Below, in pieces: positions 1 to 64,000 of a stretch of DNA of 64,000 nucleotides; positions within the stretch are counted from its first letter, which is position 1, and the number at the start of each line of letters is the position of its first letter. Both the position numbers and the translations under genes were made by a program. The DNA comes from Anaerolineaceae bacterium. GTDB taxonomy: Bacteria; Chloroflexota; Anaerolineae; Anaerolineales; Anaerolineaceae. Where the stretch lies: the NCBI GenBank assembly GCA_011620555.1, contig WOYY01000070.1, positions 12,163 to 76,162 on the forward strand, given 5' to 3'. The notes beneath the pieces are model-generated. The model was not told the origin of the DNA. It worked only from the letters and a program-made list of their open reading frames with translations, and ran no database searches.

Positions 1-137
1 AGCCAGCCCAACACAGTCCAGAGCACCAGCAGCCAGAAAATCAGATGCAAAGCCAGCGGCCGCCGCCGTCGGATAGGCCGGGTGGGATCTCGCGGTTGCG
101 GAGAAACGGCCCGTTCAGCTTGCTCAGGATTCCTCAT
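1..137 (-). CDS. Probable membrane protein, 5' part only (runs off the window start)
   Basis: ATG at 137 overlaps the end of the upstream gene; reads MRNPEQ...RRRRPLALHLIFWLLVLWTVLGW (basic patch then a hydrophobic helix). Not in the ORF track because it is truncated. Confidence 0.5.
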   Translation of the reverse strand, partial: MRNPEQAERAVSPQPRDPTRPIRRRRPLALHLIFWLLVLWTVLGW

Positions 138-1791
138 CCGGGGCCTCCTCTGCTTCGCCGGCAAAATCCACATCCGCAAGCACGCCCATCCGGGCCAGCG
201 CGGCGCGGACCTTTTCCACCGCGCCGGCATGGACGATCACGGTGGTGGGGCCGAGGATATCACCCAGGAAGCGCTCCGCCGGGCTGCTGCGCAGCGCCTG
301 CAGGATCTTGGGGTCTTCCACCCGCAGCACCACGCAGGGCTGAATGCGCGCCTGCCCCCCGCGCTGTTCCCACTGATGCAGGGCCTGCACCAGGCTGGGC
401 GGGGGCGGTTCGCCAAACTTGTTCAGCAGAGTTTCGAGATGGGCGATCTTCAAACCCTGTTCCACCGCTGCCGCCAGCGACTGGGGCGTGATCTGATAGG
501 TGTAGGAATCGGCGGTCTCGGCCTGCCAGAGGCCAAAACGGGCGACCTGATAACGGGCGATTCGGGGCGTCAGGGTGCCGGCAATGACGCGGCCATCCGA
601 GAGCGCTTTGAGGGGCTGATCTTCCGCGGGGAATCCCGCAGGAGGCTCCCCGGCCAGCAGGTCGGCCGCCCAGGCCGAGAGCCGAAACGCCGTAAAAGGT
701 GCGTCCTCGGCTGGCGAGGCCAGGTCCACCAGGCCCAGCCAGTGCAGCGGCCCGGTGATCAGGTAGCGGATCAGCGCGCCATCCACTTCGGGCCAATGGT
801 CTATCCCGCACAGGGATTCGCCATCGGCGGCCCTGCGGATCAGCCAGGAATCAAAATCCCCGGCCGGCCGCTGGAAGTCCGGCGTACGCTCAAAAACCGC
901 CTCGATCAAAGCCGCCAGACTCCACCACTCTCCCGCCGGGAGTTCCCCGAGCCAGGCCAGCACCTGCTCCCTGGCCGCGCGGGGGTCGTTCCGCCAGGCG
1001 CCCTCGCAGACCACGCCGGGCATCATCCAAAGCTCGTTGAACTGATCGGAATCGCGCCAGCCCTGCACCAGCCAGGCCAGCGCTCTCTCCCGAGGCATCG
1101 CCAGGAAAGGCCGGGCATCTTCCGCCAGGGGTTCCGCGCTGGAAGAGATCAGTTTCACCGCGCTCAGCAGCTGGTTCACCACCTCAAGCGGCGGCTGCCA
1201 GGCATTCGCTGCCGGAGAACGTTTCGCATCGCCCAGCCGCAGGGCAGCCAGCAGCGTGCAGCAATGGTCCAGCACCCGGTCCGTCGCGGGGGTCGCAAAC
1301 CGAGCCTCGGCCGGCGCAGCTTTCCGGCCAAGCGGCTGCGGGCCAGCCGGTTCGATGGACGGCAGCAATTTCAACAGGTCATCCGGGATATAGGCGCATT
1401 CCTGCAGTTCGCCCTCCCGCCGGAGGAAATCCCGGCCGATCAGGCCGCGATACCAGAGCACCTCCGTCGGCGAGATCGGCTCCAGATAGGGCTTCTCGCG
1501 GTCCCGTTTGCCGGGGCCAACCTCGCGCAGTCCGCCGTAATCCCGCACGAAGCGGCTCCAGGGCATCCAGCCCGCCTGGGATTGAAGGGCGTTCAGGGCT
1601 TTGCGGGCCGTCTCCGGCAGGGCGTCAACCACTTCCAGCACCAGGGCTGGATCCAGCAGGGCCTTGAGCAATTTCGGCAATCCCTGGCGGACATCCGGCG
1701 CGGCAAAGTCCACGCCCCAGAGTCCGGCAAGGATCTCCAGGAACCCCAGGTCGTGATCCTGCAAACAGTGCTGAAGGTCGGGCATTGGCAA
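124..1791 (-). CDS. Helicase-associated domain protein (C-terminal XPB/Helicase_C_3-like domain)
   Basis: 555-aa ORF; C-terminal YQITPQSLAAAVEQGL...LVQALHQW...VVLRVEDPKILQAL resembles the XPB-associated domain. Confidence 0.7.
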   Translation of the reverse strand: MPMPDLQHCLQDHDLGFLEILAGLWGVDFAAPDVRQGLPKLLKALLDPALVLEVVDALPETARKALNALQSQAGWMPWSRFVRDYGGLREVGPGKRDREKPYLEPISPTEVLWYRGLIGRDFLRREGELQECAYIPDDLLKLLPSIEPAGPQPLGRKAAPAEARFATPATDRVLDHCCTLLAALRLGDAKRSPAANAWQPPLEVVNQLLSAVKLISSSAEPLAEDARPFLAMPRERALAWLVQGWRDSDQFNELWMMPGVVCEGAWRNDPRAAREQVLAWLGELPAGEWWSLAALIEAVFERTPDFQRPAGDFDSWLIRRAADGESLCGIDHWPEVDGALIRYLITGPLHWLGLVDLASPAEDAPFTAFRLSAWAADLLAGEPPAGFPAEDQPLKALSDGRVIAGTLTPRIARYQVARFGLWQAETADSYTYQITPQSLAAAVEQGLKIAHLETLLNKFGEPPPPSLVQALHQWEQRGGQARIQPCVVLRVEDPKILQALRSSPAERFLGDILGPTTVIVHAGAVEKVRAALARMGVLADVDFAGEAEEAPDEES

Positions 1792-1797
1792 CCAGCC

Positions 1798-2847
1798 TTA
1801 GTGGAGCATATAGGCCAGGCACCAGCGGGTGGTGGCTACCAGCGCTTCGGTGTGCGTCCGCTCGTAGTTATGCGAGGCATCCACGCCCGGGCCGATCAGC
1901 GCCACGGCCACATCCCCGCCGGCCCGCCAAAAGGCCTCACCATCCGAACCATAATAGGGATAGATATCCACTTTGTACGGGATCTCATAGGTTTCCGCCA
2001 GTTCGCGCATCCGCTGGCTGAGACCGTAATGGTAAGGGCCGCCGGAGTCCTTGACGCACAGAGTGGCGTGGAACTCATCCGAGGCCTGACCTTCGCCCAC
2101 GGCAGCCATATCCACCGAGATCAATTCCGCCACCTCGTCCGGGATACCGGCCGCCGCGCCGTGCCCCACCTCTTCATAGTTGCTGACATGCAGCACGGTG
2201 GTCACTTTGGGTTTCAGCCCAGCCTCCAGCAGGGCCTTGAGCGCGAAGATCATGTTCGCCACGCAGGCCTTGTCATCCAGGTGCCGAGAGCGGACGAAGC
2301 CCTGGGTGATCTCCACCCGCGGGTCCAGGGACACAAAATCGCCCACGCCGATCCCCAGGGCCGCCGTCTCGGCGGCGCTGGTGGTGCGGGCATCCAGCCG
2401 GATTTCCATGTTCGCTTCGCTGCGTTCGGCCTTGTTCACCTCTGCGCCATAGACATGGCTGGAGGCTTTGTTCAGCAGCAGCGACCCCCGGATGGGATCG
2501 CCCTGGCGGGGATAGACCCAGACGCCTTCGCCCTCCACCGCGTTCATGGCATAGCCGCCCAAACGGGTGACCTGCAGCCGGCCGCTGGGCTTGACCTCTT
2601 TGACCATCGCGCCCAGCGTGTCCACATGGACGGTCAGCGCCCGCCAGGGGCCGTTCGTCTCCCCAGCGACCACCGCAACCAGCGCGCCCTTATTGGTCCG
2701 GTGCAGTTCAATGCCCGGCAGGCCGGCAAGGGCCGTTTCGCAAAGTTCAATCGCCCGGTCGGTGAAACCGGTCGGGCTGGGGGTGTTCAGCAGGCGGCTC
2801 AGAAAGGCCAGCATTTCCTCGGTGTTGATCTCAGGCAGTTGCGTCAT
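1798..2847 (-). CDS. M42 family metallopeptidase
   Basis: Motifs HVDTLGAMVKE, SRHLDDKA, NYEEVGHG, SHNYERTH; start taken at MTQLP (2847). Confidence 0.9.
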   Translation of the reverse strand: MTQLPEINTEEMLAFLSRLLNTPSPTGFTDRAIELCETALAGLPGIELHRTNKGALVAVVAGETNGPWRALTVHVDTLGAMVKEVKPSGRLQVTRLGGYAMNAVEGEGVWVYPRQGDPIRGSLLLNKASSHVYGAEVNKAERSEANMEIRLDARTTSAAETAALGIGVGDFVSLDPRVEITQGFVRSRHLDDKACVANMIFALKALLEAGLKPKVTTVLHVSNYEEVGHGAAAGIPDEVAELISVDMAAVGEGQASDEFHATLCVKDSGGPYHYGLSQRMRELAETYEIPYKVDIYPYYGSDGEAFWRAGGDVAVALIGPGVDASHNYERTHTEALVATTRWCLAYMLH

Positions 2848-3274
2848 TTTCCATTTTCCCTTCAAATTCAGCTAATTTCTCGCGCCATTCCGGCGGGATC
2901 GGGCGGCTGGTCTCATTAATGTTGTCATAGGCCACCATCACGGACAGCCCGCGGGCAAAGATCCGCCCGCCGTCGGCGGCTTCCACCTGAAAGGCGAAGA
3001 GCATGCTCTTGGTGCCTAATTTTTCCAGCCGCACGCCCACCCGCAGGGGTTGGCCATAAACGATGGGTGCGAGGTAATCCATTTCAGCCCGGGCGACCAC
3101 CATCCCGGTCTGGCCGCCCTGCTCGGGCGACCAGAGTCCGGCGCGTTCATAGTAGCCCAGCCTGGCGCTTTCCAGATAGGTCATATAGGCGGCATTATTA
3201 ACATGCCCCTGGGGGTCCAGATCGGCATAGCGGACAACGATTGGGTGATAATAAGTGAATGGTTTTGTTTCCAT
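2831..3274 (-). CDS. Acyl-CoA thioesterase (hot-dog fold, YbgC/FadM family)
   Basis: VRYADLDPQGHVNNAAYMTYLESAR motif; start taken at METKPF. Confidence 0.9.
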   Translation of the reverse strand: METKPFTYYHPIVVRYADLDPQGHVNNAAYMTYLESARLGYYERAGLWSPEQGGQTGMVVARAEMDYLAPIVYGQPLRVGVRLEKLGTKSMLFAFQVEAADGGRIFARGLSVMVAYDNINETSRPIPPEWREKLAEFEGKMENDATA

Positions 3275-3396
3275 ATTCTTTTCAAACCCTGTTGAGAATG
3301 ACCCCCTCATTATAAGCCATCCGCATTAAAACCCGAATTGCCAAAGTCGATCAAAAAAGCATCGCTCATCCCCAAAACCAAACCTTAAAGACCGTG

Positions 3397-3447
3397 CCCT
3401 GTGCTGTAGCCTGTGCTGTGCCCTAACAGTGCTGTACCCTGTGCTTT
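3397..3447. repeat. Four short direct repeats, GTGCTGT/GTGCTTT core
   Basis: ccctgtgctgt (3397), gcctgtgctgt (3409), acagtgctgt (3426), ccctgtgcttt (3437). Confidence 0.75.
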
Positions 3448-3473
3448 ACAACTGGGGACAAAGTGGATAAAAT
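3445..3473 (+). promoter_or_regulatory. Sigma70-type promoter for the Rrf2 gene
   Basis: TTTACA-17 bp-TAAAAT. Confidence 0.65.
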
Positions 3474-3487
3474 AGATAATAAGGCTA

Positions 3488-3510
3488 TTTACTACCTGAT
3501 AGGTGGTAAA
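3488..3510. promoter_or_regulatory. Palindromic operator candidate (possible Rrf2 autoregulation)
   Basis: TTTACTACCT-GAT-AGGTGGTAAA, a 10-3-10 inverted repeat with one mismatch just downstream of the -10. Confidence 0.55.
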
Positions 3511-3605
3511 TGGAATTTCATGATGCTTTCAATTGATCAGGGAAGTTTTTCCCCCCCCCTTCAATTTCGATTTTCAACCTTTTAAAGTTAGAGAGAGTCC
3601 GAACC

Positions 3606-4028
3606 ATGCAAATCACTCGACAGGCAGATTACGCTTTACGTGCAATGCTCTACCTGGCCCGGCTGGACCCCAGCCAGCGGGCCGCCACCAGCCAGATCGC
3701 TGAAGAGCAGGAGATCCCGCCATCCTTTTTGGCTAAGATCATCTCCCAGCTCTCCATCGCCGGCCTGATCCACACCTCCCGCGGCGCACGCGGCGGCGTC
3801 TCCCTGGCGCGCAAACCGGAAGATATCTCCCTGTTGGATGTCGTCGAAGCCATTGATGGCCCCATCACGCTCAATGACTGCACGCAGGACCCGGATATCT
3901 GCACCTTTGGAGAAACCTGCCCCCTGCACGAGGTCTGGTGTGAGACCCAGGCGGAGCTGGCCAACCGGCTGCGAGCTTCAACCTTCGATAAACTCCTCGA
4001 ACGCGAAGCCCAGAAGATCCAAAAATAG
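3606..4028 (+). CDS. Rrf2 family transcriptional regulator with IscR-like 3Cys+His Fe-S ligands
   Basis: MQITRQADYALRAML start, RGARGGVSL wing, C-x6-C-x5-C-x2-H. Confidence 0.92.
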   Translation: MQITRQADYALRAMLYLARLDPSQRAATSQIAEEQEIPPSFLAKIISQLSIAGLIHTSRGARGGVSLARKPEDISLLDVVEAIDGPITLNDCTQDPDICTFGETCPLHEVWCETQAELANRLRASTFDKLLEREAQKIQK

Positions 4029-4056
4029 TCTTTTAAAATTCAGAGACGCCCATCAA

Positions 4057-4095
4057 CCCCTGGTATCCCATCCCATATTACCAGGGGTATTTTGT
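4057..4095 (+). terminator. Probable intrinsic terminator after the Rrf2 gene
   Basis: acccctggta...taccaggggt stem followed by atttt. Confidence 0.55.
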
Positions 4096-4194
4096 AAAGG
4101 ATTGTCCAATTTATAGCCGTTTGGTGCCCTGTTTGGGATAGAATCAGGACACATTCATTTCACCACCGTTCCACCGAAGGGTTATCCATTTTCC

Positions 4195-4644
4195 ATGGAT
4201 CTGCTTTTTATTGAACTCATCGCCCTTTTGATCGTGCTGCTTTTGCTGCTGGTTGCGCGCGTTGTCCGTTTGAGGAAAGCGCGGCAAATGGAACCCGTCA
4301 CGCAGACCGAGCACGAACTGCAATTTAAGCGCCTGATGCAGGAAATCAAATTTCTGGAAGAAGCAGTGGAAAAGGGGAATGCCTCGCGGAAACTACGCAA
4401 CAAGCTGGAAGCCAAACGTGAGCAGGCGCAAAAATTAAACACCCTGATCTCCAAATCCATAATCAGTGACGTCCCGGACCCCTACCAAACCGAGCACAAT
4501 CTCAGGGTCAGCAGCCTGCATAAAACGCGGCCGGTTAACCAAAGCACGATCTTCCTTTGCCCAAAGTGCCGCAAACAGGTGCGGTCGGATGATAAATTCT
4601 GCGCCAATTGCGGCTTCAAACTGCAAGCCAAACGCCAGATCTAA
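4195..4644 (+). CDS. Membrane-anchored zinc-ribbon protein
   Basis: N-terminal hydrophobic helix, coiled segment, C-terminal CPKC...CANC. Confidence 0.7.
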   Translation: MDLLFIELIALLIVLLLLLVARVVRLRKARQMEPVTQTEHELQFKRLMQEIKFLEEAVEKGNASRKLRNKLEAKREQAQKLNTLISKSIISDVPDPYQTEHNLRVSSLHKTRPVNQSTIFLCPKCRKQVRSDDKFCANCGFKLQAKRQI

Positions 4645-4676
4645 GCAAATCTTTTTCAATGCAATATAATGATGCC

Positions 4677-5402
4677 ATGACTGATACCGAAAACGCCCCC
4701 GTGCCGCCTGCAATCGAGGTGAGGGGACTCTCCAAACGCTATAACCTGCAGCCCGTCCTGAAGGACCTTTCCCTGGCGCTCGCCGATGGGAGCCTTTGCG
4801 TGCTGGTGGGGTCCAACGGCGCCGGGAAGACCACCCTGCTGCGGATCATCGCTTCCCTGGTCCGGCCGGATGCCGGGTTTGCGGCGATCAACGGGGCAGC
4901 GCTGAAGGACAATGCCGCCCTCCGCCGCCAGATCGGCTATCTCGGCCATCAGACCCTGTTCTACAGCGACCTCAACGCGCTCGAAAACCTGACCCATTAC
5001 GCCCGGCTCTATGGGCTGGACAATGTCGCTGACCGCGTCCACGCAGGGATCGCTTCCATGGACCTCGTCAACCACCAGCATAAGCCTGTGCGGACCTATT
5101 CCCGCGGGATGCTCCAGCGGCTCGCCATTGCGCGGGCCCTGCTGCATGACCCCGCCATCCTCCTGCTGGACGAACCCTACACAGGGCTGGACAAAGAAGC
5201 CGCCCAGGCGCTGGACCTGCGCCTGCGGGGCCTCCACCAGCCCGGACGGACGCTGCTGATCGCAGCCCATCATCCCCAGCGGCTGCTGGCCTTTGCCAGC
5301 CAGGTCGCCTGGCTCAGGGACGGCCGGATCGCGCAGATCCAAGCGGTGGACCGGCTAAGCGAGACGCCCGACCTCCTGCACTATCTGGCGGAGGCGGCAT
5401 GA
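4677..5402 (+). CDS. ccmA: Heme ABC exporter ATP-binding subunit
   Basis: GSNGAGKT Walker A, YSRGMLQRL signature, LLLDEP; upstream of ccmB and ccmC; start taken at MTDTEN. Confidence 0.88.
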   Translation: MTDTENAPVPPAIEVRGLSKRYNLQPVLKDLSLALADGSLCVLVGSNGAGKTTLLRIIASLVRPDAGFAAINGAALKDNAALRRQIGYLGHQTLFYSDLNALENLTHYARLYGLDNVADRVHAGIASMDLVNHQHKPVRTYSRGMLQRLAIARALLHDPAILLLDEPYTGLDKEAAQALDLRLRGLHQPGRTLLIAAHHPQRLLAFASQVAWLRDGRIAQIQAVDRLSETPDLLHYLAEAA

Positions 5403-6082
5403 ACGGGTTCAGCAATTACCTGCGGATGGTCTGGCAGGTCTTCCGCAAGGACCTGCAGGTGGAATGGCGCGGGCGGCAGGGGCTGCCCGTGATGCTGATC
5501 TTCGCCCTGCTGGTCGTCTTCCTGTTCAACTTCGCCCTGCAGCTGACCCCCGGCCTGCAGGCCGGCCTGGCCGCCGGGCTGCTCTGGGTCTCGCTGGCCT
5601 TCGCCTCCACTCTGGGGCTGAACCGCAGCGTGAGCCTGGAGGGTGAAAACAACGCCCTCGCTGGCCTGCTTTTGGCGCCCGTGGACCGCTCAGCGATCTT
5701 CTTTGGCAAGACGCTCAGCAATCTGACCTTCACCTTCCTGGTCGCTCTGGTGCTGCTGCCCGTTTTCAGCCTCTTTTATCAACAAAACATGCTCAACCCC
5801 CGCCTCGTGCTGGTGATCCTGCTGGGCCTGGGCGCCTATACCAGCCTCGGCACCCTGCTGGCCGCCCTCAGCATCCAGACACGCACCCGCGACGTGCTGC
5901 TGCCTGTGCTGCTCTATCCGCTGGCGCTGCCGGTGCTGATCGCGGCCGTGGAAGCCAGCCGGGGCGTCCTCGCCGGTCAGCCTCTCGCTGAGCTTCAGTC
6001 CTGGCTCTCCCTGCTGATCGCCAGCAATATCCTTTTCCTGGCCGCCGGCCTGCTGCTTTTCGATACCATCCTGGAGGAATAA
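5399..6082 (+). CDS. ccmB: Heme exporter permease
   Basis: VFRKDLQVEWR start, six TM helices, LLPVLLYPLALPVLIAAV motif. Confidence 0.9.
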   Translation: MNGFSNYLRMVWQVFRKDLQVEWRGRQGLPVMLIFALLVVFLFNFALQLTPGLQAGLAAGLLWVSLAFASTLGLNRSVSLEGENNALAGLLLAPVDRSAIFFGKTLSNLTFTFLVALVLLPVFSLFYQQNMLNPRLVLVILLGLGAYTSLGTLLAALSIQTRTRDVLLPVLLYPLALPVLIAAVEASRGVLAGQPLAELQSWLSLLIASNILFLAAGLLLFDTILEE

Positions 6083-6083
6083 A

Positions 6084-6761
6084 TTGCCCAAGAAACAACC
6101 GCTCCTGACCGCTCTGAATATCCTGGCCGCCGCTGGCGTGCTCGGCGCGCTGATCCTGATCCTGTTCTTCACCCCGGAGGAAGCCCAGATGGGCGCCGTC
6201 CAAAAAGTCTTCTATTTCCACGTGTCCTCCGCCTGGGCCGGGATGCTCAGCTTCGTGATCGCGGCCGGGGCCGGCGCGCTTTACCTGGCCAAGCGCGAAC
6301 TGCGCTGGGATTGGCTCTCGCTGGCCTCGATTGAGGTTGGCATCATGTTTGGTCTGGCCGCCATCCTCAGCGGCATGATCTGGGCCCAGCCGATTTGGAA
6401 CACCTGGTGGGTTTGGGAGCCGCGGCTGACCACCACCGCCATCATGGAACTGATCTACCTGGCCTACTTCATCCTGCGGGGCGCACTGAACACGCCCGAA
6501 GCCCAAGCCCGCCTCGGCGCGGTCTACGCCATCGTCAGCGTGATCACCGTGCCGCTGACCTTCTTCTCCATCCGGCTTTACCGCACCATCCACCCGGTGG
6601 TCTTTGTCAGCGGCGGCAGCACGGCCTTCACCATGAGTCCCCGGATGTGGACGGCTTTCATCGTCAGTCTGGCCGCCTTCACCGTCCTGCTGGCCGCGCT
6701 GATCTGGAATCGGACCCGCCTGGCCGCTCTGCAATCCGCCAACGCTCAGGAGGAAAACTGA
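6084..6761 (+). CDS. ccmC: Cytochrome c biogenesis protein
   Basis: FYFHVSSAW and WWD-type WAQPIWNTWWVWEPRLT motif; TTG start with GGAGGA RBS. Confidence 0.92.
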   Translation: MPKKQPLLTALNILAAAGVLGALILILFFTPEEAQMGAVQKVFYFHVSSAWAGMLSFVIAAGAGALYLAKRELRWDWLSLASIEVGIMFGLAAILSGMIWAQPIWNTWWVWEPRLTTTAIMELIYLAYFILRGALNTPEAQARLGAVYAIVSVITVPLTFFSIRLYRTIHPVVFVSGGSTAFTMSPRMWTAFIVSLAAFTVLLAALIWNRTRLAALQSANAQEEN

Positions 6762-6763
6762 CC

Positions 6764-6874
6764 ATGACCCCCAACACCACCCCCGATATGATCCTGGGGT
6801 TCGCCGTCCTGCTGGGCATCCTGTTGATCTATGTCCTTTCGCTGATCATCCGCTTCCGCAACGCCCGGAAATAG
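6764..6874 (+). CDS. Small single-TM protein, CcmD-like
   Basis: 36 aa MTPNTTPDMILGFAVLLGILLIYVLSLIIRFRNARK directly after ccmC with an AGGAGG RBS; hydrophobic helix plus basic tail. Confidence 0.65.
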   Translation: MTPNTTPDMILGFAVLLGILLIYVLSLIIRFRNARK

Positions 6875-7005
6875 CCCGAAAAGCCCCAAATACAACCCAA
6901 TAGCGTTCCACTAATGTTAATCAGATACTTTGTTAACGATCTTCTATGACTTGCTCAGTATTCTCATAATTAGATTTCAAAGCAAGGCAAAAAGGAGAAT
7001 GTATT

Positions 7006-8910
7006 ATGGCAAAGATTATTGGAATTGACCTTGGGACAACCAACAGCGTAGTCTCTGTTGTTGAGGGCGGCACGGCAAACGTGATCCCGACAGCAGAAGG
7101 TTCCCGCCTTCTCCCCTCCGTTGTTGCATTTAACAAAAACGGCGAGCGGCTGGTGGGCATACCCGCCAAGCGGCAGGCTGTTGTGAACTCCGAAAACACA
7201 GTTTCGTCCATCAAGCGGTTTATGGGCCGCCGGTATGACGAAGTTAAATCCGAACGCGAAATGGTCCCCTATGAGGTCGTGGAAGGCCCCGCGAGCGATG
7301 CCCGGGTGCATATCCCGGTGGTCAACAAGACTTACACCCCGCAGGAAATTTCCGCCATGATCCTTGAGAAACTCAAGGCTGATGCGGAAGCCTACCTCGG
7401 CGAGCCCGTGACCAAAGCTGTCATCACCGTTCCGGCCTATTTCAACGACAGCCAACGCCAGGCCACCAAAGACGCCGGCAAGATCGCCGGGCTGGAAGTG
7501 ATGCGGATCATTAACGAGCCGACAGCCTCCGCTTTGGCCTACGGCCTCGATAAGAAAGAGTCCGAAGTCATTCTGGTCTTCGACCTGGGCGGCGGCACCT
7601 TCGATGTCAGCCTGCTCGAGGTTGGCGAGGGTGTGATCGAAGTCCGGGCCACCAACGGCGACACCCATCTGGGCGGCGACGATTGGGACGAAGTGATCGT
7701 CAATTGGGCGGCGGATGAATTCAAGAAAGAACAGGGCATTGATCTGCGTGAAGACCGCCAGGCGCTCCAGCGCTTGCGCGAAGCCGCAGAAAAAGCCAAG
7801 ATCGAACTCAGCTCCGTGATGGAAACGGAGATCAACCTGCCCTATGTGACAGCCGACGCCAGCGGGCCGAAACACCTGCTGCTGAAGCTGAACCGGGCCA
7901 AATTTGAACAGATGACCGAGCACCTGGTTGAACGCGCCCGCAAGCCCTTCAACGCCGCCATCAAAGATGCGAATATGACCGTGGACCAGATTGACGAAGT
8001 GGTCCTCGTGGGCGGCGCAACCCGGATGCCCATGATCCAGGACCTGGTCCGGGACCTGACCGGCGGTAAAGAACCGAACAAAGGCGTGAACCCCGATGAA
8101 GTGGTCTCCGTTGGCGCAGCCATTCAGGGCGGCGTCCTGGCCGGCGACGTCAAAGACGTCCTCCTGCTGGATGTGACCCCGCTTTCGCTGGGCGTTGAAA
8201 CCCTGGGCGGCGTGATGACCAAGCTGATCGAACGCAACACGACCATCCCGGTCAAGAAGACTGAGACCTTCTCGACGGCTGAGGACAGCCAGACTTCCGT
8301 GGACGTCCATGTGCTGCAGGGCGAACGCCCGATGGCCTCGGACAACATGAGCCTGGGCCGCTTCCGGCTGGAAGGCATCCCGCCTGCGCCCCGCGGCATC
8401 CCGCAGATTGATGTGACCTTCGATATTGATGCGAACGGCATCCTCCACGTGAACGCCAAGGACAAGGCCAGCGGCAAGGAACAGAGCGTGACCATCACGG
8501 CCAGCACCAACCTGGACAAGTCCGATGTGGAGCGGATGGTGAAAGAAGCCAGCAAGAACCGCTCAGCAGACGAAGCCCGCAAGGAACTGGTGGACCTTCG
8601 CAACCAGGCGGACACCGTCGCCTACCAGGCCGAGAAACTGGTCAAGGACATGGGTGATAAGATCCCGGCCGACCAGCGCAGCCAGGTGGAAAGCAAGGTG
8701 AAAGACCTGCGCGAGGCGATCCAGGGCGATGACAAAGCCCGAATCAAGAATCTGATGGACGGTTTACAGACCGATCTACAGGCCATTGGCCAGGCGGCCT
8801 ACCAGCAGCAAGACGCGGCTGGCCCGCAAGCCGGCGGCGCGCAAGGTCCGACCGGTGAACCCGGCGGCAGCGATGAAGACGTCGTTGAAGGCGAGTTCCA
8901 TGAAGCCTAA
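7006..8910 (+). CDS. dnaK: Chaperone DnaK (Hsp70)
   Basis: [29 protein letters not shown] motifs. Confidence 0.99.
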
Positions 8911-8946
8911 GGGCTGGGGAGCAGGAAATCAGTAACGAGTGAATAG

Positions 8947-8978
8947 GAAGGCTGGGTCATTTGACTCAGCCTTCTTTG
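8947..8978 (+). terminator. Intrinsic terminator after dnaK
   Basis: gaaggctgggtca/tgactcagccttc stem followed by ttt. Confidence 0.8.
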
Positions 8979-9084
8979 ATTCCCGTGAACGCGAGGGTAG
9001 AGTGTGCACACCATTTTTTGTAGATGGGTTAAAAATCGGATATCGTTAGTTTGATGAGATAATATTTAACGATACAATAACCCC

Positions 9085-10086
9085 ATGACCAACTGGCAAA
9101 TCCACGGACACGACTGGGCAGTAAGGCTCCTCCGCGCGCACGCGGCGGGCGACAAGCTGCGCCAGGCTTACCTGCTGGTCGGCCCGCAGGGCGTGGGCCG
9201 ACGCAGCCTGGCGCTGCGCTTTGCCCAGGCGCTCAACTGCACCGCAACCGACACCCCCGGCGAGCCCTGCGGCGAGTGCCGCGAATGCCGCCAGTTCTGG
9301 GCGATGACGCACCCGGACCTGAGCCTGCTGACGCCCGAGGAAGGGCACAAGGACATCCGCATCGACCAGGTGCGCGCCCTCCAGCACACCCTGGCGCTCT
9401 CGCCCTACGCCGCCAAATATCGGATCGCCCTGCTGCCGGATTTCCAACAGGCCACCGAAGAAGCCGCCAACGCCCTGCTCAAAACGCTGGAAGAGCCGCC
9501 CGATAAGGTCGTCCTGCTGCTCACGGCCGACGCGCTGGAAAGCCTGCTGCCCACGATCGTCTCTCGCTGCGAGGTGATCCGCCTGCGCCCGGCTTCCATC
9601 GCCAGCGCAGAAAGCTACCTGCAAGCCGAAAAGTCGCTTCCCCCCGAACAAGCGCTTCTGCTGGCGCATCTCTCCGGCGGGCGGATCGGCGCGGCCATTC
9701 ACCTGGCCGAGTCGCCCGAGAGCCTCGCCCAGCGGCAGGAGACCCTCGAGACCCTGCTCGAGATGCTGAGTGCCACGCGGGTGGACCGCTTCGGCCTGGC
9801 CGAGTCGCTCTCCCGCCCTTACGACAAAGCGCGTGAAAAAGCCGGCGAGGCGATTCCCACCTGGCTGTCCTTCTGGCGGGATGTGTTCGTAATTGCCTCC
9901 GGCGCGGGCCTGCCGCTGGTCAACGTGGATTTCAGCGCAGAGATTGCGCAGGTCGCCGCCGCGCTGGACCTGACGGCCGCGCGGGCGTTGGTGCTGGCGC
10001 ACGAAGAGGCGCTAGCCCAGGTGGATGCTAATGCCAATGTCCGTTTGGTGCTGGAAGATCTGATGCTGCGCTGGCCGAAGTTGTAG
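9085..10086 (+). CDS. holB: DNA polymerase III subunit delta'
   Basis: GPQGVGRR P-loop remnant, PCGECREC zinc motif, AANALLKTLEEPP, LLPTIVSRC. Confidence 0.95.
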   Translation: MTNWQIHGHDWAVRLLRAHAAGDKLRQAYLLVGPQGVGRRSLALRFAQALNCTATDTPGEPCGECRECRQFWAMTHPDLSLLTPEEGHKDIRIDQVRALQHTLALSPYAAKYRIALLPDFQQATEEAANALLKTLEEPPDKVVLLLTADALESLLPTIVSRCEVIRLRPASIASAESYLQAEKSLPPEQALLLAHLSGGRIGAAIHLAESPESLAQRQETLETLLEMLSATRVDRFGLAESLSRPYDKAREKAGEAIPTWLSFWRDVFVIASGAGLPLVNVDFSAEIAQVAAALDLTAARALVLAHEEALAQVDANANVRLVLEDLMLRWPKL

Positions 10087-10120
10087 TTAAGGGGGGCTTA
10101 AAGCCGGAGCGGGATCTGTT

Positions 10121-10142
10121 CCTTCGGCTGCGGCGCAATGAC
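10121..10142. repeat. Dispersed 22-bp repeat, copy 1 (REP-like)
   Basis: ccttcggctgcggcgcaatgac, 18/22 identical to 38774-38795. Confidence 0.5.
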
Positions 10143-10158
10143 AAAAAAAATAAAATGA

Positions 10159-10194
10159 CCCCATCCCTGGCCCTTCCCCTCAAGAGGGGGAAGG
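10159..10194. repeat. REP-like palindrome / bidirectional terminator between convergent genes
   Basis: ccccatccctggcccttcccctcaagagggggaagg; ccttcccctc/gagggggaagg stem. Confidence 0.5.
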
Positions 10195-10266
10195 AAAACT
10201 GCGAAGCAGGAGGGAAAGGGTTTTATTTAAAGGTCACGTAGTGCTGTGCCATGCACTGCCTCCATC

Positions 10267-11079
10267 CTACTCATCCCCCACGCGATAGATCTGCAAATCC
10301 GAGAAGCGGACGGTCAGCGTCGTGCCGCTGATGGTGCGGGCGAAGACGCCCAGCTCGCCGGTACGGTTGTGGGCGATGCTCTCTTCAAACTGGAAAGTAT
10401 CGTTGATATAAAGCTGGAACTGCCCGTTGCGGACCCACAGGCCGAAGCGGTTGGAGGCCGGCGCGTTGGGCCGGATTCGGCTGGCGACTTCCCAATTGTG
10501 GATCACAATGGACGAACCGCTTTGAACCAGTTCCAGGCGGTAACTGCCATCGCAGCTCAGCAGCAAGCGGTAGTAATCCCCTTCGGACTGCCGCCAGAAG
10601 ACCACCCCATACTGATCGTCCCCCTGGCAGAGGCTGGTCTCCACGGTGAATTCCAGGTAAAAATTGTCGGCAAGCGTGTATGGGCTGAGGCTGAAGAGAT
10701 AGGCGCCGTTCTGGGCCGCGGCCAGGGTTAGGTTATCATTGCCATAGGCCACGTTGCCCGCCGCGCTGTGCGGCGCGGTCCAGAGCGCCGGATCGCTGAA
10801 ATCATCCGCCACCAGCAATTCCGTCACGCCCTCCCGGACGTCCGCCAGGGTGGGCAGCGGGGTCGGCGCATCCGTTGGCAGCAGGGTCGGCGTGGGCGTC
10901 GCCGGGAACCAGTCAATGGTCGGCGTGGGCGTCAGGGTTTGGGTGGGGGTTGCGGTCGGCGGGAGCGGCCCGGCCGGCAGCAGGATATCACACCCCGCCA
11001 GAAAAAGCAGGGCGCTCAGCACGGCCAGGAGGATACCCAGCCGGAAATGGCGTGAATAGGGTGGTTGCTTATCCATCAT
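10267..11079 (-). CDS. Lipoprotein with P/T-rich linker and a C-terminal beta-sandwich (LamG/DUF1080-like)
   Basis: LLFLAGC lipobox, PTATPTQTLTPTP linker, DDFSDP...FQLYINDTF...GELGVF. Confidence 0.7.
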   Translation of the reverse strand: MMDKQPPYSRHFRLGILLAVLSALLFLAGCDILLPAGPLPPTATPTQTLTPTPTIDWFPATPTPTLLPTDAPTPLPTLADVREGVTELLVADDFSDPALWTAPHSAAGNVAYGNDNLTLAAAQNGAYLFSLSPYTLADNFYLEFTVETSLCQGDDQYGVVFWRQSEGDYYRLLLSCDGSYRLELVQSGSSIVIHNWEVASRIRPNAPASNRFGLWVRNGQFQLYINDTFQFEESIAHNRTGELGVFARTISGTTLTVRFSDLQIYRVGDE

Positions 11080-11182
11080 GCGGGCATAATTATATAATTA
11101 AAGCGGGAATCGTCCAAATCTTCCTAAACTGGCGAACTTTTTGAGAGATGTTATAATCCAAGCTTAGAAAGAAAAGGCGCTT

Positions 11183-12004
11183 ATGACAAAACAACCTATG
11201 CTTTTGACACTTTCATTGTCCCTGCTGGTGCTGGTCGGCCTGCTGTTCTTTGCAGCCCCGCAGATGGTAAATGCCGGTCCCCTGAACCAGGCTGCCTATG
11301 CCACCCCCACCCCGAATGCCGAGGGCGAGATCATCTACACCGTCCAGGAAGGCAATAGCTGCACGAGCATCTTCCTGCTGACCAACGTCTCCATTGAACA
11401 GATCATCGCACTGAACGGGTTGGATGAGAATTGCACCATCCTCCCCGACCAACAGCTGATCCTCGCCACCGTTGCGCCTGCAACGGCCACCCCGGAAGGC
11501 CCCACCCCGACCCCCACCATGAGTCCGCCGACGCCCACGCCCTTCAACGGCAACGCCACGGTCTGCGTGGTGCTCTACGAAGATCTGGATGGCAACCAGA
11601 AACGCTCCGATACGGAATTCTATCTGGCCGGCGGGGTTGCCAACATGAATAACCGCGAGGGGACCTTTTCGCAGTCGCTGGATACCCTCGGGGGCGATCC
11701 TGCCCTTTATGTCGTGGAAGACCTGCCCTGTTTCCAGAACGTGCCAGAGGGGGAGTATAACCTGAGCATGGGCATCCCGAACGGCTATAACGCTACAACG
11801 ACCCTCAACTATCCCCTGAGCGTCACCGCGGGCGATACGGTCATCGTCGATTTCGGCGCCCAGCCGAGTTCAGCCGCGGTCACCAATGAGGACCCCGCCC
11901 CCAGCACAGATCGGTCACCGCTCCTGCTGGCGATCGGCTTCCTGCTGCTGGCAGGCGGTGCGGCTCTGGCGTTCTTCTTCGTCCGCTCCCGTCAGAACGG
12001 CTGA
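11183..12004 (+). CDS. Surface protein with LysM, Ig-like (SdrD B-like) domain and C-terminal TM anchor
   Basis: Signal peptide, YTVQEGNSC...IIALNGL LysM, LYEDLDGNQKR, C-terminal TM helix plus RSR. Confidence 0.75.
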   Translation: MTKQPMLLTLSLSLLVLVGLLFFAAPQMVNAGPLNQAAYATPTPNAEGEIIYTVQEGNSCTSIFLLTNVSIEQIIALNGLDENCTILPDQQLILATVAPATATPEGPTPTPTMSPPTPTPFNGNATVCVVLYEDLDGNQKRSDTEFYLAGGVANMNNREGTFSQSLDTLGGDPALYVVEDLPCFQNVPEGEYNLSMGIPNGYNATTTLNYPLSVTAGDTVIVDFGAQPSSAAVTNEDPAPSTDRSPLLLAIGFLLLAGGAALAFFFVRSRQNG

Positions 12005-12616
12005 TCAGCGCGAAAATCGCTGCTGCTTCCAAATATCCGCTTCATTGCTATAGCCGTTGGCTTCCCAAAAGCCCAGTTGATCCGCGCTTAAAAATTCGAG
12101 GCCGCGCAGCCACTTGGCGCCCTTCCAGAGGTAGACGTCTTTCAGGTCGTCCCGGCCCGGGATTGCGCCCGTGACGCCGCGCAGGGGGTAGCCGTGTTCC
12201 GGCGTCAGCGGCTGGCCGTCATAGTGGGTGGCCAGCAGGAAATTATCCTGGAGCATCACGTCCAGCGGCAGGTTGGTGGTATAGCCCTGATCGGCATGTT
12301 GGACAACGAACCGGGCGGCTGGTCTGGGTTTGATGAAGCCCTCGTCGATCAACTGCCGGAGAGAGATTCCCTCCCAGAGCATATCCAGCTTGCTCCAGGT
12401 GGTCACGCAGTGCAGGTCGAGGGTGAGTTGCACACGCGGCAGCGCCATCACCTCATCCCAGGTCCAGACCACAGGCTCTTCCACCTCGCCCCAGACTCTG
12501 AAATCCCAGGTGCTGGGATCAAAGGCTGGGACCTTGCCATAGTGCAAGGTGGGGAAGCGCTCCGTCAGGTGCTGGCCAGGGGGCAGCCGATCATTTCGTT
12601 TCATCATGCCTCTCAT
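12005..12616 (-). CDS. Sulfite oxidase-like molybdopterin oxidoreductase
   Basis: LPPGQ start, DLHCVTTWSK, PEHGYPLR, WKGAKWLRGLEF, GFWE..GYS. Confidence 0.88.
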   Translation of the reverse strand: MRGMMKRNDRLPPGQHLTERFPTLHYGKVPAFDPSTWDFRVWGEVEEPVVWTWDEVMALPRVQLTLDLHCVTTWSKLDMLWEGISLRQLIDEGFIKPRPAARFVVQHADQGYTTNLPLDVMLQDNFLLATHYDGQPLTPEHGYPLRGVTGAIPGRDDLKDVYLWKGAKWLRGLEFLSADQLGFWEANGYSNEADIWKQQRFSR

Positions 12617-13299
12617 TCGATTGCAAAGGTTTCGCCGGGTTTGAGCAGGTGCACGCTGGCCTCCGTCTGCGCCTGGACAGCTTCCGCCCAGGCCGCGGCG
12701 TCCTGCGCGATCAGGTCAAAGGTATTGTAATGGATCGGGATCACATGCTGGGGCCTGAGCAGCTCCACCGCCCGCAGCGCGTCCGCCGGCCCCATGGTGT
12801 AATTATCGCCAATCGGCAGCACGGCCAGCGTGATCCCCTCCTCGCCGATCAGGGCCATATCGCCAAAGAGACCCGTGTCGCCCGCCATGTAGATTTTCTC
12901 GCCCGAGCCAGTGGTCAGCAGCAGCCCGGCCGGGTTGCCGCCATAGCTGCCATCCGGCAGGCCTGAGCCGTGCAAAGCCAAAGTGAGCTTGAGGTGGCCA
13001 AAGGGATAAGTATACCCGCCGCCCAGGTGTTGGGCATGGGTTTTCACTCCCTTTTTCGCCAGCCAGCCGCAGATCTCCGCATTGGAGATCACGGTGGCCC
13101 CGGTGCGCTTGGCAATCGCCACCGAATCGCCGATATGGTCGCCGTGCCCGTGGGTCACGAGGATATAATCCGCCGCCACCTTGTCCGCGCTGACCGCGGC
13201 CGCCGGGTTGTGGGAAAGATAGGGGTCCACCAGCAGGTGATAGCCGCTGGTTTCCAGGGCCAGGGCGGCGTGTCCCAGCCAGGTCAGTTCAAAGGACAT
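12613..13299 (-). CDS. Metal-dependent hydrolase (MBL fold, UPF0173-like)
   Basis: TWLGHA, THGHGDH, AGDTGLF, PIGDNYTMG, IPIHYNTF. Confidence 0.92.
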   Translation of the reverse strand: MSFELTWLGHAALALETSGYHLLVDPYLSHNPAAAVSADKVAADYILVTHGHGDHIGDSVAIAKRTGATVISNAEICGWLAKKGVKTHAQHLGGGYTYPFGHLKLTLALHGSGLPDGSYGGNPAGLLLTTGSGEKIYMAGDTGLFGDMALIGEEGITLAVLPIGDNYTMGPADALRAVELLRPQHVIPIHYNTFDLIAQDAAAWAEAVQAQTEASVHLLKPGETFAIE

Positions 13300-13601
13300 C
13301 CGAGCCTCCTTTCAGATTTTAATGAGAGCCATGCCTTCATTATACAGCGCGGGTCAAAGGCGCAACAATCTGGCTGGGAATCCAAAAAACGGGAGGCCCG
13401 TTCGCCTCCCGTTGGGGTCGTCGTTCTCGTTTCTCTACTCACGATAGTCCAGCTGATGTCAAATCCGCCCTGGGTCTCCTGCCCCTCAGCCTTCAGGGCA
13501 CAGCGGCCGTCCAGGCCCGCCCAGCCCACCTTCCGGACGCAGGACGTCAACGCCAGGGACAGGGACAGGATCACTAAAATCAAGGGCGCAGCTTTTTTCA
13601 T
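13284..13601 (-). pseudogene. Short lipoprotein ORF, probably a decayed or internally deleted gene
   Basis: GGGAGG RBS, MKKAAPLILVILSLSLALTSC lipobox; the frame then runs through the hydrolase promoter and RBS before stopping. Confidence 0.4.
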
Positions 13602-13945
13602 CCGAGGGCCTCCCATCCAAGGCTCACTTTATAAGTAACTTGATTATACAAATTCCAACTCCTCAGCAAATCATCCGCTTAACCAGGTCCGGCCTATCCG
13701 CTTGAACAGATCCCGCTGGCCGAATGACCAGGCTGCAAAGGGCAAAATGCCCCTATCAAGTTGCTCAGGGTATGTTAAAATCGGACAAAGTATTTCTATG
13801 CCCCTTGGAAATTTGGTTTGAGCTGCAGTAACTCACCAGACGGCACCATCCACTTTTTCACCTCATTTGGAAATTCATTATTTTTATGGGAATCTCTTTT
13901 TGAGATAAGATTCAGTTTATCATTCTTTGCGTCAAGGAGATCATC

Positions 13946-15181
13946 TTGAAACAACCGCCCAGCCAGTATGCAGGCCTGTCAACCTTCCTAACCCACTACA
14001 CGGAATTTGAGAATGCTGAAAACTCTCATCTGCCCCCCATCTACCAGAATTCGGTGTTCATTTTTGACGACGCTGAGTCCGGGGCGGCCATCGCCGGGGG
14101 TGAAGCGCCCGGCTATTATTACACCCGGCTCAACAACCCCAACCACCAGCAGCTGGCGCAAAAGCTGGCCGCGCTGGAGGCCTGGGACCTGATCAAGCAG
14201 CGCCCGGATACCGACCCCGAGGAACTGGTCGGCGGGCTGGTTTTCGCCTCCGGCATGGGTGCAGTGACGGCGGCGATCCTGGCAACTGTTTCCGCCGGTG
14301 AAACGGTTTTAGCGCAGGCCGCGCTCTATGACGGCACCTATCTTTTCCTCAACAACCTCGCTCCCCGCTATGGCATCAAGGTAGTTTTTGTCTCCGATAA
14401 TACGCCCGTGGGCTGGGCGAAGGCTTTTGAGGAGCACCCCGCCGCCAAGCTGGCCTATATCGAAACACCCGTCAACCCCACCCTGCGCCTGACGGACATT
14501 GAACAGGTCTCCGGGCTGGCCCACGCACATGGCGCGCGGGTGGTCGTGGATAACACCTTCGGCACGCCCTTCTGCCAGCGGCCATTGGCTTTTGGGGCGG
14601 ATATCGTGGTGCATTCCACCACCAAGTACCTCTCCGGGCACGGGCAGGTGGTGGGCGGCGCCGTGCTGACCACGGACCTGGACCTGCTTCACGGCCAGCT
14701 TTACCAGATCTATAAGCTGTTCGGCGGGACGCCCAGCCCGATCGACACCTGGATGGCGAATATCGGCCTGAAGACCTTTGAACTGCGGATGGCGCGCCAA
14801 TGCCAAAACGCCCTGCGGCTGGCGAAAGTGCTCGAGAAACACCCCGCGGTGAACCGGGTGTACTATCCCGGGCTGCCCAGTCACCCCGACTATCCATTGG
14901 CCCTCCGCCAGATGACCGACTTTGGCGGGATGATCGCCTTTGACCTCAAGGGCGGGCTGGAAGCCGGCCAGCACATGATGAATACCGTCCGGGTGGCGAC
15001 CCTGGCCGTCAGCCTGGGCAATGTGGACACCCTGATCCAGCACCCCGCCAGCATGACGCACCGCAACACCCCGCGGGAAAAACGCCTGGCCGCAGGCATC
15101 ACCGACGGCCTGGTGCGCCTCTCAGTTGGGATCGAAGATATCTCCGATCTGATATGGGATCTGCTGGGCGCGATTGAGTAA
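13946..15181 (+). CDS. PLP-dependent methionine gamma-lyase / cystathionine gamma-synthase family enzyme
   Basis: YTRLNNP, FASGMGA, DNTFGTP, HSTTKYLSGH, SLGNVDTLIQHPASMTH; TTG start with AAGGAG RBS. Confidence 0.92.
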   Translation: MKQPPSQYAGLSTFLTHYTEFENAENSHLPPIYQNSVFIFDDAESGAAIAGGEAPGYYYTRLNNPNHQQLAQKLAALEAWDLIKQRPDTDPEELVGGLVFASGMGAVTAAILATVSAGETVLAQAALYDGTYLFLNNLAPRYGIKVVFVSDNTPVGWAKAFEEHPAAKLAYIETPVNPTLRLTDIEQVSGLAHAHGARVVVDNTFGTPFCQRPLAFGADIVVHSTTKYLSGHGQVVGGAVLTTDLDLLHGQLYQIYKLFGGTPSPIDTWMANIGLKTFELRMARQCQNALRLAKVLEKHPAVNRVYYPGLPSHPDYPLALRQMTDFGGMIAFDLKGGLEAGQHMMNTVRVATLAVSLGNVDTLIQHPASMTHRNTPREKRLAAGITDGLVRLSVGIEDISDLIWDLLGAIE

Positions 15182-15347
15182 GGATTGCGCAAATTAATGG
15201 CGCAGCGCACGCGACAGAGAAAAGACAATTCGGCGTTTTGGGCGGTCACAGCTCTTTTCAGAGGCAGGCAGAGCCGCCGCTGCGGTTAATCAGGGGGGTG
15301 CGGAAGGCGTAAAAGTAAAAACAAATGTTCCAACTTTAATCTCTGCA

Positions 15348-15356
15348 TGGTAGAAT
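15348..15356 (+). promoter_or_regulatory. Extended -10 promoter, probably leaderless rarA transcript
   Basis: TGG-TAGAAT, 6 nt before the ATG at 15363, no SD. Confidence 0.6.
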
Positions 15357-15362
15357 CAACGA

Positions 15363-16724
15363 ATGGACCTCTTTGACCATGCTCTGGAAGAACGAATGCG
15401 GCATGAAGCCCCCCTGGCGGACCGGATGCGGCCGCAGACCCTGGACGAGATCGTCGGCCAGGACCATATCATCGGGGAAGGCCGCTTGCTGCGCCGGGCG
15501 ATCCAGGCTGACCGCCTGTTCTCCTCCATCATCCTCTACGGCCCGCCCGGAACAGGCAAGACCACCCTGGCCAGGGTCATCTCCAACCTGACGAAAGCCC
15601 ATTTTGAAAACCTCTCCGCCGTCCTGGCGGGGGTTGCCGATTTGCGCAAAGTGATCGCCGAGGCGACCGACCGTCGGCGGCTTTACCAGCGGCGGACGAT
15701 CCTTTTCATTGATGAGGTGCACCGCTGGAACAAATCTCAGCAGGATGCGCTGCTGCCCCATGTTGAATCAGGTTTGTTGACCCTGATCGGGGCGACCACC
15801 CAAAATCCCTATTTCGATGTGATCAAAGCGCTGGTCTCCCGTTCGCGGATCTTTGAGATGCATTCCCTGACTGAAGAGGATATCCGTGAGATCCTAGACC
15901 GCGCCCTGCGGGACCCCGAGCGCGGCTATGGCAGGCTGACGGTTGAACTGGCGCCGGAAGCGCTGGCCCATCTCTCCCGCATGGCCGGGGGCGACGCGCG
16001 CAACGCCCTCAACGCGCTGGAGCTGGCCGTGGAGACCACGCCGCCGGACAAAGACAGCGTGATCCGGATCGGGCTGGATGTGGCCCAGGAGTCAATCCAG
16101 AAGCGGGCGGTTCTCTATGACAAGACGGACGACGCCCATTACGACACCATCTCGGCGTTCATCAAATCCGTGCGCGGCTCGGACCCGGACGCCGCGGTTT
16201 ACTGGCTGGCGAAGATGCTCCACGCGGGCGAAGATCCGCGCTTCATCCTCCGCCGGCTGATCATCCTGGCCGGGGAGGATATTGGCCTGGCGGACCCACA
16301 GGGCCTGGTGGTGGCGAACGCGGCCGCCCAGGCTTTTGAATATATCGGCTTGCCCGAAGGCATCTTCCCGATCGTGGAGGCCACGCTCTACCTGGCGACC
16401 GCGCCGAAATCGAACTCCGCCTTTGCCTATCACGCGGCGCTGGCCGAGATCGAAGAGAATGGCGTTGGTCCCGTGCCGGTTCACTTGATGGACGCGAGCC
16501 GCGACGCCAAAGGGCTGGGACATGGCGTGGGCTATGATTACCCTCACGAACACGAGGGACATTGGACGCCTCAGCAGTACCTCCCGACCTCTCTGGTGGG
16601 CACCACTTTTTATAAGCCCTCCGACCAGGGCTATGAAGCCCAGGTGCAGGAGCGGGTGCGCCGCTGGCGGGAGGCGCAGAACAAGGTCTTATCAGAACAA
16701 AACCCAACGAAGAAGGACTCTTAA
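15363..16724 (+). CDS. rarA: Replication-associated recombination protein A (MgsA/RarA)
   Basis: PLADRMRP, GPPGTGKTT, FIDEVHR, HYDTISAFIKSVRGSDPDAA. Confidence 0.95.
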   Translation: MDLFDHALEERMRHEAPLADRMRPQTLDEIVGQDHIIGEGRLLRRAIQADRLFSSIILYGPPGTGKTTLARVISNLTKAHFENLSAVLAGVADLRKVIAEATDRRRLYQRRTILFIDEVHRWNKSQQDALLPHVESGLLTLIGATTQNPYFDVIKALVSRSRIFEMHSLTEEDIREILDRALRDPERGYGRLTVELAPEALAHLSRMAGGDARNALNALELAVETTPPDKDSVIRIGLDVAQESIQKRAVLYDKTDDAHYDTISAFIKSVRGSDPDAAVYWLAKMLHAGEDPRFILRRLIILAGEDIGLADPQGLVVANAAAQAFEYIGLPEGIFPIVEATLYLATAPKSNSAFAYHAALAEIEENGVGPVPVHLMDASRDAKGLGHGVGYDYPHEHEGHWTPQQYLPTSLVGTTFYKPSDQGYEAQVQERVRRWREAQNKVLSEQNPTKKDS

Positions 16725-17335
16725 TGGCAACATTTTTATTGGTTCGGCACGGCGAAAATGATATGATCGGCAGGAGACTGGCGGGGCGGATTCCCGATGT
16801 CCACCTGAATGAGAAGGGCCAGGCCCAGGCGCGCCGGGTGGCGGCCGGCTTGGCGGCATTGAAGATCAGGGCGGTCTACGCCAGCCCGCTGGAACGAGCG
16901 CAGGAGACGGCGGAGCCGATTGCGCGGGTGCAGGGCGTGCCGGTTCAGACCCTGCCTGAACTCACCGAGATCGACTTTGGCGAGTGGGAAGGCAAAAGCC
17001 TGGCGCGGCTGAAGAATGGCCGGCAATGGAAGATCGTCCAGGGCAGCCCGGCGACTTTCCGGTTTCCGGGCGGCGAAAGTTTCGCCGAGGCCCAGGCCAG
17101 GGTCGCCGCGGGCCTGCTGAAACTCAGCGAGCAGTATGAGGAAAAAGACCTGGTGGTCTGCGCGGCGCATAGCGACGTTCTCCGCCTGGCTGTGGCGCAT
17201 TTCCTGGAACTCCCCCTGGATCATTTCCAGCGGATCAGGATCAGGCCGGCCTCTGTAACGGTGCTCTACCTGAACGGCGGCAAAGGCTTTTTCGGCCCGA
17301 TCAATTACACCTTCGATTTTTTTTCGGCCTTGTAA
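16724..17335 (+). CDS. Histidine phosphatase family protein
   Basis: LVRHGE, SPLERAQETA, EIDFGEWEG, AHSD. Confidence 0.9.
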   Translation: MATFLLVRHGENDMIGRRLAGRIPDVHLNEKGQAQARRVAAGLAALKIRAVYASPLERAQETAEPIARVQGVPVQTLPELTEIDFGEWEGKSLARLKNGRQWKIVQGSPATFRFPGGESFAEAQARVAAGLLKLSEQYEEKDLVVCAAHSDVLRLAVAHFLELPLDHFQRIRIRPASVTVLYLNGGKGFFGPINYTFDFFSAL

Positions 17336-17393
17336 GGGGTCATTCAAAAAAAAATAGGCTAACCCGTAAAGGTCAGACAAGTAAAGGAGATCC

Positions 17394-18221
17394 ATGAACC
17401 CATACCGTGTGAAACCCGAAACAAAGGTCAGACTGGACGATTTGCCCACCCGCTCCGATGGCGGCATTGAAAAGGCGGATGGCAAAGCTCAGTTGGCGCA
17501 ACTTTCTGTGCAGCTCTCGGACCTTCAGGAGCTGCTCTATGCTGAGCACAAGCAGAAGGTGCTGATCGTTTTGCAGGGCATGGATACCAGCGGCAAGGAC
17601 AGCACCATCCGGCACGTCTTTGGCGAGGTGAACCCCCAGGGGACCAAAGTCTTCAACTTCAAGCAGCCGACGCCCAAAGAGCTGGATCACGATTACCTCT
17701 GGCGGGTGCACCAAAACACCCCCGGCAAAGGCGAGATCGTGATCTTCAACCGCTCGCATTACGAGGACGTCTTGGTGGTGCGGGTGCATGACCTGGTTGC
17801 CAAATCAGTCTGGGAAAAGCGCTATGACCAGATCAATGCCTTTGAGCGTCTGCTGGCCCAGGAAGGGACCACGATCCTGAAATTCTGTCTGCATATCAGC
17901 AAGGAAGAGCAGGCCGAGCGTTTCCTGGCCCGGCTGGACCAGCCAAGCAAACGTTGGAAGTTCAACCCGGGAGATTTGGAAGAGCGCGAATATTGGCAGG
18001 ACTACATGGACGCTTACGAGGATATGGTCAACCGCACCAGCACCGATTGGGCACCCTGGTATGTGATCCCCTCGGATCAAAAATGGTATCGTAATCTGGT
18101 CATCGCAGAGACAATCGTGAAAAAACTGGAAAATCTGGACATGCAGTTTCCCAAGGAAGTGCCCGATATTGAGAAATACCGGGGCATCCTGGAGGAGATG
18201 GTCGCCGAAGAATCCCAATGA
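17394..18221 (+). CDS. ppk2: Polyphosphate kinase 2 family (class III-like)
   Basis: QGMDTSGKD, FNRSHYEDVL, KFCLHISKEEQ, RTST..APWYVIPSDQKWYR. Confidence 0.93.
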   Translation: MNPYRVKPETKVRLDDLPTRSDGGIEKADGKAQLAQLSVQLSDLQELLYAEHKQKVLIVLQGMDTSGKDSTIRHVFGEVNPQGTKVFNFKQPTPKELDHDYLWRVHQNTPGKGEIVIFNRSHYEDVLVVRVHDLVAKSVWEKRYDQINAFERLLAQEGTTILKFCLHISKEEQAERFLARLDQPSKRWKFNPGDLEEREYWQDYMDAYEDMVNRTSTDWAPWYVIPSDQKWYRNLVIAETIVKKLENLDMQFPKEVPDIEKYRGILEEMVAEESQ

Positions 18222-19243
18222 GTTCATCCTCACCGGACCAATATCTTCGGTTTGTCCTCGCCGGCTGTCTGAATGAGGACTATATTCTCCCTATCTCAGA
18301 ATCCCCACAAAACGCAGTTCTGGGGGGAAACCTCCCTTATGCCGCAGTGGGGCTTTCTTTGTGGGGCGGCGCGGCGGGCTTGATTGCCAGGGCCGATAAG
18401 AAATTTCCGGTTTCCGGCCTGGATCGCTTCAAGCAGCTTGGATTTAATTTGCAGGGGATCCGAATCGCGGAAAGGGATCTGGATCTCAGACGTTTCCTCG
18501 CCCATCAGGACGAGAACACGTCCTTTGATGACAACCCCATGCAGCACTATGTGGATCGGGGTCTCCCTTTCCCCCAGCGCTTGCTGGGTTATAAGACCCG
18601 GCCGCTGACCCCGCCGGACCCCACCGCGCAGCAGGGGCAGTCGATCCAGATCTCGGATATCCCCGAGGCCTATCTCGAAGCCAGCGCGGTGCATATCTGC
18701 CCGATTGATTACCTTTCCCATATCATTATGCCCTCAGTCTTCCGCCAGGGCCGGGCCACCACGATCACGCTTTCCCCCGCGCCCAGCTATATGACGCCGA
18801 CCTTTTGGGGAGAGATTCCCGGCCTGCTCTCGGAGATCACCGCGTTCATCGCCTCCGAGCGGGAGGTGAGGTCGCTCTTTCAGGGGCGCAGTTCGGACCT
18901 TTGGGAGATGGCGGCGGCTTTGGGCGGCTTTGGTCCGGAGTTCGTGCTGATCCAGACGGAGCGCTCCGGGTACTTCCTCGCCGACCATGTGAGTAAGAAG
19001 CGTTGGATGATCCCCCAATATCCTTCGCTGGTCGTTGACCCGACGGGCGGCCGCGATGCCTTTGCGGGAGGATTCCTGGCTGGCTACAGCGAAAACTATG
19101 ACCCCCTGGAAGCCGCGCTCAAGGGCGCGATTGCTGCCTCACTGGTGGTGGAAGGCAGCGGCGTCTTTTTTGCTCTGGATGCGATGCCCGGCCTGAAAAG
19201 CGCCAGGCTGAGCGCTTTGCGGCGCCTGGTCCGCCAGATCTGA
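18218..19243 (+). CDS. PfkB family carbohydrate kinase
   Basis: GGNLPYAAVG N-terminal motif and VDPTGGRDAFAGGF C-terminal motif. Confidence 0.8.
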   Translation: MSSSSPDQYLRFVLAGCLNEDYILPISESPQNAVLGGNLPYAAVGLSLWGGAAGLIARADKKFPVSGLDRFKQLGFNLQGIRIAERDLDLRRFLAHQDENTSFDDNPMQHYVDRGLPFPQRLLGYKTRPLTPPDPTAQQGQSIQISDIPEAYLEASAVHICPIDYLSHIIMPSVFRQGRATTITLSPAPSYMTPTFWGEIPGLLSEITAFIASEREVRSLFQGRSSDLWEMAAALGGFGPEFVLIQTERSGYFLADHVSKKRWMIPQYPSLVVDPTGGRDAFAGGFLAGYSENYDPLEAALKGAIAASLVVEGSGVFFALDAMPGLKSARLSALRRLVRQI

Positions 19244-19263
19244 ACTTTCCCGAACAGAAAAAA

Positions 19264-20712
19264 TCAGAGATAGTCTTTCAGCATTTCCTGCACAATGCCG
19301 GGATTGGCCTGGCCGCGCATCTGGCGCATGACCTGGCCAAAGAACCATTGCCGCAGGGCCACCTTGCCCGCGCGATAGGCCCGGACCTCATCGGGATGCT
19401 CCGCCAGCACCTGCCGGACGACCGCCGCAATGGCCTCCCGGTCGGAGACCTGCGCCAGCCCTTCTTTTTCGATGATCGCCAAAGCTCCCTGCCCGGTGGC
19501 GGCCATCCTGCCCAGGACGGTCTTGGCTGTGGCGTTATTGATTCTGCCTGCCATCAACAGGTCCAACAGGGCAGCCAGCCCGGCAGGGTCAATCTGCAAG
19601 TCCTCCAGGGCCGCGCCGCTGGCATTCAGCAGGCCAAAGAGTTCGCCAGTCACCCAGTTGGCCGCCAACGCGGCGTTGGGATTGGACATGGCATGCAGGG
19701 TGGCTTCATAGAATTCAGCGGTCAGCCGGTCATCCGTCAGGACTTCCGCTTGATAGGCATCCAGCCCCAGTTCGCGCTGGAAACGCCGGAATTTGCGATC
19801 CGGGCGTTCCGGCAGGCTGGCTTTGGCCGTTGCAATTTGCTCGGGGCTGATGACCAGCGGGGGCAGGTCCGGCTCGGGGAAGTAGCGGTAGTCGTGGGCT
19901 TCTTCCTTGCTGCGCTGAGAGACAGTCACTTCGGCGGTTTCGTCCCAGCCGAGGGTCTCCTGGGCCACCTTGCCGCCCGCATCGAGGAGGGCCGTCTGGC
20001 GGTCCAGCTCGTAGGCGACGGCCGCGGTCATCGTGCGAAAGCTGTTGAGGTTTTTGATCTCGACCCGGGTGCCCAGCGCGTCGCTGCCTTCAGGGCGCAC
20101 GGAGACGTTCGCTTCAAAGCGGATCACGCCTTTTTCCAGGTCACCGGAGTTCACACCGAGGTATTGCAGCACCATCCGCAGGGCGCGGGTGTAGGCCAGC
20201 ATCTGGTCAAGGGAGTGCATGTCCGGCTCGGAGACGATCTCAAGCAGGGGAATGCCGGCCCGGTTGAGGTCCACCAAGGAGTAGGCTTCATCCTCGTTGT
20301 GGATGTGGGTCAGCTTGCCAGTATCTTCCTCCAGGTGCACTCGGCGGATACGGATATCCTTCCAGCCGTCCTCGGCCAGCACCGGCAGGAGGCCGTGCTC
20401 CGCCAGGGGATATTCATATTGGGAGATCTGGTAGCCTTTGGGCAGGTCGGGATAAAAATAATTCTTGCGGGCGAACTGGCTGACCTCGTTGATCTCGCAA
20501 TCGAGGGCGAGGGCCACCCGCAGGCCGAAAGCCACCGCCTGGTCATTCACCACGGGCAAAGTGCCGGGCATCCCCGCGCAGACAGGGCAGACCGCCGTAT
20601 TGGGTTCTGCCCGGGTGGAATCCAGCACCGGACAGCCACAGAACATTTTTGATTGGGTTTGCAGTTCGGCGTGGACTTCCAGGCCAATATCTGCGAAATA
20701 TCCAGATTTCAT
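19264..20712 (-). CDS. gatB: Asp/Glu-tRNA amidotransferase subunit B
   Basis: IGLEVHAEL, RKNYFYPDLPKGYQISQ, HLEEDTGK, YRYFPEPDLPP. Confidence 0.98.
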   Translation of the reverse strand: MKSGYFADIGLEVHAELQTQSKMFCGCPVLDSTRAEPNTAVCPVCAGMPGTLPVVNDQAVAFGLRVALALDCEINEVSQFARKNYFYPDLPKGYQISQYEYPLAEHGLLPVLAEDGWKDIRIRRVHLEEDTGKLTHIHNEDEAYSLVDLNRAGIPLLEIVSEPDMHSLDQMLAYTRALRMVLQYLGVNSGDLEKGVIRFEANVSVRPEGSDALGTRVEIKNLNSFRTMTAAVAYELDRQTALLDAGGKVAQETLGWDETAEVTVSQRSKEEAHDYRYFPEPDLPPLVISPEQIATAKASLPERPDRKFRRFQRELGLDAYQAEVLTDDRLTAEFYEATLHAMSNPNAALAANWVTGELFGLLNASGAALEDLQIDPAGLAALLDLLMAGRINNATAKTVLGRMAATGQGALAIIEKEGLAQVSDREAIAAVVRQVLAEHPDEVRAYRAGKVALRQWFFGQVMRQMRGQANPGIVQEMLKDYL

Positions 20713-20799
20713 CTCATACCTTATCCAATTTCCGGCGACCCCGGCAAACTGAAAGGTGAGGAGGCTTGCGGTGGTCTTGCTGATGGAGCGCTGGCGGGA

Positions 20800-21960
20800 T
20801 CAGAGGCGCCTGACGAATCGGCCGATTTTTTCCAGGGCGATCTCCAATTTTTCATAGCTGGTTGCATAAGAACAGCGGACAAAGCCAATGCCTGCATCGC
20901 CAAAGGACGAGCCAGGCACCACGGCCACTTTTTCTTCCAGGAGCAGCCGCTCAGCAAAGCGCTCGTCATCCAGCCCGGTGTTATGGATGCTGGGGAAGGC
21001 GTAAAAAGCGCCGTGCGGTTCAAAGGTGGGCAGGCCCAGAGCGTTCAGGTTTTCCACGATGAACTTGCGCCGCCGGTCATATTCGGCCAGCATTTCGTTA
21101 ATATAAGGATCGCCGACTTTGAGCGCGGCCAGCGCGCCGTATTGCGAGACGGTGGGGGCGGACATCACCGAGAACTGGTGGATCCGCACCAGGCCTTGGA
21201 TCAGGGTGGCAGGTCCGGCGGCGTACCCGATCCGCCAGCCGGTCATGGCATAGTCCTTGGAAAAGCCGCCCAGGAGCAAAGTACGTTCCTGCATCCCTGG
21301 GAAGGCTGGAAAACAGACATGCTCCTGGCCGTAGACCAGCCGGTCGTAGATCTCATCCGAGATCACGACCAGATCGTGCTTTTCGGCGATCCGGCCGATC
21401 TCTTCCAGGACCTCCCGGCTGGCCACCGCGCCGGTCGGATTGTTGGGATAGCCCAGCAGGATGGCTTTGGTTTTGGGCGTGATCGCTTTTTCGATCAGAG
21501 CCGGGTCGGGCTGGAAGTCATCTTCCATGGTCGTATAGATTTCAACCGGAACCCCGCCCGCCAAGGCCACTTCGGCCTGATAGGACACAAAGCAGGGGGT
21601 CGGGATGATGACCTCGTCGCCGGGGTCGAGCAGCGCCGTGAAGGTGAGGTAAAGCGCTTCGGAAACGCCGACCGTGATGACGATCTCGTTGACCGGGTCA
21701 TACTGCACGCCGTAGCGGTTTTGGAGGTTTTCGGCAATCGCCTCGCGGAGCGGCAGGATGCCGGAGTTGGACGTGTAGTGGGTCTCGCCCCTTTGCAGGG
21801 CCTGCACCCCGGCCTCAATGATCGGCTGCGGCGTTGTGAAATCCGGCTCACCGATCCCCAGGGAGATCACATCGTCCATTGTCGCGGCGATGTCGAAGAA
21901 TTTCCGGATTCCGGAAGGTTTCAGGTTGGTCACGGCCTTTGAAAGATAACTTTTGGGCAT
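20800..21960 (-). CDS. Class I/II PLP aminotransferase
   Basis: SLGIGEPDF, YPNNPTG, SDEIY, GFSKDYAMTGWRIG. Confidence 0.93.
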   Translation of the reverse strand: MPKSYLSKAVTNLKPSGIRKFFDIAATMDDVISLGIGEPDFTTPQPIIEAGVQALQRGETHYTSNSGILPLREAIAENLQNRYGVQYDPVNEIVITVGVSEALYLTFTALLDPGDEVIIPTPCFVSYQAEVALAGGVPVEIYTTMEDDFQPDPALIEKAITPKTKAILLGYPNNPTGAVASREVLEEIGRIAEKHDLVVISDEIYDRLVYGQEHVCFPAFPGMQERTLLLGGFSKDYAMTGWRIGYAAGPATLIQGLVRIHQFSVMSAPTVSQYGALAALKVGDPYINEMLAEYDRRRKFIVENLNALGLPTFEPHGAFYAFPSIHNTGLDDERFAERLLLEEKVAVVPGSSFGDAGIGFVRCSYATSYEKLEIALEKIGRFVRRL

Positions 21961-21998
21961 TCAAGCTCCTTGAAGGTTGAGGTGGATAGATCCTAATT

Positions 21999-22229
21999 TT
22001 ACAAGGGCAGCTCCCCCCGATGGCGGATCTGCCAGTTTTCAGACTCAATGTCGCAGGTCAGTTCGAACAGCATCTCACCAGGCGAGCAACGCACAAGAAA
22101 AACGAGGGCGTCCGGCTGACGGCGGCGGTCAATGATCTCGATGACGGAATAGCTTTGCCCCTGCCAGATCACCCGGCGCGGTTCTTCCGGGTTGGAGGCT
22201 CCTGCGTAGCACACGACCCGGTCCGGCAT
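21999..22229 (-). CDS. Small hypothetical protein
   Basis: 76-aa ORF tightly packed between same-strand genes; V.C.AG...EEPRRVIWQG...LFEL..D...ENW pattern. Confidence 0.6.
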   Translation of the reverse strand: MPDRVVCYAGASNPEEPRRVIWQGQSYSVIEIIDRRRQPDALVFLVRCSPGEMLFELTCDIESENWQIRHRGELPL

Positions 22230-22238
22230 GCCGCAGCC

Positions 22239-23252
22239 TCAGGGCACCGCGCAGCTGTTGTCGCCGAAGTTGGCCCGGCCGGACTGGCCTTTGAGGGCCA
22301 CATTGTGGCCGATCAGCGAATCTTCCAGCCGGCATTCCGTGAGGGTGGAGCCGGGGCCGACAATGCTTTCCCGCAGCAGGCAGCCTTTGACGATCACGTT
22401 CTCGCCGATTGAGACATCCGGGCCAATCACTGAATTGCGGACGCTGGCCGAGGGGTGAATGAACACTGGCGGAATGATAACCGTATTTTCGGCCTGGGTC
22501 AATTTGTCGCTGTTGTCATAGCCGTGGTTCAGCAGGTAGTGGTTGGTATCCAGCAGGGATTCGGGCGTGCCGGAATCGAGCCAGACATCCACTTTTTGCA
22601 CCCGCATCTTCAACCCGCGCTTCAGCAGGATATTGATCGCATCCGCCAGGTAGAATTCGCCGTTGAGGTACATTTCCTGTTCGATCTGTTCCTCAACGGC
22701 GGAGAGGATCAGGGCGGCGTTCTTGAAGTAGTAACAGCCGACCATTGCCAGGTTGTTGGATAAATCTTCGGGCTTTTCGATCAGCTTCGAGATCCAGCCA
22801 TCCTCATCCAGCAGTGTCACGCCGAAGCGGCGCGGGTCGGGGACGGGCTTGACCCAGATCACGCCATCGGCGGTCTCTTCCGCCAGGCAGGAGAAGTCGT
22901 TTTGGATGATTGTATCGGAAAAGGCGATCAGCAGGGGTCCCTGGAGGGCTTCTTTGGCCTGCCAGAGCGCGTCGGATTGGCCGCGCATCACCGTATCGAT
23001 TGGGAACTGGGCTTTCCAGTCCGGATAGAAACGGGCCATGTGATCCCGGATCTGGGGTTCCACCTGAGCGTTGACGGAAAAGATGAATTCAGCCGATCCC
23101 AAATCGGGAAGGGTCCTGAACATATCCAGAACAAAATCGATCACCGTTTTGCCGGCCAGGCTGACCAGCGGTTTGGGGCGGCTCCAGGTGAGCGGCCGCA
23201 GTCGGCTGCCAAATCCCCCCATCGGGATCAGGACTTTGATCGCACTCTCCAA
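22239..23252 (-). CDS. Sugar-phosphate nucleotidyltransferase with C-terminal hexapeptide repeats (paralog 2)
   Basis: PMGGFGSRLRPLTWSRPKPL, DPRRFGV, EKP, WLDSG. Confidence 0.9.
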   Translation of the reverse strand: MESAIKVLIPMGGFGSRLRPLTWSRPKPLVSLAGKTVIDFVLDMFRTLPDLGSAEFIFSVNAQVEPQIRDHMARFYPDWKAQFPIDTVMRGQSDALWQAKEALQGPLLIAFSDTIIQNDFSCLAEETADGVIWVKPVPDPRRFGVTLLDEDGWISKLIEKPEDLSNNLAMVGCYYFKNAALILSAVEEQIEQEMYLNGEFYLADAINILLKRGLKMRVQKVDVWLDSGTPESLLDTNHYLLNHGYDNSDKLTQAENTVIIPPVFIHPSASVRNSVIGPDVSIGENVIVKGCLLRESIVGPGSTLTECRLEDSLIGHNVALKGQSGRANFGDNSCAVP

Positions 23253-23290
23253 AATCTCACCTCCAAAAATCGTGGCTCAGGGTTGGACCG

Positions 23291-24304
23291 TTATTTGATC
23301 GCCCAGGAGTTATCCCCAATATTGAACCGCCCGGATTGGCCGGTGATGTTGACATTGTGGCCGACCAAAGAGCCTTCCAGCATGGAGCTGGTGACGTGCG
23401 TACCGGGGCCGATGATCGAATCGCGGATGGTGCTGTCATTGACCACCGCGCCCTCCCCCAGCGAGACATGCGGACCGATCACCGAAGTGCTGACCCGGGC
23501 CGTGGGGTGGATATTGACCGGGGGGATGATGACGGTATCTTCCAGGTTGACCACCTTGTCGGAATTGTCCTGACCATGCTCCAGCAGGTAGCGGTTGGTT
23601 TCCAGCAGGGTCTCGGAGGTCCCCGCATCCAGCCAGACGTTCACCCTTTCTGTGCGCATCCTCAGGCCGCTCTCCAGCATTTTGTTGATCGCATCGGCCA
23701 GGAAGTATTCGTTTTTCAGGGAGATATTGCGCTTGATCTGTTCTTCGATGGCAACAATCAGGTCTTCCGCTTCCTCGAAGTAGTAGCAGCCGACCACGGC
23801 CAGGTTGTTCTGGATGTCCTGGGGCTTTTCCACCAGGCGCGTCACCCAATTGTCCTCATCCACCTCGGCCACGCCGAAGCGGCGGGGGTCCGGGACGGAT
23901 TTGACAAAGGCCACGCCGCCTGCGGTTTCATCCGCCAGGAAGGAAAAATCATTGTTGATCAGCGTATCGGAAAAGGCCATCAGCATCGGGCCATGCAGGA
24001 ATTCGCGCGCTTGCCAGAAGGCATCCGACTGGCCCTTCATCTCCGGCTGGACGGCGTAATCCACGTGCCTGTCTGGGTAGTGCCGGGCGACATGCTCTTT
24101 GATCTGCTCGCCCATCGTGGGGCCGAGGATGAAGACGAACTCCGATTGCTCAAAATTGGGCACTGACCGGAACATATTCAGGACCTGGTCGAGCACCGTC
24201 CCGCCCGCCAGGCTGACCAGCGGTTTGGGCTGGCTCCAGGTGAGCGGCCGCAGGCGGCTGCCGAAGCCGGCCATCGGGATCACAATTTTCAGAGCTTGAG
24301 TCAT
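23291..24304 (-). CDS. Sugar-phosphate nucleotidyltransferase with C-terminal hexapeptide repeats (paralog 1)
   Basis: PMAGFGSRLRPLTWSQPKPL, DPRRFGV, EKP, WLDAG; start at MTQALK with AAGGAG RBS. Confidence 0.9.
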   Translation of the reverse strand: MTQALKIVIPMAGFGSRLRPLTWSQPKPLVSLAGGTVLDQVLNMFRSVPNFEQSEFVFILGPTMGEQIKEHVARHYPDRHVDYAVQPEMKGQSDAFWQAREFLHGPMLMAFSDTLINNDFSFLADETAGGVAFVKSVPDPRRFGVAEVDEDNWVTRLVEKPQDIQNNLAVVGCYYFEEAEDLIVAIEEQIKRNISLKNEYFLADAINKMLESGLRMRTERVNVWLDAGTSETLLETNRYLLEHGQDNSDKVVNLEDTVIIPPVNIHPTARVSTSVIGPHVSLGEGAVVNDSTIRDSIIGPGTHVTSSMLEGSLVGHNVNITGQSGRFNIGDNSWAIK

Positions 24305-24335
24305 GGTTGTACTCCTTGAATTGGCATTCTTCAGA

Positions 24336-25052
24336 TTACTCGAATCCATTTCTTTTTCTATGCAACACCAGATATTTCGCGTTCGGTTTATCTGCTATTG
24401 GATTTGTAAATTGATTGGTTTTTTCTAAAACCAAATTTATCATTTGACTTTGTGACTTTTTCTTTAATATTCTAAGATCATCTGAAAATGAGATGTATCC
24501 ATATTCAACTAAGGGGTCATGAAAGCGGCATAGGCACACAATATTGGCGAGGTCTCCTCGACCTTCATAATTATCAGCCCAACGTGCGAGGTGGGCAGAA
24601 ATTAGAAATTTTTCATCGCTGATGTCACATAAGGCACATCGGGAATGATAATTGTTCAATGTTAAACTTCGAAGTCTTCGTTGACCAATTCTTTGCCTTG
24701 TTTCGATGGTCTTTTCACTGACATTTACGTTATTGAAATTCAGCTTGTGTTCTTTTATTGCCTTGTCAATTACCTTATTTGGTAAATCTTCATGTTCAAT
24801 ATCGATATTATGGATCAGCGAATAATAAGTTCCGTGCTTTCCTCGAATGAATTCAAGTAGGTTTTCATCTCTGAGTTCTTGCAGAACCCGACTCAAGGTT
24901 TGAGAGGGCGTTTCTCCAGTGGAGTCAGCTTCCTGAGTTATGAGCGGGAGCTGCTGATCAATTAATTCTTGACGTGTAAAAATTTTACTGTCTTTTGTTT
25001 CGGTTAGTCGGACTATTCCATTTATGACGGCATCTCTCCAGATAAGCGTCAT
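24336..25052 (-). CDS. HNH endonuclease with N-terminal winged-helix-like domain (candidate modification-dependent restriction enzyme)
   Basis: CALC...SAHLARW...NIVCLCRFH HNH core; N-terminal LSRVLQELRDENLLEF..GKHGTY; AAGGAG RBS; AT-rich. Confidence 0.8.
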   Translation of the reverse strand: MTLIWRDAVINGIVRLTETKDSKIFTRQELIDQQLPLITQEADSTGETPSQTLSRVLQELRDENLLEFIRGKHGTYYSLIHNIDIEHEDLPNKVIDKAIKEHKLNFNNVNVSEKTIETRQRIGQRRLRSLTLNNYHSRCALCDISDEKFLISAHLARWADNYEGRGDLANIVCLCRFHDPLVEYGYISFSDDLRILKKKSQSQMINLVLEKTNQFTNPIADKPNAKYLVLHRKRNGFE

Positions 25053-25081
25053 AGTGGCTCCTTGATTGATCTCACAAGCAA

Positions 25082-26545
25082 CTATTCCGGCCAGTTCTCG
25101 TGCCACGGGGTGGCCAGTTGGTAGGCATGGCCCACCTGGAAGAGCAGGTCTTCCCTGAAATGCGGGCCCATCAACTGCATGCCGACCGGCATCCCGTCCG
25201 AGTCCGGCCCCACGGGGAAGGCCAGGCCGGGGACGCCGGCCAGGTTGGCCGGCAGGGTGAAGACGTCTTCGAGGTACATCGCCAGCGGGTCATCGGTGTG
25301 CTGGCCGAACTTGAAAGCCGTGGTGGGGGCGACGGGCGCGGCGATCACATCCACCTGCTCAAAGGCCAGGTCGAAATCGCGTTTGATCAACGTGCGGACC
25401 TTTTGGGCCTTGCCATAGTAGGCGTCGTAGTACCCGGCGGAGAGCGCATAGGTCCCGAGCATGATCCGGCGCTTGACCTCGGGGCCGAACAGCCGGCCGC
25501 GGGTCTCGGTGAACAGCGACCAGAGGTTATTGTCTTCGCCCAGTCGGGGGCCAAAACGGATGCCGTCGTAGCGCGCCAGGTTGGCGGAGGCCTCGGCTGG
25601 CGCGATCAGGTAGTAGACCGGCAGAGCATACTCGGTGTGGGGCAGGTGGATCGGGATGGCTGTGGCGCCCTGCGCTTCCAGCTGGGCGATTGCGGCCCGC
25701 ACTCGTTCTTCCACTTCGGGCTGGATGCCCTCGATGAAATATTCCTCGGGCACGCCGACCCGCAGGCCTTTGAGCGAGTCGCTCTCGGGCAGGGTATACT
25801 CCGGGACGGGCAGCTGGACGCTGGTGGCATCCAGCGGGTCGAACCCGGCCATGTGCTGGAACAAGGTGGCAACATCGGCCACGTTGCGGGCGATCATCCC
25901 GACGGTGTCCAGCGAGGACCCATAAGCCACCAGGCCATACCGCGAGGTGCGGCCGTAGGTGGGCTTGATGCCCGTGGCGCCGCAGAAGGAACAGGGCTGC
26001 CGAACGCTGCCGCCGGTATCGGTGCCGAAAGCCGCGGGGGTCATCCGGGCGGCGACGGCCGCGGCCGACCCGCCGCTGGAGCCGCCGGGCACCCGGCCTG
26101 TGTTCCAGGGGTTGCGGCTGGGGCCATAGGCGGAGTTCTCCGTGGAAGACCCCATCGCGAATTCATCGGTGTTGGTCTTGCCGAGGGGAACCACACCCGC
26201 ATCCAGCAGGCGCTGGACGGCGGTGGCGGTGAAGGGCGGGATGAAGTTTTCCAGGATTTTGGAGCCGCAGGTGGTGCGGACGCCCTCCAGGCAGAGCACG
26301 TCTTTGACCGCCAAAGGCAGCCCTGTCAGCGGGGGCAGATCGTCGGGCTGGCTGGCCCGCAGCTTGTCCGCGTTTTTGGCGGCGGCCAGGGCTTTCTCCG
26401 GCGTGAGCGTCAGGAAGGCGTGAATTTGGGGTTCCAGCGCGTCAATCCGCTGCAACAGAGCCTGGGTCAGTTCCAGGCTGGAAAAGTCCCCAGCCTGCAA
26501 GCCAGCCAGGCAGGCGCGCACGCCCAGCTGGGTCAGGTCGGTCAT
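25082..26545 (-). CDS. gatA: Asp/Glu-tRNA amidotransferase subunit A
   Basis: GKTNTDEFAMGSSTENS, PGGSSGGSAAA, GTDTGGSVRQP, EVKRRIMLGTY. Confidence 0.98.
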   Translation of the reverse strand: MTDLTQLGVRACLAGLQAGDFSSLELTQALLQRIDALEPQIHAFLTLTPEKALAAAKNADKLRASQPDDLPPLTGLPLAVKDVLCLEGVRTTCGSKILENFIPPFTATAVQRLLDAGVVPLGKTNTDEFAMGSSTENSAYGPSRNPWNTGRVPGGSSGGSAAAVAARMTPAAFGTDTGGSVRQPCSFCGATGIKPTYGRTSRYGLVAYGSSLDTVGMIARNVADVATLFQHMAGFDPLDATSVQLPVPEYTLPESDSLKGLRVGVPEEYFIEGIQPEVEERVRAAIAQLEAQGATAIPIHLPHTEYALPVYYLIAPAEASANLARYDGIRFGPRLGEDNNLWSLFTETRGRLFGPEVKRRIMLGTYALSAGYYDAYYGKAQKVRTLIKRDFDLAFEQVDVIAAPVAPTTAFKFGQHTDDPLAMYLEDVFTLPANLAGVPGLAFPVGPDSDGMPVGMQLMGPHFREDLLFQVGHAYQLATPWHENWPE

Positions 26546-26838
26546 TCCTGTCCTCCCAAAATCGGGGGGACCTGGAATTGGTCATCCCGTGTGTTGGCGG
26601 CGTTTTTCAGCACGTCTTTGGTGGGCAGGCCCGGCCGGGAGCGATCTTCGCGCAGGCGGAGCTGCAAGTCGAGGACGCTGGCTGTGGGCGGGATCTGATC
26701 GGTGGCCAGTTCGTCCAGCCGGGCGGCATAGTCCAGGACGTCCGAGAGCTGTTCGGCGTAGCGCTGTTGCTCTTCCTCGGTCAATTCCAGGCGGGCCAGA
26801 GCGGCAATGTGTTCAACTTCTTCAATGGTCAGCTTCAT
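26542..26838 (-). CDS. gatC: Asp/Glu-tRNA amidotransferase subunit C
   Basis: EEVEHIAALARL, LRED, overlaps the gatA start. Confidence 0.95.
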   Translation of the reverse strand: MKLTIEEVEHIAALARLELTEEEQQRYAEQLSDVLDYAARLDELATDQIPPTASVLDLQLRLREDRSRPGLPTKDVLKNAANTRDDQFQVPPILGGQE

Positions 26839-26846
26839 GATGCCTA

Positions 26847-26852
26847 ATTATA
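26847..26852 (-). promoter_or_regulatory. -10 box, probably leaderless gatC transcript
   Basis: TATAAT 8 nt upstream of the gatC ATG, no SD. Confidence 0.5.
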
Positions 26853-26921
26853 ATATGGAAGGATGGGGTCAGAGGTGAATGGGGGCGGGAGAATGGAGAA
26901 AAGACTTTAATATTAGGTAAA

Positions 26922-27242
26922 GGTGGCCCCTGAATCTTTGCTGATCCTTCAGGCCAGTCCTTAACAGATCTTCCCTGAGCTTTTAGGCCCAGGGAAGGTG
27001 TAATTAATAGGTGTCCAGGATGCCGCCAGAGGCCTGACCCGGTGCAGCCTGATCCTGGATTGATTTGATCTAAATCAAAAGGTCACGGGGCATGAACACA
27101 CCCGTGACCGACAAAGGAGCTAGGGGGTCAGAAACCTTCTAGCCTATTCCAGAGGCGCGTTCATCCCGTTTAGGGTTTGCAAGTACAAGGACTTTCGCCA
27201 TAAAAACGGGCCTCTGCCTTTCTGAAGTCTCGTGAAGGGAAA
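26922..27242 (-). ncRNA. Candidate structured non-coding RNA of unknown family
   Basis: At least 6 local hairpins, nested long-range stems, 5'/3' end pairing, upstream promoter, no credible ORF. Confidence 0.5.
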
Positions 27243-27248
27243 GCTAAG

Positions 27249-27276
27249 ATGGTATTGGAAATGGTATTCTTGTCAA
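27249..27276 (-). promoter_or_regulatory. Sigma70-type promoter upstream of the structured element
   Basis: TTGACA-16 bp-TACCAT; the -35 overlaps the TGA of the ABC ATPase gene. Confidence 0.55.
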
Positions 27277-28043
27277 GTGGCATATCCGTTTTCATCCCGC
27301 AGGCTTTCCCGCAGCTTCTGCGCCAGGGCGCTGAACTTTGGCGCATAGCGCAGATCGGGCGTGCGCGGGCGGGGCAGGTCGATCGGCAGGTCAAGCTTGA
27401 ACATCCCCGGGCGGGGGGAAAGCACCAGTACCCGGTCTGAGAGGTAGATCGCCTCTGAGATGGAATGGGTGACCATCAGCACGGTCTTGCGCCGGGCCTG
27501 CCAGATATGCAGCAGTTCATCGCCCATCCGCTCCCGGGTGAGGTCATCCAGCGAGCCGAAGGGTTCATCCAGCAGGAGCATATCCGGGTCCTGCATCAGC
27601 GAGCGGGCGATCGCCACCCGCTGAGCCATCCCACCGGAAAGGTCGCGGGGGTAGGCCTGCTCAAAGCCTTCCAGTCCCACCAGCTGGATCAGATCCATGG
27701 CGCGCTCCTCGATCTCGGCCGCTGGCGCGCCCTGAAGCTCCAGGGGCAGCCCGACGTTGTCAATCACCCGCCGCCAGGGCATCAGGTTCGCTTTCTGGAA
27801 GACCAGGCCCACCTTCGGCTGGTTCTGATTGAAAGCGAAGGTGCCGTGGGTGGGCGGGATCAGCCCGGCCAGCACGCGCAGCAGGGTGCTCTTGCCGCTG
27901 CCGGAGGGGCCGATCAGCGAGACGAACTCATTGGGCGCCAGCGTGAAGCTGAGGTCATGCAGCGCGTGCACGACCCCGCTGGCATCGCTGAAAGTGACGC
28001 CCAGGTTTTGGACGGAGAGCGCCTTCTCAGGGGAGAAGGTCAT
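27273..28043 (-). CDS. ABC transporter ATP-binding subunit (NitT/TauT family) of the FMN-riboswitch operon
   Basis: GPSGSGKS, LSGGMAQR, LLLDEPFGSLD. Confidence 0.92.
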   Translation of the reverse strand: MTFSPEKALSVQNLGVTFSDASGVVHALHDLSFTLAPNEFVSLIGPSGSGKSTLLRVLAGLIPPTHGTFAFNQNQPKVGLVFQKANLMPWRRVIDNVGLPLELQGAPAAEIEERAMDLIQLVGLEGFEQAYPRDLSGGMAQRVAIARSLMQDPDMLLLDEPFGSLDDLTRERMGDELLHIWQARRKTVLMVTHSISEAIYLSDRVLVLSPRPGMFKLDLPIDLPRPRTPDLRYAPKFSALAQKLRESLRDENGYAT

Positions 28044-29034
28044 TGGTAAAAGCCTGATCCAGGTCCTGGGTTTCGGTCAGCAGCCCCATATCCAGCAGGA
28101 CGGCCTGCATATTGACCCAGCCGACCGGCTCGCTGTAGCCCGGTTGGTCGGTCTGCCAGAGCTTGATCGATTCGCTCAGGATCTCATGCTGGAGGTCGGG
28201 GTCAGCCTCGGCCAGATTTTCGACATAGGCTTTGCTGATCTCATAAGCTTCATCAGGGTCGGCCAGCGTATCGGCGATCCCTTTCAGCAGAGCTTCAATG
28301 AAGGCCTCGACCTGTTCGGGATGTTCAGCGAGCAGGGTCTCATTGGTGACCAGGCCATTGGCGACCAATTGCAGATAGTCCGCCACGCGGATCACGTCCA
28401 CATCGTAGCCCTGGGCGCGCAGGACGACCGGCTCATTGGCGAGGTAGATCACGGCCGCTTCCACCTGGCCGGTCGCCAGCGCTTCCACCTGGTTGAAGCC
28501 GATGGCAAGCAGGTCCACATCCTCTTCGGTCAGGTCCACCGCGCTGAGCAGGGCCTGCATGCCGATGTAGGAAGCGCCATAGAGGCCGGGGATGCCAACG
28601 GTTTTACCGGCTAAATTCTCCGGCACCCGGATCTCTGCATCGGCCAGCGAAACAATCCCCACCGGAAATTGCTGGTACCAGGCTGCCACATAGGTCACAG
28701 GCAGCCCTTGGGACCGGGCGAGCAGGACCTGTTCGCCGCTGGCGACGGCAAAGAGCTGTTCGCCCGCGCCAATCAGGGCCACACCGTCAGCCTCATTGCC
28801 ATATTCGAGCGAGACGTCAAAGCCGGCATCGAGGAAATAGCCCTTCTCCAGGGCGACATAGACCGGGGCAAACTGGATGTTGGGGATATAGCCCAGGGTG
28901 AGGGCCGTTGAAATGACCTCCGGACTGGCTGGGGGCGTTTCCGCAGGCTGGCAGGCCGAGAGGCTGCCCGCGCCTGCCGCTAAAATGAGGCTGAGGAGAA
29001 GTAGGACTTTTCTTTTCAAGAATAACGTGCTCAT
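28027..29034 (-). CDS. ribY: NMT1/THI5-like substrate-binding lipoprotein, probable riboflavin-binding RibY
   Basis: LSAC lipobox, LGYIPNIQFAPVYVA, GIPGLYGASYIG; under an FMN riboswitch. Confidence 0.75.
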   Translation of the reverse strand: MSTLFLKRKVLLLLSLILAAGAGSLSACQPAETPPASPEVISTALTLGYIPNIQFAPVYVALEKGYFLDAGFDVSLEYGNEADGVALIGAGEQLFAVASGEQVLLARSQGLPVTYVAAWYQQFPVGIVSLADAEIRVPENLAGKTVGIPGLYGASYIGMQALLSAVDLTEEDVDLLAIGFNQVEALATGQVEAAVIYLANEPVVLRAQGYDVDVIRVADYLQLVANGLVTNETLLAEHPEQVEAFIEALLKGIADTLADPDEAYEISKAYVENLAEADPDLQHEILSESIKLWQTDQPGYSEPVGWVNMQAVLLDMGLLTETQDLDQAFTNDLLP

Positions 29035-29059
29035 ATTTTCTTTCTCCAAATCTGTGGGT

Positions 29060-29869
29060 TTAGATCTGGTCCTGCCGCCAGGATTGCCAGGCGAGGACGC
29101 GTCTCTCGATCAGCAGGACGATGCCATAGAGCGCCATCGCCATCGCGATCAGGGCGATCACGGCGACAAAGACCAGGGCGGTGTCATATTGCCCGCGGCC
29201 GACATTGATCAGGAAGCCCAGGCCCCGGTCCGCGCCGACCAGTTCGCCCACCACCGCGCCGATTACGGACAGGGTCGCCCCAACCCGCAGGCCGCCAAGA
29301 AAGATCGGCAGAGCGGCCGGGACTTCCAGCTTCCAAAGCGTCTGCGCCCGGGTGGCGTTCAGGGAACGCATCAGGTCGCTCAGGTCTTTGGGTACTTCCC
29401 GCAGGCCGACGACCGTGTTGATCAGGACGGGGAAGAAGACGATCAGCGCGCAGATCAAGACCTTGGAGAAGATGCCCGGCCCGAACCAGATCACCAGCAG
29501 CGGAGCGATGGCCACCATTGGGATGCTCTGGCTGGCGACGAGGTACGGCGCGACCAGCTTCTCCAGCGCCGGGGATTTGGCCAGCAGATAGCCCAGGACG
29601 GTGGCAAAGAAGCTGCCCAAGAGCAGCCCGGAGAGGACTTCAAAGAGGGTGGTCAGGGTATGGCGGGTCAGCTGGCCGGATGCCAGCGATTTGAGAAACC
29701 GTTCCCAGACCAGACCGGGACCCGGCAGGATGAAAGCCGGCAGCTTCAACACCCGGGCGAGCAGCGCCCAGAGCGCGAGGCCTCCCGCCAGGGAGAGCGC
29801 GAGGAACACAGCCCGTTTCCAGGGATTTGGTTTGGGTTGCTGTGGTTTGGGTTTGGCCTTGGTCGTCAT
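29060..29869 (-). CDS. ribX: ABC permease, probable riboflavin transporter RibX
   Basis: SQSIPMVAIAPLLVIWFG, EAA-like DLMRSLNAT; true start is MTTKAK (29869), just after the riboswitch terminator, not 29917. Confidence 0.75.
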   Translation of the reverse strand: MTTKAKPKPQQPKPNPWKRAVFLALSLAGGLALWALLARVLKLPAFILPGPGLVWERFLKSLASGQLTRHTLTTLFEVLSGLLLGSFFATVLGYLLAKSPALEKLVAPYLVASQSIPMVAIAPLLVIWFGPGIFSKVLICALIVFFPVLINTVVGLREVPKDLSDLMRSLNATRAQTLWKLEVPAALPIFLGGLRVGATLSVIGAVVGELVGADRGLGFLINVGRGQYDTALVFVAVIALIAMAMALYGIVLLIERRVLAWQSWRQDQI

Positions 29870-29871
29870 AC

Positions 29872-29901
29872 AAAAAAAGCCCTGACTCTTTGAATCGGGG
29901 C
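29872..29901 (-). terminator. Riboswitch expression-platform terminator
   Basis: Minus strand gccccgattc-aaa-gagtcagggc followed by TTTTTTT. Confidence 0.8.
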
Positions 29902-29927
29902 ATGGGCGGATATCCATAGAATACCGA

Positions 29928-30070
29928 CACCTTCTTCCATTCGGACTGTCACCGCCGGCACCGGGATTTCACCGGTTCATGCATGTTTAGTATGCTCGTG
30001 GGCTACCCCTTGGGGGGATTACCACCGGTCGGGAATTGGGTCTGAGGACCCGCACCCTGCCCCGAAGGTG
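29928..30070 (-). ncRNA. FMN riboswitch (RFN element)
   Basis: Minus strand CUUCGGGGCAGGGUG...AAUUCCCGACCGGUGGUAA...AGCCCACGAGC...CCGGUGAAAUCCCGGUGCCGGCGGUGACAGUCCGAAUGGAAGAAG matches the RFN consensus; P1 caccuuc/gaaggug. Confidence 0.95.
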
Positions 30071-30088
30071 TTTGATTTTGATACTGGA

Positions 30089-30117
30089 AGTATAACTTTT
30101 GAAGGGTGAGCTGTCAA
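30089..30117 (-). promoter_or_regulatory. Sigma70 promoter of the riboswitch operon
   Basis: TTGACA-17 bp-TATACT. Confidence 0.85.
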
Positions 30118-30256
30118 CGTGATTGAGCGGGAAGTCAGCGGCGAGCGGGATCCGAATTGGAGCTGGGCTTGCGGTCAGGGACATTGCATTTTAGTTATTA
30201 AATTGGCGAAGGTAACTGAACAAGTTGGGCAATCTGTTGTGTTAAGTGATTTTATA

Positions 30257-30300
30257 ACCCCATCCTGCCTGCTGCACTACGCTTGCAGGCAGGATGGGGT
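30257..30300. repeat. Perfect 16-bp inverted repeat (REP-like)
   Basis: accccatcctgcctgc-12 nt-gcaggcaggatggggt. Confidence 0.75.
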
Positions 30301-30531
30301 CTCTTTTCTTAGCAAAGCACACGACCATATTTTCCAAAACTTTGTTTGACTCAATATGGAGACAGTTAATTTTCTGAACTAATTTGCAGTAGAAAGAGGG
30401 ACCCAAAGTCAAAAAACTCCCTTTTTGGATGCGGAGTTCACACCCCTAACTATCCTTTGGCAGGGGAAAAGGATAGTATATATAAAGGCCTTGATGCAAT
30501 GCCAATTGGATAAAACAAAGGTGTGGATTTT

Positions 30532-31161
30532 ATGGATGATTCAATCGGACTGGAACACACAGACTCTCAACGGATGTCCGATCAACAGGCTCTGACCCTC
30601 TTGAAGCAGGGAAATATTGAAGGATTGGAAAGCCTGGTTTGGAAATATCAGGCCAAATCCGTTCAGGCGGCTTTGCTGATCACCTTTCAGCGGGAGATGG
30701 CTGAAGATGTGGTCCAGGATGCGTTCCTGAAAGCCTACCGGAAAATCCATCAGTTTGATGAAAGCCGGCCCTTCGGCCCCTGGTTTCTGAGGATCGTGAT
30801 CAATGATGCGAAAAAAGCCGTGCAAAAACAGAAGCGGACTTTGCCCCTCGAGGCGCCAGAGGAGGGCAACCCGATTGCGGAATGGCTGATGGATCCGGCG
30901 AAAAGTCCCGAAAGCTTGGCCGAAACCGCGGAGACCCGCGAACAGGTCTGGCAGGCGATCGGGCAATTGACGCCCGATCAGCGGGAAGCAGTCGTGATGC
31001 GCTATTTTCTGGGGCACACGGAAAGGGAGATGGTCCGGGCTTTGGGTCGTCCCTCCACGACAGTCAAATGGTGGCTCCACGCGGCCAGAAAGCGGCTTCG
31101 GCAGGTCCTGGGGCCAGAGGAAAAGGGCAAGTTTGAAAAGAAGGAAATAAGCCATGAGTGA
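30532..31161 (+). CDS. ECF RNA polymerase sigma factor
   Basis: AEDVVQDAFLKAY, FGPWFLRIVIN, LTPDQREAVVMRYF, TVKWWLHAARKRLR. Confidence 0.92.
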   Translation: MDDSIGLEHTDSQRMSDQQALTLLKQGNIEGLESLVWKYQAKSVQAALLITFQREMAEDVVQDAFLKAYRKIHQFDESRPFGPWFLRIVINDAKKAVQKQKRTLPLEAPEEGNPIAEWLMDPAKSPESLAETAETREQVWQAIGQLTPDQREAVVMRYFLGHTEREMVRALGRPSTTVKWWLHAARKRLRQVLGPEEKGKFEKKEISHE

Positions 31162-32443
31162 AAAACAAGTTCAGAATATGATTCGGACCTTGGCGGAAGA
31201 AAAAGCGCCGGAGGAAACGATCCATCTTTGGCCGAGGATCAAAGTGGAGGCCTTCGCCTCAGGGGGAAAGCCCCGGCGGACCTGGCGAAGCCGGCTGCGG
31301 CTGGCCGGGGCGGCGCTTGGGCTGGCGGTTTTGCTGGCCGGGGTGCTGTTCATTCTCTCACCCCAGGGCCAGGCCTGGGCGCAGGAAGCGTACCAATTTT
31401 TCACCAAAACGGAGAGCGACCAAGTCCCATTCGAGGCCTTCCAGGCGACCCAGTCCGCAAGATCGTCTGCTGCGACGCCGGAGGATACCTCAGTCGCAAC
31501 TGGGGACACCACAGCGACACCGGGCGATCCATTGGATGACATGATGACTTTTGAAGAGGTTCAGGCGGTTGCCGGGTTTGTGCCTTACCAGCCCTCCTGG
31601 CTGCCTGAAGGGTTTGAATTCGCCGGGGCCTTATATGACGACGAGACCCAAGTTGTCACCCTGATGTATGAACGTCTGGGCAATAGCGCGAATACTTTAA
31701 ACCTGAGGCAAGAGCCTTATCACCACCTGACGGACTGCGATATTTGCGCCTCGGTGGGTACCTCTGCGGACATTAAGAAAGTTTCGATTCATGGCGTTTA
31801 TGGCGAATATGTCGAGGGTGTTTGGGCGGGTGAAGCGGGTGATGCCGTTTGGGAAAATCCTCACTATATAAAGCACATGATCTGGAGAGAAAACGGAATG
31901 GCTTTTCAGATCCTTTATAACGGTTTCCCGGCATATATATTAGAAAAGGACCTTATCGCCATGGCTGAAAGTGTCACATCCAATCGCCAGATCATTGATT
32001 ATCTGACTTTGGATGAGGCGCAGGCCCTTGCCGGGTTCCCATTTTACCAACCTACCTGGCTGCCGGATTTGTTCGAATTTGAAAAAGCGCTGTATGATAC
32101 GGAGAACAATGTTGTCACGCTCATGTATTATTTTGGCGGCAATATCCATAATGCTGTTGGCCTCAAACTGGAACCAATAAACGATTCGGGAACGTGTTAT
32201 CTATGCCGCTTGGTCGGGACATCCGCCAGGGTTCAAAGCGTCTCGATCAATGGCGCTGATGGCGAATATGTGGAGGGCGTCTGGACTTTGGAAGATGGCG
32301 CAGCTGTTTGGAAGAGTTACTCAGATTATACGGTGATGAAGCACCTGATCTGGCAGACCGATGAGATGATCTTTGAGTTGAGTTACATGGGCAATACCCT
32401 GACCAAGACGGACATGATCGCGATTGCCGAAAGCGTCCGTTAA
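31154..32443 (+). CDS. Probable anti-sigma factor with TM helix and two tandem DUF4367-like extracytoplasmic repeats
   Basis: Overlaps the sigma stop; one TM helix; two ~145-aa repeats (PYQP.WLP..FEF..ALYD ... GEYVEGVW ... IA.AESV). Confidence 0.75.
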   Translation: MSEKQVQNMIRTLAEEKAPEETIHLWPRIKVEAFASGGKPRRTWRSRLRLAGAALGLAVLLAGVLFILSPQGQAWAQEAYQFFTKTESDQVPFEAFQATQSARSSAATPEDTSVATGDTTATPGDPLDDMMTFEEVQAVAGFVPYQPSWLPEGFEFAGALYDDETQVVTLMYERLGNSANTLNLRQEPYHHLTDCDICASVGTSADIKKVSIHGVYGEYVEGVWAGEAGDAVWENPHYIKHMIWRENGMAFQILYNGFPAYILEKDLIAMAESVTSNRQIIDYLTLDEAQALAGFPFYQPTWLPDLFEFEKALYDTENNVVTLMYYFGGNIHNAVGLKLEPINDSGTCYLCRLVGTSARVQSVSINGADGEYVEGVWTLEDGAAVWKSYSDYTVMKHLIWQTDEMIFELSYMGNTLTKTDMIAIAESVR

Positions 32444-32467
32444 GGATAGACGCAATTGAGGATTACA

Positions 32468-32494
32468 AAGGGACTGGAGAAAGCCAGTCCTTTT
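32468..32494 (+). terminator. Intrinsic terminator
   Basis: aagggactgg-agaaag-ccagtcctttt. Confidence 0.7.
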
Positions 32495-32597
32495 GGGTTT
32501 GGGCCAGGAGATTTCTCTGTTCAAATTGCTTTGGCTTGTGAACAGTCGTTATAATTAGACATGGTTGTTTTAGTCACTCACTCATTCCCGGAGCGCT

Positions 32598-33773
32598 ATG
32601 CCCGTCAATCTGGTTGAAATCCAAAAAAGCCTTTCCTCTTTTGCCGATCAGGCCAAGACTCACTTTGAGCAGGAAGCAATATACCTGCGCGAGTTGGAGC
32701 AGGTTTTAACAAGTTACGCTGACCCATTAGATCAAATCCGATCAGTCGTTGGGCGGGAGGTGGACACCAACGCCCGTCTGCGCTGCGCTGTGCCCACTGA
32801 TGAAGCGATAAACACAGCTATCCCTGTTGGGCAGCTGCCGGAGCGGGTGGCCCTGCTGGCGGCGGATGGCTCCCAGATCAATCCCTCCCGCCACGCCAGG
32901 GTACCCTTCTGCGTGATCAATATCGGCGCCGTGGAGATGCTGCGCGGCTCGGGGCAAATGCCCAAGGTTTATCAGGAAAGCCAACTGCTGGATTACGACC
33001 GCACCACGCTGCCGGATACCGGCCTCATCAGCGAGGGCCGCGTCGCGCTGGCCCGAGACCTGGCGGAGCGCCAGAAGCTGGCGGACTGGTCGGCTGAATT
33101 GCCCCAGCCGGCGATTGCGATGATCGATGGGCCGCTGGAACTCTACCGGGACGTCCAGCAGGCGACGGAATTTGAGCGAATCGCCTGGCAGTTTCAGGCC
33201 GTTTTGGAGCAATTTAGAAGAAACAATGTATTTCTCCTGGGCTATGTGGATAAGCCGGGCAGCGACCTGCTGGTGAGCCTGCTGGAGGTGATCGCCAGGC
33301 AGGATAAAGCGTTCCAGTCAAGTTTTCCGAAGGACCGCCCCGTCAGGGTGGTGGACACGGCGCTCTTCAAGGATATCCTCACGGCCCCAGGCGACCGCTC
33401 GGCTGTGTTCAGCGTTTCATCCCCAACCAGCGGTAAGTTTGGAAATGACCAGCAGGTCCACTTTTTCTTTATGAACGTGGGCAGCGAGGATTTCCAGCAT
33501 CTGGCGCGGGTGGAGGTTCCGGCCTGGGTGGCAGGGGATAAAGCCAACATCGCCCTGATCCAGGCGGCTTTATGGGATCAGACGAGGATCATGGGAACGA
33601 AACCTTATCCCTATCTGCTGCACCGCTCTCACGAGGTAGCTGTGGTATCCCTGGATGAGCACCGGCGGGTGGAGGAGATGATCGTCAGTGAATTTTTGCG
33701 GCATCATATTCCGGTTGGCAGCCCATCGCAAAAACAGGCAGTCAAGGATCTTATGCAGGATGGAGGAAAGTAG
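32598..33773 (+). CDS. nurA: NurA family nuclease
   Basis: LAADGSQI, MIDGPL, GYVDKPGS, YPYLLHRSHEVAVV. Confidence 0.9.
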   Translation: MPVNLVEIQKSLSSFADQAKTHFEQEAIYLRELEQVLTSYADPLDQIRSVVGREVDTNARLRCAVPTDEAINTAIPVGQLPERVALLAADGSQINPSRHARVPFCVINIGAVEMLRGSGQMPKVYQESQLLDYDRTTLPDTGLISEGRVALARDLAERQKLADWSAELPQPAIAMIDGPLELYRDVQQATEFERIAWQFQAVLEQFRRNNVFLLGYVDKPGSDLLVSLLEVIARQDKAFQSSFPKDRPVRVVDTALFKDILTAPGDRSAVFSVSSPTSGKFGNDQQVHFFFMNVGSEDFQHLARVEVPAWVAGDKANIALIQAALWDQTRIMGTKPYPYLLHRSHEVAVVSLDEHRRVEEMIVSEFLRHHIPVGSPSQKQAVKDLMQDGGK

Positions 33774-34418
33774 ATGGCGGACCATATCGAAATCGGCAGA
33801 CTATTGCGCTCTGAAACCACCGGGTTTGTCTTTGGCTGCAAACTGGACCAGATCGACAGCCCCAGCTTTGGCGCGCTGGTCCGGGTGCGGATGGACGATC
33901 ACTACCAGATCTTCGGCCTGATCTACGATATCCAGGTCCAGGATGACGGTCTCGTCCGGCAGCTGATCACTTCCGACACGCTGGCGAACGAGGCCTGGCT
34001 GGATACCCGCGGCAACCGCACTGTCCCGGTGGAGATCGGCGTGCTGGCGCTGGGCTACATGCTGGATGGGCAGGTCTCGCACCTGCTGCCGCCCCGCCCG
34101 CCGCTGAGCCTGGATGAGATTTTCCTCTGCACCCCCGCCGAGATCGCGGCCTTCACCGGCGCGGGCCGGATGGGCTACCTGCGGCATGTTCTGCGGGATC
34201 AGGATAAGCCGGTGGAGGAACTGCTGGCGGCGCACCTGAAACAGGCGCGGGACGTGCAGTCGGCCGCAGGCAACCCTGCCTGGTTCGAGGCCGCGCTGGA
34301 AGAAGTGATCGCCCTTCTGAAAGATGATTACCCCACGCTGATGCGGGTGCTGGGCGCGGTGGATGAACTGGAATTGGCCCGAGACCGCCAAAGTGAGTTG
34401 AATGGGAGGCTGGGATGA
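33774..34418 (+). CDS. Stand-alone HAS-barrel domain protein
   Basis: IGRLLRSETTGFVFGC...PSFGALVRV...FGLIYDI; located between nurA and herA. Confidence 0.8.
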   Translation: MADHIEIGRLLRSETTGFVFGCKLDQIDSPSFGALVRVRMDDHYQIFGLIYDIQVQDDGLVRQLITSDTLANEAWLDTRGNRTVPVEIGVLALGYMLDGQVSHLLPPRPPLSLDEIFLCTPAEIAAFTGAGRMGYLRHVLRDQDKPVEELLAAHLKQARDVQSAAGNPAWFEAALEEVIALLKDDYPTLMRVLGAVDELELARDRQSELNGRLG

Positions 34419-36145
34419 CGGATCAACAACGCAGTAATACCCCGAAGACCGACCAAATCGGCATCATCACCGGCGGCTCGCTAAAGAATAACCTCCAGGC
34501 CCGGCTGACCGTGCCCTCCCACGAGGTGCAGGAAGGGGCCTTTGTGGTGGCGGGCGGCGAAAAGGATCGCTGGCTCTTTTATGGCCTGATCACCGACCTC
34601 CGCCTTGAAGCCCATGACCCGCGCTACGCGCAGGAGGACCTCGGCCGGCGGCTTTCCCCCCGCCTGGCGGGGCTGCTGCGAGCGCAGACCCTCTATACCA
34701 GCGCCGAGATCACGAACACCCTGATGATGGAACCCGGGCCGGACCCGCTGGAGGACCCCGAGGGGTATGAGACCTGGTTCCAGAGCGTGCTGACGGAATC
34801 CGTCCCGCCGCAGCCGGCCAAGACCGTCCCGCTGCACCACGCGCCGGTGCGCCTGGCGCGGGCGGAGGATATCGCCCTGATCTTCGGCAAGGAGGGCGAA
34901 AAGGCCTTCTTCCGGCTGGGCGACACACTCGAACAGGGCCACCCCGTCTGCGTGAACCTCGACAGGCTGGTTCAGCGCTCGGCCGGCATCTTTGGAGCGA
35001 CCGGCACCGGCAAGTCCTTCCTGACCCGCGTGATCCTGGCCGGGCTGATCCAGCATGATAAGACCGCTGTGCTGATCTTCGACATGCACAACGAATACGG
35101 CCCGGATGATATCGCTTCCGATACCGGGTTGCACGTGCCCGGCCTCAAGGGTAAGTTCCCCACCAAGGTCCGCATGGTGGGCCTGGGGCGCAACGCCACG
35201 ATCCGCGGAGCGCGGCCGGACTATACGCTCGAAGTGGCCGAAGCGGACATTACACCGGAGGATGTGCTGCTCCTGGCGCAGGAACTGAACCTGCGCGACA
35301 CCACCGCCACGACACTGGACGCGCTCCGAGCATCATTTCACGGCACCTGGTTCAGTGAATTTAAGAAAATGCGGACCAATGCCTTTGTTCCTGGCGATGA
35401 TGGTAAACTGGAGCCTGCGCCGGACAGCGTTCAGGCCTGGGCGGAGTCAGTCGGCGTGCACGGCAGCGCGGCGGAGGCGCTGCATTCCAAGCTGCGACGG
35501 CTGTTCAATGCACCCTATATTGTCGAACAGCCCGCGGCCAACGCGCTCCAGCAGATGATTGACAACCTCGACAACGGCCAGCATGTGGTGCTCTCTTTCG
35601 GCGACTATGAGACCGATCTGGATTATCTCTTCGTCTCCAACCTGCTCACCCGCCGGATCCGCGAGGTCTGGGAAAAGCGGACCAACGACTTCCGGGGCGG
35701 CAAGGGCGCGCCGGAGCCGCGTCCGCTGGTGATCGCGGTGGAAGAAGCGCATAAGCTGCTCAACCGTGAGATGGCCTCACAGACCAGCTTCAGCACGATT
35801 GCGCGGGAGATGCGCAAGTATTACGTCACCCTGCTGATCATCGACCAGCGCCCCTCGCAGATCTATGACGAGGTGATGTCGCAGCTGGGCACCCGGATCA
35901 CCGGCTGGCTGGGCGATTCGGATGACATCGCCGCCGTGCTGACCGGCCTGGCCAGCCGTGACGCACTGCGCGGGATGCTGGCCCGCCTGCAGCCCAAGGA
36001 AGAAGTGCTGATGCTGGGCTGGGGCGTGCCGATGCCGATCGTGATCCGCTCCCGCCGCTATGACAATGTCTTTTGGGAGGAACTGCTCCAACCCAAAACG
36101 AGCAGCCGCAAGACCAACACCGTTTTCGATGGGCTAGATTTCTAA
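34415..36145 (+). CDS. herA: HerA/FtsK-family ATPase (DUF87)
   Basis: N-terminal HAS barrel, GATGTGKS, IFDMHNEYG, VEEAH, IAREMRKY, DQRPS. Confidence 0.9.
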   Translation: MTDQQRSNTPKTDQIGIITGGSLKNNLQARLTVPSHEVQEGAFVVAGGEKDRWLFYGLITDLRLEAHDPRYAQEDLGRRLSPRLAGLLRAQTLYTSAEITNTLMMEPGPDPLEDPEGYETWFQSVLTESVPPQPAKTVPLHHAPVRLARAEDIALIFGKEGEKAFFRLGDTLEQGHPVCVNLDRLVQRSAGIFGATGTGKSFLTRVILAGLIQHDKTAVLIFDMHNEYGPDDIASDTGLHVPGLKGKFPTKVRMVGLGRNATIRGARPDYTLEVAEADITPEDVLLLAQELNLRDTTATTLDALRASFHGTWFSEFKKMRTNAFVPGDDGKLEPAPDSVQAWAESVGVHGSAAEALHSKLRRLFNAPYIVEQPAANALQQMIDNLDNGQHVVLSFGDYETDLDYLFVSNLLTRRIREVWEKRTNDFRGGKGAPEPRPLVIAVEEAHKLLNREMASQTSFSTIAREMRKYYVTLLIIDQRPSQIYDEVMSQLGTRITGWLGDSDDIAAVLTGLASRDALRGMLARLQPKEEVLMLGWGVPMPIVIRSRRYDNVFWEELLQPKTSSRKTNTVFDGLDF

Positions 36146-36146
36146 G

Positions 36147-38720
36147 ATGATCCCTGTCAGACTCAAACTGCAAGGTTTTCTTTCTTACCGCGAGCCGGTC
36201 GAGGTGGATTTCACCGGATTCAACCTGGCCTGCATCTCGGGTGAGAACGGCGCGGGGAAATCGTCCCTGCTGGATGCGATCACCTGGGCGCTCTTTGGCC
36301 GGGCGCGCAAAGCCGATGAATCGGTGATCAATACCCACCCGGATATTAAAAAGGCTGAGGTCACGCTCGATTTTGACTACGAAGGCAACCGCTACCGGGT
36401 GGTGCGCAGCAACCCGCAGGGCAAGACCTCAACGGCGGCCTTCTTTATCCGCGCCCAGGGGGAGGGCGAGGAGCAATGGAACACGCTCAGCGAGCGGACG
36501 CTGCGGGAGACCGATGCGAAGATCGTGGAAACGCTGCGAATGGACTACGACACCTTCACCAATGCGTCCTTCTTTTTGCAGGGCAAGGCGGACCAGTTCG
36601 CCACGGCCCGCCCGGCGGAGCGCAAGCAGATCCTGAGCAACATCCTTGGATTGGAAATCTGGGAGACCCGCCGGGAAGGGATGGCCCAAAAGCGGCGTGA
36701 GACCGATAAACAGGTCGAGGGGCTGGATGGGCGGCTGGGCGAGATCCAGGCCGAGCTGGACGAGGAACCCCAGCGCCTGGCGCACCTGGCCGAGTTGCAG
36801 GAAAAACTGGCGGACCTTGAAGCCCGGCGCGTGGAAAGCGCCCGCACGCTGGAAAACGTCCAGCGTTTGCAGGCCGCGCTGGATGAACAGCGCAAGCTGG
36901 TGGCTACACTCCAGACCCAGCTGGCGAATGCCGAAAAAGCGCTGGACCGCACCCGCACAACCCTGGCGGAACGCCGGGCGGACCAGGCCGGCTATACCGA
37001 AATTCTGGCCCGGGCGGATGAGATTGAACAGGCCTACACCGACTGGCAGGCGGCCCGCCAGAGCCTCGAGGCGATGGAGGAGGTCGCGGAGCAATTCCGC
37101 CAGCATGAGGCCTTGCGGCATGAACCGCTGGCCGCGATCCGGGCAGAGGAAGCCCGGCTGGCCCAGGAGCAGGAGGGCCTGGAGGCCCAGCGGGCTGCGC
37201 TGGCCAGGGCGCAGGCTGAGGGCGAGTCGCTCGAAAAGCAGTTGGCGGAAGCCCGGGGAAAGGCGGCGGCGTTGCAGGCTAAGCTCGCCGAGCGGCAGCA
37301 GCTGGAAGAGGCGCTCCGCAAATTGCAGGCGGACCAGGCCGAGGCCAAGGCCGAGAACCCCCGCCTGCGGGATGAGATGCTCGAACTGAAGGACCGGATT
37401 GACCAGCTTTCGGCGGTGGATGGGGCGGAATGCCCGCTCTGCGGCCAGCCGCTGGCCGCGCATGACCGGCAGGCACTGGTTGAGCACCTGACGCAAAAGG
37501 GGTCGGGCCTGGGCGACCGCTTCCGCGAGAACAAGCAGCTTTTGGAAAACTTTGAATCCCAGCTGCGGCAGATGGGCGCCCAGCTGGCAGACCTGAAAGG
37601 CGTGGACGCCGAACTGCGCGAAGCCACCCGCCGCGCGGACCAGCTGGCCCATCAACTGGAAACTCTCAAGGCCCAGCAGGCCGACTGGGAAGCCACCGGC
37701 GCGGCCCGGCTGACTGAGATCCAGGCGATTTTGAAGGCGAAGTCCTTTGCGCCGGACGCGCGGCAAAAGCTGGCCGAGATCGACCAGGAACTGGAAGCGC
37801 TGGGCTATGACCTGGCGGCGCACCAGCAATTGCGCCAGGCCGAACAGGCCGGACGGGAAGCGGAGGCCGACCTGCGCGCCCTGGAACAGGCGCGGGCCGC
37901 CCTGGGACCGATCGAGCGCGAGATCGCGGGGCTGGAAGAGCAGCTGGCGGAGCAGGAAAAGGCGGCGCAGGACCTGGCCGAGGCGCACACTGCCGCGGCC
38001 GCGAATTTTGCCGCGACGCAAACGGACCTGCCCGACCTCGCGGCGGCCGAAAATGCCCTGCACGACAGCCAGGAGCAGGAGAACCTGCTGCGGCTGAAAG
38101 TGGGCGGTGCGAACCAGAAAGTGGCCGTGCTGGATACCCTGCGCAGGCGCAAAGCGGATCTGGAGCAAGAGCGGGAAGCCCTGAGCCACCAGATCGCTGA
38201 TCTGCGCCAGTTGGAGCGGGCCTTCGGCAAGGACGGCATCCCGGCCCTGCTGATCGAGCAGGCCCTGCCGGAGATCGAAGAGACGACCAACGAATTGCTC
38301 TCCCGGCTCTCGAATGGGCAGATGGCCTTCCGCTTTGAAACCCAGCGGCAATATAAGGACAGCAAGCGCGAGGACCTGAAAGAGACCCTTGAGATGGTCA
38401 TCAGCGATGGGCTGGGTAAGCGGGATTATGAGATGTTCTCCGGCGGCGAGGCCTTCCGAGTGAACTTCTCGATCCGGCTGGCGCTCTCCAAGGTGCTGGC
38501 CCGGCGGGCGGGCGCGCGGCTGCAGACCCTGGTGATTGACGAGGGCTTTGGCAGCCAGGACGCGCAGGGCCGCCAGCGATTGGTGGAGGCGATCAACACC
38601 GTGCGGGATGACTTCGAAAAGATCCTGGTCATCACGCATTTGGAGGAACTCAAGGACGCCTTCCCAACGCGGATCGAGGTGACCAAGACGGAGAAAGGCT
38701 CACAGGTGCGGGTGGTGTAA
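36147..38720 (+). CDS. sbcC: Rad50/SbcC-type SMC ATPase
   Basis: GENGAGKS Walker A, CPLC zinc hook mid coiled-coil, FSGGE signature, LVIDEGFGSQD Walker B. Confidence 0.93.
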   Translation: MIPVRLKLQGFLSYREPVEVDFTGFNLACISGENGAGKSSLLDAITWALFGRARKADESVINTHPDIKKAEVTLDFDYEGNRYRVVRSNPQGKTSTAAFFIRAQGEGEEQWNTLSERTLRETDAKIVETLRMDYDTFTNASFFLQGKADQFATARPAERKQILSNILGLEIWETRREGMAQKRRETDKQVEGLDGRLGEIQAELDEEPQRLAHLAELQEKLADLEARRVESARTLENVQRLQAALDEQRKLVATLQTQLANAEKALDRTRTTLAERRADQAGYTEILARADEIEQAYTDWQAARQSLEAMEEVAEQFRQHEALRHEPLAAIRAEEARLAQEQEGLEAQRAALARAQAEGESLEKQLAEARGKAAALQAKLAERQQLEEALRKLQADQAEAKAENPRLRDEMLELKDRIDQLSAVDGAECPLCGQPLAAHDRQALVEHLTQKGSGLGDRFRENKQLLENFESQLRQMGAQLADLKGVDAELREATRRADQLAHQLETLKAQQADWEATGAARLTEIQAILKAKSFAPDARQKLAEIDQELEALGYDLAAHQQLRQAEQAGREAEADLRALEQARAALGPIEREIAGLEEQLAEQEKAAQDLAEAHTAAAANFAATQTDLPDLAAAENALHDSQEQENLLRLKVGGANQKVAVLDTLRRRKADLEQEREALSHQIADLRQLERAFGKDGIPALLIEQALPEIEETTNELLSRLSNGQMAFRFETQRQYKDSKREDLKETLEMVISDGLGKRDYEMFSGGEAFRVNFSIRLALSKVLARRAGARLQTLVIDEGFGSQDAQGRQRLVEAINTVRDDFEKILVITHLEELKDAFPTRIEVTKTEKGSQVRVV

Positions 38721-38773
38721 GGGGGGGGGGAATTGCTCATCACTCCGCTCTGCTCCGGGCGCATTATCCTTCG

Positions 38774-38795
38774 CCTTCGGTTTCGTCGCAATCAC
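38774..38795. repeat. Dispersed 22-bp repeat, copy 2
   Basis: ccttcggtttcgtcgcaatcac, 18/22 identical to 10121-10142. Confidence 0.5.
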
Positions 38796-38807
38796 AAGAG
38801 TGGGTCG

Positions 38808-38934
38808 CTGACCCACCGTGAAATCAACAGGTCCCCGTCCATCAAGACGGAGGGGCTGTTTTGATGGGGGAGCTTAGGTCCGCCTGCACTTTCCACTCCA
38901 CAACTTTCGCTTGGATATCAATAGCTTCGCTTTC
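38808..38934. repeat. Left imperfect direct repeat (degenerate copy of the lpdA 3' end plus terminator)
   Basis: Shares ttgatgggg.a.cttaggtccgcctg, caactttcgctt and atagcttcgc with 42528-42653. Confidence 0.85.
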
Positions 38935-39037
38935 CATCTTGTGACATTTGTTGCCTCTGGCAGGAAGATTGTCATGCGCAAAAAAAAGGGGTTTGTAACA
39001 GCCTTGTAACGAGGATGCGTAGAATTAGGATGTTAAC

Positions 39038-39055
39038 TAGTGAAATAATTCACAA
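39038..39055. promoter_or_regulatory. Rex-type operator
   Basis: TAGTGAAATAATTCACAA, one mismatch to TTGTGAA-N4-TTCACAA; lies between a TAGAAT -10 (39020) and the acyl-CoA dehydrogenase start. Confidence 0.75.
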
Positions 39056-39086
39056 TATAACCCCTATTTAATGTGGAAGAGGCCCT

Positions 39087-40226
39087 ATGGAATTTTCACT
39101 TAACCCCACTCAAATGATGATCCAGCAGATGGCGCGGAAGTTCGCGTTGAACGAAGTGAAGCCCACTGCGGCTGATACGGATGAAACCGCTGTTTTCCCC
39201 TGGGAAAATGTCAAGAAGATGCAGCGTTACGGCCTGATGGGGATGAATATGCCTGTCGAGGTGGGCGGCGCAGGGACGGACGATATCAGTTATGTGATCG
39301 CGGTGGAAGAGCTTTCAAAAGTCTGCGCCACCACCGGCGTGATCCTGTCCGCGCACAACTCCCTGTTTTGCGACCCCTTATTAAAATTTGGGACCCCCGA
39401 ACAACAGGAGCACTATTTGCGCCCTGCGGCCAGCGGCAAAAAATTGGGCGCGTTCGCTCTGACGGAACCCAACGCCGGGACTGATGCCGCTTCTCAGGTC
39501 ACCCGCGCGGTCAAAGTTGAAAAGGGTTACCGTCTGAACGGCACCAAAATTTTCATCACCAATGCGGGCGAAGCCGATTATTATGTGATTTTTGCGATGA
39601 CCGATGCCAGCAAGGGCACCCGGGGAATCTCAGCCTTTATTCTGGAAAAGGGCTGGGAAGGATTCACCTTTGGGCGGGTGGAGGAAAAGATGGGGATTCA
39701 TGGGTCTTCTACGCGTGAGCTGGTCTTCAGAGATGTGTTTGTGCCCCAGGAAAACCTTTTGGGCCAGGAAGGGGAGGGCTTCAAAATCGCCATGGTCACC
39801 CTGGATGGCGGCCGAATTGGGATCGCCGCTCAGGCCGTTGGGATCGCCCAGGGCGCACTGGATGAAACGATTGCCTACATCAAGCAGCGCGAACAATTCA
39901 AACGTCCCATTTCCCAGTTTCAGGCCGTGCAATTTATGATCGCTGATATGCAGACCCAAACCAGCGCAGCCCGTTTGTTGACCTATCAGGCGGCTGACGC
40001 CAAAACCCGCGGCCTGCCTTACTCGGATCTGGCGGCGATGGCCAAGCTCTTTGCCTCCGAAACCGCTGGTTTTGTGACCAATAAGGCCGTGCAGCTGCAT
40101 GGCGGCTATGGTTACACCCGGGAATATCCAGTGGAACGGATGATGCGGGACGCCAAAATCACTGAAATTTATGAGGGCACCTCTGAAGTGCAGCGCATGG
40201 TGATCTCCTCCCACGCGATTGGTTAG
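39087..40226 (+). CDS. bcd: Acyl-CoA dehydrogenase, butyryl-CoA dehydrogenase-like
   Basis: FALTEPNAGTDA, NGTKIFITN, KMGIHGSST, LDGGRIGIAAQAVG, KITEIYEGTSEVQR. Confidence 0.9.
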   Translation: MEFSLNPTQMMIQQMARKFALNEVKPTAADTDETAVFPWENVKKMQRYGLMGMNMPVEVGGAGTDDISYVIAVEELSKVCATTGVILSAHNSLFCDPLLKFGTPEQQEHYLRPAASGKKLGAFALTEPNAGTDAASQVTRAVKVEKGYRLNGTKIFITNAGEADYYVIFAMTDASKGTRGISAFILEKGWEGFTFGRVEEKMGIHGSSTRELVFRDVFVPQENLLGQEGEGFKIAMVTLDGGRIGIAAQAVGIAQGALDETIAYIKQREQFKRPISQFQAVQFMIADMQTQTSAARLLTYQAADAKTRGLPYSDLAAMAKLFASETAGFVTNKAVQLHGGYGYTREYPVERMMRDAKITEIYEGTSEVQRMVISSHAIG

Positions 40227-40237
40227 AAAGGAAAAAC

Positions 40238-41035
40238 ATGAAAATCATTGTTTGCGTCAAGCAGGTCCCCGATACAAAAGAAATCCGCATCGACCCGGAA
40301 AAGGGCACGATGATTCGCAAAGGCGTTCCCTCCATCATCAATCCCGATGACCGCCACGCGCTTGAATATGCGCTTTCTTTAAAAGACCAGGATTCCAATA
40401 CCGAAGTCGTGGTCCTCAGCATGGGCCCGAAACAGGCAAAAAACGCCCTGATCGAATGCCTGTGCATGGGCGCGGATCAGGCCATCCTGCTTTCTGATAG
40501 CGCTTTCAGCGGGGCGGATACCTGGGCGACCGCCAATACCCTGGCCGCGGCTGTTCGAAAACTGATGCCGTTTGACCTGATCCTCTGCGGGCAGCAGGCC
40601 ATTGATGGCGACACCGCTCAGGTCGGGCCGCAGCTGGCTGAACGCCTGGCGATCCCGCAGGTGACCTATACCCGGGCGATTCAATTGGAGGATCATGCCA
40701 TTGTGGTTGAGCGCCAGATGGAAGACGGCTACGAGGTGGTAAAGGCCGCCTTGCCCGCGCTGATTACCGCCACCCGCAAGTTGAACACTCCCCGTTACAT
40801 GAATATTCGGGACATTGTCAAAATTCACCAGATGGATGACCCGGTCCAGATCTGGGACTTGAATTATCTGAAACTGGATCCCGATCAGACAGGCCTGAAA
40901 GGCTCTCCGACCCGCGTCAAGCGCTCTTTCTCCCCCACGCCCTCCAGCGAGGTGACCTTCCTCACCGGTTCAACCGAGGAGATGGTGTCCTCCCTGCTCG
41001 ATGCGCTGAAAAACCTGAACCTGATTGGAAAGTGA
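40238..41035 (+). CDS. etfB: Electron transfer flavoprotein beta subunit
   Basis: VCVKQVPDT, CGQQAIDGDTAQVGPQ, GLKGSPTRV. Confidence 0.95.
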   Translation: MKIIVCVKQVPDTKEIRIDPEKGTMIRKGVPSIINPDDRHALEYALSLKDQDSNTEVVVLSMGPKQAKNALIECLCMGADQAILLSDSAFSGADTWATANTLAAAVRKLMPFDLILCGQQAIDGDTAQVGPQLAERLAIPQVTYTRAIQLEDHAIVVERQMEDGYEVVKAALPALITATRKLNTPRYMNIRDIVKIHQMDDPVQIWDLNYLKLDPDQTGLKGSPTRVKRSFSPTPSSEVTFLTGSTEEMVSSLLDALKNLNLIGK

Positions 41036-41045
41036 GAAAACGGCC

Positions 41046-42044
41046 ATGAATAACGAAAACAACAATGTTTGGGTCTTTGCTGAACAAACGGGCGGCGAGA
41101 TCTTCCCGGTGGTCTTTGAAATTCTTACGGAAGCGCGGGCAATTGCCGCTAAGCTGGGGACCGGTCTGAGCGCGGTGATGTTGGGCTACCAGGTTGAGGA
41201 CCTGGCTGAACCATTGCGGGCCTATGGCGCCCAAACCATCTATGTCTGCGATGCGCCGGAATTCAAAGATTACACCACAGCCGCCTATACCCAACAGCTC
41301 GCAGCTTTAGTGGGCCAACACGCCCCCGCCGTGCTGTTCATCGGCGCAACGCATAATGGCCGCGATCTGGGCCCGCGCTTGGCCTCGCGCCTGAATACCG
41401 GTCTGACTGCCGACTGCACCGGCCTGGATGTGGACCTGGAAAAGGGCGACCTGTTGATGACCCGTCCGGCCTTTGGCGGGAACCTGATGGCCACCATTGT
41501 CTGCCCCAGCCATCGCCCGCAGATGGCCACGGTCCGCCCGGGAGTGTTCAAGTCGCTGCCGGTGGAGTCCCCTTCAAAAGCTCAGATCGTAAAAGTCCCC
41601 CCTGAAATTCATCCGGGTGATCTGCAGACTGAGATCCTTCGCATTGTAAAGGAAAAATCACAGGAAGAAGAGATCACCCGGGCCAAGATCCTCGTTGCCG
41701 GCGGGCGGGGCCTGGGAAGCGCGGCCGGTTTTGACCTTTTGCAGGAATTGGCGGACTGCCTGGGTGGGACAGTGGCCGCTTCCCGGGCCACGGTGGATGC
41801 AGGCTGGATCAGCAATGCCCGCCAGGTCGGGCAGACCGGTAAAACCGTCCAGCCCGAGTTGTATATCGCCTGTGGCATTTCCGGCGCGATCCAGCATCTG
41901 ATCGGGATGAATAAATCCCGGACCATCGTGGCCATCAATAAGGACAGCAGCGCCCCCATTTTTAAAATTGCACATTATGGGATTGTGGGGGACTTGTATC
42001 AGATTATCCCGGCAATGATCGAACAACTTTCATCAAAACCTTAA
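41046..42044 (+). CDS. etfA: Electron transfer flavoprotein alpha subunit
   Basis: GRDLGPRLA..L.TGLTADCT, TRPAFGGN, QVGQTGK, GISGAIQHLIGM. Confidence 0.95.
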   Translation: MNNENNNVWVFAEQTGGEIFPVVFEILTEARAIAAKLGTGLSAVMLGYQVEDLAEPLRAYGAQTIYVCDAPEFKDYTTAAYTQQLAALVGQHAPAVLFIGATHNGRDLGPRLASRLNTGLTADCTGLDVDLEKGDLLMTRPAFGGNLMATIVCPSHRPQMATVRPGVFKSLPVESPSKAQIVKVPPEIHPGDLQTEILRIVKEKSQEEEITRAKILVAGGRGLGSAAGFDLLQELADCLGGTVAASRATVDAGWISNARQVGQTGKTVQPELYIACGISGAIQHLIGMNKSRTIVAINKDSSAPIFKIAHYGIVGDLYQIIPAMIEQLSSKP

Positions 42045-42054
42045 GGACTATACT

Positions 42055-42492
42055 ATGAACTATGAAGATTTCACCGTAGGACAAGAATACCAACAGACCA
42101 TTCGCATCACACAAGATCAAATCAATGCCTTTGCCCAGGTTTCCGGCGATCATAATCCGCTCCATACGGACCCTGAGTTTGCCCGTAAGTCCATTTTCGG
42201 TAAGACGATTGCTCATGGGATGTATGGCCTCAGCCTGATCTCGGCGGCGTTGGGAACGCATTTCCCGGGGTTTGGCACCATCTATATGGGCCAGGAAGCA
42301 AAATTTCTCAAACCGATCTTCATTGATGAATCGGTGCGAATCGAGTTGCGTGTGAAAGAACTGCAACCCGAAAAGAAACGCATGCTGATTGCGACCACCA
42401 TCATCAAGGAAAACGGCGAAATCGCCATTGATGGTGAAGCACGGGTGCAGTATAACCCGGATCTGTTTGGGGCGGGGTCCAGCCCTGCCTAA
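42055..42492 (+). CDS. MaoC family (R)-specific enoyl-CoA hydratase/dehydratase
   Basis: FAQVSGDHNPLHTD, IAHGMYG, FLKPIFIDE. Confidence 0.9.
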   Translation: MNYEDFTVGQEYQQTIRITQDQINAFAQVSGDHNPLHTDPEFARKSIFGKTIAHGMYGLSLISAALGTHFPGFGTIYMGQEAKFLKPIFIDESVRIELRVKELQPEKKRMLIATTIIKENGEIAIDGEARVQYNPDLFGAGSSPA

Positions 42493-42527
42493 AATTTGGC
42501 GGGTTGTGCGCTGAAACTCAAAAGCTC

Positions 42528-42653
42528 CTGACCATCCTGGAAATAAAAAGGTCTCCCGTCGTGATTGACGGGAGACCTTTTTGATGGGGAACTTAGGTCC
42601 GCCTGTTAGTTCAATTATACAACTTTCGCTTAGATGTGGATAGCTTCGCCTTC
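42528..42653. repeat. Right direct repeat (authentic lpdA 3' end plus terminator)
   Basis: Aligns with 38808-38934. Confidence 0.85.
42546..42582. terminator. Bidirectional intrinsic terminator between maoC and lpdA
   Basis: aaaaaggtctcccgtc-gtgatt-gacgggagaccttttt perfect stem with A/T tracts on both sides. Confidence 0.9.
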
Positions 42654-44033
42654 GGCGCCGGCTGCGGCTTCCATGATGGCCTCGCTCAGCGTCGGGTGCG
42701 CATGCACGTTGCGGGCGATCTCATGCGCGGTCAGCTCGAAGCGCTGGGCCAGGGTCAGCTCGGGCAGCAGCTCGGAGACATCGGGGCCGACCATCTGGGC
42801 GCCGAGGATCTCGCCGTATTTCTTGTCGGTCACGACTTTGACAAAACCCTGATAGTCGTCCAGGCCGAGGGCCTTGCCGTTCGCCTGGAAGGGGAACTCG
42901 CCGACTTCAACGTCATAGCCCAATTCCTTGGCCTTGGCTTCAGTGTAACCGAAGGAGGCGGTCTGCGGGAAGCAGTAGGTGGCTCGGGGCATCATGTCGT
43001 AATTCAGAGTCACGGTTTCCACGCCGGCGATGTTCTCAGCCGCCACCACGCCCATCGCCTGCGCCACATGCGCCAGGAGCAGTTTTCCGGTCACATCGCC
43101 GATGGCCCAAATGCCTGGGACATTGGTCGCCATTTTCTCGTCAATGTCGATATGGCCGCGCTCGGTCAGCTTCACGCCGACATCTTCGAGGCCCAGCCCG
43201 GCGGTATTCGGCCGGAAGCCGATCGCCACGAGAGTGCGTTCCGCTTCGAGGACTTCTTCGCCCTCTTTACCTTCCACGGTCACCTGGGTGCCGCTCTTGG
43301 TGGTGGCAACACCCTTGACCTTGGTGCCGGTCATGATCTTGATGCCGCGCTTCTGATAGGCCTTTTCGATCTCTTTGGCTACGGCCTCATCTTCGGTGGG
43401 CAGCAGCTGGGGCAGCATTTCAACGATGGTCACATCCACGCCGTAGGCATTCCAAACGGAAGCGAATTCCACGCCGATCGCACCGCCGCCGATGATCACC
43501 GCGGAAGCCGGGAGCTTGTCGCTGAGGATCGCGGCTTCGTAGTCCACAACCTTTTCGCCATCCAGCTCGACGCCGGGGACAGTGAAGGGATGGGAGCCGG
43601 TGGCGATCACGATGTTCTTGGCTTTGAGGGTCTCGGCGTCGCCTTCTTCGGGGGTCACTTCGAGGGTGTCCTTGGCCGTCAGCTTGGCCGCGCCCATGAT
43701 CACATCAATGTTATTTTTCTTCATCAGGAAGGTGACCCCGCGCACCAGGCGCTGGGAGACCTTGCGGCTGCGGTCGTAGGCCACAGCGTAATCCAGTTCC
43801 AGGTTATCGAACTTGAAGCCGAATTCCTTGCCCCGTTCCCGCAGGGTGTGGGCGATATCCGCATTCCGCAGCAGGGCTTTGGAGGGAATGCAGCCGATAT
43901 TTAAGCAGACGCCGCCGAGGAAGCGTTTTTCCACGACCGCGGTCTTCAGGCCGAGCTGCGCGCTGCGGATGGCGGCAACGTATCCACCGGGGCCTGCGCC
44001 GATCACGACAACATCATATTCTTTCATTGACAA
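42630..44033 (-). CDS. lpdA: Dihydrolipoyl dehydrogenase (E3)
   Basis: [36 protein letters not shown]; own TATAAT at 44104-44109. Confidence 0.97.
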
Positions 44034-44142
44034 AACTCTCTTTCTAAATTCAAGACGGCCGCTTTCGGGCTGTCATAGGTGTATATACTCCTGTTCGGCA
44101 TTTATTATACCGAATGTGTCCTCTTAGAGGGTTAATGAATGG

Positions 44143-44208
44143 TCAGGCTGTGGGCCAGCTCTGCAGCGCATCCACCACCGCGGCCAGGAATGAGTCGGCC
44201 GAAGCGCC
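44143..44208 (-). pseudogene. C-terminal remnant of dihydrolipoamide acyltransferase (E2)
   Basis: GASADSFLAAVVDALQSWPTA* resembles the E2 C-terminal helix that follows DHR..DG. Confidence 0.65.
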
Positions 44209-44209
44209 C

Positions 44210-44305
44210 GCCGTTATCTTCACCGATCACGAAGGTGTTGGGGTCGCGGGCCAGCTCCTCGTCCACCGCCTGGCGGATGGCTTCAACTCCGGTGATCTCA
44301 GCCAT
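44210..44305 (-). pseudogene. N-terminal remnant of 2-oxoacid dehydrogenase E1 beta
   Basis: MAEITGVEAIRQAVDEELARDPNTFVIGED; its ATG overlaps the E1 alpha stop. Confidence 0.8.
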
Positions 44306-44706
44306 GCTGCACCCCCTGCGCGGTATAGACCGGGAAGTCCGTGTCCTCCCCCCTTGGGGTAGGGCGATTCGGTGGCGACCCGCGCGCGGCGCAGGCCGAA
44401 ATGGCTGGGCATCTGCCGGGCGCCGGAGGTCGGTTTGGCCGCCTTGCCCATCAGGCTCATCGCGTATTCTGTGGGCTTCATGCCCATCACCAGCATCATC
44501 GCCAGGTCGCGGTAATAAAGGACCAGCCAGTCTTTGCCCTGTTTAAGCGCATAAACGGCGCCAAACTGCGCCGTTTCCTGACCGAACCCGGAGATATAAA
44601 ATGCAATTTTGCCCTGGCGAAGCGGCACCCAGGCGCGTTCATCCAGACGCCTGGAAAGCACCATCATCCAGAACATTTCTTTCTTTTGCTCCTTGGAAAG
44701 TGTCAT
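44298..44706 (-). pseudogene. Internally deleted and frameshifted 2-oxoacid dehydrogenase E1 alpha
   Basis: MVLSRRLDER..QGK..FYISG.GQE..YYRD..SGARQMPSHFG joined directly to ESPYP; the TPP-binding GDG motif is missing; the C-terminal tail is in another frame after a G run. Confidence 0.85.
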
Positions 44707-45126
44707 TCGTCAATCCTTCCGGGGAATAATATGACAATTTGACTATTATTTGTTGTATATGATGGTCTTACCATGCGCCGGGTTACAAAACAATTCCTCC
44801 CAGTTCACTCATGTTCATTTAATATCCATGAGTTAGAATACCTATTTAAGGTGGTGGTCACGCATTGTGAAAGCAGTGAGCTTGACAGCCAGTGCCCCTT
44901 TGGGGAATTTGGACCCTTGGCCGGTCCCGTGAAAGCGGATCAATTCCGAAGGCATTTGTTGAGAATCTCATTGCACTTTCTAGCTCACCTGCAGGAGAAC
45001 CAAGCCGCAATGAAAGCTGCATTGCGCTTCTTTCGGATGCTTGATGGAACAGAACTTGCAAACGTAAGAGGTAAGCGCGATACCGGTTGAGATCATAGAA
45101 GCAGTTGTTAAAAAGAGGGCCGACTT

Positions 45127-45822
45127 TTGGCAGAGAACCAACACGAACAATCCCCCAAGGAAAAGAACGCCCAAGCCTCGCAAAATAAATGGGAGCATAT
45201 TTCCAAGGATCCCAAAGAGGGCGGCGTGATCCTGGGCAATTCCTGGCAGCCGCTGGCTGAAATCTCTCACCCTGAAGAGGATCTGGTCAGCATCTTTCAG
45301 GAGGGTTTCGATTCGGCTGAAAAGAACGCTTCCACCCGTGAATTGGGGATGCCGCCGACATCCACCTTTCAGTCCCAGGTGGATACCCAGCCAGTGCGGC
45401 TGACCTCCGCGCTGGAGAACTGGACCGTCGGCCCGGAAATCCCGGTGGCCGCGAATATCACTTTTTACCTTGCCCCTTGCCAGACCAAACATTTCCTGAT
45501 CGGCGGGCTGTCCCGCAATTTGCGGGAGTGGCTGCCCGAAATTTGCAAGACCTATGGCTGGGAACTGGACCTGCTCTCAGTCCGGCCGGATTACCTCAAA
45601 TGGACCCTGCGGGACTTCCCTGAGTTGCTGATCCGGGATATGCTCCTGACCGTGCGGGAGAAGACGTCCCAGCGGATCTTCCGGACTTTCCCGAACCTCA
45701 AAGAAGGCGCCACTTCACCCGACTTTTGGGCGCCCGGATATCTGGTGGATAACCAAAATCGGGATTTCTCCACCCAGGCTCTGATGGCCCATGTTGCTCA
45801 GAATCGTCTGGGAAATGGGTAA
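45127..45822 (+). CDS. IS200/IS605 TnpA (Y1)-like domain protein with N-terminal extension; HUH motif lost
   Basis: LREWLPEICKTYGWELDLLSVRPDYLKW...TSQRIFRTFP...FWAPGYLV follows the Y1 transposase pattern, but PDHVH is replaced by PDYLK. Confidence 0.7.
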   Translation: MAENQHEQSPKEKNAQASQNKWEHISKDPKEGGVILGNSWQPLAEISHPEEDLVSIFQEGFDSAEKNASTRELGMPPTSTFQSQVDTQPVRLTSALENWTVGPEIPVAANITFYLAPCQTKHFLIGGLSRNLREWLPEICKTYGWELDLLSVRPDYLKWTLRDFPELLIRDMLLTVREKTSQRIFRTFPNLKEGATSPDFWAPGYLVDNQNRDFSTQALMAHVAQNRLGNG

Positions 45823-45864
45823 GCATTTGGATTAACTCTTATGAAACACTTATATTAAAACCCC

Positions 45865-45893
45865 TTGTCAATGATTGGGTTTTATGCTATTAT
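45865..45893 (+). promoter_or_regulatory. Sigma70 promoter
   Basis: TTGTCA-17 bp-TATTAT. Confidence 0.7.
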
Positions 45894-46064
45894 TACATGG
45901 TCGAACGTCTGGGTGCCCCCCTCACCCAGGCGTTTGGCACTTTAAAGGCCAAAATTTTCAAACTTGTTGCTTGGGGAAAAGCAGGGGATTGACCCAACTG
46001 AAACATCAGAATTCCGATAAAATGGATAGGTTGGATTAATTTTGAAACTCTAGCGGAGTGAGCC

Positions 46065-46697
46065 TTGACCACGTTCGAAATTCGCCAATGCACAGACCCG
46101 GCCTGCCGGCTGCGGATCCCCCTGGACCCGGAAGTGTTCAGCGGGGCCTATTGCCCACGCTGCGGCGCGCCGCTGGCCCTTGTGGAGGCGGCCTACCAAA
46201 ACCCGGATTGCTCCGCGCAAGCCGCCCCGCGGATCCCGCTTTCGGCGCTGCTGGATAATATCCGCTCCGCCTATAACGTCGGCGCGATCTTCCGCACCGG
46301 TGATGGCGTTGGACTGCGGCATCTTTATCTCTGCGGCTTCACGCCCAGCCCGGATGAGAACCCGGCCATTGCCAAGACGGCCCTCGGCGCGGAGAAGCAC
46401 CTGACCTGGTCGCAGCACCGCAACAGCCTGGACCTGGCGGACCAGCTTAAGGATGACGGCCATCCGTTGATCGCTTTGGAATGCACAGCCAAAGCCACTC
46501 CAATTTACCGCTTCAGGGCGGAAGCGCCAGACCCTGGTTCCTGGGTGCTGGTGGTGGGCAATGAGCAGGCCGGGGTGGACCCAGGCCTGCTGGCGCGCTG
46601 CGACCAGGTGCTCAGTTTGCCCATGACCGGCCAGAAGAATTCGCTGAATGTGGCGGCCGCCTTTGCCGCGGCGGCCTACTGGCTGTCTTTTGCCTGA
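46065..46697 (+). CDS. TrmH/SpoU family RNA methyltransferase with N-terminal zinc ribbon
   Basis: LDNIRSAYNVGAIFRT, VGNEQAGV, SLNVAAA; C-x4-C...CPRC N-terminus. Confidence 0.9.
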   Translation: MTTFEIRQCTDPACRLRIPLDPEVFSGAYCPRCGAPLALVEAAYQNPDCSAQAAPRIPLSALLDNIRSAYNVGAIFRTGDGVGLRHLYLCGFTPSPDENPAIAKTALGAEKHLTWSQHRNSLDLADQLKDDGHPLIALECTAKATPIYRFRAEAPDPGSWVLVVGNEQAGVDPGLLARCDQVLSLPMTGQKNSLNVAAAFAAAAYWLSFA

Positions 46698-46746
46698 CCC
46701 CCGCAGGAGTTCCTGGGGGCAGAACAAAAATTTGGAAGATAAGTTG

Positions 46747-47691
46747 ATGATTGAAACCAATGGATTAACCAAAATATTTGACGTTAAAAAGAGCCCGGAT
46801 ATCACCGCGGTGCAGGACCTGACCCTCTTCATCCCGGAAGGGGAAGTCTTTGGCTTTTTGGGGCCGAATGGCGCCGGGAAGACCACGACTATTCGGATGC
46901 TGACCAGCCTGATCGCCCCGACCGCGGGCACAGCCCGAGTCAATGGCTATCAGCTGGGGGTGGATGACACGGAGATCCGCCGGTCAATTGGGGTCCTCAC
47001 GGAAAGCCCGGGCCTCTATGAGCGCTTGAGCGCCTTCCGCAATCTTTCCATCTTTGCCGAACTCTACGATGTGGCGGATGTGGACGGGCAGGTCTCGAAA
47101 TACCTGCACATGCTGGGGCTATGGTCCCGGCGGGATGAGCCTGCGGGCAGTTTTTCCAAGGGTATGCGCCAGAAACTGGCGATCGCCCGCGCCCTGCTGC
47201 ATGAGCCGAAAGTCCTCTTTTTGGATGAGCCGACCAGCGGCCTGGACCCTGAGGCGGCCCGCCTGGTGCGCAGTTTCATTGAAGAACTGCGAGGGGAAGG
47301 CCGAACGATTTTTCTTTGCACGCATAACCTGACCGAAGCGGACCGGCTCTGCGATCGGATCGGGATCTTCAAATCCCGCCTGATTGAGATTGACACGCCC
47401 GAAAACCTGCGGGAAAAGTTCTACGGCCGCCGGGTGGTCTTCCACCTGCGCCAGCTGGATCCTGCCTGGGCGGACCAGGTCAGCGGCATCGCCGGCGTGA
47501 AGGATGTGCAGACTGTGGACCAGAAGCTGGTGGTCGGGATGGAAGACCCCGAAGCTCTGAACCCTCAGATTGTCCGGCTCCTGGTGCAGGCCGGCGCGGA
47601 TATTGAATTTGTCGGTGAACTGCGCCATTCATTGGAAGAGATTTACATTCAAACCATGCAGGAATCTGAGGAAGAGGAGGCGGCAGCATGA
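46747..47691 (+). CDS. ABC-2 type transporter ATP-binding protein
   Basis: GPNGAGKTT, FSKGMRQK, FLDEPTSGLD; start at MIETN. Confidence 0.92.
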   Translation: MIETNGLTKIFDVKKSPDITAVQDLTLFIPEGEVFGFLGPNGAGKTTTIRMLTSLIAPTAGTARVNGYQLGVDDTEIRRSIGVLTESPGLYERLSAFRNLSIFAELYDVADVDGQVSKYLHMLGLWSRRDEPAGSFSKGMRQKLAIARALLHEPKVLFLDEPTSGLDPEAARLVRSFIEELRGEGRTIFLCTHNLTEADRLCDRIGIFKSRLIEIDTPENLREKFYGRRVVFHLRQLDPAWADQVSGIAGVKDVQTVDQKLVVGMEDPEALNPQIVRLLVQAGADIEFVGELRHSLEEIYIQTMQESEEEEAAA

Positions 47692-48488
47692 AACATATCA
47701 AGACAATCGTTTTAAAAGAATGGTCCGAAGTTTTTAAAAACCGTCTCGTGCTGTTCACCCTGATCTTCATGCCGCTGATCTTCACGATCATGCCGCTGGC
47801 CATGCTCTATTTCACCGGCGATGGGATGGCGGGAAATATGGGCGCTGTGCAGTCCGCCGATGTCCCCGTCGAATTTCTGTCGGCCTGCTCGCCGGAGATG
47901 AGCGCCGGTGACTGCATGCAGATCTATGTGATGAATCAGTTCCTGCTGATCTTTATGATGATGCCCGTGATCATCCCGGTGACAATTGCGGCTTACAGCA
48001 TCGTGGGTGAGAAGGCCACGCACAGCCTGGAACCCCTCTTGGCGACGCCGATCTCCACCACGGAGCTGTTGGCCGGCAAGAGTTTGGCTGCCGGACTGCC
48101 TGCAATCCTGATCGGGTGGACGTCTTTTGGCATCTTTCTGCTCGGGCTGCCGATCCTCGGCGTCAGCAGGGCCGTGATCGATTACATCACCGGGCCAACC
48201 TGGCTGCTGGCGATCCTGGTGGCCGGGCCGCTGATGGCGATCGCCTCCGTCAATTTTGCGCTCTTCGTCTCCTCCCGGGTCAATGCCCCGCGGGTGGCGG
48301 AGCAGATCTCCAGCGTGATGATCGTGCCGATCCTCGGGCTGCTCTTTGCCCAGCTGGCCGGGATCATCGTGATCAACGTGCTGACCATGCTGAGTTTCAT
48401 CGGCGGGATGGCTTTATTGGATGTGGGATTGATTTATCTGGGTGCCTCGATCTTCCAACGTGAGAAGATCCTCACCCGCTGGAAATGA
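47688..48488 (+). CDS. ABC-2 type permease
   Basis: IVLKEWSE, SIVGEKATHSLEPLLATP, six TM helices. Confidence 0.88.
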   Translation: MKHIKTIVLKEWSEVFKNRLVLFTLIFMPLIFTIMPLAMLYFTGDGMAGNMGAVQSADVPVEFLSACSPEMSAGDCMQIYVMNQFLLIFMMMPVIIPVTIAAYSIVGEKATHSLEPLLATPISTTELLAGKSLAAGLPAILIGWTSFGIFLLGLPILGVSRAVIDYITGPTWLLAILVAGPLMAIASVNFALFVSSRVNAPRVAEQISSVMIVPILGLLFAQLAGIIVINVLTMLSFIGGMALLDVGLIYLGASIFQREKILTRWK

Positions 48489-48501
48489 CGAGGTTGGATT
48501 G

Positions 48502-49281
48502 ATGAAAAATGCTTATAAATTCCTATTGGCTCTGATGCTGGTCCTGATCTTGCTGGGCGGCGCGGTTTTGCCCGTCCAGGCGCAAAGTGAGGGCTACGGC
48601 ATCCACCTGACCCGCAATTTTGGTTATGGCGGCGGCGTTAATATCCGCGGGACCTTCACCATCAGCCTGGTGGGAGATGAGGCCCAGGTAGAAAAGGTGA
48701 ATTTCCTGATCGACGGCAGTTCACTGGCCGTGGTGGAAGAGGCGCCTTTCAGCTACCAGTTCCACACGGATGACTACGGCTTGGGGATGCACCTGCTGAC
48801 GGCTGAATATACCCTGACGGATGGCACGACCACGCTGACGCCGTCCCTGCAATACAACTTTGTCAGCCCGGAAGAGGAGCGGAGCCAGGTAACCTCCATT
48901 TTCCTATGGATTGGCGGGGCCGTGGTGGTCACCCTGCTGATCGTCGGCGTGATCCAGGGTGCAATGCTCAAAGGCAAGCGCCAGGCTCATGGGGTCGGTG
49001 AACCGCGCAATTACGGGATGTTGGGCGGCACGGTTTGCCCCAAGTGCGGGCGGCCGTTCCCCCGCCATCTCTGGGGCATAAAGCTGGTGGTGGGCCGGCT
49101 GGACCGCTGTGACAACTGCGGCAAGTGGTCAATGACCCACCCGGCCTCGGCGGCGGAGCTGGCGGCGGCGGAAGCCGCTGAGCAGCAGGATATCCAGGAT
49201 GACCAGCACGGGGGCAAAGTGAAGCCCGCGCCTGAGAAAAAGGACAACCTGGACGATTCCCGCTACATGGACGATATCTAG
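48502..49281 (+). CDS. Membrane protein with Ig-like ectodomain and cytoplasmic zinc ribbon
   Basis: Signal peptide, KVNFLIDG...EAPFSYQF, TM helix, CPKC...CDNC. Confidence 0.7.
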   Translation: MKNAYKFLLALMLVLILLGGAVLPVQAQSEGYGIHLTRNFGYGGGVNIRGTFTISLVGDEAQVEKVNFLIDGSSLAVVEEAPFSYQFHTDDYGLGMHLLTAEYTLTDGTTTLTPSLQYNFVSPEEERSQVTSIFLWIGGAVVVTLLIVGVIQGAMLKGKRQAHGVGEPRNYGMLGGTVCPKCGRPFPRHLWGIKLVVGRLDRCDNCGKWSMTHPASAAELAAAEAAEQQDIQDDQHGGKVKPAPEKKDNLDDSRYMDDI

Positions 49282-49403
49282 TTCCTTTCATCTAAATCGT
49301 AGGGTTTTCAATGCCACTTTTCAGTCCGGGAAGGTGGCATTCTTCATTGTTAAACGACCCCCTGCGTGGTAGAATCCGGATGTATTCAACTAGTGGAGGT
49401 GCT

Positions 49404-50291
49404 ATGGAACAACAGGTCGCAACATTTAACGTCAAAAAAGGGCTGGCCCAAATGTTAAAAGGCGGCGTGATCATGGATGTGGTCACAGTCGATCATGCAA
49501 AGATCGCTGAAGATGCTGGCGCGGTGGCTGTGATGGCCCTCGAACGCGTCCCGGCGGATATCCGCGCGGATGGGGGCGTTGCCCGGATGAGCGACCCTGA
49601 ATTGATTATGAAGATCATGGAATCGGTATCCATCCCTGTGATGGCCAAATGCCGGATCGGACATTTCGTCGAGGCCCAGATCCTCGAAGCGATCGGTGTG
49701 GACTACATTGACGAATCCGAAGTCCTGACCCCGGCCGATGAATCCCACCATATTTTCAAGCATGATTTCAAGGTGCCTTTTGTCTGCGGCTGCCGCAACC
49801 TGGGCGAGGCTCTGCGTCGGATCGGCGAAGGCGCGGCGATGATCCGCACCAAGGGCGAAGCCGGCACCGGTGATGTGGTCGAGGCTGTCCGCCACGCCCG
49901 TACCGTGCTCGGTGAGATCCGCAAACTGCAGAACATGCCCGAAGACGAACTGATGACCTTTGCCAAGGAAATCGGCGCGCCCTATGCGCTGGTGAAGGAA
50001 ACCCGTGAGCTGGGCCGCATGCCGGTGGTCAATTTCGCCGCGGGCGGCATTGCCACACCCGCCGATGCTGCGCTGATGATGCAGCTGGGCGTGGATGGCG
50101 TGTTTGTCGGTTCCGGCATTTTCAAATCCGGCGATCCCGCCAAGCGGGCGAATGCGATCGTCAAGGCCACCACCCATTACAACGACCCCGCCATCCTGGC
50201 CGAGGTCAGCCGCAACCTGGGTGAGCCGATGGTCGGCCGCCAGATTTCAAGCATCCCGGAAGGTGAGCTGATCGCCCAACGCGGTTGGTAA
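49404..50291 (+). CDS. pdxS: Pyridoxal 5'-phosphate synthase lyase subunit
   Basis: [39 protein letters not shown]; GGAGG RBS. Confidence 0.98.
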
Positions 50292-50301
50292 GCAACACCT
50301 T

Positions 50302-50874
50302 ATGGAAATTGGCGTTCTCGCCTTACAGGGCGATTTCATTGAACACTACAAGGTCCTCCAGTCCCTGGGTGTGGCTGCGCGCATTGTCAAGCTGCCTGCC
50401 CAGCTGGAAGGCTTGGATGGGCTGATCATCCCCGGAGGCGAATCCACCACCATTGGGAAACTGGCCGTGGCCTATGACCTGATGGGGCCTTTGCGGGAAT
50501 TTGGCCGCCAGAAGGCGATCTGGGGCACCTGCGCGGGGGCGATTTTCCTCTCAAAGGATGCCCAGCGCGACCAGCCGCTCTTGAACCTGATGGAAATTGA
50601 GGTGGAGCGGAACGCCTTTGGCCGCCAGGTGGATAGCTTTGAAATTGATCTCTCCGTCCCGTTCCTGGAAGATGGCGGGGATGTTCCCTATCACGCCGTA
50701 TTCATCCGGGCGCCGATCATCAGCAGGGTTTTTGGTCAGGCGGAAGTCCTGCTTGACCTGCCGGATGGGCGGATCGTTGCCGCCCAGCAGGGCAAGCTCC
50801 TGGCAACCTCCTTCCATCCTGAATTGACCTCGGACGCCCGGTTCCACCAATATTTTCTGGAGTTAGCAGCATAG
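50302..50874 (+). CDS. pdxT: PLP synthase glutaminase subunit
   Basis: GVLALQGDF, PGGESTT, GTCAG, SFHPE. Confidence 0.98.
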   Translation: MEIGVLALQGDFIEHYKVLQSLGVAARIVKLPAQLEGLDGLIIPGGESTTIGKLAVAYDLMGPLREFGRQKAIWGTCAGAIFLSKDAQRDQPLLNLMEIEVERNAFGRQVDSFEIDLSVPFLEDGGDVPYHAVFIRAPIISRVFGQAEVLLDLPDGRIVAAQQGKLLATSFHPELTSDARFHQYFLELAA

Positions 50875-51818
50875 CCATCCGTCCGATCTACTGGCATGAT
50901 TGGCCCTATATTCACCGTCACCGCCGCCAAGTCCAAAGTCTGGATAACATCCAGTCCTTGACCCGCGGCCTTCCACTTTCCTGGTTCAGCATCCTGTCAT
51001 CCTTCCGCCCGACCGAAGAGGTCTTCACGGGCGTCTATGTGGATGCCGATGGCAACCGGGGGCCAATGGGGCAGGTTCATCAGTCGCCCCAGATTCCCTC
51101 CGCCCAGCTGCAATTTGTCATCGTGGATGAGTCCCAACTGGGCGATCTGACAGTGCTGATCGAAGGGCTTTGCAAGGAAGCGGGGGGCTGGGGCGCAAAA
51201 CAGGTGATCGCCGAGCTGGCTCCGGAATCGCCGCTCTACCCAGCGGTGCGTCAGGCGGGTTTCCGGGTCTTTGGCAAGCAGCGGATTTATCGCTTCCCGG
51301 ATGGCTTGGCCTTGAAACCCACGGATGAAGGGAAATGGCGAATCTGGAACAGCCAGGACATCCCGGCGATGCGGGTGCTCTACCAGGCGCTCGTGCCGCC
51401 CCTGACCCAGCTGGTGGAACCCCTGACCCGCCTGGAAATGCTGGGCCTGGTCTTCTATGACGGGCAAGGCGGATTGCAGGCCTTCGCCGACCTGGTTTAC
51501 GGGCCGATCGGGATCTGGGTAATCCCATTCCTTCACCCCCAGAGCGTCGTTGATATCCCGGGAATGCTGGCGCAGATGGTCCTGAACCTGCCGGACCGCA
51601 ACAAGCGGCCGGTGTATGTGACTGCCCGTTCCTACCAGCCCTGGGTGGAAAACGCTTTGGAAATCTTGGGCGCCGACCCGGGACCGGAAGAGGCGCTGCT
51701 GGTCAAATATCTGGCCTACCGTCAGCCGGTCATTGCGGACCTGGCCTTCGGCTCACTGGAAAAAGGGACAGCCAGCCCCCATCTGCCGGTTGCGCCGATC
51801 CGCAACAATGGCAAATAA
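50871..51818 (+). CDS. Hypothetical protein (possibly GNAT-like); start uncertain, ATA at 50871 or TTG at 50958
   Basis: Frame open from 50823; GGAG lies 8 nt before the ATA that overlaps the pdxT TAG. Confidence 0.65.
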   Translation: MAIRPIYWHDWPYIHRHRRQVQSLDNIQSLTRGLPLSWFSILSSFRPTEEVFTGVYVDADGNRGPMGQVHQSPQIPSAQLQFVIVDESQLGDLTVLIEGLCKEAGGWGAKQVIAELAPESPLYPAVRQAGFRVFGKQRIYRFPDGLALKPTDEGKWRIWNSQDIPAMRVLYQALVPPLTQLVEPLTRLEMLGLVFYDGQGGLQAFADLVYGPIGIWVIPFLHPQSVVDIPGMLAQMVLNLPDRNKRPVYVTARSYQPWVENALEILGADPGPEEALLVKYLAYRQPVIADLAFGSLEKGTASPHLPVAPIRNNGK

Positions 51819-52011
51819 CCTGTTAATCACCCCCAAACGACAGGGCAACCGCAAAGTATATGAATCTGAACCTTTTTTTGCTTCTAGAATATTATGATCG
51901 TAGCGGCGACCCTGCCTCAAACAAGATAGTGTTGAGATTTTTGATAAAAATCGGATAAAATACTTAATTGCGTTCAGCCTTTGAGGGCTTGAACAGATCT
52001 AAGGTCAGAAA

Positions 52012-53655
52012 TTGAAGAAATATATGCGAGAGCATCAAAAAATAACAGATGATTTGGATCTGCTGCTGGACGTCCTGCCGCAGCACATCTCTGACAAGGT
52101 GCGGGAACTGGACGACAGCGAGAACCTGCTTGAGATCGTGATGGACCTTGGGCGGCTGCCCAAGGCCCGCTTTGTGGAGCGCGAGGTTGCTCTCAGCGAT
52201 CGGGAGATCAGCTATGAGGATATCCAGTCAATCACGGCGGGCATCAGCGAATTTGACGCCGATAACCGCGCCGGGATCGAACGGACCCTGCACCGGATCT
52301 CGGCGATCCGCAACCGGCATAACGATGTGGTTGGGCTGACCTGCCGCATCGGCCGCGCGGTCTATGGCACCAGCGATATCATCCAGGACTTGATCGAATC
52401 CGGCGCGAGCATCCTGATCCTTGGGCGGCCGGGGGTGGGCAAGACCACCATCCTGCGGGAAGCCGCCCGGATCCTGGCGGATTCGGCGCGGGTGATCATT
52501 GTGGATACCAGCAACGAGATCGGCGGCGATGGCGATGTGCCCCACCCAGCGATTGGCGCGGCCCGCCGGATGCAGGTGGCCAAACCCTCACTGCAGCATG
52601 AGGTGATGATCGAGGCCGTGGAAAACCATAATCCCGAAGTGATTGTGATCGATGAGATCGGTCGTGAATTGGAGGCGCTGGCCGCCCGGACCATTGCCGA
52701 GCGCGGCGTTCAGCTGATTGGCACGGCCCACGGGAACACGCTGGAGAACCTGCTTTTGAACCCCACCCTGTCCGACCTGGTCGGCGGGATCGAATCGGTG
52801 ACTTTATCCGATGATGAGGCCCGGCGCCGCGGCACGCAGAAAACCGTGCTGGAACGCCGCGCCCCGGCGACCTTTGACATGCTGGTGGAGATCCAGGACC
52901 GGAACCGGTTCGCGATTCAAAAAAATGTCTCGGCCGCGGTGGACGCGCTTCTGCGGGGCTACCCCCTGCCGCCGGAAATCCGCTACCGCGATGAGGACAA
53001 CAAGATCCATATCCAGCGTCCCTCCGCACCACCGCCCGGCACGACTTCGCAGGCTTTGAGCCGCAACGGCAAAGGGGACACCGCCCCTTTCTCCCGCTCC
53101 AACAACGCGCAACGCCAATCCAGGAACGGGAATGGGGTGGAAAGCGGCAGCCAGGCGGCCCCCGCAGCGGCAGCGCCGGAGCCGGTCCGCAAACAGGTTT
53201 CCATTTATCCTTACGGCGTGGCGCGGAACCGTTTGTTGGATGCCGCCAAGCAGTTCAACGTTCCAGCCCGGATCGTGCACAGTCTGAAGGAAGCGGAGGT
53301 GCTGCTGACCCTGCGGCGGTATTACCGAGAGCGCCAGCAGCCGGTGGTCGAAGCCGAACAACTCGGCCTGCCGATTTTTGTCCTGCGTTCCAATACCAGC
53401 CAGCAGATCGAACAATTCCTGGTGGATTTGTTTGACCTTTCCACCGCCCCCAATTCCACTCCCCAGGAAGCTGCTGTTGTGGATCAGACCCAGGCCGCGA
53501 TTCAGGCGGTTTTGAATGGCGAGCGCTGGGTGGACTTGCGGCCGGCCTCTGCGACCATCCGCAGGCTGCAGCATGAGATGGCCCGTGAGGCGGAACTGGT
53601 TTCCCATTCCTATGGGAAGGAACCCAACCGCCACGTCAGAATATTTAGGGACTGA
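52012..53655 (+). CDS. AAA ATPase with C-terminal R3H domain (Ycf45/SpoIIIAA-like)
   Basis: GRPGVGKTT, VDTSNEIGGDG, VIDEIG, IRRLQHEMA..., SYGKEPNRHV. Confidence 0.9.
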   Translation: MKKYMREHQKITDDLDLLLDVLPQHISDKVRELDDSENLLEIVMDLGRLPKARFVEREVALSDREISYEDIQSITAGISEFDADNRAGIERTLHRISAIRNRHNDVVGLTCRIGRAVYGTSDIIQDLIESGASILILGRPGVGKTTILREAARILADSARVIIVDTSNEIGGDGDVPHPAIGAARRMQVAKPSLQHEVMIEAVENHNPEVIVIDEIGRELEALAARTIAERGVQLIGTAHGNTLENLLLNPTLSDLVGGIESVTLSDDEARRRGTQKTVLERRAPATFDMLVEIQDRNRFAIQKNVSAAVDALLRGYPLPPEIRYRDEDNKIHIQRPSAPPPGTTSQALSRNGKGDTAPFSRSNNAQRQSRNGNGVESGSQAAPAAAAPEPVRKQVSIYPYGVARNRLLDAAKQFNVPARIVHSLKEAEVLLTLRRYYRERQQPVVEAEQLGLPIFVLRSNTSQQIEQFLVDLFDLSTAPNSTPQEAAVVDQTQAAIQAVLNGERWVDLRPASATIRRLQHEMAREAELVSHSYGKEPNRHVRIFRD

Positions 53656-53657
53656 TT

Positions 53658-54278
53658 ATGTTTATCACCCTGGAAGGACCAGAAGGCAGCGGAAAGACAT
53701 CCCAAATCCCCGCGTTGAAGGCATTTATTTGCGAGAGGGGGTATGATGTATTGGTGACTCGGGAGCCTGGCGGGACCCGTGTGGGCGACCAGATCCGGGA
53801 AGTCCTGATGAACCTTAAGAATGTTTCGATCGTGCCGCGCACGGAAATCCTGCTTTTTCAGGCTGCCCGCGCCCAGCATGTCGAAGAAGTGATCCGTCCT
53901 GCTCTGGCCGCTGGCAAGGTTGTGATCTGCGACCGCTTTGGCGATTCCACCCTGGCCTATCAGGGTTATGGGCACCAAACCGACCTGGAAAAGCTGCGCT
54001 ATCTGGTGAACTATGCGACCGGCGGTTTGCAGCCGGACCTAACTTTGCTGCTGGATATCCCCGTGCGGGAGGGCCTGAAGCGCAAGGTGGCTAACGCTTC
54101 CGAATGGAACCGGTTGGACGCTTATGCCGAGGCCTTCCACTGCCGGGTCCGCGAAGGATATATAAAACTGGTGCAAGAAGAGCCTGAGCGTTGGAAGGTC
54201 ATTGATGCCACCCAGCCGATGCCGCAGGTGCAAGCCGCCATGCAGCAGGCTGTTCAGGACAGATTGCCTGTAAAATAA
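53658..54278 (+). CDS. tmk: Thymidylate kinase
   Basis: FITLEGPEGSGKT, TREPGG, CDRFGDSTLAYQG. Confidence 0.97.
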   Translation: MFITLEGPEGSGKTSQIPALKAFICERGYDVLVTREPGGTRVGDQIREVLMNLKNVSIVPRTEILLFQAARAQHVEEVIRPALAAGKVVICDRFGDSTLAYQGYGHQTDLEKLRYLVNYATGGLQPDLTLLLDIPVREGLKRKVANASEWNRLDAYAEAFHCRVREGYIKLVQEEPERWKVIDATQPMPQVQAAMQQAVQDRLPVK

Positions 54279-54345
54279 AATTGCTTCCACCGGTCTTAAG
54301 AAATCCCGTTGGAAAAATAAAAAATCTAAGATTGGGAAGGTGTTT

Positions 54346-55605
54346 ATGCCTAAAAAAATAATGTTTGGATTGATGTTGGGTGTTTTACTATTATCCGCCT
54401 GTACGCCACAGGCGACGCCCACCCCAGAACCCACCGTGGCAGCGACCAGCGAAGCCACGGAAGTGACCGCCGGAGATCTGACCTATACCGGCCAGATGCC
54501 CTGCACAACAACCTTTGATTATCAGCTTTCGGATGAAGCGGCCCAATATCAGGCCGTTGCGGACCAGCTCCCGGCCGTCAGCGATGCGGACTGGGTCCGC
54601 GGCAACCCCGATGCGCCGATCACGATTGTGGAATATGCCGATTTTCAATGCCCGGCCTGCGCGAATTACTCGTATTACCTCCAGACCGTGATGTCCGCTT
54701 TCCCTGATTCGATCAGGATTGTCTTCCGCCATATGCCCCTGTCTTCAATCCATGATAAGGCCTATATCTCTTCCATGGCGGCAGAAGCGGCCGGCGCTCA
54801 GGATAAATTCTGGGAAATGTACGATGTGCTCTATGCCAACCAATCCGTCTGGTCTGGTTACACAGAAGAAGAGTTCATCACCTGGGTTGAGGAGCAGGCC
54901 GCAGCCTTGGATCTGGACCCCGATCAATTTGAAGCGGATATGCTGAACGCCGATGACCGGGCAGCCCTGGAAGCTCAGACCAATGAACTATTGGATCTCG
55001 GTTTGCATTACACGCCCTTTGTGATCATCAACGACCACATTTTCAGAGATAATAACCCTAATATGTTCTCTCTGGTGGGGGCTTATGAATACAACGGCTA
55101 TACGGAATGCCCCGCCTGGGTGATTGATCCCGGCAAGAGCTACAGCGCCAAGATCGACACCACCGCCGGCGCGATCACAATTGACCTCTTTGCCGATGTG
55201 GCGCCGATGGCTGTCAATAGCTTCGTCTTTTTGGCTGAAAATGGCTGGTACGACGATGTGATCTTCCACCGTGTGATTGAAGATTTCGTCGCCCAGGCCG
55301 GTGACCCCTCTGGGTACGGCGTGATCAGCCCGGGTTATAAATTTGCCAATGAAACCGATAATGTCCTTTCCTTTGATAAGGTCGGCGTGGTTGGCATGGC
55401 GAATTCCGGCCCGGATCAGAACGGCAGCCAGTTCTTCATCACTCTGGCGCCTGCCACGGACCTGGACGGCGGGTATACCATCTTCGGTCAGGTGCAGGAA
55501 GACAGCCTGGACGTTTTAGACCAGATTGCCCTGCGCGATCCCAACACAGCTATGGATTTCGAAGGCGCCACAGTGATTCAGTCGATTGAGATCATTGAAA
55601 ACTGA
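54346..55605 (+). CDS. Lipoprotein fusing a DsbA-like thioredoxin domain to a cyclophilin PPIase
   Basis: LLSAC lipobox, EYADFQCPAC, FHRVIEDFVAQAGDP, GMANSGPDQNGSQFFIT. Confidence 0.9.
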   Translation: MPKKIMFGLMLGVLLLSACTPQATPTPEPTVAATSEATEVTAGDLTYTGQMPCTTTFDYQLSDEAAQYQAVADQLPAVSDADWVRGNPDAPITIVEYADFQCPACANYSYYLQTVMSAFPDSIRIVFRHMPLSSIHDKAYISSMAAEAAGAQDKFWEMYDVLYANQSVWSGYTEEEFITWVEEQAAALDLDPDQFEADMLNADDRAALEAQTNELLDLGLHYTPFVIINDHIFRDNNPNMFSLVGAYEYNGYTECPAWVIDPGKSYSAKIDTTAGAITIDLFADVAPMAVNSFVFLAENGWYDDVIFHRVIEDFVAQAGDPSGYGVISPGYKFANETDNVLSFDKVGVVGMANSGPDQNGSQFFITLAPATDLDGGYTIFGQVQEDSLDVLDQIALRDPNTAMDFEGATVIQSIEIIEN

Positions 55606-55624
55606 ATTTTAGGACGCTGACCCC

Positions 55625-56914
55625 ATGACCACCCCCCATCCGCCTGAAAAACGCTGGCAGACTATTCTGGCGCTGATCTTGAGCGCGCTGGGAATCGTCT
55701 ATTTCCTGGTGCAGGTTTGGGGTGGGGGGATGCTTTGGTTGGTCAACCTGATTGATCCCCAGACCGGCATGGCCGAGAATATTCCAAGCGGCCTGCTGGT
55801 CTGGGCATCTTTGCTCTCGGCTTTGCTGCTGGTCCCCGTTTTCTGGCTCAGTTTCAACCGGCTTGCCGGCAAGCCCGCGCCCGCCTTGCTGGATGGTCAA
55901 CGTCCCCATGTCGGCGCGATCCTGCGCGCCTCCCTGCTGGTCTGGCCTCTGGTGCTCGCGCTGGGATGGCTGGTGGCCGGTCGGCCGGGCTTGGCCGTCT
56001 GGCTTCTCGGGCCGATTAATATCCTGGCGGCGGGGATCCCGGTGGTCTGGATCTATGCCTTGGCGCAGCGCAGGTTGAAGGCCGGCTCCAGCGAGCGCAA
56101 ATGGCAGATCTTTGGCTTTAGCCTGACCGTTTCTCCCCTGGTGATTGTCCTGGCCGAAGTGGTCGTTTTGGCAGCGCTGGGAATCGCCGCGCTGATTTTG
56201 GTGGCGGCCCTGGCCTCACTCAATCCGGCGCTCAACCAGGACCTCAACGATCTCTTACAGCAGGTCTCCGCCAGCCAGGATGTCGAGGTTATCCTGCAGC
56301 TGCTGGAGCCTTACTTCATGCAGCCCGTGGTGATCTTTGGGACGTTGGCGGTGCTGAGCGGCATCATCCCCCTGATCGAAGAGATCCTCAAGCCGCTGGC
56401 CCTTTGGAGCCTGGCCGGCCGGGAACTGACCGACCAGGAAGGCTTTGTGGCCGGTTTGCTTTCCGGCGCTGGCTTTGCCCTGCTGGAGAACCTGCTTTAT
56501 TTCACCAACATCCTGACCGCCGAAGGCTGGTTGTTCATGGTTATCGGCCGGGCCGGGACGGGCGTGCTGCATATGTTCAGCTCCGGCCTGGTGGGCTGGG
56601 CTTTGGCCCGCACCTGGCGCAGCGGCAAATGGCCCTTTCTGGGGGGAATGACGCTCCTCGCTGTGGCCTTTCACGGCCTGTGGAATGCGTTTGCGCTGCT
56701 GGGCGGCCTTGGCCCGGGCTTCGTTTATGGAACGAACCCGACCCTTGGACAGCAGCTGCTTTTCTACCTGCCATTGATCCTGCTTTTCCTCATCGAGGTC
56801 GGCGCTTTGGTTTTGATCAACCGGCATTTCCGGAAGGGTCAAAGCCTCTCTGAAAGCGCTGATCTGCTGGAATCAGGTGATCTGGAACCGCCCGATTCCT
56901 CGATCTCAGAATAA
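55625..56914 (+). CDS. PrsW family intramembrane metalloprotease
   Basis: IEEILKP, GAGFALLENLLY, HMFSSG, FHGLWN. Confidence 0.85.
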   Translation: MTTPHPPEKRWQTILALILSALGIVYFLVQVWGGGMLWLVNLIDPQTGMAENIPSGLLVWASLLSALLLVPVFWLSFNRLAGKPAPALLDGQRPHVGAILRASLLVWPLVLALGWLVAGRPGLAVWLLGPINILAAGIPVVWIYALAQRRLKAGSSERKWQIFGFSLTVSPLVIVLAEVVVLAALGIAALILVAALASLNPALNQDLNDLLQQVSASQDVEVILQLLEPYFMQPVVIFGTLAVLSGIIPLIEEILKPLALWSLAGRELTDQEGFVAGLLSGAGFALLENLLYFTNILTAEGWLFMVIGRAGTGVLHMFSSGLVGWALARTWRSGKWPFLGGMTLLAVAFHGLWNAFALLGGLGPGFVYGTNPTLGQQLLFYLPLILLFLIEVGALVLINRHFRKGQSLSESADLLESGDLEPPDSSISE

Positions 56915-56946
56915 ATGCCGAAAGCTCTCGATTGGAGACTTGTTTG

Positions 56947-57624
56947 ATGCATACCCCTCCTTTGCTGCCGTTATCCCGATCGCTGATTAAAAAAGTGACT
57001 CAATTCTCCGTCATCAACCCAGCTAACCTGCCTGAGAACGGCAGCACCCTGCTGACCACCAACCACCTCAGCCTGATGGATACGCCCCTGCTGTTGGCGA
57101 CGACCGAGCGGACGGACGTTGTGGCGATTGTTGCCAAGAAATATATGCGGAAACCCCTCTTTAAATGGATCCTGGAAAAGATCGGCACGATCGTCTGGAT
57201 GGACCGTGAGAACACGGATTTTTCTGCCATGCGCGAAGCGCTGGAATATCTTAAGCAGGGCGCAATCCTGGGAATTGCCCCGGAAGGGACCCGCAGCAAG
57301 GATGGCCGGGGGCTGTTGGAGGGCAAACCCGGAGCCGCTTTGCTGGCGGCCAGGGCAAATGTGCCGATCGTTCCGGTGGGGATCGTGGGCTCGGAATTTA
57401 TCCGGTCCAGCTTATTGAAATTGAGGCGCGCGCCGGTCTCGATCACGGTGGGCCAACCCTATATGCTGCCGGAGTTCGATCGTGACAACCGCCAGGAGTG
57501 GCTGACCCGCTGCACCGATGAGATCATGTGCCGGATCGCCGCCCTCCTGCCGCCGGGGTACCGCGGGTTCTATGCGGACCATCCCCGGCTGCAGGAACTG
57601 CTGGCGGAACAAGCCGCGGCGTAA
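56947..57624 (+). CDS. plsC: Lysophospholipid acyltransferase (PlsC family)
   Basis: NHLSLMD, IAPEGTRS, IVPVGI; start at ATG 56947 after GGAG. Confidence 0.85.
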   Translation: MHTPPLLPLSRSLIKKVTQFSVINPANLPENGSTLLTTNHLSLMDTPLLLATTERTDVVAIVAKKYMRKPLFKWILEKIGTIVWMDRENTDFSAMREALEYLKQGAILGIAPEGTRSKDGRGLLEGKPGAALLAARANVPIVPVGIVGSEFIRSSLLKLRRAPVSITVGQPYMLPEFDRDNRQEWLTRCTDEIMCRIAALLPPGYRGFYADHPRLQELLAEQAAA

Positions 57625-57676
57625 AAACCCTCAAGCCTTTTCAGGTGAATTCCCTCCGGGTGGTATAATCCAAAAC

Positions 57677-57889
57677 GTGTTACAGGACCTTGAACTCGGT
57701 GATGTTGTTCGCCTGCGCAAAGCCCACCCCTGCGGCGGGCTTGAATGGCGGGTCGTGCGCCTGGGTGCAGATATTGGTCTGGAATGCCTCACCTGCGGCC
57801 ACCGGATCATGCTGGACCGGCGCGCGCTCAAAAACCGGCTGAAACAGATTGTCCGCAAAGGCAGTGAAAATGACCCGGAAAACGGCTGA
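57677..57889 (+). CDS. DUF951 family small protein
   Basis: [35 protein letters not shown]; GTG start 7 nt after TGG-TATAAT. Confidence 0.88.
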
Positions 57890-59006
57890 TAAACCGCATA
57901 TCCTTTTCCTTTTCTCTGATACGGGCGGCGGCCACCGCAGCGCTGCCAAGGCGATTATTGAAGCCTTGGAAATCTATCACCCCGGCAAAGTGACCACGGA
58001 GATGCTGGATTTTTTCGTGGAATACGCCCCGCCTCCTTTTGACATGGCCGTCACCACCTACGCGCCGATGGCGCAGGTGCCCGACCTTTGGGAGCTGGGG
58101 TATAAACTCAGCAACGGCAAATGGCGCGGCAAGCTGGTCCAGGATGTGCTCTGGCCCTATATCCGTAAATCGGCGGAGCGGCTCGTTACCGAACATCCCT
58201 GTGACCTTTTCCTCTCGGTTCATCCCATTATCAATACGCCCATTTTGCGCGCGCTGGGTGAAGACCACGCGCCCTATCTGGTTGTGATCACCGACATGGT
58301 CAGCACCCATGCCTTTTGGTACAACGACAAGGCCACCCTGACGATGACGCCGACCGAGGTCGCCCGGCTGCGCGGGATTGGGATTGGCATGGACCCCAAA
58401 CGGATTGTACTGGTGGGGCAGCCGATTGCCGATAAATTCCGGCAGCCCAGTCCTCCCAAAAAAGACCTGCGTGAGATGCTCGGCTGGCCTCAGGATCAGA
58501 CCGTTGCCCTGATCGTGGGCGGCGGGGAGGGCATGGGGCCAGTGGAAGAGACGGTGAAAGCGATCGGCCAATCCGGGATGGACCTGGCGCTGGCCGTGAT
58601 CGCAGGCCATAACGAGACCTTGAAGACCAATCTCGAAAATGCGGATCTGGAAACGCCGACCTTTATCTATGGATTTGTGGAGAACATGCCCGATTTGATG
58701 AATGCGGCGGATATCCTGCTGACCAAAGCCGGCCCCGGGACGATCTCGGAGGGTTTCATCGCCGGACTGCCGCTGATCCTCTATTCCAAGATGCCTGGGC
58801 AGGAAGATGGCAATGTGGATTACGTGCTCAACGAAGGCGCGGGCGTTTGGGCGCCCACGGTTGAGGATGTGCTCACCACGCTGCGTTACTGGCTGGCCAA
58901 CCCCGATGTTTTGAAAGAGACCGCAGCCATTTCCAAGAGCCTGGGCCGGCCGGATGCTTCCTATGACATTGCCCAAAAGATCATTGATACGGTTTACCGG
59001 GCATGA
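57870..59006 (+). CDS. Diacylglycerol glycosyltransferase (MGDG synthase/UgtP family)
   Basis: [40 protein letters not shown]. Confidence 0.9.
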
Positions 59007-59032
59007 ATCTGATATGATATTAGAAGAATCTT

Positions 59033-59530
59033 ATGCCGATCTTAGATGACCGCAACTTTGAGTTTTTCAGCCACAGCCCGGATCAGACCCGCCGGCTGGG
59101 CATCCACCTGGGCGGCTATTTGCGCCCCGGTGATGTGATCGCGCTGGAAGGCAACCTCGGTTCCGGCAAGACCACCCTTGTGCAGGGGATCGCTCAGGGT
59201 TGGGGCGTTTTGGACCCGGTCTCCAGCCCGACCTATGTCATCGTGAATGAGTACCGGCGGGCGGATGCGCAGCGTTTATTTCACATTGACGCTTACCGGC
59301 TGGAGGGCACCTTTGATGCCGAGATCCTCGATTTCGACCGGATGCTTGCCCAGGGGCCTGTGGTGATTGAGTGGGCCGAACGGATCCGGGAGGTCCTGCC
59401 CGGGGAACTGTTGCGGATCCGGCTGGATTACACGGGCATTGGGCACCGCGCCATGATGCTGAACCCGGAGGGGAAGCATTTCGTGGCGCTGGTCGAAAAC
59501 CTGCGCCGCAAGTTATATGGAGATTTCTAG
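59033..59530 (+). CDS. tsaE: t6A biosynthesis ATPase
   Basis: LEGNLGSGKTT, SSPTY, HIDAYRL, IEW. Confidence 0.95.
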   Translation: MPILDDRNFEFFSHSPDQTRRLGIHLGGYLRPGDVIALEGNLGSGKTTLVQGIAQGWGVLDPVSSPTYVIVNEYRRADAQRLFHIDAYRLEGTFDAEILDFDRMLAQGPVVIEWAERIREVLPGELLRIRLDYTGIGHRAMMLNPEGKHFVALVENLRRKLYGDF

Positions 59531-60198
59531 TGTTACTTGCAATTGATACGTCAACATCCTGGATCAGCCTGGCCTTGTATGATGGGATTTCAGTTCTTTA
59601 CGAAACCACCTGGCAAAGCCAGCAGCACCACACCGTGGAACTGGCTCCGGCTATTGATGAACTTTTTGGGCGGACGGGTGTGCAACCCGCTGACCTGACC
59701 GGCTTGGCTGTGGCAATTGGCCCCGGCTCCTTCACCAGTCTGCGGATCGGCCTGGCGGCGGCCAAGGGCTTCGCCCTGGCTTTGCAGATTCCCTTGGCGG
59801 GGGTCCCCTCGCTGGATATCCTGGCGGCTGCCCAGCCGCTGGATGAGCTTCCCCTGATCGCCGTGCTGCATGCCGGACGGACCCGCCTGGCCTATGTCAC
59901 CTACCTGGTGGAGGGCGGCGCCTGGCAGCCGCAGCACGAACCCGTCGCCATTGATGCCAAGGACCTGGTGAAGACCATCTCTTCACCGACTCTGATCGCC
60001 GGAGAGCTTTCAGAAGAAGCCCGTTCCGTGCTGGGACGGCGTTGGAAGAACGCCCTGATCGCCCAGCCTGCCCGCTGCCTGCGCCGGGCCGGTTACCTGG
60101 CCGAAATCGGCTGGGAACGGCTGATGAGCGACCGGGCGGATGACCCCGTCACCCTGGCCCCGATCTATCTGAGCACGGTCAATTCCATCCCGGTGTAG
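59530..60198 (+). CDS. tsaB: t6A biosynthesis protein
   Basis: LLAIDTS, GPGSFTSLRIG; GTG start. Confidence 0.93.
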   Translation: MLLAIDTSTSWISLALYDGISVLYETTWQSQQHHTVELAPAIDELFGRTGVQPADLTGLAVAIGPGSFTSLRIGLAAAKGFALALQIPLAGVPSLDILAAAQPLDELPLIAVLHAGRTRLAYVTYLVEGGAWQPQHEPVAIDAKDLVKTISSPTLIAGELSEEARSVLGRRWKNALIAQPARCLRRAGYLAEIGWERLMSDRADDPVTLAPIYLSTVNSIPV

Positions 60199-60200
60199 CC

Positions 60201-60728
60201 ATGATGGCCGGTGCGGCTGGCGGCACGCAGGTGATCCTGCGACCTATGACCCTCGCTGACCTGCCCAAGGTCGAAGCGCTGGATCGCGAGTCTTTTCTCA
60301 CCCCCTGGCCCCAGAACGCATTCTGTTATGAACTCACCGACAACTCCCATTCGATCTGCTGGGTTGCGGAACTGACCACGCCCGGCTACGAACCGATTTT
60401 GGTTGGGTCGGTTGTGATCTGGCTGGTGGTGGATGAAGCCCATCTGGCCACGCTGGCCGTCAGCGGGGCCTACCGCCGGCATGGCGTAGCCCGCAGGCTG
60501 TTGGCGCAGACGCTTTCCGTGGCTTATGAAAGCGGCGCGCGGCAGGCTTTGCTGGAAGTGCGAGAAAGCAACCAGGCTGCCCGGAATTTGTACTACCAAT
60601 TTGGGTTTGAGCAGGTAGGCACCCGGCGGGCTTATTACAGTGACACGCATGAAGATGCCATCCTGATGACCCTGCCGGAACTTGACCCGGACAGGTTGTC
60701 TGTTTTGCTGTCCCGGGAAGAAAATTAA
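60201..60728 (+). CDS. rimI: Ribosomal protein S18 alanine N-acetyltransferase
   Basis: LAVSGAYRRHGVA, LEVRESN.AA..LY..FGF...G.RRAYY...EDA. Confidence 0.9.
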   Translation: MMAGAAGGTQVILRPMTLADLPKVEALDRESFLTPWPQNAFCYELTDNSHSICWVAELTTPGYEPILVGSVVIWLVVDEAHLATLAVSGAYRRHGVARRLLAQTLSVAYESGARQALLEVRESNQAARNLYYQFGFEQVGTRRAYYSDTHEDAILMTLPELDPDRLSVLLSREEN

Positions 60729-60756
60729 AGAGAGACGTTGAAAGAGGAGGTAGACG

Positions 60757-61416
60757 TTGACCACTGAAGAGATCCTCAAAGAAGTTGCGCAGCAGACCGC
60801 AGGCTGCACCCGCTGTGACCTGCACTATTCCCGCAATAAATCCGTCCCCGGCACGGGCAACCCCCGGGCTGAGATCATGTTCATCGGCGAAGGCCCGGGC
60901 TTTCACGAGAACGTGCAGGGACTGCCTTTTGTGGGCGCGGCCGGGCAGTTCCTGGATGAGCTGCTGGCGGATGCCGGCCTGAAGCGCGAGGAGGTTTTCA
61001 TCACCAATGTGGTCAAATGCCGTCCTCCCGGCAACCGCGACCCCCAGGCTGAGGAACTGGATGCCTGCAAACCCTATCTGGAGCGCCAGATCGCCGCGAT
61101 CAACCCGGATGTGATCGTGACCCTGGGGCGTTTTTCCATGGGACACTTCTTCAACAACGGCAAGATCTCCGGCATCCACGGCAAACCCTTTTGGTCGGGC
61201 GGGCGGATGATCATCCCGATGTACCACCCCGCTGCGGCGCTGCACCAGCCCTCGCTGCGCGAAGTGGTCAAACAGGATTTCGCCAAGCTCCCAGAGATGG
61301 TTGCCCGGGCGCAGGAAACCCGGCGCAGCAACCCCGATCTCGCTGCGCTGAACAACTCTTTGGAAGAAGATAATGGCCCGGAAGATAACAACGCCGAACA
61401 GTTGAGCCTTTTCTAG
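60757..61416 (+). CDS. Uracil-DNA glycosylase family 4
   Basis: CTRC, IGEGPG..E..QGLPFVGAAG, NVVKCRPPGNR, YHPAAAL. Confidence 0.93.
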   Translation: MTTEEILKEVAQQTAGCTRCDLHYSRNKSVPGTGNPRAEIMFIGEGPGFHENVQGLPFVGAAGQFLDELLADAGLKREEVFITNVVKCRPPGNRDPQAEELDACKPYLERQIAAINPDVIVTLGRFSMGHFFNNGKISGIHGKPFWSGGRMIIPMYHPAAALHQPSLREVVKQDFAKLPEMVARAQETRRSNPDLAALNNSLEEDNGPEDNNAEQLSLF

Positions 61417-61497
61417 CGCCTTTGGAGTAAGATAAGCCTCCGGATGATTATGATAAAATTGCCATTCTGGTTGTAAATTGCGATCAAGGATCTGAAC

Positions 61498-62817
61498 ATG
61501 AGTGAGACAAAATCAGCACTGCTCAAGAAACTGAATGACCGGACCGCCAAAATTGGCGTGATCGGGATTGGCTATGTCGGTCTGCCTCTGGCCGTGACTT
61601 TCGCCGAGGCGGGATTTGAAGTCGTGGGTGTGGACCCGCTGGCGGACAAGGTGGCGGCCATCAACCGGGGAGAGAGCTACATCCTCGATGTGGAATCCGC
61701 CAAGGTCAAGGCGCTGGTGGAGTCCGGCAAACTCTCGGCCAGCGCGGATTATGCCGTCCTGGCTGAGTTGGACGCCGTATCCATCTGCGTGCCCACCCCG
61801 CTGCGGAAGACCGGCGACCCGGACCTCTCTTTCATTGCCTCCGCCAGCAAATCGCTGGCGCCCCACCTCCATCCCGGCATGGTGATTGTCCTCGAATCCA
61901 GCACCTACCCCGGCACGACCCGCGAAATGGTCCTGCCCGAGATGGAAAAGGTCTGCGGTTTGAAAGTGGGCCAGGATTTCTTCCTGGCCTTTTCCCCCGA
62001 ACGGGTGGACCCTGGCCGGAAGGACTGGACCACGATCAACACACCCAAGGTGATCGGGGGAATCACGGCGGATTGCGGTGAGGTGGCCTCGGTCTGGTAT
62101 GGGCAGGCGCTGGAGACCATTGTTCCCGTCTCCACCTGCGAAGTGGCCGAGATGACGAAACTCCTGGAAAACACCTTCCGAATGATCAATATCGGGCTGG
62201 TGAATGAATTGGCGATCATGTGCGACCGGCTTAAGGTGGATGTCTGGGAAGTGATTGACGCCGCAGCCACCAAGCCCTTTGGCTTCATGAAGTTCACCCC
62301 CGGCCCCGGCCTGGGCGGTCACTGCATCCCGATTGACCCACTCTACCTTTCCTGGAAACTCAAATCGCTGAACTACAACGCCCGTTTCATTGAGCTGGCT
62401 TCAGAGATCAACACCAACATGCCGCGCTATACCCTGGGCAAAATCCAGGACGCGTTGAACCTGGCAAAGAAACCCGTCAACGGCAGCAAAGTGCTGGTTT
62501 TGGGCGTGGCCTACAAACCGGATATTGACGACCTGCGCGAATCTCCGGCGCTGGATGTGATCCACCTCTTGCAGGAGAAGGGCGCGGAGGTGAGCTATCA
62601 CGATCCTTATATCCCGCATCTGAACCATGACAACATCGTGTTGGATGGCGTGGCAGATCTGATGGCCGCGGTGGCCGAGGCGGATTGTGTGGCGATCATC
62701 ACCAATCACAGCGATTATGACTACGATGCGATCTTGGATGCTGCCCAGATGCTTGTGGATACCCGCAACGCCCTCGGTGCCAAGGGCAAAGCCAGCCCGA
62801 AAGTGGTCCGGCTCTGA
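61498..62817 (+). CDS. UDP-glucose/GDP-mannose family nucleotide-sugar dehydrogenase
   Basis: GIGYVGLP, SPERVDPG, KLLENTFR.INI, GLGGHCIPIDP. Confidence 0.93.
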   Translation: MSETKSALLKKLNDRTAKIGVIGIGYVGLPLAVTFAEAGFEVVGVDPLADKVAAINRGESYILDVESAKVKALVESGKLSASADYAVLAELDAVSICVPTPLRKTGDPDLSFIASASKSLAPHLHPGMVIVLESSTYPGTTREMVLPEMEKVCGLKVGQDFFLAFSPERVDPGRKDWTTINTPKVIGGITADCGEVASVWYGQALETIVPVSTCEVAEMTKLLENTFRMINIGLVNELAIMCDRLKVDVWEVIDAAATKPFGFMKFTPGPGLGGHCIPIDPLYLSWKLKSLNYNARFIELASEINTNMPRYTLGKIQDALNLAKKPVNGSKVLVLGVAYKPDIDDLRESPALDVIHLLQEKGAEVSYHDPYIPHLNHDNIVLDGVADLMAAVAEADCVAIITNHSDYDYDAILDAAQMLVDTRNALGAKGKASPKVVRL

Positions 62818-63797
62818 TGAGCGCCTATCTCCTAACGGGTGTGGCCGGTTTCATCGGCTCCCGTGTGGCTGAGTTCCTGCTGCAGGACGGCCACGAGGTC
62901 TATGGCGTGGATAATTTGAACCACGCCTATGATATCCGCCTGAAGGATTACCGCCTGGGAAAGCTGCTCGGGCGGGAAGGCTTTCACTTCCAGCAATGGG
63001 ATATTTCCGAGAAAGCGATCATTGAGGATCTGCATGGCTGGCTCCCAGCCGAGATTGCCGGCGTGATCAACCTGGCCGCCTGGGCAGGCACCCGCCGCAG
63101 CCTCTCGAACCCCTGGATCTATATTGAGACCAATATGACCGGGGCCCTGAACATGATGGAACTCTGCCGTTTGCACAATATCCCCAAGTTTGTGGAGGCT
63201 TCCTCCTCCAGCGTTTATGGCAATCTGAACACGCCGCCCTACAGCGAAACCGATGAGACCGACCATCCTTTACAGCCCTACGCCGCCACCAAGAAGGGCG
63301 CCGAAGCGTTGGCCTACGCCTATCATCACCTTTATGGTCTGGATGTGACCATCCTGCGCTATTTCACGGTCTATGGGCCGGCGGGCCGGCCGCAGATGGT
63401 GATGTTCCGCTTCTGCAAGTGGATTGCGGAAAACCAGCCTGTGGTGGTCAATGGCGATGGCGAGCAATCCCGCGGCTTCACCTATCTCGATGATATCGCC
63501 CGCGGCACGATCCTGGCGCTCAAGCCGGTGGGCTATGAGGTCATCAACCTGGGCGGGCATGAGGTGATCACCATCAACGAAATGATCAAAATGCTGGAAG
63601 ACCGGATCGGCAAACCTGCGCAGATCGTGCAGGCCGATTTCCATCCCGCTGATGTGACTTCCAACCACGCCGATGTTTCCCGCGCCCGGGAGGTCCTCGG
63701 CTGGGAGCCGCAGGTGAGCCTGGAGGAGGGGATCACCCGCCTGGTGGATTGGTACATGCAGGAGCGGGATTGGGCGAGCCAGATCGAAACCCCATGA
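62817..63797 (+). CDS. NAD-dependent epimerase/dehydratase (UDP-glucuronate epimerase-like)
   Basis: TGVAGFIG, ASSSSVYG, YAATK, RYFTVYGPAGRP. Confidence 0.92.
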   Translation: MSAYLLTGVAGFIGSRVAEFLLQDGHEVYGVDNLNHAYDIRLKDYRLGKLLGREGFHFQQWDISEKAIIEDLHGWLPAEIAGVINLAAWAGTRRSLSNPWIYIETNMTGALNMMELCRLHNIPKFVEASSSSVYGNLNTPPYSETDETDHPLQPYAATKKGAEALAYAYHHLYGLDVTILRYFTVYGPAGRPQMVMFRFCKWIAENQPVVVNGDGEQSRGFTYLDDIARGTILALKPVGYEVINLGGHEVITINEMIKMLEDRIGKPAQIVQADFHPADVTSNHADVSRAREVLGWEPQVSLEEGITRLVDWYMQERDWASQIETP

Positions 63798-64000
63798 AAA
63801 AACTTTTCTCCGGCCTCAAATCCTGGGGGAAGGATGTGGTCCTCAGGAAAGTTGTTGGCAATTCAGCTTATTTATTTGGCGGCCAGGCGGTCAGCGCGGT
63901 CCTGAGCATCCTCACGGCCAACCTGCTCGGCGTGGCCAGCTTTGGCGCGCTGGGTGTGGTGATCAGTTTTGTCACCAACATCAACCGGCTGCTTTCCTTC
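63794..64000 (+). CDS. Probable Wzx-type flippase, 5' part only
   Basis: ATG overlaps the epimerase stop; ...KVVGNSAYLFGGQAVSAVLSILTANLLGVASFGALG resembles the start of polysaccharide flippases. Confidence 0.65.
   Translation, partial: MKKLFSGLKSWGKDVVLRKVVGNSAYLFGGQAVSAVLSILTANLLGVASFGALGVVISFVTNINRLLSF

Follow-up and report, generated by a model that had tools for sequence, protein, structure and literature searches.

A candidate wH-HNH type IV restriction endonuclease gene retained next to gatA in a clade of Anaerolineaceae

Within a 64-kb stretch of DNA from an Anaerolineaceae bacterium (the window), a single AT-rich gene is lodged in a cluster of conserved housekeeping genes around gatA, raising the questions of what its 238-aa product does, which DNA it would act upon, and how long it has occupied this position. 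The gene has a GC content of 0.378, compared to 0.59 for the window, and no other 700-nt stretch in the 64 kb is as poor in GC (z = -4.4). The preferred reading, which leans on analogy to characterized relatives and is given a probability of roughly 0.7, is that the product is a type IV (modification-dependent) restriction endonuclease belonging to the wH-HNH family, encoded by a stand-alone gene.

The open reading frame and its translation support a single 238-aa reading frame on the minus strand (P0001; Table 1). All genes of the cluster are on this strand, in the order gatC-gatA-HNH-two nucleotidyltransferases-76-aa ORF-aminotransferase-gatB, and the cluster is conserved in Anaerolineae. 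The true start of the first nucleotidyltransferase is the ATG at 24304, the same Met at which its 336-337-aa orthologs begin. The gene had been described as lying inside the gat operon, which is accurate insofar as it sits within the gatC-gatA...gatB single-strand cluster, where it occupies the gatA|nucleotidyltransferase spacer. A consensus scan identified no promoter- or terminator-like site adjoining the HNH gene on its own strand and, combined with the short spacers bearing Shine-Dalgarno (SD) sequences, this makes co-transcription with the neighbouring genes plausible. A search for RNA sequencing runs covering the region found none; the runs covering it were solely DNA runs, from oil-field metagenomes.

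Table 1. Positions in the window of the wH-HNH gene, its predicted domains, its ribosome-binding site and the genes of the surrounding cluster
Feature	Position	Strand	Details
gatC	26542-26838	minus	most upstream gene in the listed cluster
gatA	25082..26545	minus	upstream neighbour; 29-nt spacer to HNH start; Pfam Amidase at orthologous loci
Shine-Dalgarno of HNH gene	25058..25065	minus	TCAAGGAG, 5 nt before ATG; right copy of the 'repeat'
wH-HNH gene (P0001)	24336..25052	minus	238 codons + stop; ATG at 25052, stop 24336-24338
N-terminal winged-helix domain	24813..25052	minus	residues 1-80 (H5-20, E24-26, H27-42, H49-62, E66-69, E75-78)
Recognition helix	24867..24908	minus	residues 49-62, PSQTLSRVLQELRD; Q51, T52, S54, R55, Q58 invariant
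Linker helix + HNH_2 nuclease domain	24339..24713	minus	residues 114-238; linker helix R119, R121, G123, R128
HNH core	24504..24638	minus	residues 139-183: C139xxC142, H154, N170, C175xxH178, D179, E183
Shine-Dalgarno of NTP-transferase 1	24312..24319	minus	before ATG at 24304; left copy of the 'repeat'
NDP-sugar nucleotidyltransferase 1	23291..24304	minus	downstream neighbour; 31-nt spacer after HNH stop; Pfam NTP_transferase at orthologous loci
NDP-sugar nucleotidyltransferase 2	22239-23252	minus	paralog of nucleotidyltransferase 1
76-aa ORF		minus	between nucleotidyltransferase 2 and aminotransferase genes
Aminotransferase gene	20800-21960	minus
gatB	19264-20712	minus	last gene of the listed cluster

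Using a set of 106 full-length homologs and a 40-sequence family profile, it was possible to assign the two halves of the protein. The protein scored 18.4 bits against Pfam HNH_2 (PF13391; gathering threshold, 21). The domain was recovered in all of the aligned family members (40/40 at E up to 0.1; best, 1.1e-13), and PF13391 is a precomputed label of many homologs. The HNH part also matched the NCBIfam model for a phosphorothioate-DNA restriction enzyme and the PADLOC 'HNH' model (E 3.5e-20), with a model labelled 'Type II restriction enzyme' as the PADLOC second best (E 3.5e-12). In PDB sequences, VcaM4I (6yex) was matched by the protein alone (E 5e-5) and by the 40-sequence family profile (E 3e-12), and an AlphaFold2 model of the protein (pLDDT 95.6) recovered VcaM4I (E 1.7e-5) and TagI (E 1.7e-3) in Foldseek. 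Together VcaM4I (EVE-HNH) and TagI (SRA-HNH, 6ghs) are the best match in both sequence and fold, by way of an HNH_2 domain and a preceding R.GQ..(F/L)R linker helix, though they sense 5mC/5hmC with base-flipping domains of the PUA superfamily and not with a winged helix. Their catalytic H/N/D/D(E) set is conserved in the 238-aa protein: VcaM4I H224, N241, D250, and D254, for which catalytic roles have been experimentally assigned (PMC7897488), align with H154, N170, D179, and E183, each of which is invariant or >90% conserved across the family. The same holds for C139, C142, C175, and H178, which probably hold a structural zinc. The CxxC..H..N..CxxH core noted in the preliminary description reads C139xxC142...H154...N170...C175xxH178, and judged by these alignments the active site of the nuclease appears intact.

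The N-terminal half was modelled as a canonical winged helix (helix-strand-helix-helix-hairpin, residues 1-80), and models and profiles agree on the proposed architecture of a winged helix joined to an HNH nuclease. A segment first read as LQELRD..LLEF..G..G.Y is present as LQELRDENLLEF..G.HGTY and is nearly invariant in the family. The direct match to Pfam DpnI_C (PF17726) was weak (residues 17-70; E 0.11; 13.2 bits vs a gathering score of 23), and 14 of the 40 family members matched the model at E <0.1. A search of 1.84 billion representative proteins with the N-domain profile identified 476 proteins in which the module is joined to other domains (294 at E <1e-10), with HNH_2, HNH, TIR, AIPR, PIN (PIN-HEAT), ParB_N, and NOV_C/DUF3427 as partners, a distribution that points to reuse of the module with other defence-type effectors. 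In several proteins with the same module (E <1e-17), this very stretch attains the gathering score of DpnI_C, among them P0243 (23.6 bits) and P0247 (23.4 bits; cut-off, 23). The decisive link is provided by HhiV4I, with which the family profile aligned colinearly over winged helix and HNH (residues 2-237 vs 148-381; hhalign 98.5%, E 1.5e-15) and whose own winged helix scores 60 bits on DpnI_C. On this transitive profile evidence the predicted kinship of the N-domain to the DpnI winged helix holds, with membership in the DpnI_C family as the corresponding assignment.

Direct searches were less discriminating. DpnI was absent from the phmmer and hmmsearch matches in PDB sequences obtained with the protein, the family profile, or the N-domain profile (VcaM4I and TagI were found), and in Foldseek searches of the PDB with the full model and the N-domain model it was not among the 50 matches listed. 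The best winged-helix matches were cullin WHB, MukE, ORC, and MecI, none better than E 2.7e-3. The comparison of the N-domain with the DpnI winged helix that had been proposed as a check returned generic winged helices, amongst which a fold search of these models is unable to discriminate.

Helbrecht et al. 2024 (PMC11037411) described fusions of a winged helix to a nuclease as type IV enzymes that depend on N6-methyladenine, including 'wH-HNH' proteins of 224-283 aa that are mostly haloarchaeal and mostly lack neighbouring methylases. The 238-aa protein falls within this size range, consists of two domains only, and is homologous to a named member, SruGXI, which served as the wH-HNH representative in that study (WP_103425724.1, P0340; reached through a Halorarius homolog, accession verified). 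The 31% identity to SruGXI (200 residues; BLASTP E 1e-22) places it as a bacterial member of the already described wH-HNH family. SruGXI is similar in its two-domain layout, its size (232 vs 238 aa), its stand-alone gene, and its type of recognition helix (TPEQTMSRVLQELRD; TP.QT[LM]SRVLQELRD), but comes from a haloarchaeon and not from the Chloroflexota, and is without the C139xxC142...C175xxH178 set, reading RCPVSG...LDRTHH in its place. In E. coli, SruGXI cut transformation by a factor of 100-1000 when the host was Dam+ and not when it was Dam-, with in vitro activity not determined, and most of the other tested wH-HNH enzymes were inactive in vitro (PMC11037411). A second relative, HhiV4I/HHPV4I, is a Gm6ATC-dependent enzyme (PMC11037411, PMC10101028) encoded by a virus (Haloarcula hispanica pleomorphic virus 4, ORF6, 381 aa) with a PUA/SRA-wH-HNH architecture. 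It shares the colinear wH-linker-HNH module and the LQ.LRD...(I/L)EF...G.Y signature with the 238-aa protein, which lacks the extra N-terminal PUA-type domain (~147 residues). [quoted passage not shown]

By extension from these relatives, the DpnI_C-type winged helix would enter the major groove with its recognition helix (QTLSRVLQELRD), binding DNA only when a short motif is modified, most likely by N6-methyladenine. The HNH_2 domain would then probably dimerise as in VcaM4I and TagI and cut near the bound site, outside it, with H154 as general base, N170 in the active site, D179 and E183 as metal ligands, and a probable structural zinc on C139, C142, C175, and H178. Host DNA would lack the mark, hence no methylase would be needed.

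Which modified sequence would be recognized is less certain. The residues of the DpnI recognition helix that form the methyl pockets and contact the bases are E228, K229, R231, Q232, and Q235 (PMC3424567). The stretch Q51-T52-L-S54-R55-V-L-Q58 aligned with these positions and with A-K197-I-R-Q200-Q-L-Q of HhiV4I, and the five DpnI contact positions are exactly those at which the helix is invariant in the family. There, Q, T, S, and R stand in place of E228, K229, R231, and Q232 of DpnI, and the final Q (Q235/Q58) is the sole common residue. While the helix of HhiV4I (AKIRQQLQ; K197, Q200) is DpnI-like, that of the 238-aa protein (QTLSRVLQ) does not carry the (E/A)-K-x-R-Q-x-x-Q motif typical of Gm6ATC readers. 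The K, R, and Q contact residues of DpnI and HhiV4I are replaced by T52, S54, and R55, and therefore Gm6ATC specificity cannot be assumed; the DpnI-like specificity that was initially suggested is not supported. Across wH fusions as a whole, the GATC/m6A motif is present in only ~10%, with the mark and context for the rest described as unclear (PMC11037411), and SruGXI was chosen for testing although it lacks this motif (PMC11037411). Two further tested enzymes, HspD1I and HboP9I, possess a DpnI-like AKLRQ.LQ helix. VchI, a wH-HNH protein of Vibrio cholerae, has V42 and R45 at the positions of K229 and Q232 (bioRxiv 10.1101/2025.05.22.655678), and was found to bind Gm6AG and not Gm6ATC, with no cleavage under any condition tried (bioRxiv 10.1101/2025.05.22.655678). 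Compared by description only, VchI has the same domain layout as the 238-aa protein and likewise an arginine at the DpnI Q232 position (R45 vs R55), with V in place of T at the K229 position. By analogy, the 238-aa protein is probably an m6A reader for which the sequence context would be either Dam-type GATC, as suggested by the in vivo behaviour of SruGXI, or another, as suggested by the non-DpnI contact residues and by VchI. The window itself contains 574 GATC sites (514 expected), with no depletion, a count that is uninformative either way.

Several of these observations would count against a type IV enzyme, including the protein's own Pfam scores, which are below gathering thresholds, and the replacement of the DpnI contact residues K229, R231, and Q232. 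VchI, with R at the R55 position, binds Gm6AG but did not cleave, and SruGXI is known from in vivo toxicity only; DpnI itself was found neither in the PDB profile search nor among the 50 Foldseek matches listed; and defence genes are not usually retained in synteny for so long amongst housekeeping genes.

Much of the same evidence feeds an alternative that is considered unlikely, in which the protein would be a non-cleaving or domesticated reader of methylated DNA with a role in the regulation or chromosome biology of the clade, as the authors of VchI propose for that protein in place of defence (bioRxiv 10.1101/2025.05.22.655678). Binding of Gm6AG without cleavage by VchI, with which the arginine at R55 is shared, would fit such a reader, as would the in vitro inactivity of most tested wH-HNH proteins and the persistence of the gene at a single position amongst housekeeping genes, under purifying selection, while the clade speciated, which is atypical for fast-turnover defence genes. 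A pure binder, however, would not need H154, N170, D179, E183, and the Cys/His set, all (near-)invariant family-wide, and SruGXI is strongly toxic in Dam+ cells. Further, beyond the clade, family members occur sporadically in the Chloroflexota, Planctomycetota, Burkholderiales, Acidobacteriota, Deinococcota, Bacillota, and archaea, in unrelated neighbourhoods and usually with a GC content lower than the surroundings, which has the appearance of a mobile defence gene.

The history of the gene at this site was reconstructed from at least 11 syntenic orthologs (L001-L006 [counted once], L087-L093, L167, and L168/L169). In the closest of these, from a sister organism represented in ENA metagenomes (L001-L006), the flank proteins are 93-97% identical and the HNH protein 82%. 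HNH identity declines in step with flank identity, through L087 (gatA, 91%; HNH, 76%) to L088, L089, L092, and L093 (gatA, 79-86%; HNH, 50-58%), with HNH proteins of L167 and L168 70-73% identical. The link between the HNH and nucleotidyltransferase genes is kept in L090 and L091, where no gatA was found upstream within the sequence retrieved. A maximum-likelihood tree built from 50 members of the family places the nine syntenic genes that it includes in one clade (support 100/99), within which the HNH tree roughly follows flank identity. The search for an empty site that had been proposed was successful in Brevefilum sp. AnMBR.bin505 (L172), where gatA and the nucleotidyltransferase gene are 57 bp apart, and the two genes are adjacent in many more distant Anaerolineae. 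Elsewhere in the Anaerolineae, the same junction holds other cargo, including a HEPN/nucleotidyltransferase toxin-antitoxin pair, an O-methyltransferase, peptidase M3, a chromate transporter, YccF, an aldo-keto reductase, and rhodanese.

The single clade (100/99) and the empty sites together show a single insertion into a permissive gatA|nucleotidyltransferase spacer, in the ancestor of a Brevefilum-like clade of Anaerolineaceae, followed by vertical inheritance under purifying selection, which was evident in dN/dS values of 0.06-0.11 against the syntenic orthologs, like those of the flanks. Horizontal acquisition at some time, as had been proposed, is supported by the low GC content and by the site being empty both in L172 and in Anaerolineae further removed. 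A recent strain-level insertion was overturned by the vertical conservation of the gene at the site within the clade, an outcome that the preliminary description had itself named as a refutation; recent import was ruled out by synteny and tree, and the gene is of foreign but old origin. An apparent cross-phylum transfer to Hyphomonas (WP_321508940.1, 70% identical) was also rejected, the record having the full Anaerolineae gatC-gatA-HNH-NTP-NTP-AT-gatB context and a doubtful label.

The gene had been thought to have been acquired by microhomology, on the grounds of a direct 8-bp repeat containing the ribosome-binding site. The repeat is present (CTCCTTGA at 24312 and 25058), with a third copy at 21966. 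Read on the minus strand, each copy is TCAAGGAG and precedes by 5-7 nt the start codon of one of three successive genes (HNH, NTP-transferase 1, and aminotransferase). AAGGAG occurs in both the 29-nt (gatA side) and 31-nt (nucleotidyltransferase side) spacers, and the orthologous junctions in relatives differ in their spacers, which have an SD of their own and no repeat in common. The position of the 8-mer before three start codons and the differing orthologous junctions therefore identify a ribosome-binding motif and not an insertion scar, ruling out a target-site duplication or a scar of microhomology.

Divergence of the gene is high relative to its flanks. Between the window and L001, dS of the HNH gene is 1.32 (flanks, 0.19-0.43), and between L167 and L168 it is 1.43 (flanks, 0.43-0.55). 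The increase in dN is of similar size, and the gene diverges 3-7 times faster than the flanks at both synonymous and non-synonymous sites. Despite saturated dS, the GC content at third codon positions (GC3) stays low (0.31-0.42 in all orthologs except L093, 0.56; neighbouring genes, 0.61-0.86), which argues that the low GC is maintained and is not the leftover of a recent import. Its maintenance may be due to selection for rare codons by which a toxic nuclease would be throttled, to a reduction in GC-biased gene conversion, or to the exchange of alleles in the clade.

Elevated divergence, 3-7 times that of the flanks, is also expected where alleles move between lineages, as would be the case for a free-standing HNH homing endonuclease whose target is the gatA|nucleotidyltransferase junction in its empty form and whose spread relies on recombination between the conserved flanks. 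An AT-rich single gene between two conserved genes, without mobility genes, at a junction that accepts other cargo in other Anaerolineae, is compatible with such an element, and yet this explanation is considered very improbable. A homing enzyme would change its DNA contacts along with its target, and the recognition helix is invariant across unrelated contexts, phyla, and the TIR, AIPR, PIN, and ParB_N fusions. The nuclease is of the HNH_2 type, as in VcaM4I, TagI, and HhiV4I, and not I-HmuI-like, and the agreement of the HNH tree with flank identity within the clade also runs counter to homing.

The gene had been described as solitary and without a methylase partner, an account that the neighbourhoods bear out. 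No methylase adjoins the HNH gene amongst its neighbours in the window or in the syntenic loci, all of which are housekeeping genes. Around 44 non-syntenic homologs, the 136 neighbouring ORFs were distributed over 147 Pfam families, none recurring >3 times, and a search for a conserved partner gene at these loci found none; a single C5 methylase was present amongst the 136. A conventional type II-like or non-specific HNH nuclease with its methylase or inhibitor encoded elsewhere, to which the second-best PADLOC model ('Type II restriction enzyme', E 3.5e-12) could be taken to point, is highly doubtful given no methylase in any syntenic locus and one amongst the 136 ORFs elsewhere, a published survey in which 87% of wH fusions have no adjacent methylase (PMC11037411), and the dependence of the closest studied relatives on modification.

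Beyond the type IV endonuclease itself, a broader and more tentative proposal, considered possible though with the odds against it, is that the QT(L/M)SR(V/I)LQELRD winged helix may represent a separate modified-DNA specificity class (for a GAG-like m6A context, perhaps, or another mark in place of Gm6ATC) that serves as a plug-in sensor for HNH_2, HNH, TIR, AIPR, PIN-HEAT, ParB_N, and DUF3427-NOV_C, and that in the Brevefilum-like clade an enzyme of this kind may have become a fixed, operon-embedded, low-expression guardian with AT-rich codons kept by selection.

The protein extends the wH-HNH family from the haloarchaea to the Chloroflexota and many other bacterial phyla, and most members carry a recognition helix unlike the structurally understood one that reads Gm6ATC. 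Few m6A-dependent nucleases have been characterised, and a new m6A context would give a useful epigenetic tool. For the organism and its clade, long retention at a single site in the gatCA...gatB cluster with low GC3 offers a small, clean case for how toxic defence genes are kept and throttled.

The gene for the winged helix (wH)-HNH nuclease (HNH gene), which lies between gatA and nucleotidyltransferase 1, had a GC3 of 0.31-0.42 in the window and in the orthologs from the related loci L001, L087, L088, L089, L167, and L168, with the L093 ortholog as the exception (GC3, 0.56); GC3 was 0.61-0.86 for the flanking genes of the window and the ortholog loci. Between close relatives, dS of the HNH gene was saturated (1.3-1.5, compared to 0.2-0.7 in the flanks) and dN was elevated by the same factor, with dN/dS constant at 0.06-0.11. 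The low GC of the gene is maintained despite this saturation.

Downstream of the HNH gene, the NDP-sugar nucleotidyltransferase gene (NTP) occurs as a tandem duplicate with copies that are 59% identical. The tandem pair was found in the window, L001, L089, L092, L167, and L168, while only one copy was present in L088, L090, L091, L093, and most other Anaerolineae. For nucleotidyltransferase 1, the start from a mechanical ORF list, which would overlap the HNH stop, was rejected in favor of a downstream ATG (MTQALKIVIP...) that has its own Shine-Dalgarno sequence and matches orthologs of 336-337 aa. Upstream of gatC, the close relatives L167 and L168 carried rsgA (RsgA_GTPase) and an RNHCP-domain gene; in the window, the interval ahead of gatC leads straight into an ABC-transporter gene.

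Coordinates of the HNH gene and neighboring features in the window and in two close relatives
Feature	Locus	Position	Strand
HNH gene (238 aa)	window	24336-25052	-
Nucleotidyltransferase tandem duplicate	window	22239-24304	
Nucleotidyltransferase 1, mechanical ORF (rejected start, 24349)	window	23291-24349	
Nucleotidyltransferase 1, true start	window	24304	
rsgA and RNHCP-domain gene	L167	516-1990	
rsgA and RNHCP-domain gene	L168	532-2006	

The L167 record (ENA ERZ21873832 ctg9772l, 3.47 Mb; protein WP_321508940.1) is labelled ‘uncultured Hyphomonas sp.’, a taxonomic assignment that appears to be wrong because the locus possesses the complete Anaerolineae-type cluster (rsgA-RNHCP-...-gatC-gatA-HNH-NTP-NTP-75aa-AT-gatB; AT, aminotransferase). 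The gatA of L167 was 91% identical to that of the window.

A profile search with the N-terminal wH domain also recovered the wH with the QTLSR(V/I)LQELRD helix in fusions with partners other than HNH_2 (P0167, P0179, P0201/P0139/P0168/P0218, P0161, P0140, P0152/P0186, P0243, and P0194). The partner domains included TIR_2, AIPR, PIN_9 with HEAT repeats, ParB_N, DUF3427 with NOV_C, classical HNH (PF01844), RAMA, and sigma-70 region 4; there is no mention of TIR, AIPR, PIN, ParB, or DUF3427 in a 2024 paper on wH-nuclease fusions (Helbrecht et al. 2024, PMC11037411). In the protein P0112 (372 aa, JGI metagenome), an additional N-terminal domain of ~130 aa precedes a wH-HNH module very near the type of the window protein (helix, TPAQTLSRVLQELRD). 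DauS27I of Dictyobacter, among the proteins tested in that paper, is equal to P0112 in length and may be the same protein.

Anaerolineae differ in what lies at the junction of gatA and the nucleotidyltransferase gene. This junction is empty in many genomes, and its content was noted for L011, L013, L015, L016, L019, L022, L031, L038, L041, L049, L076, L077, L083, and L084. L083 carries a HEPN + NTP_transf_2 toxin-antitoxin pair there, L041 and L076 an O-methyltransferase, L013 and others a peptidase M3, L031 a chromate transporter, L011 YccF, L049 an aldo-keto reductase, and L084 a rhodanese.

Follow-up and report, generated by a model that had tools for sequence, protein, structure and literature searches.

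Genomic setting of the element

The DNA analysed here (the window) is a stretch of 64,000 nucleotides from contig WOYY01000070.1 of an Anaerolineaceae bacterium. Upstream of gatC it contains an intergenic region dense in hairpins, regarded in a preliminary description as a stable non-coding RNA of a divergent or new class. Checked against the window sequence, every stem listed in that description is present at the coordinates given, and together they make up a series of local hairpins (Table 1). The minus-strand fold has an energy of -132.2 kcal/mol (z -3.62) and none of 100 shuffled sequences folded equally well, whereas the plus-strand fold is weaker relative to its shuffles (z -2.19). Assignment to the minus strand, already favoured in the preliminary description, is further supported by the homologues described below, in which hairpin T1 keeps U-A or U-G pairs where the opposite strand would have C-A mismatches, and by the genes downstream of the element, which are oriented as the minus-strand reading requires. 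A repeat search found no second copy of the region in the 64-kb window, and the idea of a repeat or mobile element was rejected on that ground.

The minus-strand promoter TTGACA-16-TACCAT proposed earlier, a strong promoter of the sigma-70 type, was found at 27276..27249, and its spacing from the leader core is constant in the family. In close and mid-distance relatives it takes the form TTGACA-16/17-TA(C/A)AAT, and it is weaker in the two most distant ones (TTGACT...TAAAGT in L046; the -10 element is unclear in L048). Transcription would start at about 27243-27241, and the U-tract following T1 probably marks the 3′ end of an RNA of about 170 nt. The structured intergenic RNA is real, conserved, encoded on the minus strand and promoter-driven.

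Table 1. Features of the window copy and of its surroundings
Feature	Position	Strand	Evidence or remark
-35 hexamer TTGACA	27271..27276	(-)	TTGACA in 15/16 relatives; TTGACT in L046
-10 hexamer TACCAT	27249..27254	(-)	relatives mostly TACAAT, TAAAAT or TATAAT
Conserved leader core, SD1 to T1 U-tract	27066..27225	(-)	full-length match to family covariance model
P1 5′ strand AGAGGCCCG, includes the uORF1 Shine-Dalgarno (SD1)	27207..27215	(-)	pairing and RNAalifold
uORF1 MAKVLVLANPKRDERASGIG, 20 codons + UAG	27139..27201	(-)	translation
P1 3′ strand CGCGCCUCU, codons 15-17	27151..27159	(-)	pairing and RNAalifold
Anti-T1 5′ strand GGAUGAACGCGCC, codons 12-16	27154..27166	(-)	13 bp, 98.1% of cells paired
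P2 hairpin GCUAG...CUAGC; uORF1 stop (27141-27139) in its 5′ strand	27119..27143	(-)	
T1 hairpin GGUCACGGG, loop UGUGUUCAUGC, CCCGUGACC	27081..27109	(-)	95.8% of cells paired
Anti-T1 3′ strand GGUGUGUUCAUGC, last two G of the T1 5′ stem and entire T1 loop	27090..27102	(-)	
T1 U-tract UUUUGAUUU	27072..27080	(-)	U-rich tract after T1 in all members
Hairpin H3 UUGAUUU/AAAUCAA, overlaps T1 U-tract	27060..27078	(-)	conserved only in closer relatives
Truncated variable middle domain, window-specific closing helix UCCAGGAU/AUCCUGGA	27014..27059	(-)	
Junction segment in place of ~1.87 kb of L032	26923..27030	(-)	alignment with L032
Hairpin CUUCCCUG...CAGGGAAG, homologue of L032 post-RNHCP terminator	26970..26997	(-)	
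gatC promoter-like site TTCACC-18-TATTAT, outside the element	26850..26879	(-)	

In relatives the element is the leader of an rsgA operon

Searches with nhmmer and covariance models located the same element in 16 independent relatives, all of them Anaerolineae metagenome-assembled genomes or metagenome contigs, which brings the family to 17 members with the window copy. A family covariance model built without the window copy (effective sequence number 2.7) matches the window core with 133.3 bits (E 5e-30) over model positions 1-160 of 160. The element always lies directly upstream of rsgA, which is followed by a gene for an RNHCP-domain protein. This downstream pair is constant while the upstream neighbour changes, being an ABC ATPase gene in most relatives and another gene in L027, L038, L040, L046 and L048; among the 16 relatives, no element was found away from rsgA. 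The full-length leader is about 330 nt long and ends in a second terminator hairpin, T2. From T2 to the next start codon there are only about 20-60 nt and therefore no room for a separate rsgA promoter. The proposal of a stand-alone stable RNA has consequently to be abandoned: in 16/16 independent relatives the rsgA-RNHCP operon has the element as its 5′ leader, and the element represents an undescribed family of regulatory mRNA leaders rather than a class of free-standing non-coding RNA. The family adds a well-conserved cis-regulatory RNA to Chloroflexota (Anaerolineae), a phylum with few characterised RNA regulators, and the invariable coupling of the RNHCP gene to rsgA links this domain of unknown function to 30S biogenesis.

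The comparison with relatives also redraws the limits of the RNA. Two long-range pairings proposed from the window, the closing helix cttcag/ctgaag and the pseudoknot AGUCCUU/AAGGACU, depend on 3′ partners beyond the limits of the conserved element, neither of which was seen in the corresponding stretch of the closest relative, L032. The segment AGUCCUU is in fact codons 4-5 of a conserved mini-ORF (uORF1), and GGGGCCACC, with which the RNA had been said to end, is not a 3′ end of the family. A strain variant breaks one pair of the closing helix of the middle domain on the minus strand.

The preliminary description had noted that the RNA need not be a leader of gatC, and the relatives bear this out. 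In L002 and L003 three ORFs separate the element from gatC, L001 carries gatC without the element, and the idea of a gatC leader was rejected on these grounds. It could still be argued that the window copy now serves gatCAB as a leader or an extra promoter, by read-through of T1 and of the hairpin at 26970..26997: it is co-oriented with gatC, some 120 nt separate it from the gatC promoter region downstream, and that hairpin has a poor U-tail (AUCUGUU). However, transcripts would have to pass two hairpins, the terminator-like T1 and the one with the poor U-tail, and the sequence upstream of gatC is itself conserved and contains a promoter-like site. It is shared by L032 despite the rsgA-RNHCP genes and terminator that intervene there, the 84 nt proximal to gatC being conserved between both. 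Together with the arrangement in L001, this makes a present role in gatCAB expression very improbable.

Alternative helices of the leader

Three helices define the leader core. P1 pairs SD1 with codons 15-17 of uORF1 (84% of cells paired) and T1 is a hairpin followed by a U-tract; both were predicted independently by RNAalifold. The 3′ strand of T1, CCCGUGGC, is identical in 16/16 relatives, and the window has an A at the single position that alternates between U-G and U-A pairs. In the third helix, anti-T1, codons 12-16 pair with the 5′ half and the loop of T1, so that the terminator and antiterminator alternatives share a strand that overlaps the leader ORF. Compensatory changes occur at two pairs of anti-T1, as double changes from GC to AU (twice) and from UA to CG, while slid control pairings reach only 23-61% of paired cells. 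Predicted anti-T1 duplexes range from -17 to -23 kcal/mol (z -2.4 to -7), a range that includes the most distant member, L048, and leaves out L046. The odd conservation of the T1 loop is explained because the loop is one strand of this helix. Covariation is limited, the sequences being closely related, and amounts to only two or three truly compensated pairs per helix. Moreover, L037 lacks the 5′ strand of P1. A pairing of codons 5-8 with GCAAGUACAAC was considered as a core feature and rejected, since it is real in a sub-clade only.

In the window, P1, T1 and the mutually exclusive anti-T1 are all able to form, the latter as a 13-bp duplex of -19.0 kcal/mol with one internal mismatch. The gap between the OFF and the ON state is 0-7 kcal/mol in 13 relatives and 10.8 kcal/mol in the window, towards P1 plus T1; the surviving copy is thus predicted to be biased to the terminated state by about 11 kcal/mol.

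T2 is a clean hairpin with a U-tract in 16/16 relatives. It shares stem sequence with T1, and in all relatives the 5′ arm of T2 could pair with the invariant 3′ strand of T1, at -15 to -19 kcal/mol, which may allow a relay between both terminators. When uORF1 was masked, minimum-free-energy folds contained anti-T1 in some members and T2 always persisted; therefore, thermodynamics alone does not show the relay.

The matching stems invite another explanation, in which the leader binds a protein or a ligand and uORF1 is not a sensor; RsgA itself, the RNHCP protein or a component of the ribosome might, for instance, recognise T1 and T2 and so exert autoregulation. Genes of the translation apparatus are often under feedback control through their leaders. 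The shared stem sequence and the invariant T1 3′ strand are as expected for two copies of one site, and the ORF has no codon run specific for an amino acid. Nevertheless, codons 12-16 and the compensatory changes in their pairing with the T1 loop fully account for that loop; conservation extends to SD1, the start codon, the length of the ORF and the position of its stop in P2, none of which would be required of a site for protein binding alone; and models of riboswitches and ribosomal-protein leaders gave no match. We regard a binding element as unlikely, with odds a shade below those of the independent small gene discussed in the next section.

The leader ORF

uORF1 has 18-22 codons in the 17 members, with the conserved peptide MAKV.V......YERAS... 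and a stop that falls at P2. In 16/17 members the start codon is accompanied by a Shine-Dalgarno sequence (L037 is without one of the GGAGG type), and AUG alternates with UUG as the start. Codons 2-4 (Ala2, Lys3, Val4) change mainly at third positions; in L039, UAU GAA is replaced by UAC GAG, a synonymous change that is compensated in T1; and two strain variants in codons 18-19, read from the strain comparison, are also synonymous. Judged by these features of the sequence, uORF1 looks translated. In most of the 17 members P2 coincides with the stop or follows it immediately, with differing sequences, and it is weak or absent in L039, L040 and L042. In L027 uORF1 carries a frameshift, and in L048 the peptide differs completely while the RNA helices are kept. 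Codons for a single amino acid do not form a run in uORF1; the nearest thing to one is a loose Val/Leu-rich stretch (codons 4-8) that is absent in L039, L042 and L048. The peptides belong to no family in NCBIfam or Pfam.

These features raise the question of whether promoter, uORF1 and T1 form a small gene in their own right, either for a dual-function sRNA or for a micro-protein of 20 residues, that is merely located beside rsgA and was kept in the window for its own function. Such a unit would have its own consensus promoter and a terminator-like T1 right after the ORF. The MAKV.V......YERAS peptide is conserved in 15/17 members; after the loss of rsgA described below the ORF is intact in the window and in two strain variants, both ORF variants being synonymous; and the window copy is biased to ending at T1. 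On the other hand, the unit never occurs away from rsgA in the 16 relatives, even where the upstream neighbour changes, and the short spacing after T2 would leave rsgA without a promoter of its own. The YERAS codons are exactly the strand common to P1 and anti-T1, so that their conservation is explained by RNA pairing, and L048 keeps the helices with a peptide that is not conserved. The conserved Tyr13, present in 12 of the 13 twenty-codon members, is lost in the window, where Asp takes its place. We consider an independent small gene to be rather unlikely, and return to the leader as a regulator of rsgA.

Comparison with known RNA families

No model of Rfam 15, including SRP, 6S, RNase P, tmRNA, T-box, the riboswitches and the ribosomal-protein leaders, matched the element region at gathering score or at E<=10, in agreement with the absence from Rfam anticipated from the window. 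The only match at gathering score within the window is an FMN riboswitch 2.7 kb away. A gathering-score scan of 11 full-length relatives gave none, and L032 has sub-threshold matches to its T2 hairpin only. Neither tRNA nor tmRNA was detected in the region, the latter with ARAGORN. That the element could be a diverged form of SRP, RNase P, 6S, tmRNA or T-box RNA was suggested only by short resemblances noted in the preliminary description (GGUCAGG; UGUACUUGCAAACC; GAAAGUCC). The resembling pieces are either ORF codons or variable sequence: of the two SRP-like pieces, one is uORF1 codons 5-9 and the other belongs to the variable middle domain. The reading of GGUCAGG as SRP helix 8 was rejected, this domain being variable or absent in distant members, as was an RNase P-like P4 formed by GAAAGUCC...AAGGACU, whose first strand is ORF codons and whose second is window-specific. 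The row of local hairpins has no long helix 5/8, P4 pseudoknot or tRNA-like domain, and we give membership of any of these classes next to no credence.

Deletion of the operon behind the window copy

Alignment with L032 accounts for the unusual position of the window copy. Window 28100-27031 corresponds to L032 8731-7622, homology stops at 27031, and window 26922-26502 corresponds to L032 5754-5334. Relative to L032, about 1.8 kb (~1.87 kb) is missing, comprising the remainder of the middle domain, T2, uORF2 (another short ORF), rsgA and the RNHCP gene. Neither of these two genes was found in the 64-kb window by tblastn, and gatC follows the leader instead. T2 is likewise absent from the window copy and in its place stands the hairpin at 26970..26997, whose stem is found in L032 directly after the RNHCP stop codon; several other relatives have a different GC-rich hairpin at about the same place, as judged by eye. 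The junction is common to two strain variants. A search of the window organism's own metagenomes gave no contig with at least 80% nucleotide identity to rsgA of L032, although rsgA may still exist elsewhere in the genome. A deletion of about 1.8 kb has brought the leader up against the former terminator of the operon. The homology of the window copy to the family, and this deletion, we hold to be nearly certain. The case is a caution for genome scanning, in that a structured intergenic "ncRNA" is here what is left of an mRNA leader, and the "loop" most conserved in it is a tiny ORF. Only a short RNA, about 170-280 nt long and coding for a peptide of 20 residues, is probably made from the window copy, which no longer has a gene under its control.

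The window sequence was not found in the RNA runs searched. One RNA library, a sediment metatranscriptome (X5), contains relatives; in it the leader, rsgA and the neighbouring genes have similar contig depth (7-11), with no obvious attenuation, a pattern to which DNA carry-over may contribute.

Attenuation model and its relation to known systems

Taking into account that: (i) the Shine-Dalgarno sequence of the leader ORF is a strand of P1; (ii) codons 12-16 form an alternative helix with T1, and (iii) T1 and T2 are cross-complementary, the family appears to be a ribosome-dependent (leader-peptide) transcription attenuator, an assignment that the sequence evidence places somewhat above even odds. 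We propose, with slightly more assurance, that window 27276-26960 (-) is an orphaned, 3′-truncated copy of such a leader-peptide attenuator of rsgA. In the model, when no ribosome is on the leader, P1 would form and codons 12-17 would be sequestered, leaving T1, and then T2, free to fold and stop transcription. A ribosome placed on SD1 and the early codons, or at the stop codon, would prevent P1, and codons 12-16 could then capture the loop and 5′ strand of T1. The freed T1 3′ strand may in turn pair with the 5′ arm of T2, allowing the polymerase to read through into rsgA. Transcription of rsgA would in this way be coupled to ribosome loading, in this or possibly in the opposite direction. A more speculative extension, which we put forward only tentatively, is that the family is a hitherto unrecognised sensor of translation capacity, in which ribosome loading on a 20-codon ORF, with its own Shine-Dalgarno sequence in the switch and a two-terminator relay (T1-3′:T2-5′), sets the output of RsgA and of its unstudied partner, the RNHCP protein, and that the orphan copy, once rsgA was lost, persisted as a gene of its own for a short RNA or a micro-protein.

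A search of the literature on rsgA leader peptides or attenuation, RNHCP, and structured RNA of Anaerolineae found nothing relevant, and among the libraries and papers searched this is the first hint that a leader-peptide attenuator controls rsgA transcription. Several known systems offer a comparison. The attenuators of amino-acid operons (trp, his, leu, thr, ilv, pheA, pheST) have a translated leader ORF whose ribosome, by its position, decides between 1:2 plus 3:4 pairing, with a terminator, and the 2:3 antiterminator. The rsgA leader resembles them in its short ORF, its overlapping alternative segments and an intrinsic terminator before the structural genes. However, it has no regulatory codon run for a single amino acid, and its segment 1 is the Shine-Dalgarno sequence itself; therefore, ribosome loading, rather than stalling only, would be sensed. 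It further differs in having two terminators in series with matching stems, in its genes (a 30S-assembly GTPase and the RNHCP protein), in its host (Chloroflexota, Anaerolineae) and in giving no match in Rfam, Pfam or NCBIfam.

In the erm, vmlR and bmrCD leaders, attenuators that respond to antibiotics or stalling and precede genes of resistance and ribosome protection, stalling of a ribosome on a short ORF induces a downstream gene that acts on the ribosome or on translation. The combination of a short ORF with a terminator and antiterminator is common to these and to the rsgA leader, but rsgA encodes a housekeeping assembly factor, its leader has no known stalling motif, and in L048 the peptide diverges completely with the RNA switch kept. 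The L20 leader of infC-rpmI-rplT and the L4/S10 leader are binding sites for a ribosomal protein and contain no ORF with a sensing role; with them the rsgA leader shares control of translation-machinery genes by a terminator in the 5′ leader, while none of the corresponding Rfam models matches it.

A further parallel is provided by the growth-rate attenuator of E. coli ampC and the pyrBI leader, attenuators that read ribosome availability or the coupling of transcription to translation, in which a ribosome on a tiny ORF controls a terminator hairpin and the response is tied to translational activity and not to one metabolite. Similarly, occupancy of the tiny leader ORF by a ribosome is proposed to gate the terminator of the rsgA leader. 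There is no sequence relationship to these leaders; the rsgA leader ORF, of about 20 codons, has a conserved sequence, and P1 is predicted to mask the Shine-Dalgarno sequence and a second terminator to be coupled through the relay. The Shine-Dalgarno sequence within P1 and the twin cross-complementary terminators constitute a directly testable model for matching an assembly factor to ribosome activity.

A structured gap upstream of gatC

The gap between an ABC-transporter ATPase gene and gatC measures 434 nt, has a G+C content of 49% against 59% in the window, and is unique within it, the repeat check finding no second copy. All the stems listed in the preliminary description are present there. 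The minus-strand fold (−132.2 kcal/mol, z −3.62, 0 shuffles equally good) is stronger relative to shuffled sequences than the plus-strand fold (z −2.19), which agrees with the earlier assignment to the minus strand, and the promoter-like site proposed for that strand is in place. Rfam 15 gave no match in the region, either at the gathering score or at E ≤ 10. Across the 64 kb, an FMN riboswitch is the sole Rfam family, and ARAGORN found neither tRNA nor tmRNA.

The element belongs to rsgA

A GatC-based scan of species genomes yielded two MAGs (L002 and L003) in which the same ATPase gene is followed directly by the initial ~260 nt of the element, with its promoter, and three ORFs stand between the element and gatC. 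L020/L021, L027 and L032, the closest relative of the window, came from scanning metagenomes with the conserved 20-mer GGCNAAAGTCNTTGTACTTG. In all these loci a clean intrinsic terminator ends the element and is followed by rsgA and by an RNHCP-domain gene (PF12647). RsgA homologues of L032 were collected at 57-88% identity and eleven of their contigs retrieved; the ~500-nt gap before rsgA contains the element in 11/11. The upstream neighbour, usually the FMN-riboswitch-type ABC operon, is different in L027, L038, L040, L046 and L048, while rsgA-RNHCP downstream is constant among the relatives; hence, the element belongs to rsgA. From 15 relatives, the window copy left out, a covariance model was built; it matched that copy along all 160 of its positions (133.3 bits, E 5e-30), and gave no other match in the window or in unrelated loci except weak chance matches. 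The window copy, originally regarded as a stable ncRNA of a divergent or new class, is instead a truncated orphan of the rsgA leader family.

In 16/16 relatives the gene after rsgA is the PF12647 zinc-ribbon gene, whose start codon overlaps or abuts the rsgA stop codon. This constant pairing suggests that the PF12647 domain, of unknown function, works with RsgA in 30S maturation. The oil-field metagenomes that contain the window organism (X1, X2) also hold a second, different family member, seen as T1- and T2-like contig pieces with a different middle domain (compared with L032 7522-7564 and 7661-7706). L036 (protein P0003), on a 3.47-Mb contig, has Anaerolineae-type synteny (ABC operon, leader, rsgA, RNHCP gene, gatCA), and its nr label 'uncultured Hyphomonas sp.' is probably wrong.

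Anatomy of the leader

The RNA sense of the family corresponds to the window minus strand. A Shine-Dalgarno sequence of GGAGG type (SD1) stands 7-10 nt before the start codon of a short ORF, uORF1, in all members except L037. uORF1 has 18-22 codons (20 in 13/17 members), alternates between AUG and UUG starts, and has the consensus peptide MAKV.V......YERAS.... Codons 2-4 change mainly at the third position (GCU/GCA/GCG, AAA/AAG, GUC/GUU/GUA), and L039 has UAC GAG instead of UAU GAA, which is synonymous. The 'loop AGUCCUU', formerly assigned to a possible pseudoknot, turned out to be codons 4-5 of this ORF. In L027 (~5470-5530, minus) uORF1 carries a 1-nt deletion, its 5′ and 3′ halves matching the family in different frames; the frameshift may be genuine or may stem from an assembly error.

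Features of the window, the leader family and neighbouring genes (window coordinates unless a relative is named)
Feature	Position	Strand	Composition or occurrence
Window leader promoter	27276..27249	minus	TTGACA-16-TACCAT
Family promoter			TTGACA-16/17-TA(C/A)AAT; close and mid-distance relatives, weaker in L046, L048
uORF1 of window	27201-27139	minus	MAKVLVLANPKRDERASGIG, then stop
P1			AGAGGCACG with CGCGCCUCU (SD1 with codons 15-17); RNAalifold prediction, 84% of cells paired
P2			hairpin, 5′ strand contains or abuts stop codon; most members, sequences unrelated
T1			GGUCACGGG, 11-nt loop, CCCGUGGCC, U-tract; 95.8% of cells paired
anti-T1			GUAUGAACGCGCC (codons 12-16) with GGUGUGUUCAUAC (end of T1 5′ stem and whole loop); 13 bp
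T2			strong terminator, 10-330 nt beyond T1
Second short ORF after T2	L032 7318-7485	minus	43-55 codons; strong SD GAAAGGA
Same	L003 3104-3271
Same	L034 2394-2558
rsgA and RNHCP gene	L032 5907-7375	minus
Hairpin at the junction	26970-26997		CUUCCCUG...CAGGGAAG
gatC promoter-like site and stretch up to the ATG	26839-26879	minus	TTCACC-18-TATTAT
gatC	26542-26838	minus
ORF overlapping gatA	24336-25106	minus	256 codons
ATPase	27273-28043	minus	ABC operon
NMT1/THI5-type binding protein	28027-29049	minus	ABC operon
Permease	29060-29917	minus	ABC operon
FMN riboswitch	29925-30073	minus	90.6 bits; heads ABC operon

P2 is weak or absent in L039, L040 and L042. The T1 3′ strand, CCCGUGGC, is identical in 16/16 relatives, and the T1 loop is conserved because it pairs in anti-T1, which can coexist neither with P1 nor with T1. 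In anti-T1 98.1% of cells are paired, with double changes from GC to AU (twice) and from UA to CG; when the partner is shifted by 1-3 columns, pairing falls to 23-61%. Its duplexes reach −17 to −23 kcal/mol in all members scored correctly, L048 among them (L046, which was mis-picked, is left out). L048 encodes an unrelated peptide (MQKQSGVVPQMDVHARTCVDAC), yet keeps 11-12 anti-T1 pairs after several changes on both strands. The T2 5′ arm is complementary to the T1 3′ strand in every relative (−15 to −19 kcal/mol), even in L046, whose T2 is otherwise different. Within a sub-clade only, a long-range helix joins codons 5-8 (GUUGUACUUGC) to GCAAGUACAAC, immediately 5′ of T2; it reaches z −2.6 to −3.7 in five members and is missing from distant ones. 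The second short ORF starts 20-60 nt after T2 and, in the sub-clade, crosses the rsgA SD and AUG in the −1 frame. The rsgA SD of closer relatives is immediately preceded by a small conserved CAGCA-loop-UGCUG hairpin, which L046 and L048 lack and which has been deleted from the window.

A proposed ribosome-dependent switch

P1 plus T1 and anti-T1 are thus two conserved, mutually exclusive folds sharing codons 12-17, in an RNA whose ORF carries coding signatures and whose terminators stand ahead of rsgA; the two states are near-isoenergetic (0-7 kcal/mol apart in 13 relatives). We propose that, with no ribosome on the leader, P1 would form once codon 17 is transcribed, T1 would fold next and transcription would end. 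A 30S or 70S kept on SD1 and the early codons would block P1, and so would a ribosome that sits at the stop codon. By standard footprint arithmetic, a stop-codon ribosome spans codons 16-20 together with the P2 5′ strand. Codons 12-15/16, left free, would capture the T1 loop and T1 would fail; the T1 3′ strand, now free, could engage the T2 5′ arm while the T2 3′ arm is still to be transcribed, so that T2 would fail too. The switch would oppose 1:2/3:4/5:6 to 2:3/4:5, and a ribosome stalled over codons 10-19 would favour T1 again. In minimum-free-energy folds with the ORF masked, anti-T1 appears in some members and T2 is never lost; since T2 persists in all of them, the relay from the T1 3′ strand to the T2 5′ arm is put forward as a kinetic hypothesis only. 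The polarity of the switch may be opposite to that proposed, or a protein sensor may use the twin hairpins T1 and T2. That rsgA transcription is coupled to ribosomes loading promptly on uORF1 and passing along it is the most likely reading of the modelled folds.

By analogy, the leader would work like classical leader-peptide attenuators, and like ampC and pyrBI, attenuators that read ribosome availability. It differs in that strand 1 of the switch is the SD, the ORF lacks a run of codons for any one amino acid, the leader has two terminators in tandem that are cross-complementary, and the regulated gene encodes a ribosome-assembly GTPase. No Rfam, Pfam or NCBIfam model matched the leader, and a full-text literature search found no paper on it or on RNHCP. 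The rsgA leader is a solid, testable new cis-regulatory family, of which the window holds a truncated specimen.

The window sequence was not found in any RNA run searched. Contigs of relatives occur in one sediment metatranscriptome, the oligo-dT library X5; there, a unitig of 246 nt stops precisely at the T2 U-tract (L032 7524) and the following one starts at the rsgA AUG, with depths of about 7-15 alike for leader, rsgA, ATPase gene and gatC. These unitigs and depths, with no visible drop from attenuation, are compatible with leader transcription or with DNA carry-over.

Deletion and present state of the window copy

Window 28100-27031 aligns with L032 8731-7622, and 26922-26502, on the gatC side, with L032 5754-5334; 108 nt in the window stand in place of ~1.87 kb of L032. 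Both rsgA and the RNHCP gene are absent from the 64-kb window, and the hairpin at the junction has the same stem as that directly after the RNHCP stop codon of L032; in several other relatives another GC-rich hairpin lies in roughly this position. These breakpoints, missing genes and retained hairpin show that a deletion took the leader 3′ part with T2, the second short ORF, rsgA and the RNHCP gene, joining the leader stump to the old operon terminator. The junction is common to two strain variants ~3% diverged, one from an oil-field and one from a soil metagenome. The source metagenomes contain no contig with at least 80% nucleotide identity to L032 rsgA; the gene may still lie elsewhere in this genome.

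The window copy retains SD1, an intact uORF1 and the promoter, the −10 of which is weakened to TACCAT; P1, P2 and H3 are also present, as are T1 together with its U-tract and the beginning of the middle domain. An extra stem (CCCGUUU/AAACGGG) is built by three substitutions specific to the window, which also change the conserved Tyr13 codon to Asp and put one mismatch into anti-T1; the terminated state is favoured by 10.8 kcal/mol. The likely product is a short RNA with its 3′ end at T1 (~27072) or, further on, at the retained hairpin (~26965). By our own reading of the variants, strain polymorphisms within the window ORF occur at 2 sites only, both synonymous; with so few sites, the stump may be drifting or may have a function in its own right. 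The leader has no gene left to regulate. gatC, for which a −10 was noted earlier, retains a conserved promoter region of its own.

Neighbouring genes

The gatC promoter-like site ends ~11 nt before the ATG, with no Shine-Dalgarno in between, in a stretch conserved with L032; from the sequence, the gatCAB mRNA may be nearly leaderless. The 256-codon ORF, with a 25-nt overlap with the gatA 3′ end, has no Pfam match at E ≤ 0.001 and carries Cys/His-rich motifs near its C-terminus. The FMN-riboswitch ABC operon, which lies upstream of the leader in most relatives as well, probably encodes a flavin-related importer.

Follow-up and report, generated by a model that had tools for sequence, protein, structure and literature searches.

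The stretch analysed here (the window, 64,000 nucleotides) carries a bcd-etfBA-maoC cassette between sbcC and lpdA, flanked on both sides by copies of the lpdA 3' end, and is laid out as follows.

36147-38720, plus strand: 857-aa sbcC/rad50-like ATPase, the core gene on the left of the hot spot described below (Pfam: SMC_N, AAA_23, Rad50_zn_hook, SbcC_Walker_B)
38800-38816, no strand: REP-like palindrome GTGGGTCGCTGACCCAC, its centre marking the sbcC-side boundary of the duplication
38808-38934, minus strand: left copy of the repeat, on the sbcC side of the insert, a decaying relic
38828-38858: terminator hairpin of the left copy, part of the relic
38860-38910: mutated 3'UTR element of the left copy, part of the relic
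38911-38934: eight lpdA pseudo-codons of the left copy, ESEAIDIQ, stop lost and replaced by CAA
38935-42527: insert bcd-etfBA-maoC, 3,593 bp, consisting of a Rex-box promoter, four genes and a 35-nt tail
38935-39086, plus strand: cassette promoter/operator region with two TTGTAAC repeats and a TAGAAT -10 box
39038-39055: Rex-like box TAGTGAAATAATTCACAA within the promoter region
39087-40226, plus strand: bcd, short-chain (butyryl-type) acyl-CoA dehydrogenase, 379 aa (Pfam: Acyl-CoA_dh_N/M/1)
40238-41035, plus strand: etfB, electron transfer flavoprotein beta subunit (Pfam: ETF)
41046-42044, plus strand: etfA, electron transfer flavoprotein alpha subunit (Pfam: ETF, ETF_alpha)
42055-42492, plus strand: maoC-type (R)-specific enoyl-CoA hydratase, 145 aa (Pfam: MaoC_dehydratas)
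42493-42527, plus strand: insert tail, 35 nt, from the maoC stop to the right copy
42528-42653, minus strand: right copy of the repeat, functional, on the lpdA side of the insert
42545-42582: bidirectional terminator of the right copy, a perfect hairpin with a 16-bp stem
42585-42641, minus strand: conserved 3'UTR element, a candidate small RNA with its promoter
42630-42653, minus strand: true last lpdA codons, within the right copy
42630-44027, minus strand: lpdA, dihydrolipoyl dehydrogenase E3, 465 aa from ATG (Pfam: Pyr_redox_2, Pyr_redox_dim)
44034-44706, minus strand: remnants of E2, E1beta and E1alpha from a collapsed 2-oxoacid dehydrogenase operon, outside the insertion

The two flanking copies align by blastn with 74.2% identity over 128 columns (E 2.9e-15), which bears out the initial annotation, where the repeat had been put at ~126 bp and about three-quarters identity by eye; the lpdA ends likewise read as given there, EGEAIHI* on the right and ESEAIDIQ, without its stop, on the left. 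The alignment scores 72.5 bits, where 200 shuffles give 11.6 +/- 6.9 (maximum 22.9), its ungapped core (38867-38934 and 42586-42653) is 79% identical, and blastn detected no further copy anywhere in the window. A profile of the repeat (R1) matched lpdA 3' ends only in 1.68 Mb of related sequence, which disposes of a multi-copy element unrelated to lpdA, the case that the annotation had named as one that would refute its reading. The longest exact match between the copies (14 nt) lies inside the repeat, and there is no identical core at the two insert junctions, the boundaries being the centre of the palindrome and lpdA codon -8. The palindrome occurs once in the window (chance expectation 0.01 matches) and is also present in the relatives L082, L169, L167 and L086; the right copy starts with its right half only (CTGACCATCC; CTGACCCTCC in L169).

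The right copy contains the hairpin, cttaggtccgcctg, caactttcgctt and the last lpdA codons, and profile R1 matches it at 42585-42641 on the minus strand with 54.6 bits (E 1.4e-14). The left copy has lost its -10 box (TATAAT to GTGGAG) and the consensus, and R1 run against it gave no detection. The lpdA gene, right core gene of the hot spot and probably the homologous anchor of the insertion, has a nucleotide identity of 89-95% within the clade of the window and 80-82% to L002 and L025. Beyond it, only the N-terminal part of E1 (E1_dh, Pfam) remains in the E1 remnant, while the 2-oxoacid dehydrogenase operon is intact in L082, L170, L005, L008, L015 and L025. Aligned to L082, the window runs up to position 15122, continues at 17257-17429 and again at 18010-18433; the two gaps between these stretches imply two deletions.

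The cassette, an acyl-CoA oxidation operon, unites a three-domain acyl-CoA dehydrogenase with both ETF subunits in a single operon (Pfam). Bcd is 94-96% identical within the filled clade, 75-89% to other Anaerolineae and 66-71% to Thermotogota and Firmicutes; etfA starts at the ATG at 41046, with a TTG upstream at 41025, and its gene call in L001 and L082 is 332 aa long. The four genes and their promoter also occur in L084, L085 and L172/173, in three unrelated contexts of which none is near lpdA, and the promoter region is kept upstream of bcd in L082, L084 and L085, again in unrelated contexts. Homology to L084 starts near ATGACATT, which lies at the left insert boundary. The 35-nt tail is conserved in L169 and L082 but is not homologous to what follows maoC in L084 and L085. 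As annotated at the outset, the cassette is less GC-rich, at 0.50-0.57 (GC3 0.58-0.71) against 0.61-0.65 (GC3 0.78-0.82) for sbcC and lpdA, yet it stays within the range of other genes of the window.

sbcC is syntenic in 80 Anaerolineae loci. The empty site of sbcC, terminator and lpdA that had been predicted was found in many relatives, the sister clade L086/L087 among them: in at least 12 Brevefilum-like species the two genes are convergent and 180-600 bp apart with no cassette, and no bcd, etf or maoC lies within 10 kb of these sites. Since sbcC and lpdA converge directly in so many cassette-free relatives, bcd-etfBA-maoC is an insertion; the ancestral arrangement was sbcC and lpdA pointing at a terminator between them. 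Were the cassette itself ancestral and lost from the empty-site genomes by recombination between the repeats, the near-equal lpdA identities (89-91%) among the window, L082, L086 and L087 would fit, and direct repeats could in principle mediate such precise deletion. However, the empty sites of the sister clade and of all deeper branches (at least 12 species) are relic-free, and the filled genomes (the window, L169-171, L166-168 and L082/83) form one clade by sbcC, herA and spoU, so many independent precise losses would be required; this reading is disfavoured by parsimony and we consider it highly improbable.

The sbcC tree reads ((window, L082), (L086, L087)), L002. The window, L082 and L169 have in common the junction CATCTT(G/A)TGACATT and the boundary at the REP half, and the junction is shared across four species-level lineages. 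The nucleotide identity of the cassette genes to the window falls from L169 over L167 to L082, the same order as for sbcC, herA and lpdA. As the junction and boundary are shared and cassette divergence tracks host divergence, the insertion is a single old event in the common ancestor of the clade, vertically inherited and non-mobile since then. The left copy is continuous with a flank orthologous to that of the empty-site relative L086, and its remains differ by lineage: the window has the fullest relic among the lineages compared, L169 a shorter one, L082 the hairpin only and L167 a different hairpin. The sbcC-side copy thus appears to be the displaced native end, a neutral relic that erodes differently in each lineage. 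No genome was found in which the cassette adjoins lpdA without a relic, as in a donor arrangement.

Filling of this interval is not confined to the present clade. The sbcC/lpdA gap has at least 10 different fillings beside the at least 12 empty sites, and it is a general gene-flux hot spot at which such events recur. In L025, the cargo is a degV gene with four membrane-protein genes, unrelated to the cassette of the window, and copies of a 145-bp stretch of the lpdA 3' end, 88-90% identical, lie on both sides of it. The sbcC-side copy of L025 is native: it shares its terminator with L002, and its non-coding part is 90% identical. The lpdA-side copy carries another terminator, and its non-coding part reaches just 70-74% identity to the native type and comes nearest to another species, L003 (81%). 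This divergence indicates that in L025 an lpdA end arrived with the incoming DNA, a foreign origin that rests on ~50 nt and the terminator. In the window both copies belong to the sequence type of the clade itself, so that a foreign lpdA-side copy is shown for L025 only. The truncated end retains 22-24 nt of lpdA in the window and ~105 nt in L025; as these points differ between two independent events, there is no common crossover site, which is as expected for illegitimate joints.

The enclosed DNA had been annotated as free of an integrase, and a Pfam search of all ORFs between sbcC and lpdA in the window confirmed that there is no integrase, recombinase or transposase domain among them; the L025 cargo and ~10 further fillings of the site lack a recombinase as well. 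A Y1_Tnp-like gene lies 2.5 kb away, but empty-site genomes have it in the syntenic place too. The initial annotation had proposed an old att-like or recombinational insertion, potentially excisable. That an old recombination event inserted the cassette at the 3' end of lpdA is supported; an att-like character is not, as both an integrase and an identical core are missing. Nor is excisability upheld, as no integrase is present, the cassette has been vertically inherited over at least four lineages with the left copy eroding, and no joint skipping from 38.8 to 42.5 kb was seen in Logan contigs from three oil-field runs (~8x depth; contigs are blind to rare forms). The cassette is a fixed and ancient outcome of gene flux at a recombination hot spot, not an element still able to jump.

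Site-specific integration could still account for its arrival, if an attP had carried a replacement lpdA 3' end and the integrase had later been deleted, or had acted in trans, leaving a degenerate att pair. The architecture matches that of e14, which leaves icd intact and a displaced icdC pseudo-end on its far side (PMC13626634); two independent insertions, in the window clade and in L025, took the same gene end; and a foreign lpdA-side copy, as in L025, is what an end carried in on attP would give. We nevertheless judge this route unlikely in view of the missing recombinases in all these fillings, the boundaries without an identical core, the unequal truncations (22-24 versus ~105 nt), and an insert that is exactly one promoter-to-stop operon, found elsewhere as ordinary chromosomal DNA.

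The repeats might alternatively have arisen in situ, as a long target duplication. The operon would have been captured either at two staggered breaks 126 bp apart, of which one fell on the tip of the palindrome and the other in the lpdA end, or by replication template switching at the hairpins, and both copies would at first have been identical native sequence. The window copies share clade-specific states (GCGAAAG, CCTAAG and CCCCATCAAAA) that are missing from outgroups, one boundary falls exactly at the palindrome centre, and the ends of the operon-sized insert are clean, all of which suit such an origin. It leaves L025 unexplained, where the terminator and non-coding part of the lpdA-side copy are divergent and the relic is 90% native-like, and we know of no established bacterial mechanism that yields target duplications of 126-145 bp. 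If the donor was a close relative, in-situ duplication becomes inseparable from the explanation preferred below; we hold it to be rather improbable.

We favour, at somewhat better than even probability, the capture of the operon by one homologous crossover anchored in lpdA and one illegitimate join. The incoming DNA would have contained the operon adjoining an lpdA 3' end; on one side, homologous recombination would have occurred in the conserved lpdA/terminator region, and on the other, illegitimate joining inside the 3' end of the recipient's lpdA. This would regenerate an intact lpdA and push the native end outward. The 126 bp that the insertion duplicated run from the right half of the REP-like palindrome through the shared terminator and the lpdA 3'UTR element to the last 7-8 lpdA codons. 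Such a course would amount to homology-facilitated illegitimate recombination, reportedly treated by de Vries & Wackernagel in 2002, or equivalently to a Campbell-type single crossover of a circularised fragment, and the cassette could have come by relocation within the genome or by transfer. A sliding-window comparison gave no clear chimeric boundary in lpdA, and we know of no natural transformation in these uncultured organisms.

The duplicated unit coincides with a promoter-to-terminator element conserved downstream of lpdA across the Brevefilum-like clade, of which Brevefilum fermentans is a cultured relative. Its pattern is TTCACA, 15-17 nt, TAnAAT, 7 nt and AACAGGCGGACC; the 7-nt spacing is kept in 19 of the 21 scanned sequences, TAnAAT and AACAGGC are invariant columns in an alignment of 22, and Rfam gave no match to the element. 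Among RNA runs, none was found to contain the sequence of the window or of L003. It may encode a small RNA whose promoter overlaps the last lpdA codons, whose 5' end would be AACAGGCGGACC...UCCCC and which would share the lpdA terminator. We tentatively suggest, as a possibility well short of even, that the 126-bp unit is the complete gene of an undescribed small RNA of ~60 nt, the repeats being the selected footprint of insertions that regenerate it. Insertions at the hot spot would then survive only where the unit is regenerated, and could create paralogous small RNA copies, L025 having two intact ones. Regulatory RNAs of Anaerolineae are, to our knowledge, almost unexplored, and this strictly conserved combination of promoter, seed and terminator is the by-product most worth pursuing. 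It resembles 3'UTR-derived small RNAs of the DapZ/MicL type, which have their own promoter inside the upstream gene, in a -35/-10 pair overlapping the coding end, a terminator shared with the mRNA and a fixed distance from promoter to conserved 5' segment; it differs in its Anaerolineae host and in being a candidate known from sequence alone.

The locus offers a clean natural example of a metabolic operon captured between core genes without mobile-element machinery in the poorly studied Anaerolineae of the Chloroflexota, here an oil-field bacterium, with an insertion scar dated by its decay stages over four lineages. It cautions that a direct repeat of a gene end need not mean an att site or excisability, and shows that one convergent gene pair can serve as a long-lived hot spot of gene flux across species.

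Among known systems, e14 and phage 21 integrate into E. coli icd and leave an icdC pseudo-end, according to the passage of PMC13626634 that cites Hill et al. 1989. As there, the insert lies in the 3' end of a housekeeping dehydrogenase gene that stays intact, and the displaced native end persists as a short pseudo-copy at the far side, forming a diverged direct repeat; unlike e14, with its integrase, defined att core and SOS-inducible excision, the cassette is a plain metabolic operon without recombinase or shared core, and two independent events cut lpdA at different points. Displacement of 3' ends by homology-facilitated illegitimate recombination, or 'C-terminal displacement', is documented for rhs loci and T6SS effector-immunity arrays (PMC5361080), which share with the present case a conserved anchor on one side, new DNA downstream, an orphaned old 3' end, recurrence at one locus and no need of mobility genes. 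Those are, however, polymorphic toxin loci of Proteobacteria, with some steps experimentally supported in transformable species, whereas here the anchor is lpdA of uncultured Anaerolineae, the cargo a metabolic operon and the mechanism a proposal drawn from sequence only. Most hot spots of horizontal transfer lie between core genes without mobile elements (Oliveira et al. 2017, PMC5635113), and the sbcC/lpdA gap is likewise one core-gene interval with many gene sets, mostly lacking mobile-element genes; those hot spots were defined in within-species pangenomes, the present one across metagenome-assembled genomes at species to genus level, with two fillings carrying a visible duplication scar. 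The cassette itself resembles the Rex-controlled bcd-etfBA operons of clostridia in its order bcd-etfB-etfA, in the 66-69% identity of Bcd to Firmicutes enzymes and in an upstream inverted repeat, GTGAA-N4-TTCAC, which agrees with the consensus of Rex operators and may serve as one, and it differs from them in that a MaoC (R)-hydratase is joined in place of crt and hbd.

Two copies of the lpdA 3' end bracket the cassette, which comprises bcd, etfB, etfA and maoC and lies between a rad50/sbcC-like gene on the plus strand and lpdA on the minus strand. The direct repeat proposed in the initial annotation is confirmed by blastn, with the left, sbcC-side copy (38808-38934) and the right, lpdA-side copy (42528-42653) being 74% identical over 128 columns (E-value 2.9e-15). 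Their alignment scores 72.5 bits as against 11.6 +/- 6.9 in 200 shuffles, and blastn found no third copy in the 64 kb window. In both copies, a hairpin rich in G+C precedes a T run, and the words CTTAGGTCCGCCTG and ACAACTTTCGCTT are present along with the lpdA end. The codons are also as proposed, the right copy being the true lpdA end (EGEAIHI and a stop) and the left one reading ESEAIDIQ with the stop lost. The longest exact match between the copies is 14 nt and internal to the repeat, and they have no common core. The loop of the right-copy terminator (42556-42561) is GTGATT on the plus strand, which is the reverse complement of the loop type of the left copy (38840-38845) and of the empty-site relative L086 (TTGATG / TTGATT, lpdA sense), and this relation suggests a hairpin-loop inversion.

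Features of the window
38935-42527: insert, a promoter-to-stop operon
39002-39019: two TTGTAAC direct repeats upstream of bcd
39038-39055: Rex-operator-like inverted repeat TAGTGAAATAATTCACAA upstream of bcd
42545-42641, minus strand: conserved element and terminator behind lpdA
45127-45822: Y1_Tnp-like gene, extended at its N-terminus by a long stretch; synteny (with spoU) in every relative, at 37-70% identity

The 126-bp duplication comprises the whole of a conserved element at the lpdA end and 20 nt past the terminator. Read in the lpdA sense, this non-coding element is strictly conserved in 22 distinct relatives and consists of TTCACA (inside the last lpdA codons, I-H-I), 15-17 nt, TAnAAT, 7 nt, AACAGGCGGACC, 4-5 nt, TCCCC and a terminator hairpin of variable sequence. 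TAnAAT and AACAGGC are invariant columns of the 22-sequence alignment, and 19 of 21 scanned sequences keep the 7-nt spacing from TAnAAT to AACAGGCGGACC. The element has the same position behind lpdA in the related Anaerolineae loci L002-L016, L025, L050, L082 and L086-L103; in L099 it lies about 110 nt from the lpdA stop with an extra hairpin between. A sequence-only profile finds one element per locus, always at the lpdA end, and none elsewhere in 1.68 Mb of related sequence. Against this profile the right copy reaches 54.6 bits, and its closeness to the consensus is explained by the duplication spanning the whole element, and the left copy has no score because its -10 box is destroyed. That the repeat might be a multi-copy element without a tie to lpdA, the alternative named in the initial annotation, is thus ruled out within the available sequence, as the profile finds lpdA ends only. 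A multi-copy REP or MITE was rejected for the same reason, and also because the window has a single copy of the 17-nt palindrome and the 10-mer GGTCCGCCTG occurs elsewhere at chance frequency only. Rfam, run on 38000-46500, gave no match to the element and only sub-threshold miRNA noise at the hairpin, and a generic promoter/terminator scan missed the lpdA-end promoter, since the 15-nt spacer of this lineage is outside the scan range. We interpret the element as a putative small RNA of about 60 nt, encoded in the lpdA 3'UTR and equipped with a promoter of its own; a search for RNA runs containing the sequence of the window or of L003 found none.

A search with SbcC as the query gave 80 Anaerolineae loci, the nearest being Brevefilum-like metagenome-assembled genomes, and the window sequence itself was found in oil-field metagenomes; the relatives are all metagenome assemblies. 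The predicted empty site exists in L002, L005, L013-L017 and L050, where sbcC and lpdA converge across a gap of 180-550 bp and bcd, etf and maoC are absent within 10 kb. Closer relatives from an LpdA scan of metagenomes (L086 and L087; sbcC 79-81% identical to the window in nucleotides, LpdA 93-95% in amino acids) likewise have an empty site. Given the sbcC topology, ((window, L082), (L086, L087)), L002, the cassette was inserted on the stem branch of the window's clade. In two relatives, sbcC is split into two ORFs (L025, 10001-12576; L169, 3128-5704), a split that could stem from a frameshift or from misassembly.

Close Bcd homologues (94-96%) lie on contigs of the same arrangement (L082/83, L166-168 and L169-171). 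The left junction CATCTT(G/A)TGACATT is common to the window, L082 and L169, and in all three the right copy starts with one half, the right one, of a REP-like palindrome. The order of divergence, L169 > L167 > L082, is the same for the cassette genes and for sbcC, herA and lpdA, and the cassette has thus been inherited vertically since a single event. The sbcC-side copy has decayed differently in each lineage: in the window the hairpin remains together with a mutated motif and eight pseudo-codons, in L169 the pseudo-codons were removed by a deletion that joined two CTTTC words, in L082 nothing but the hairpin is left, and the hairpin of L167 is a different one. The window thus holds the most complete relic. 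We regard an old insertion with target duplication and subsequent decay of the relic as firmly established.

The suggestion that the cassette is potentially excisable found no support: in contigs from three runs with the organism, the sequence runs uninterrupted through the cassette, and none of these contigs has a joint that skips it. RecA-type recombination requires a minimal homology and is unlikely between copies that are 74% identical with at most 14 identical bases. The insertion has survived speciation, and we consider the cassette to be fixed.

The cassette region lacks a recombinase domain, in line with the integrase-free insert described initially. Its reported lower G+C content holds with respect to the flanks (GC3 of 0.58-0.71 as against 0.78-0.82), but such values are not unusual among the genes of the window. 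Upstream of bcd, a 150-bp stretch contains the two TTGTAAC repeats, a -10 box and the inverted repeat, which fits the Rex operator consensus. A conserved version of this promoter region precedes the four cassette genes in L084, L085 and L172/173 too, in three unrelated neighbourhoods with lpdA not nearby, and homology to L084 sets in at the left boundary of the insert. Thus, the cassette is a self-contained promoter-to-stop operon, which relocates as a unit within Anaerolineae. The operon keeps its Rex-like box and TTGTAAC repeats in four genomic settings that are unrelated to one another. The nearest Bcd relatives outside Anaerolineae are from Thermotogota and Firmicutes (66-71%); an exact look-up gave no match for LpdA and only the same Logan contig for Bcd.

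On the sbcC side, a tightly packed nurA-HAS-herA-rad50 operon (32598-38720) is conserved in the clade, with no mre11/sbcD seen. Upstream of lpdA, about 670 bp remain of the E1alpha-E1beta-E2 genes (44034-44706), with two deletions relative to L082; this operon is intact in L082, L170, L005, L008, L015 and L025 and wholly missing in L002, L013, L014, L016 and L050, a distribution indicating that E1/E2 were lost repeatedly and lpdA was kept.

Among the relatives, the gap between sbcC and lpdA has at least 10 different contents, and an integrase is absent from every one listed below.

Contents of the sbcC/lpdA gap and positions of REP-like palindromes
L004: LacI and sugar ABC transporter
L099, 11908-14177: arsR-ACR3-arsM arsenic islet (arsR, ACR3-type SBF transporter, SAM methyltransferase)
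L101: SLH hydrolase and transglutaminase
L102: FRG protein
L087: AT-rich S1-like ORF
L007: MerR-like genes
L098: bona fide RAYT gene, flanking REPs and a 108-nt tandem repeat
L003, L092/93 and L082: membrane ORF
L025: degV and four membrane-protein genes
REP-like palindromes: window, 38800-38816; L082, about 9300-9810; L086, 11540-11560 and 11930-11950

REP-like palindromes of the GGGTGGGTCGCYGACCCACC and GTCACGCA...TGCGTGAC types crowd this gap in the relatives. Insertion driven by a RAYT was rejected, as the nearby Y1-like gene shows synteny both in genomes with an occupied site and in those with an unoccupied one; this gene has evidently been domesticated and has no tie to the insertion.

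Among 96 lpdA loci, each searched systematically against itself, a second copy of the lpdA coding end turned up only in the window and L025. In L025, an independent insertion at the same site carries degV-DUF1295-DUF1475-DUF4345-DUF3159. The L025 repeat (13046-13190 and 16632-16775) is about 145 bp long and 88-90% identical, comprising the element and about 105 nt of lpdA, with both element copies intact (55.8 and 53.1 bits). Its sbcC-side copy shares the terminator of L002, a relative with an empty site, and is 90% identical to L002 in the non-coding part. The lpdA-side copy, which appears foreign, has an unrelated terminator and a non-coding part only 70-74% identical to the native type and closest (81%) to another species, L003. 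This comparison indicates that in L025 the incoming DNA brought its own lpdA end and displaced the native one outward.

For the mechanism we favour, with moderate confidence only, homology-facilitated illegitimate recombination, in which one crossover would occur in the conserved anchor lpdA (89-95% identical within the clade) and one illegitimate joint would form, the event as a whole pushing the native lpdA end outward. Confidence is tempered by the donor side, as tblastn of the L025 cargo and the cassette against all 170 loci did not find a donor arrangement next to lpdA, and by lpdA itself, for which a chimeric gene was rejected because neither in the window nor in L025 do sliding-window identities reveal a convincing breakpoint. 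In sequence type, both window copies belong to the clade itself, which would fit a very close donor as well as an in-situ duplication via a staggered break or template switch; one duplication boundary is the exact centre of a REP-like palindrome, which hints at a hairpin-directed break.

The architecture of the insertion equals that of e14 at icd, where an intact icd is accompanied by the icdC pseudo-end (PMC13626634). Unlike an integrase element, however, it lacks a recombinase and a shared core, and the truncation points differ between the window and L025 events; of the att-like or recombinational insertion initially envisaged, the old insertion stands and the att-like part is not supported. 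The pattern fits the homology-facilitated illegitimate recombination with 3'-end displacement proposed for T6SS and rhs loci (PMC5361080), as well as the horizontal-transfer hot spots between core genes, which are mostly without mobile elements (PMC5635113).
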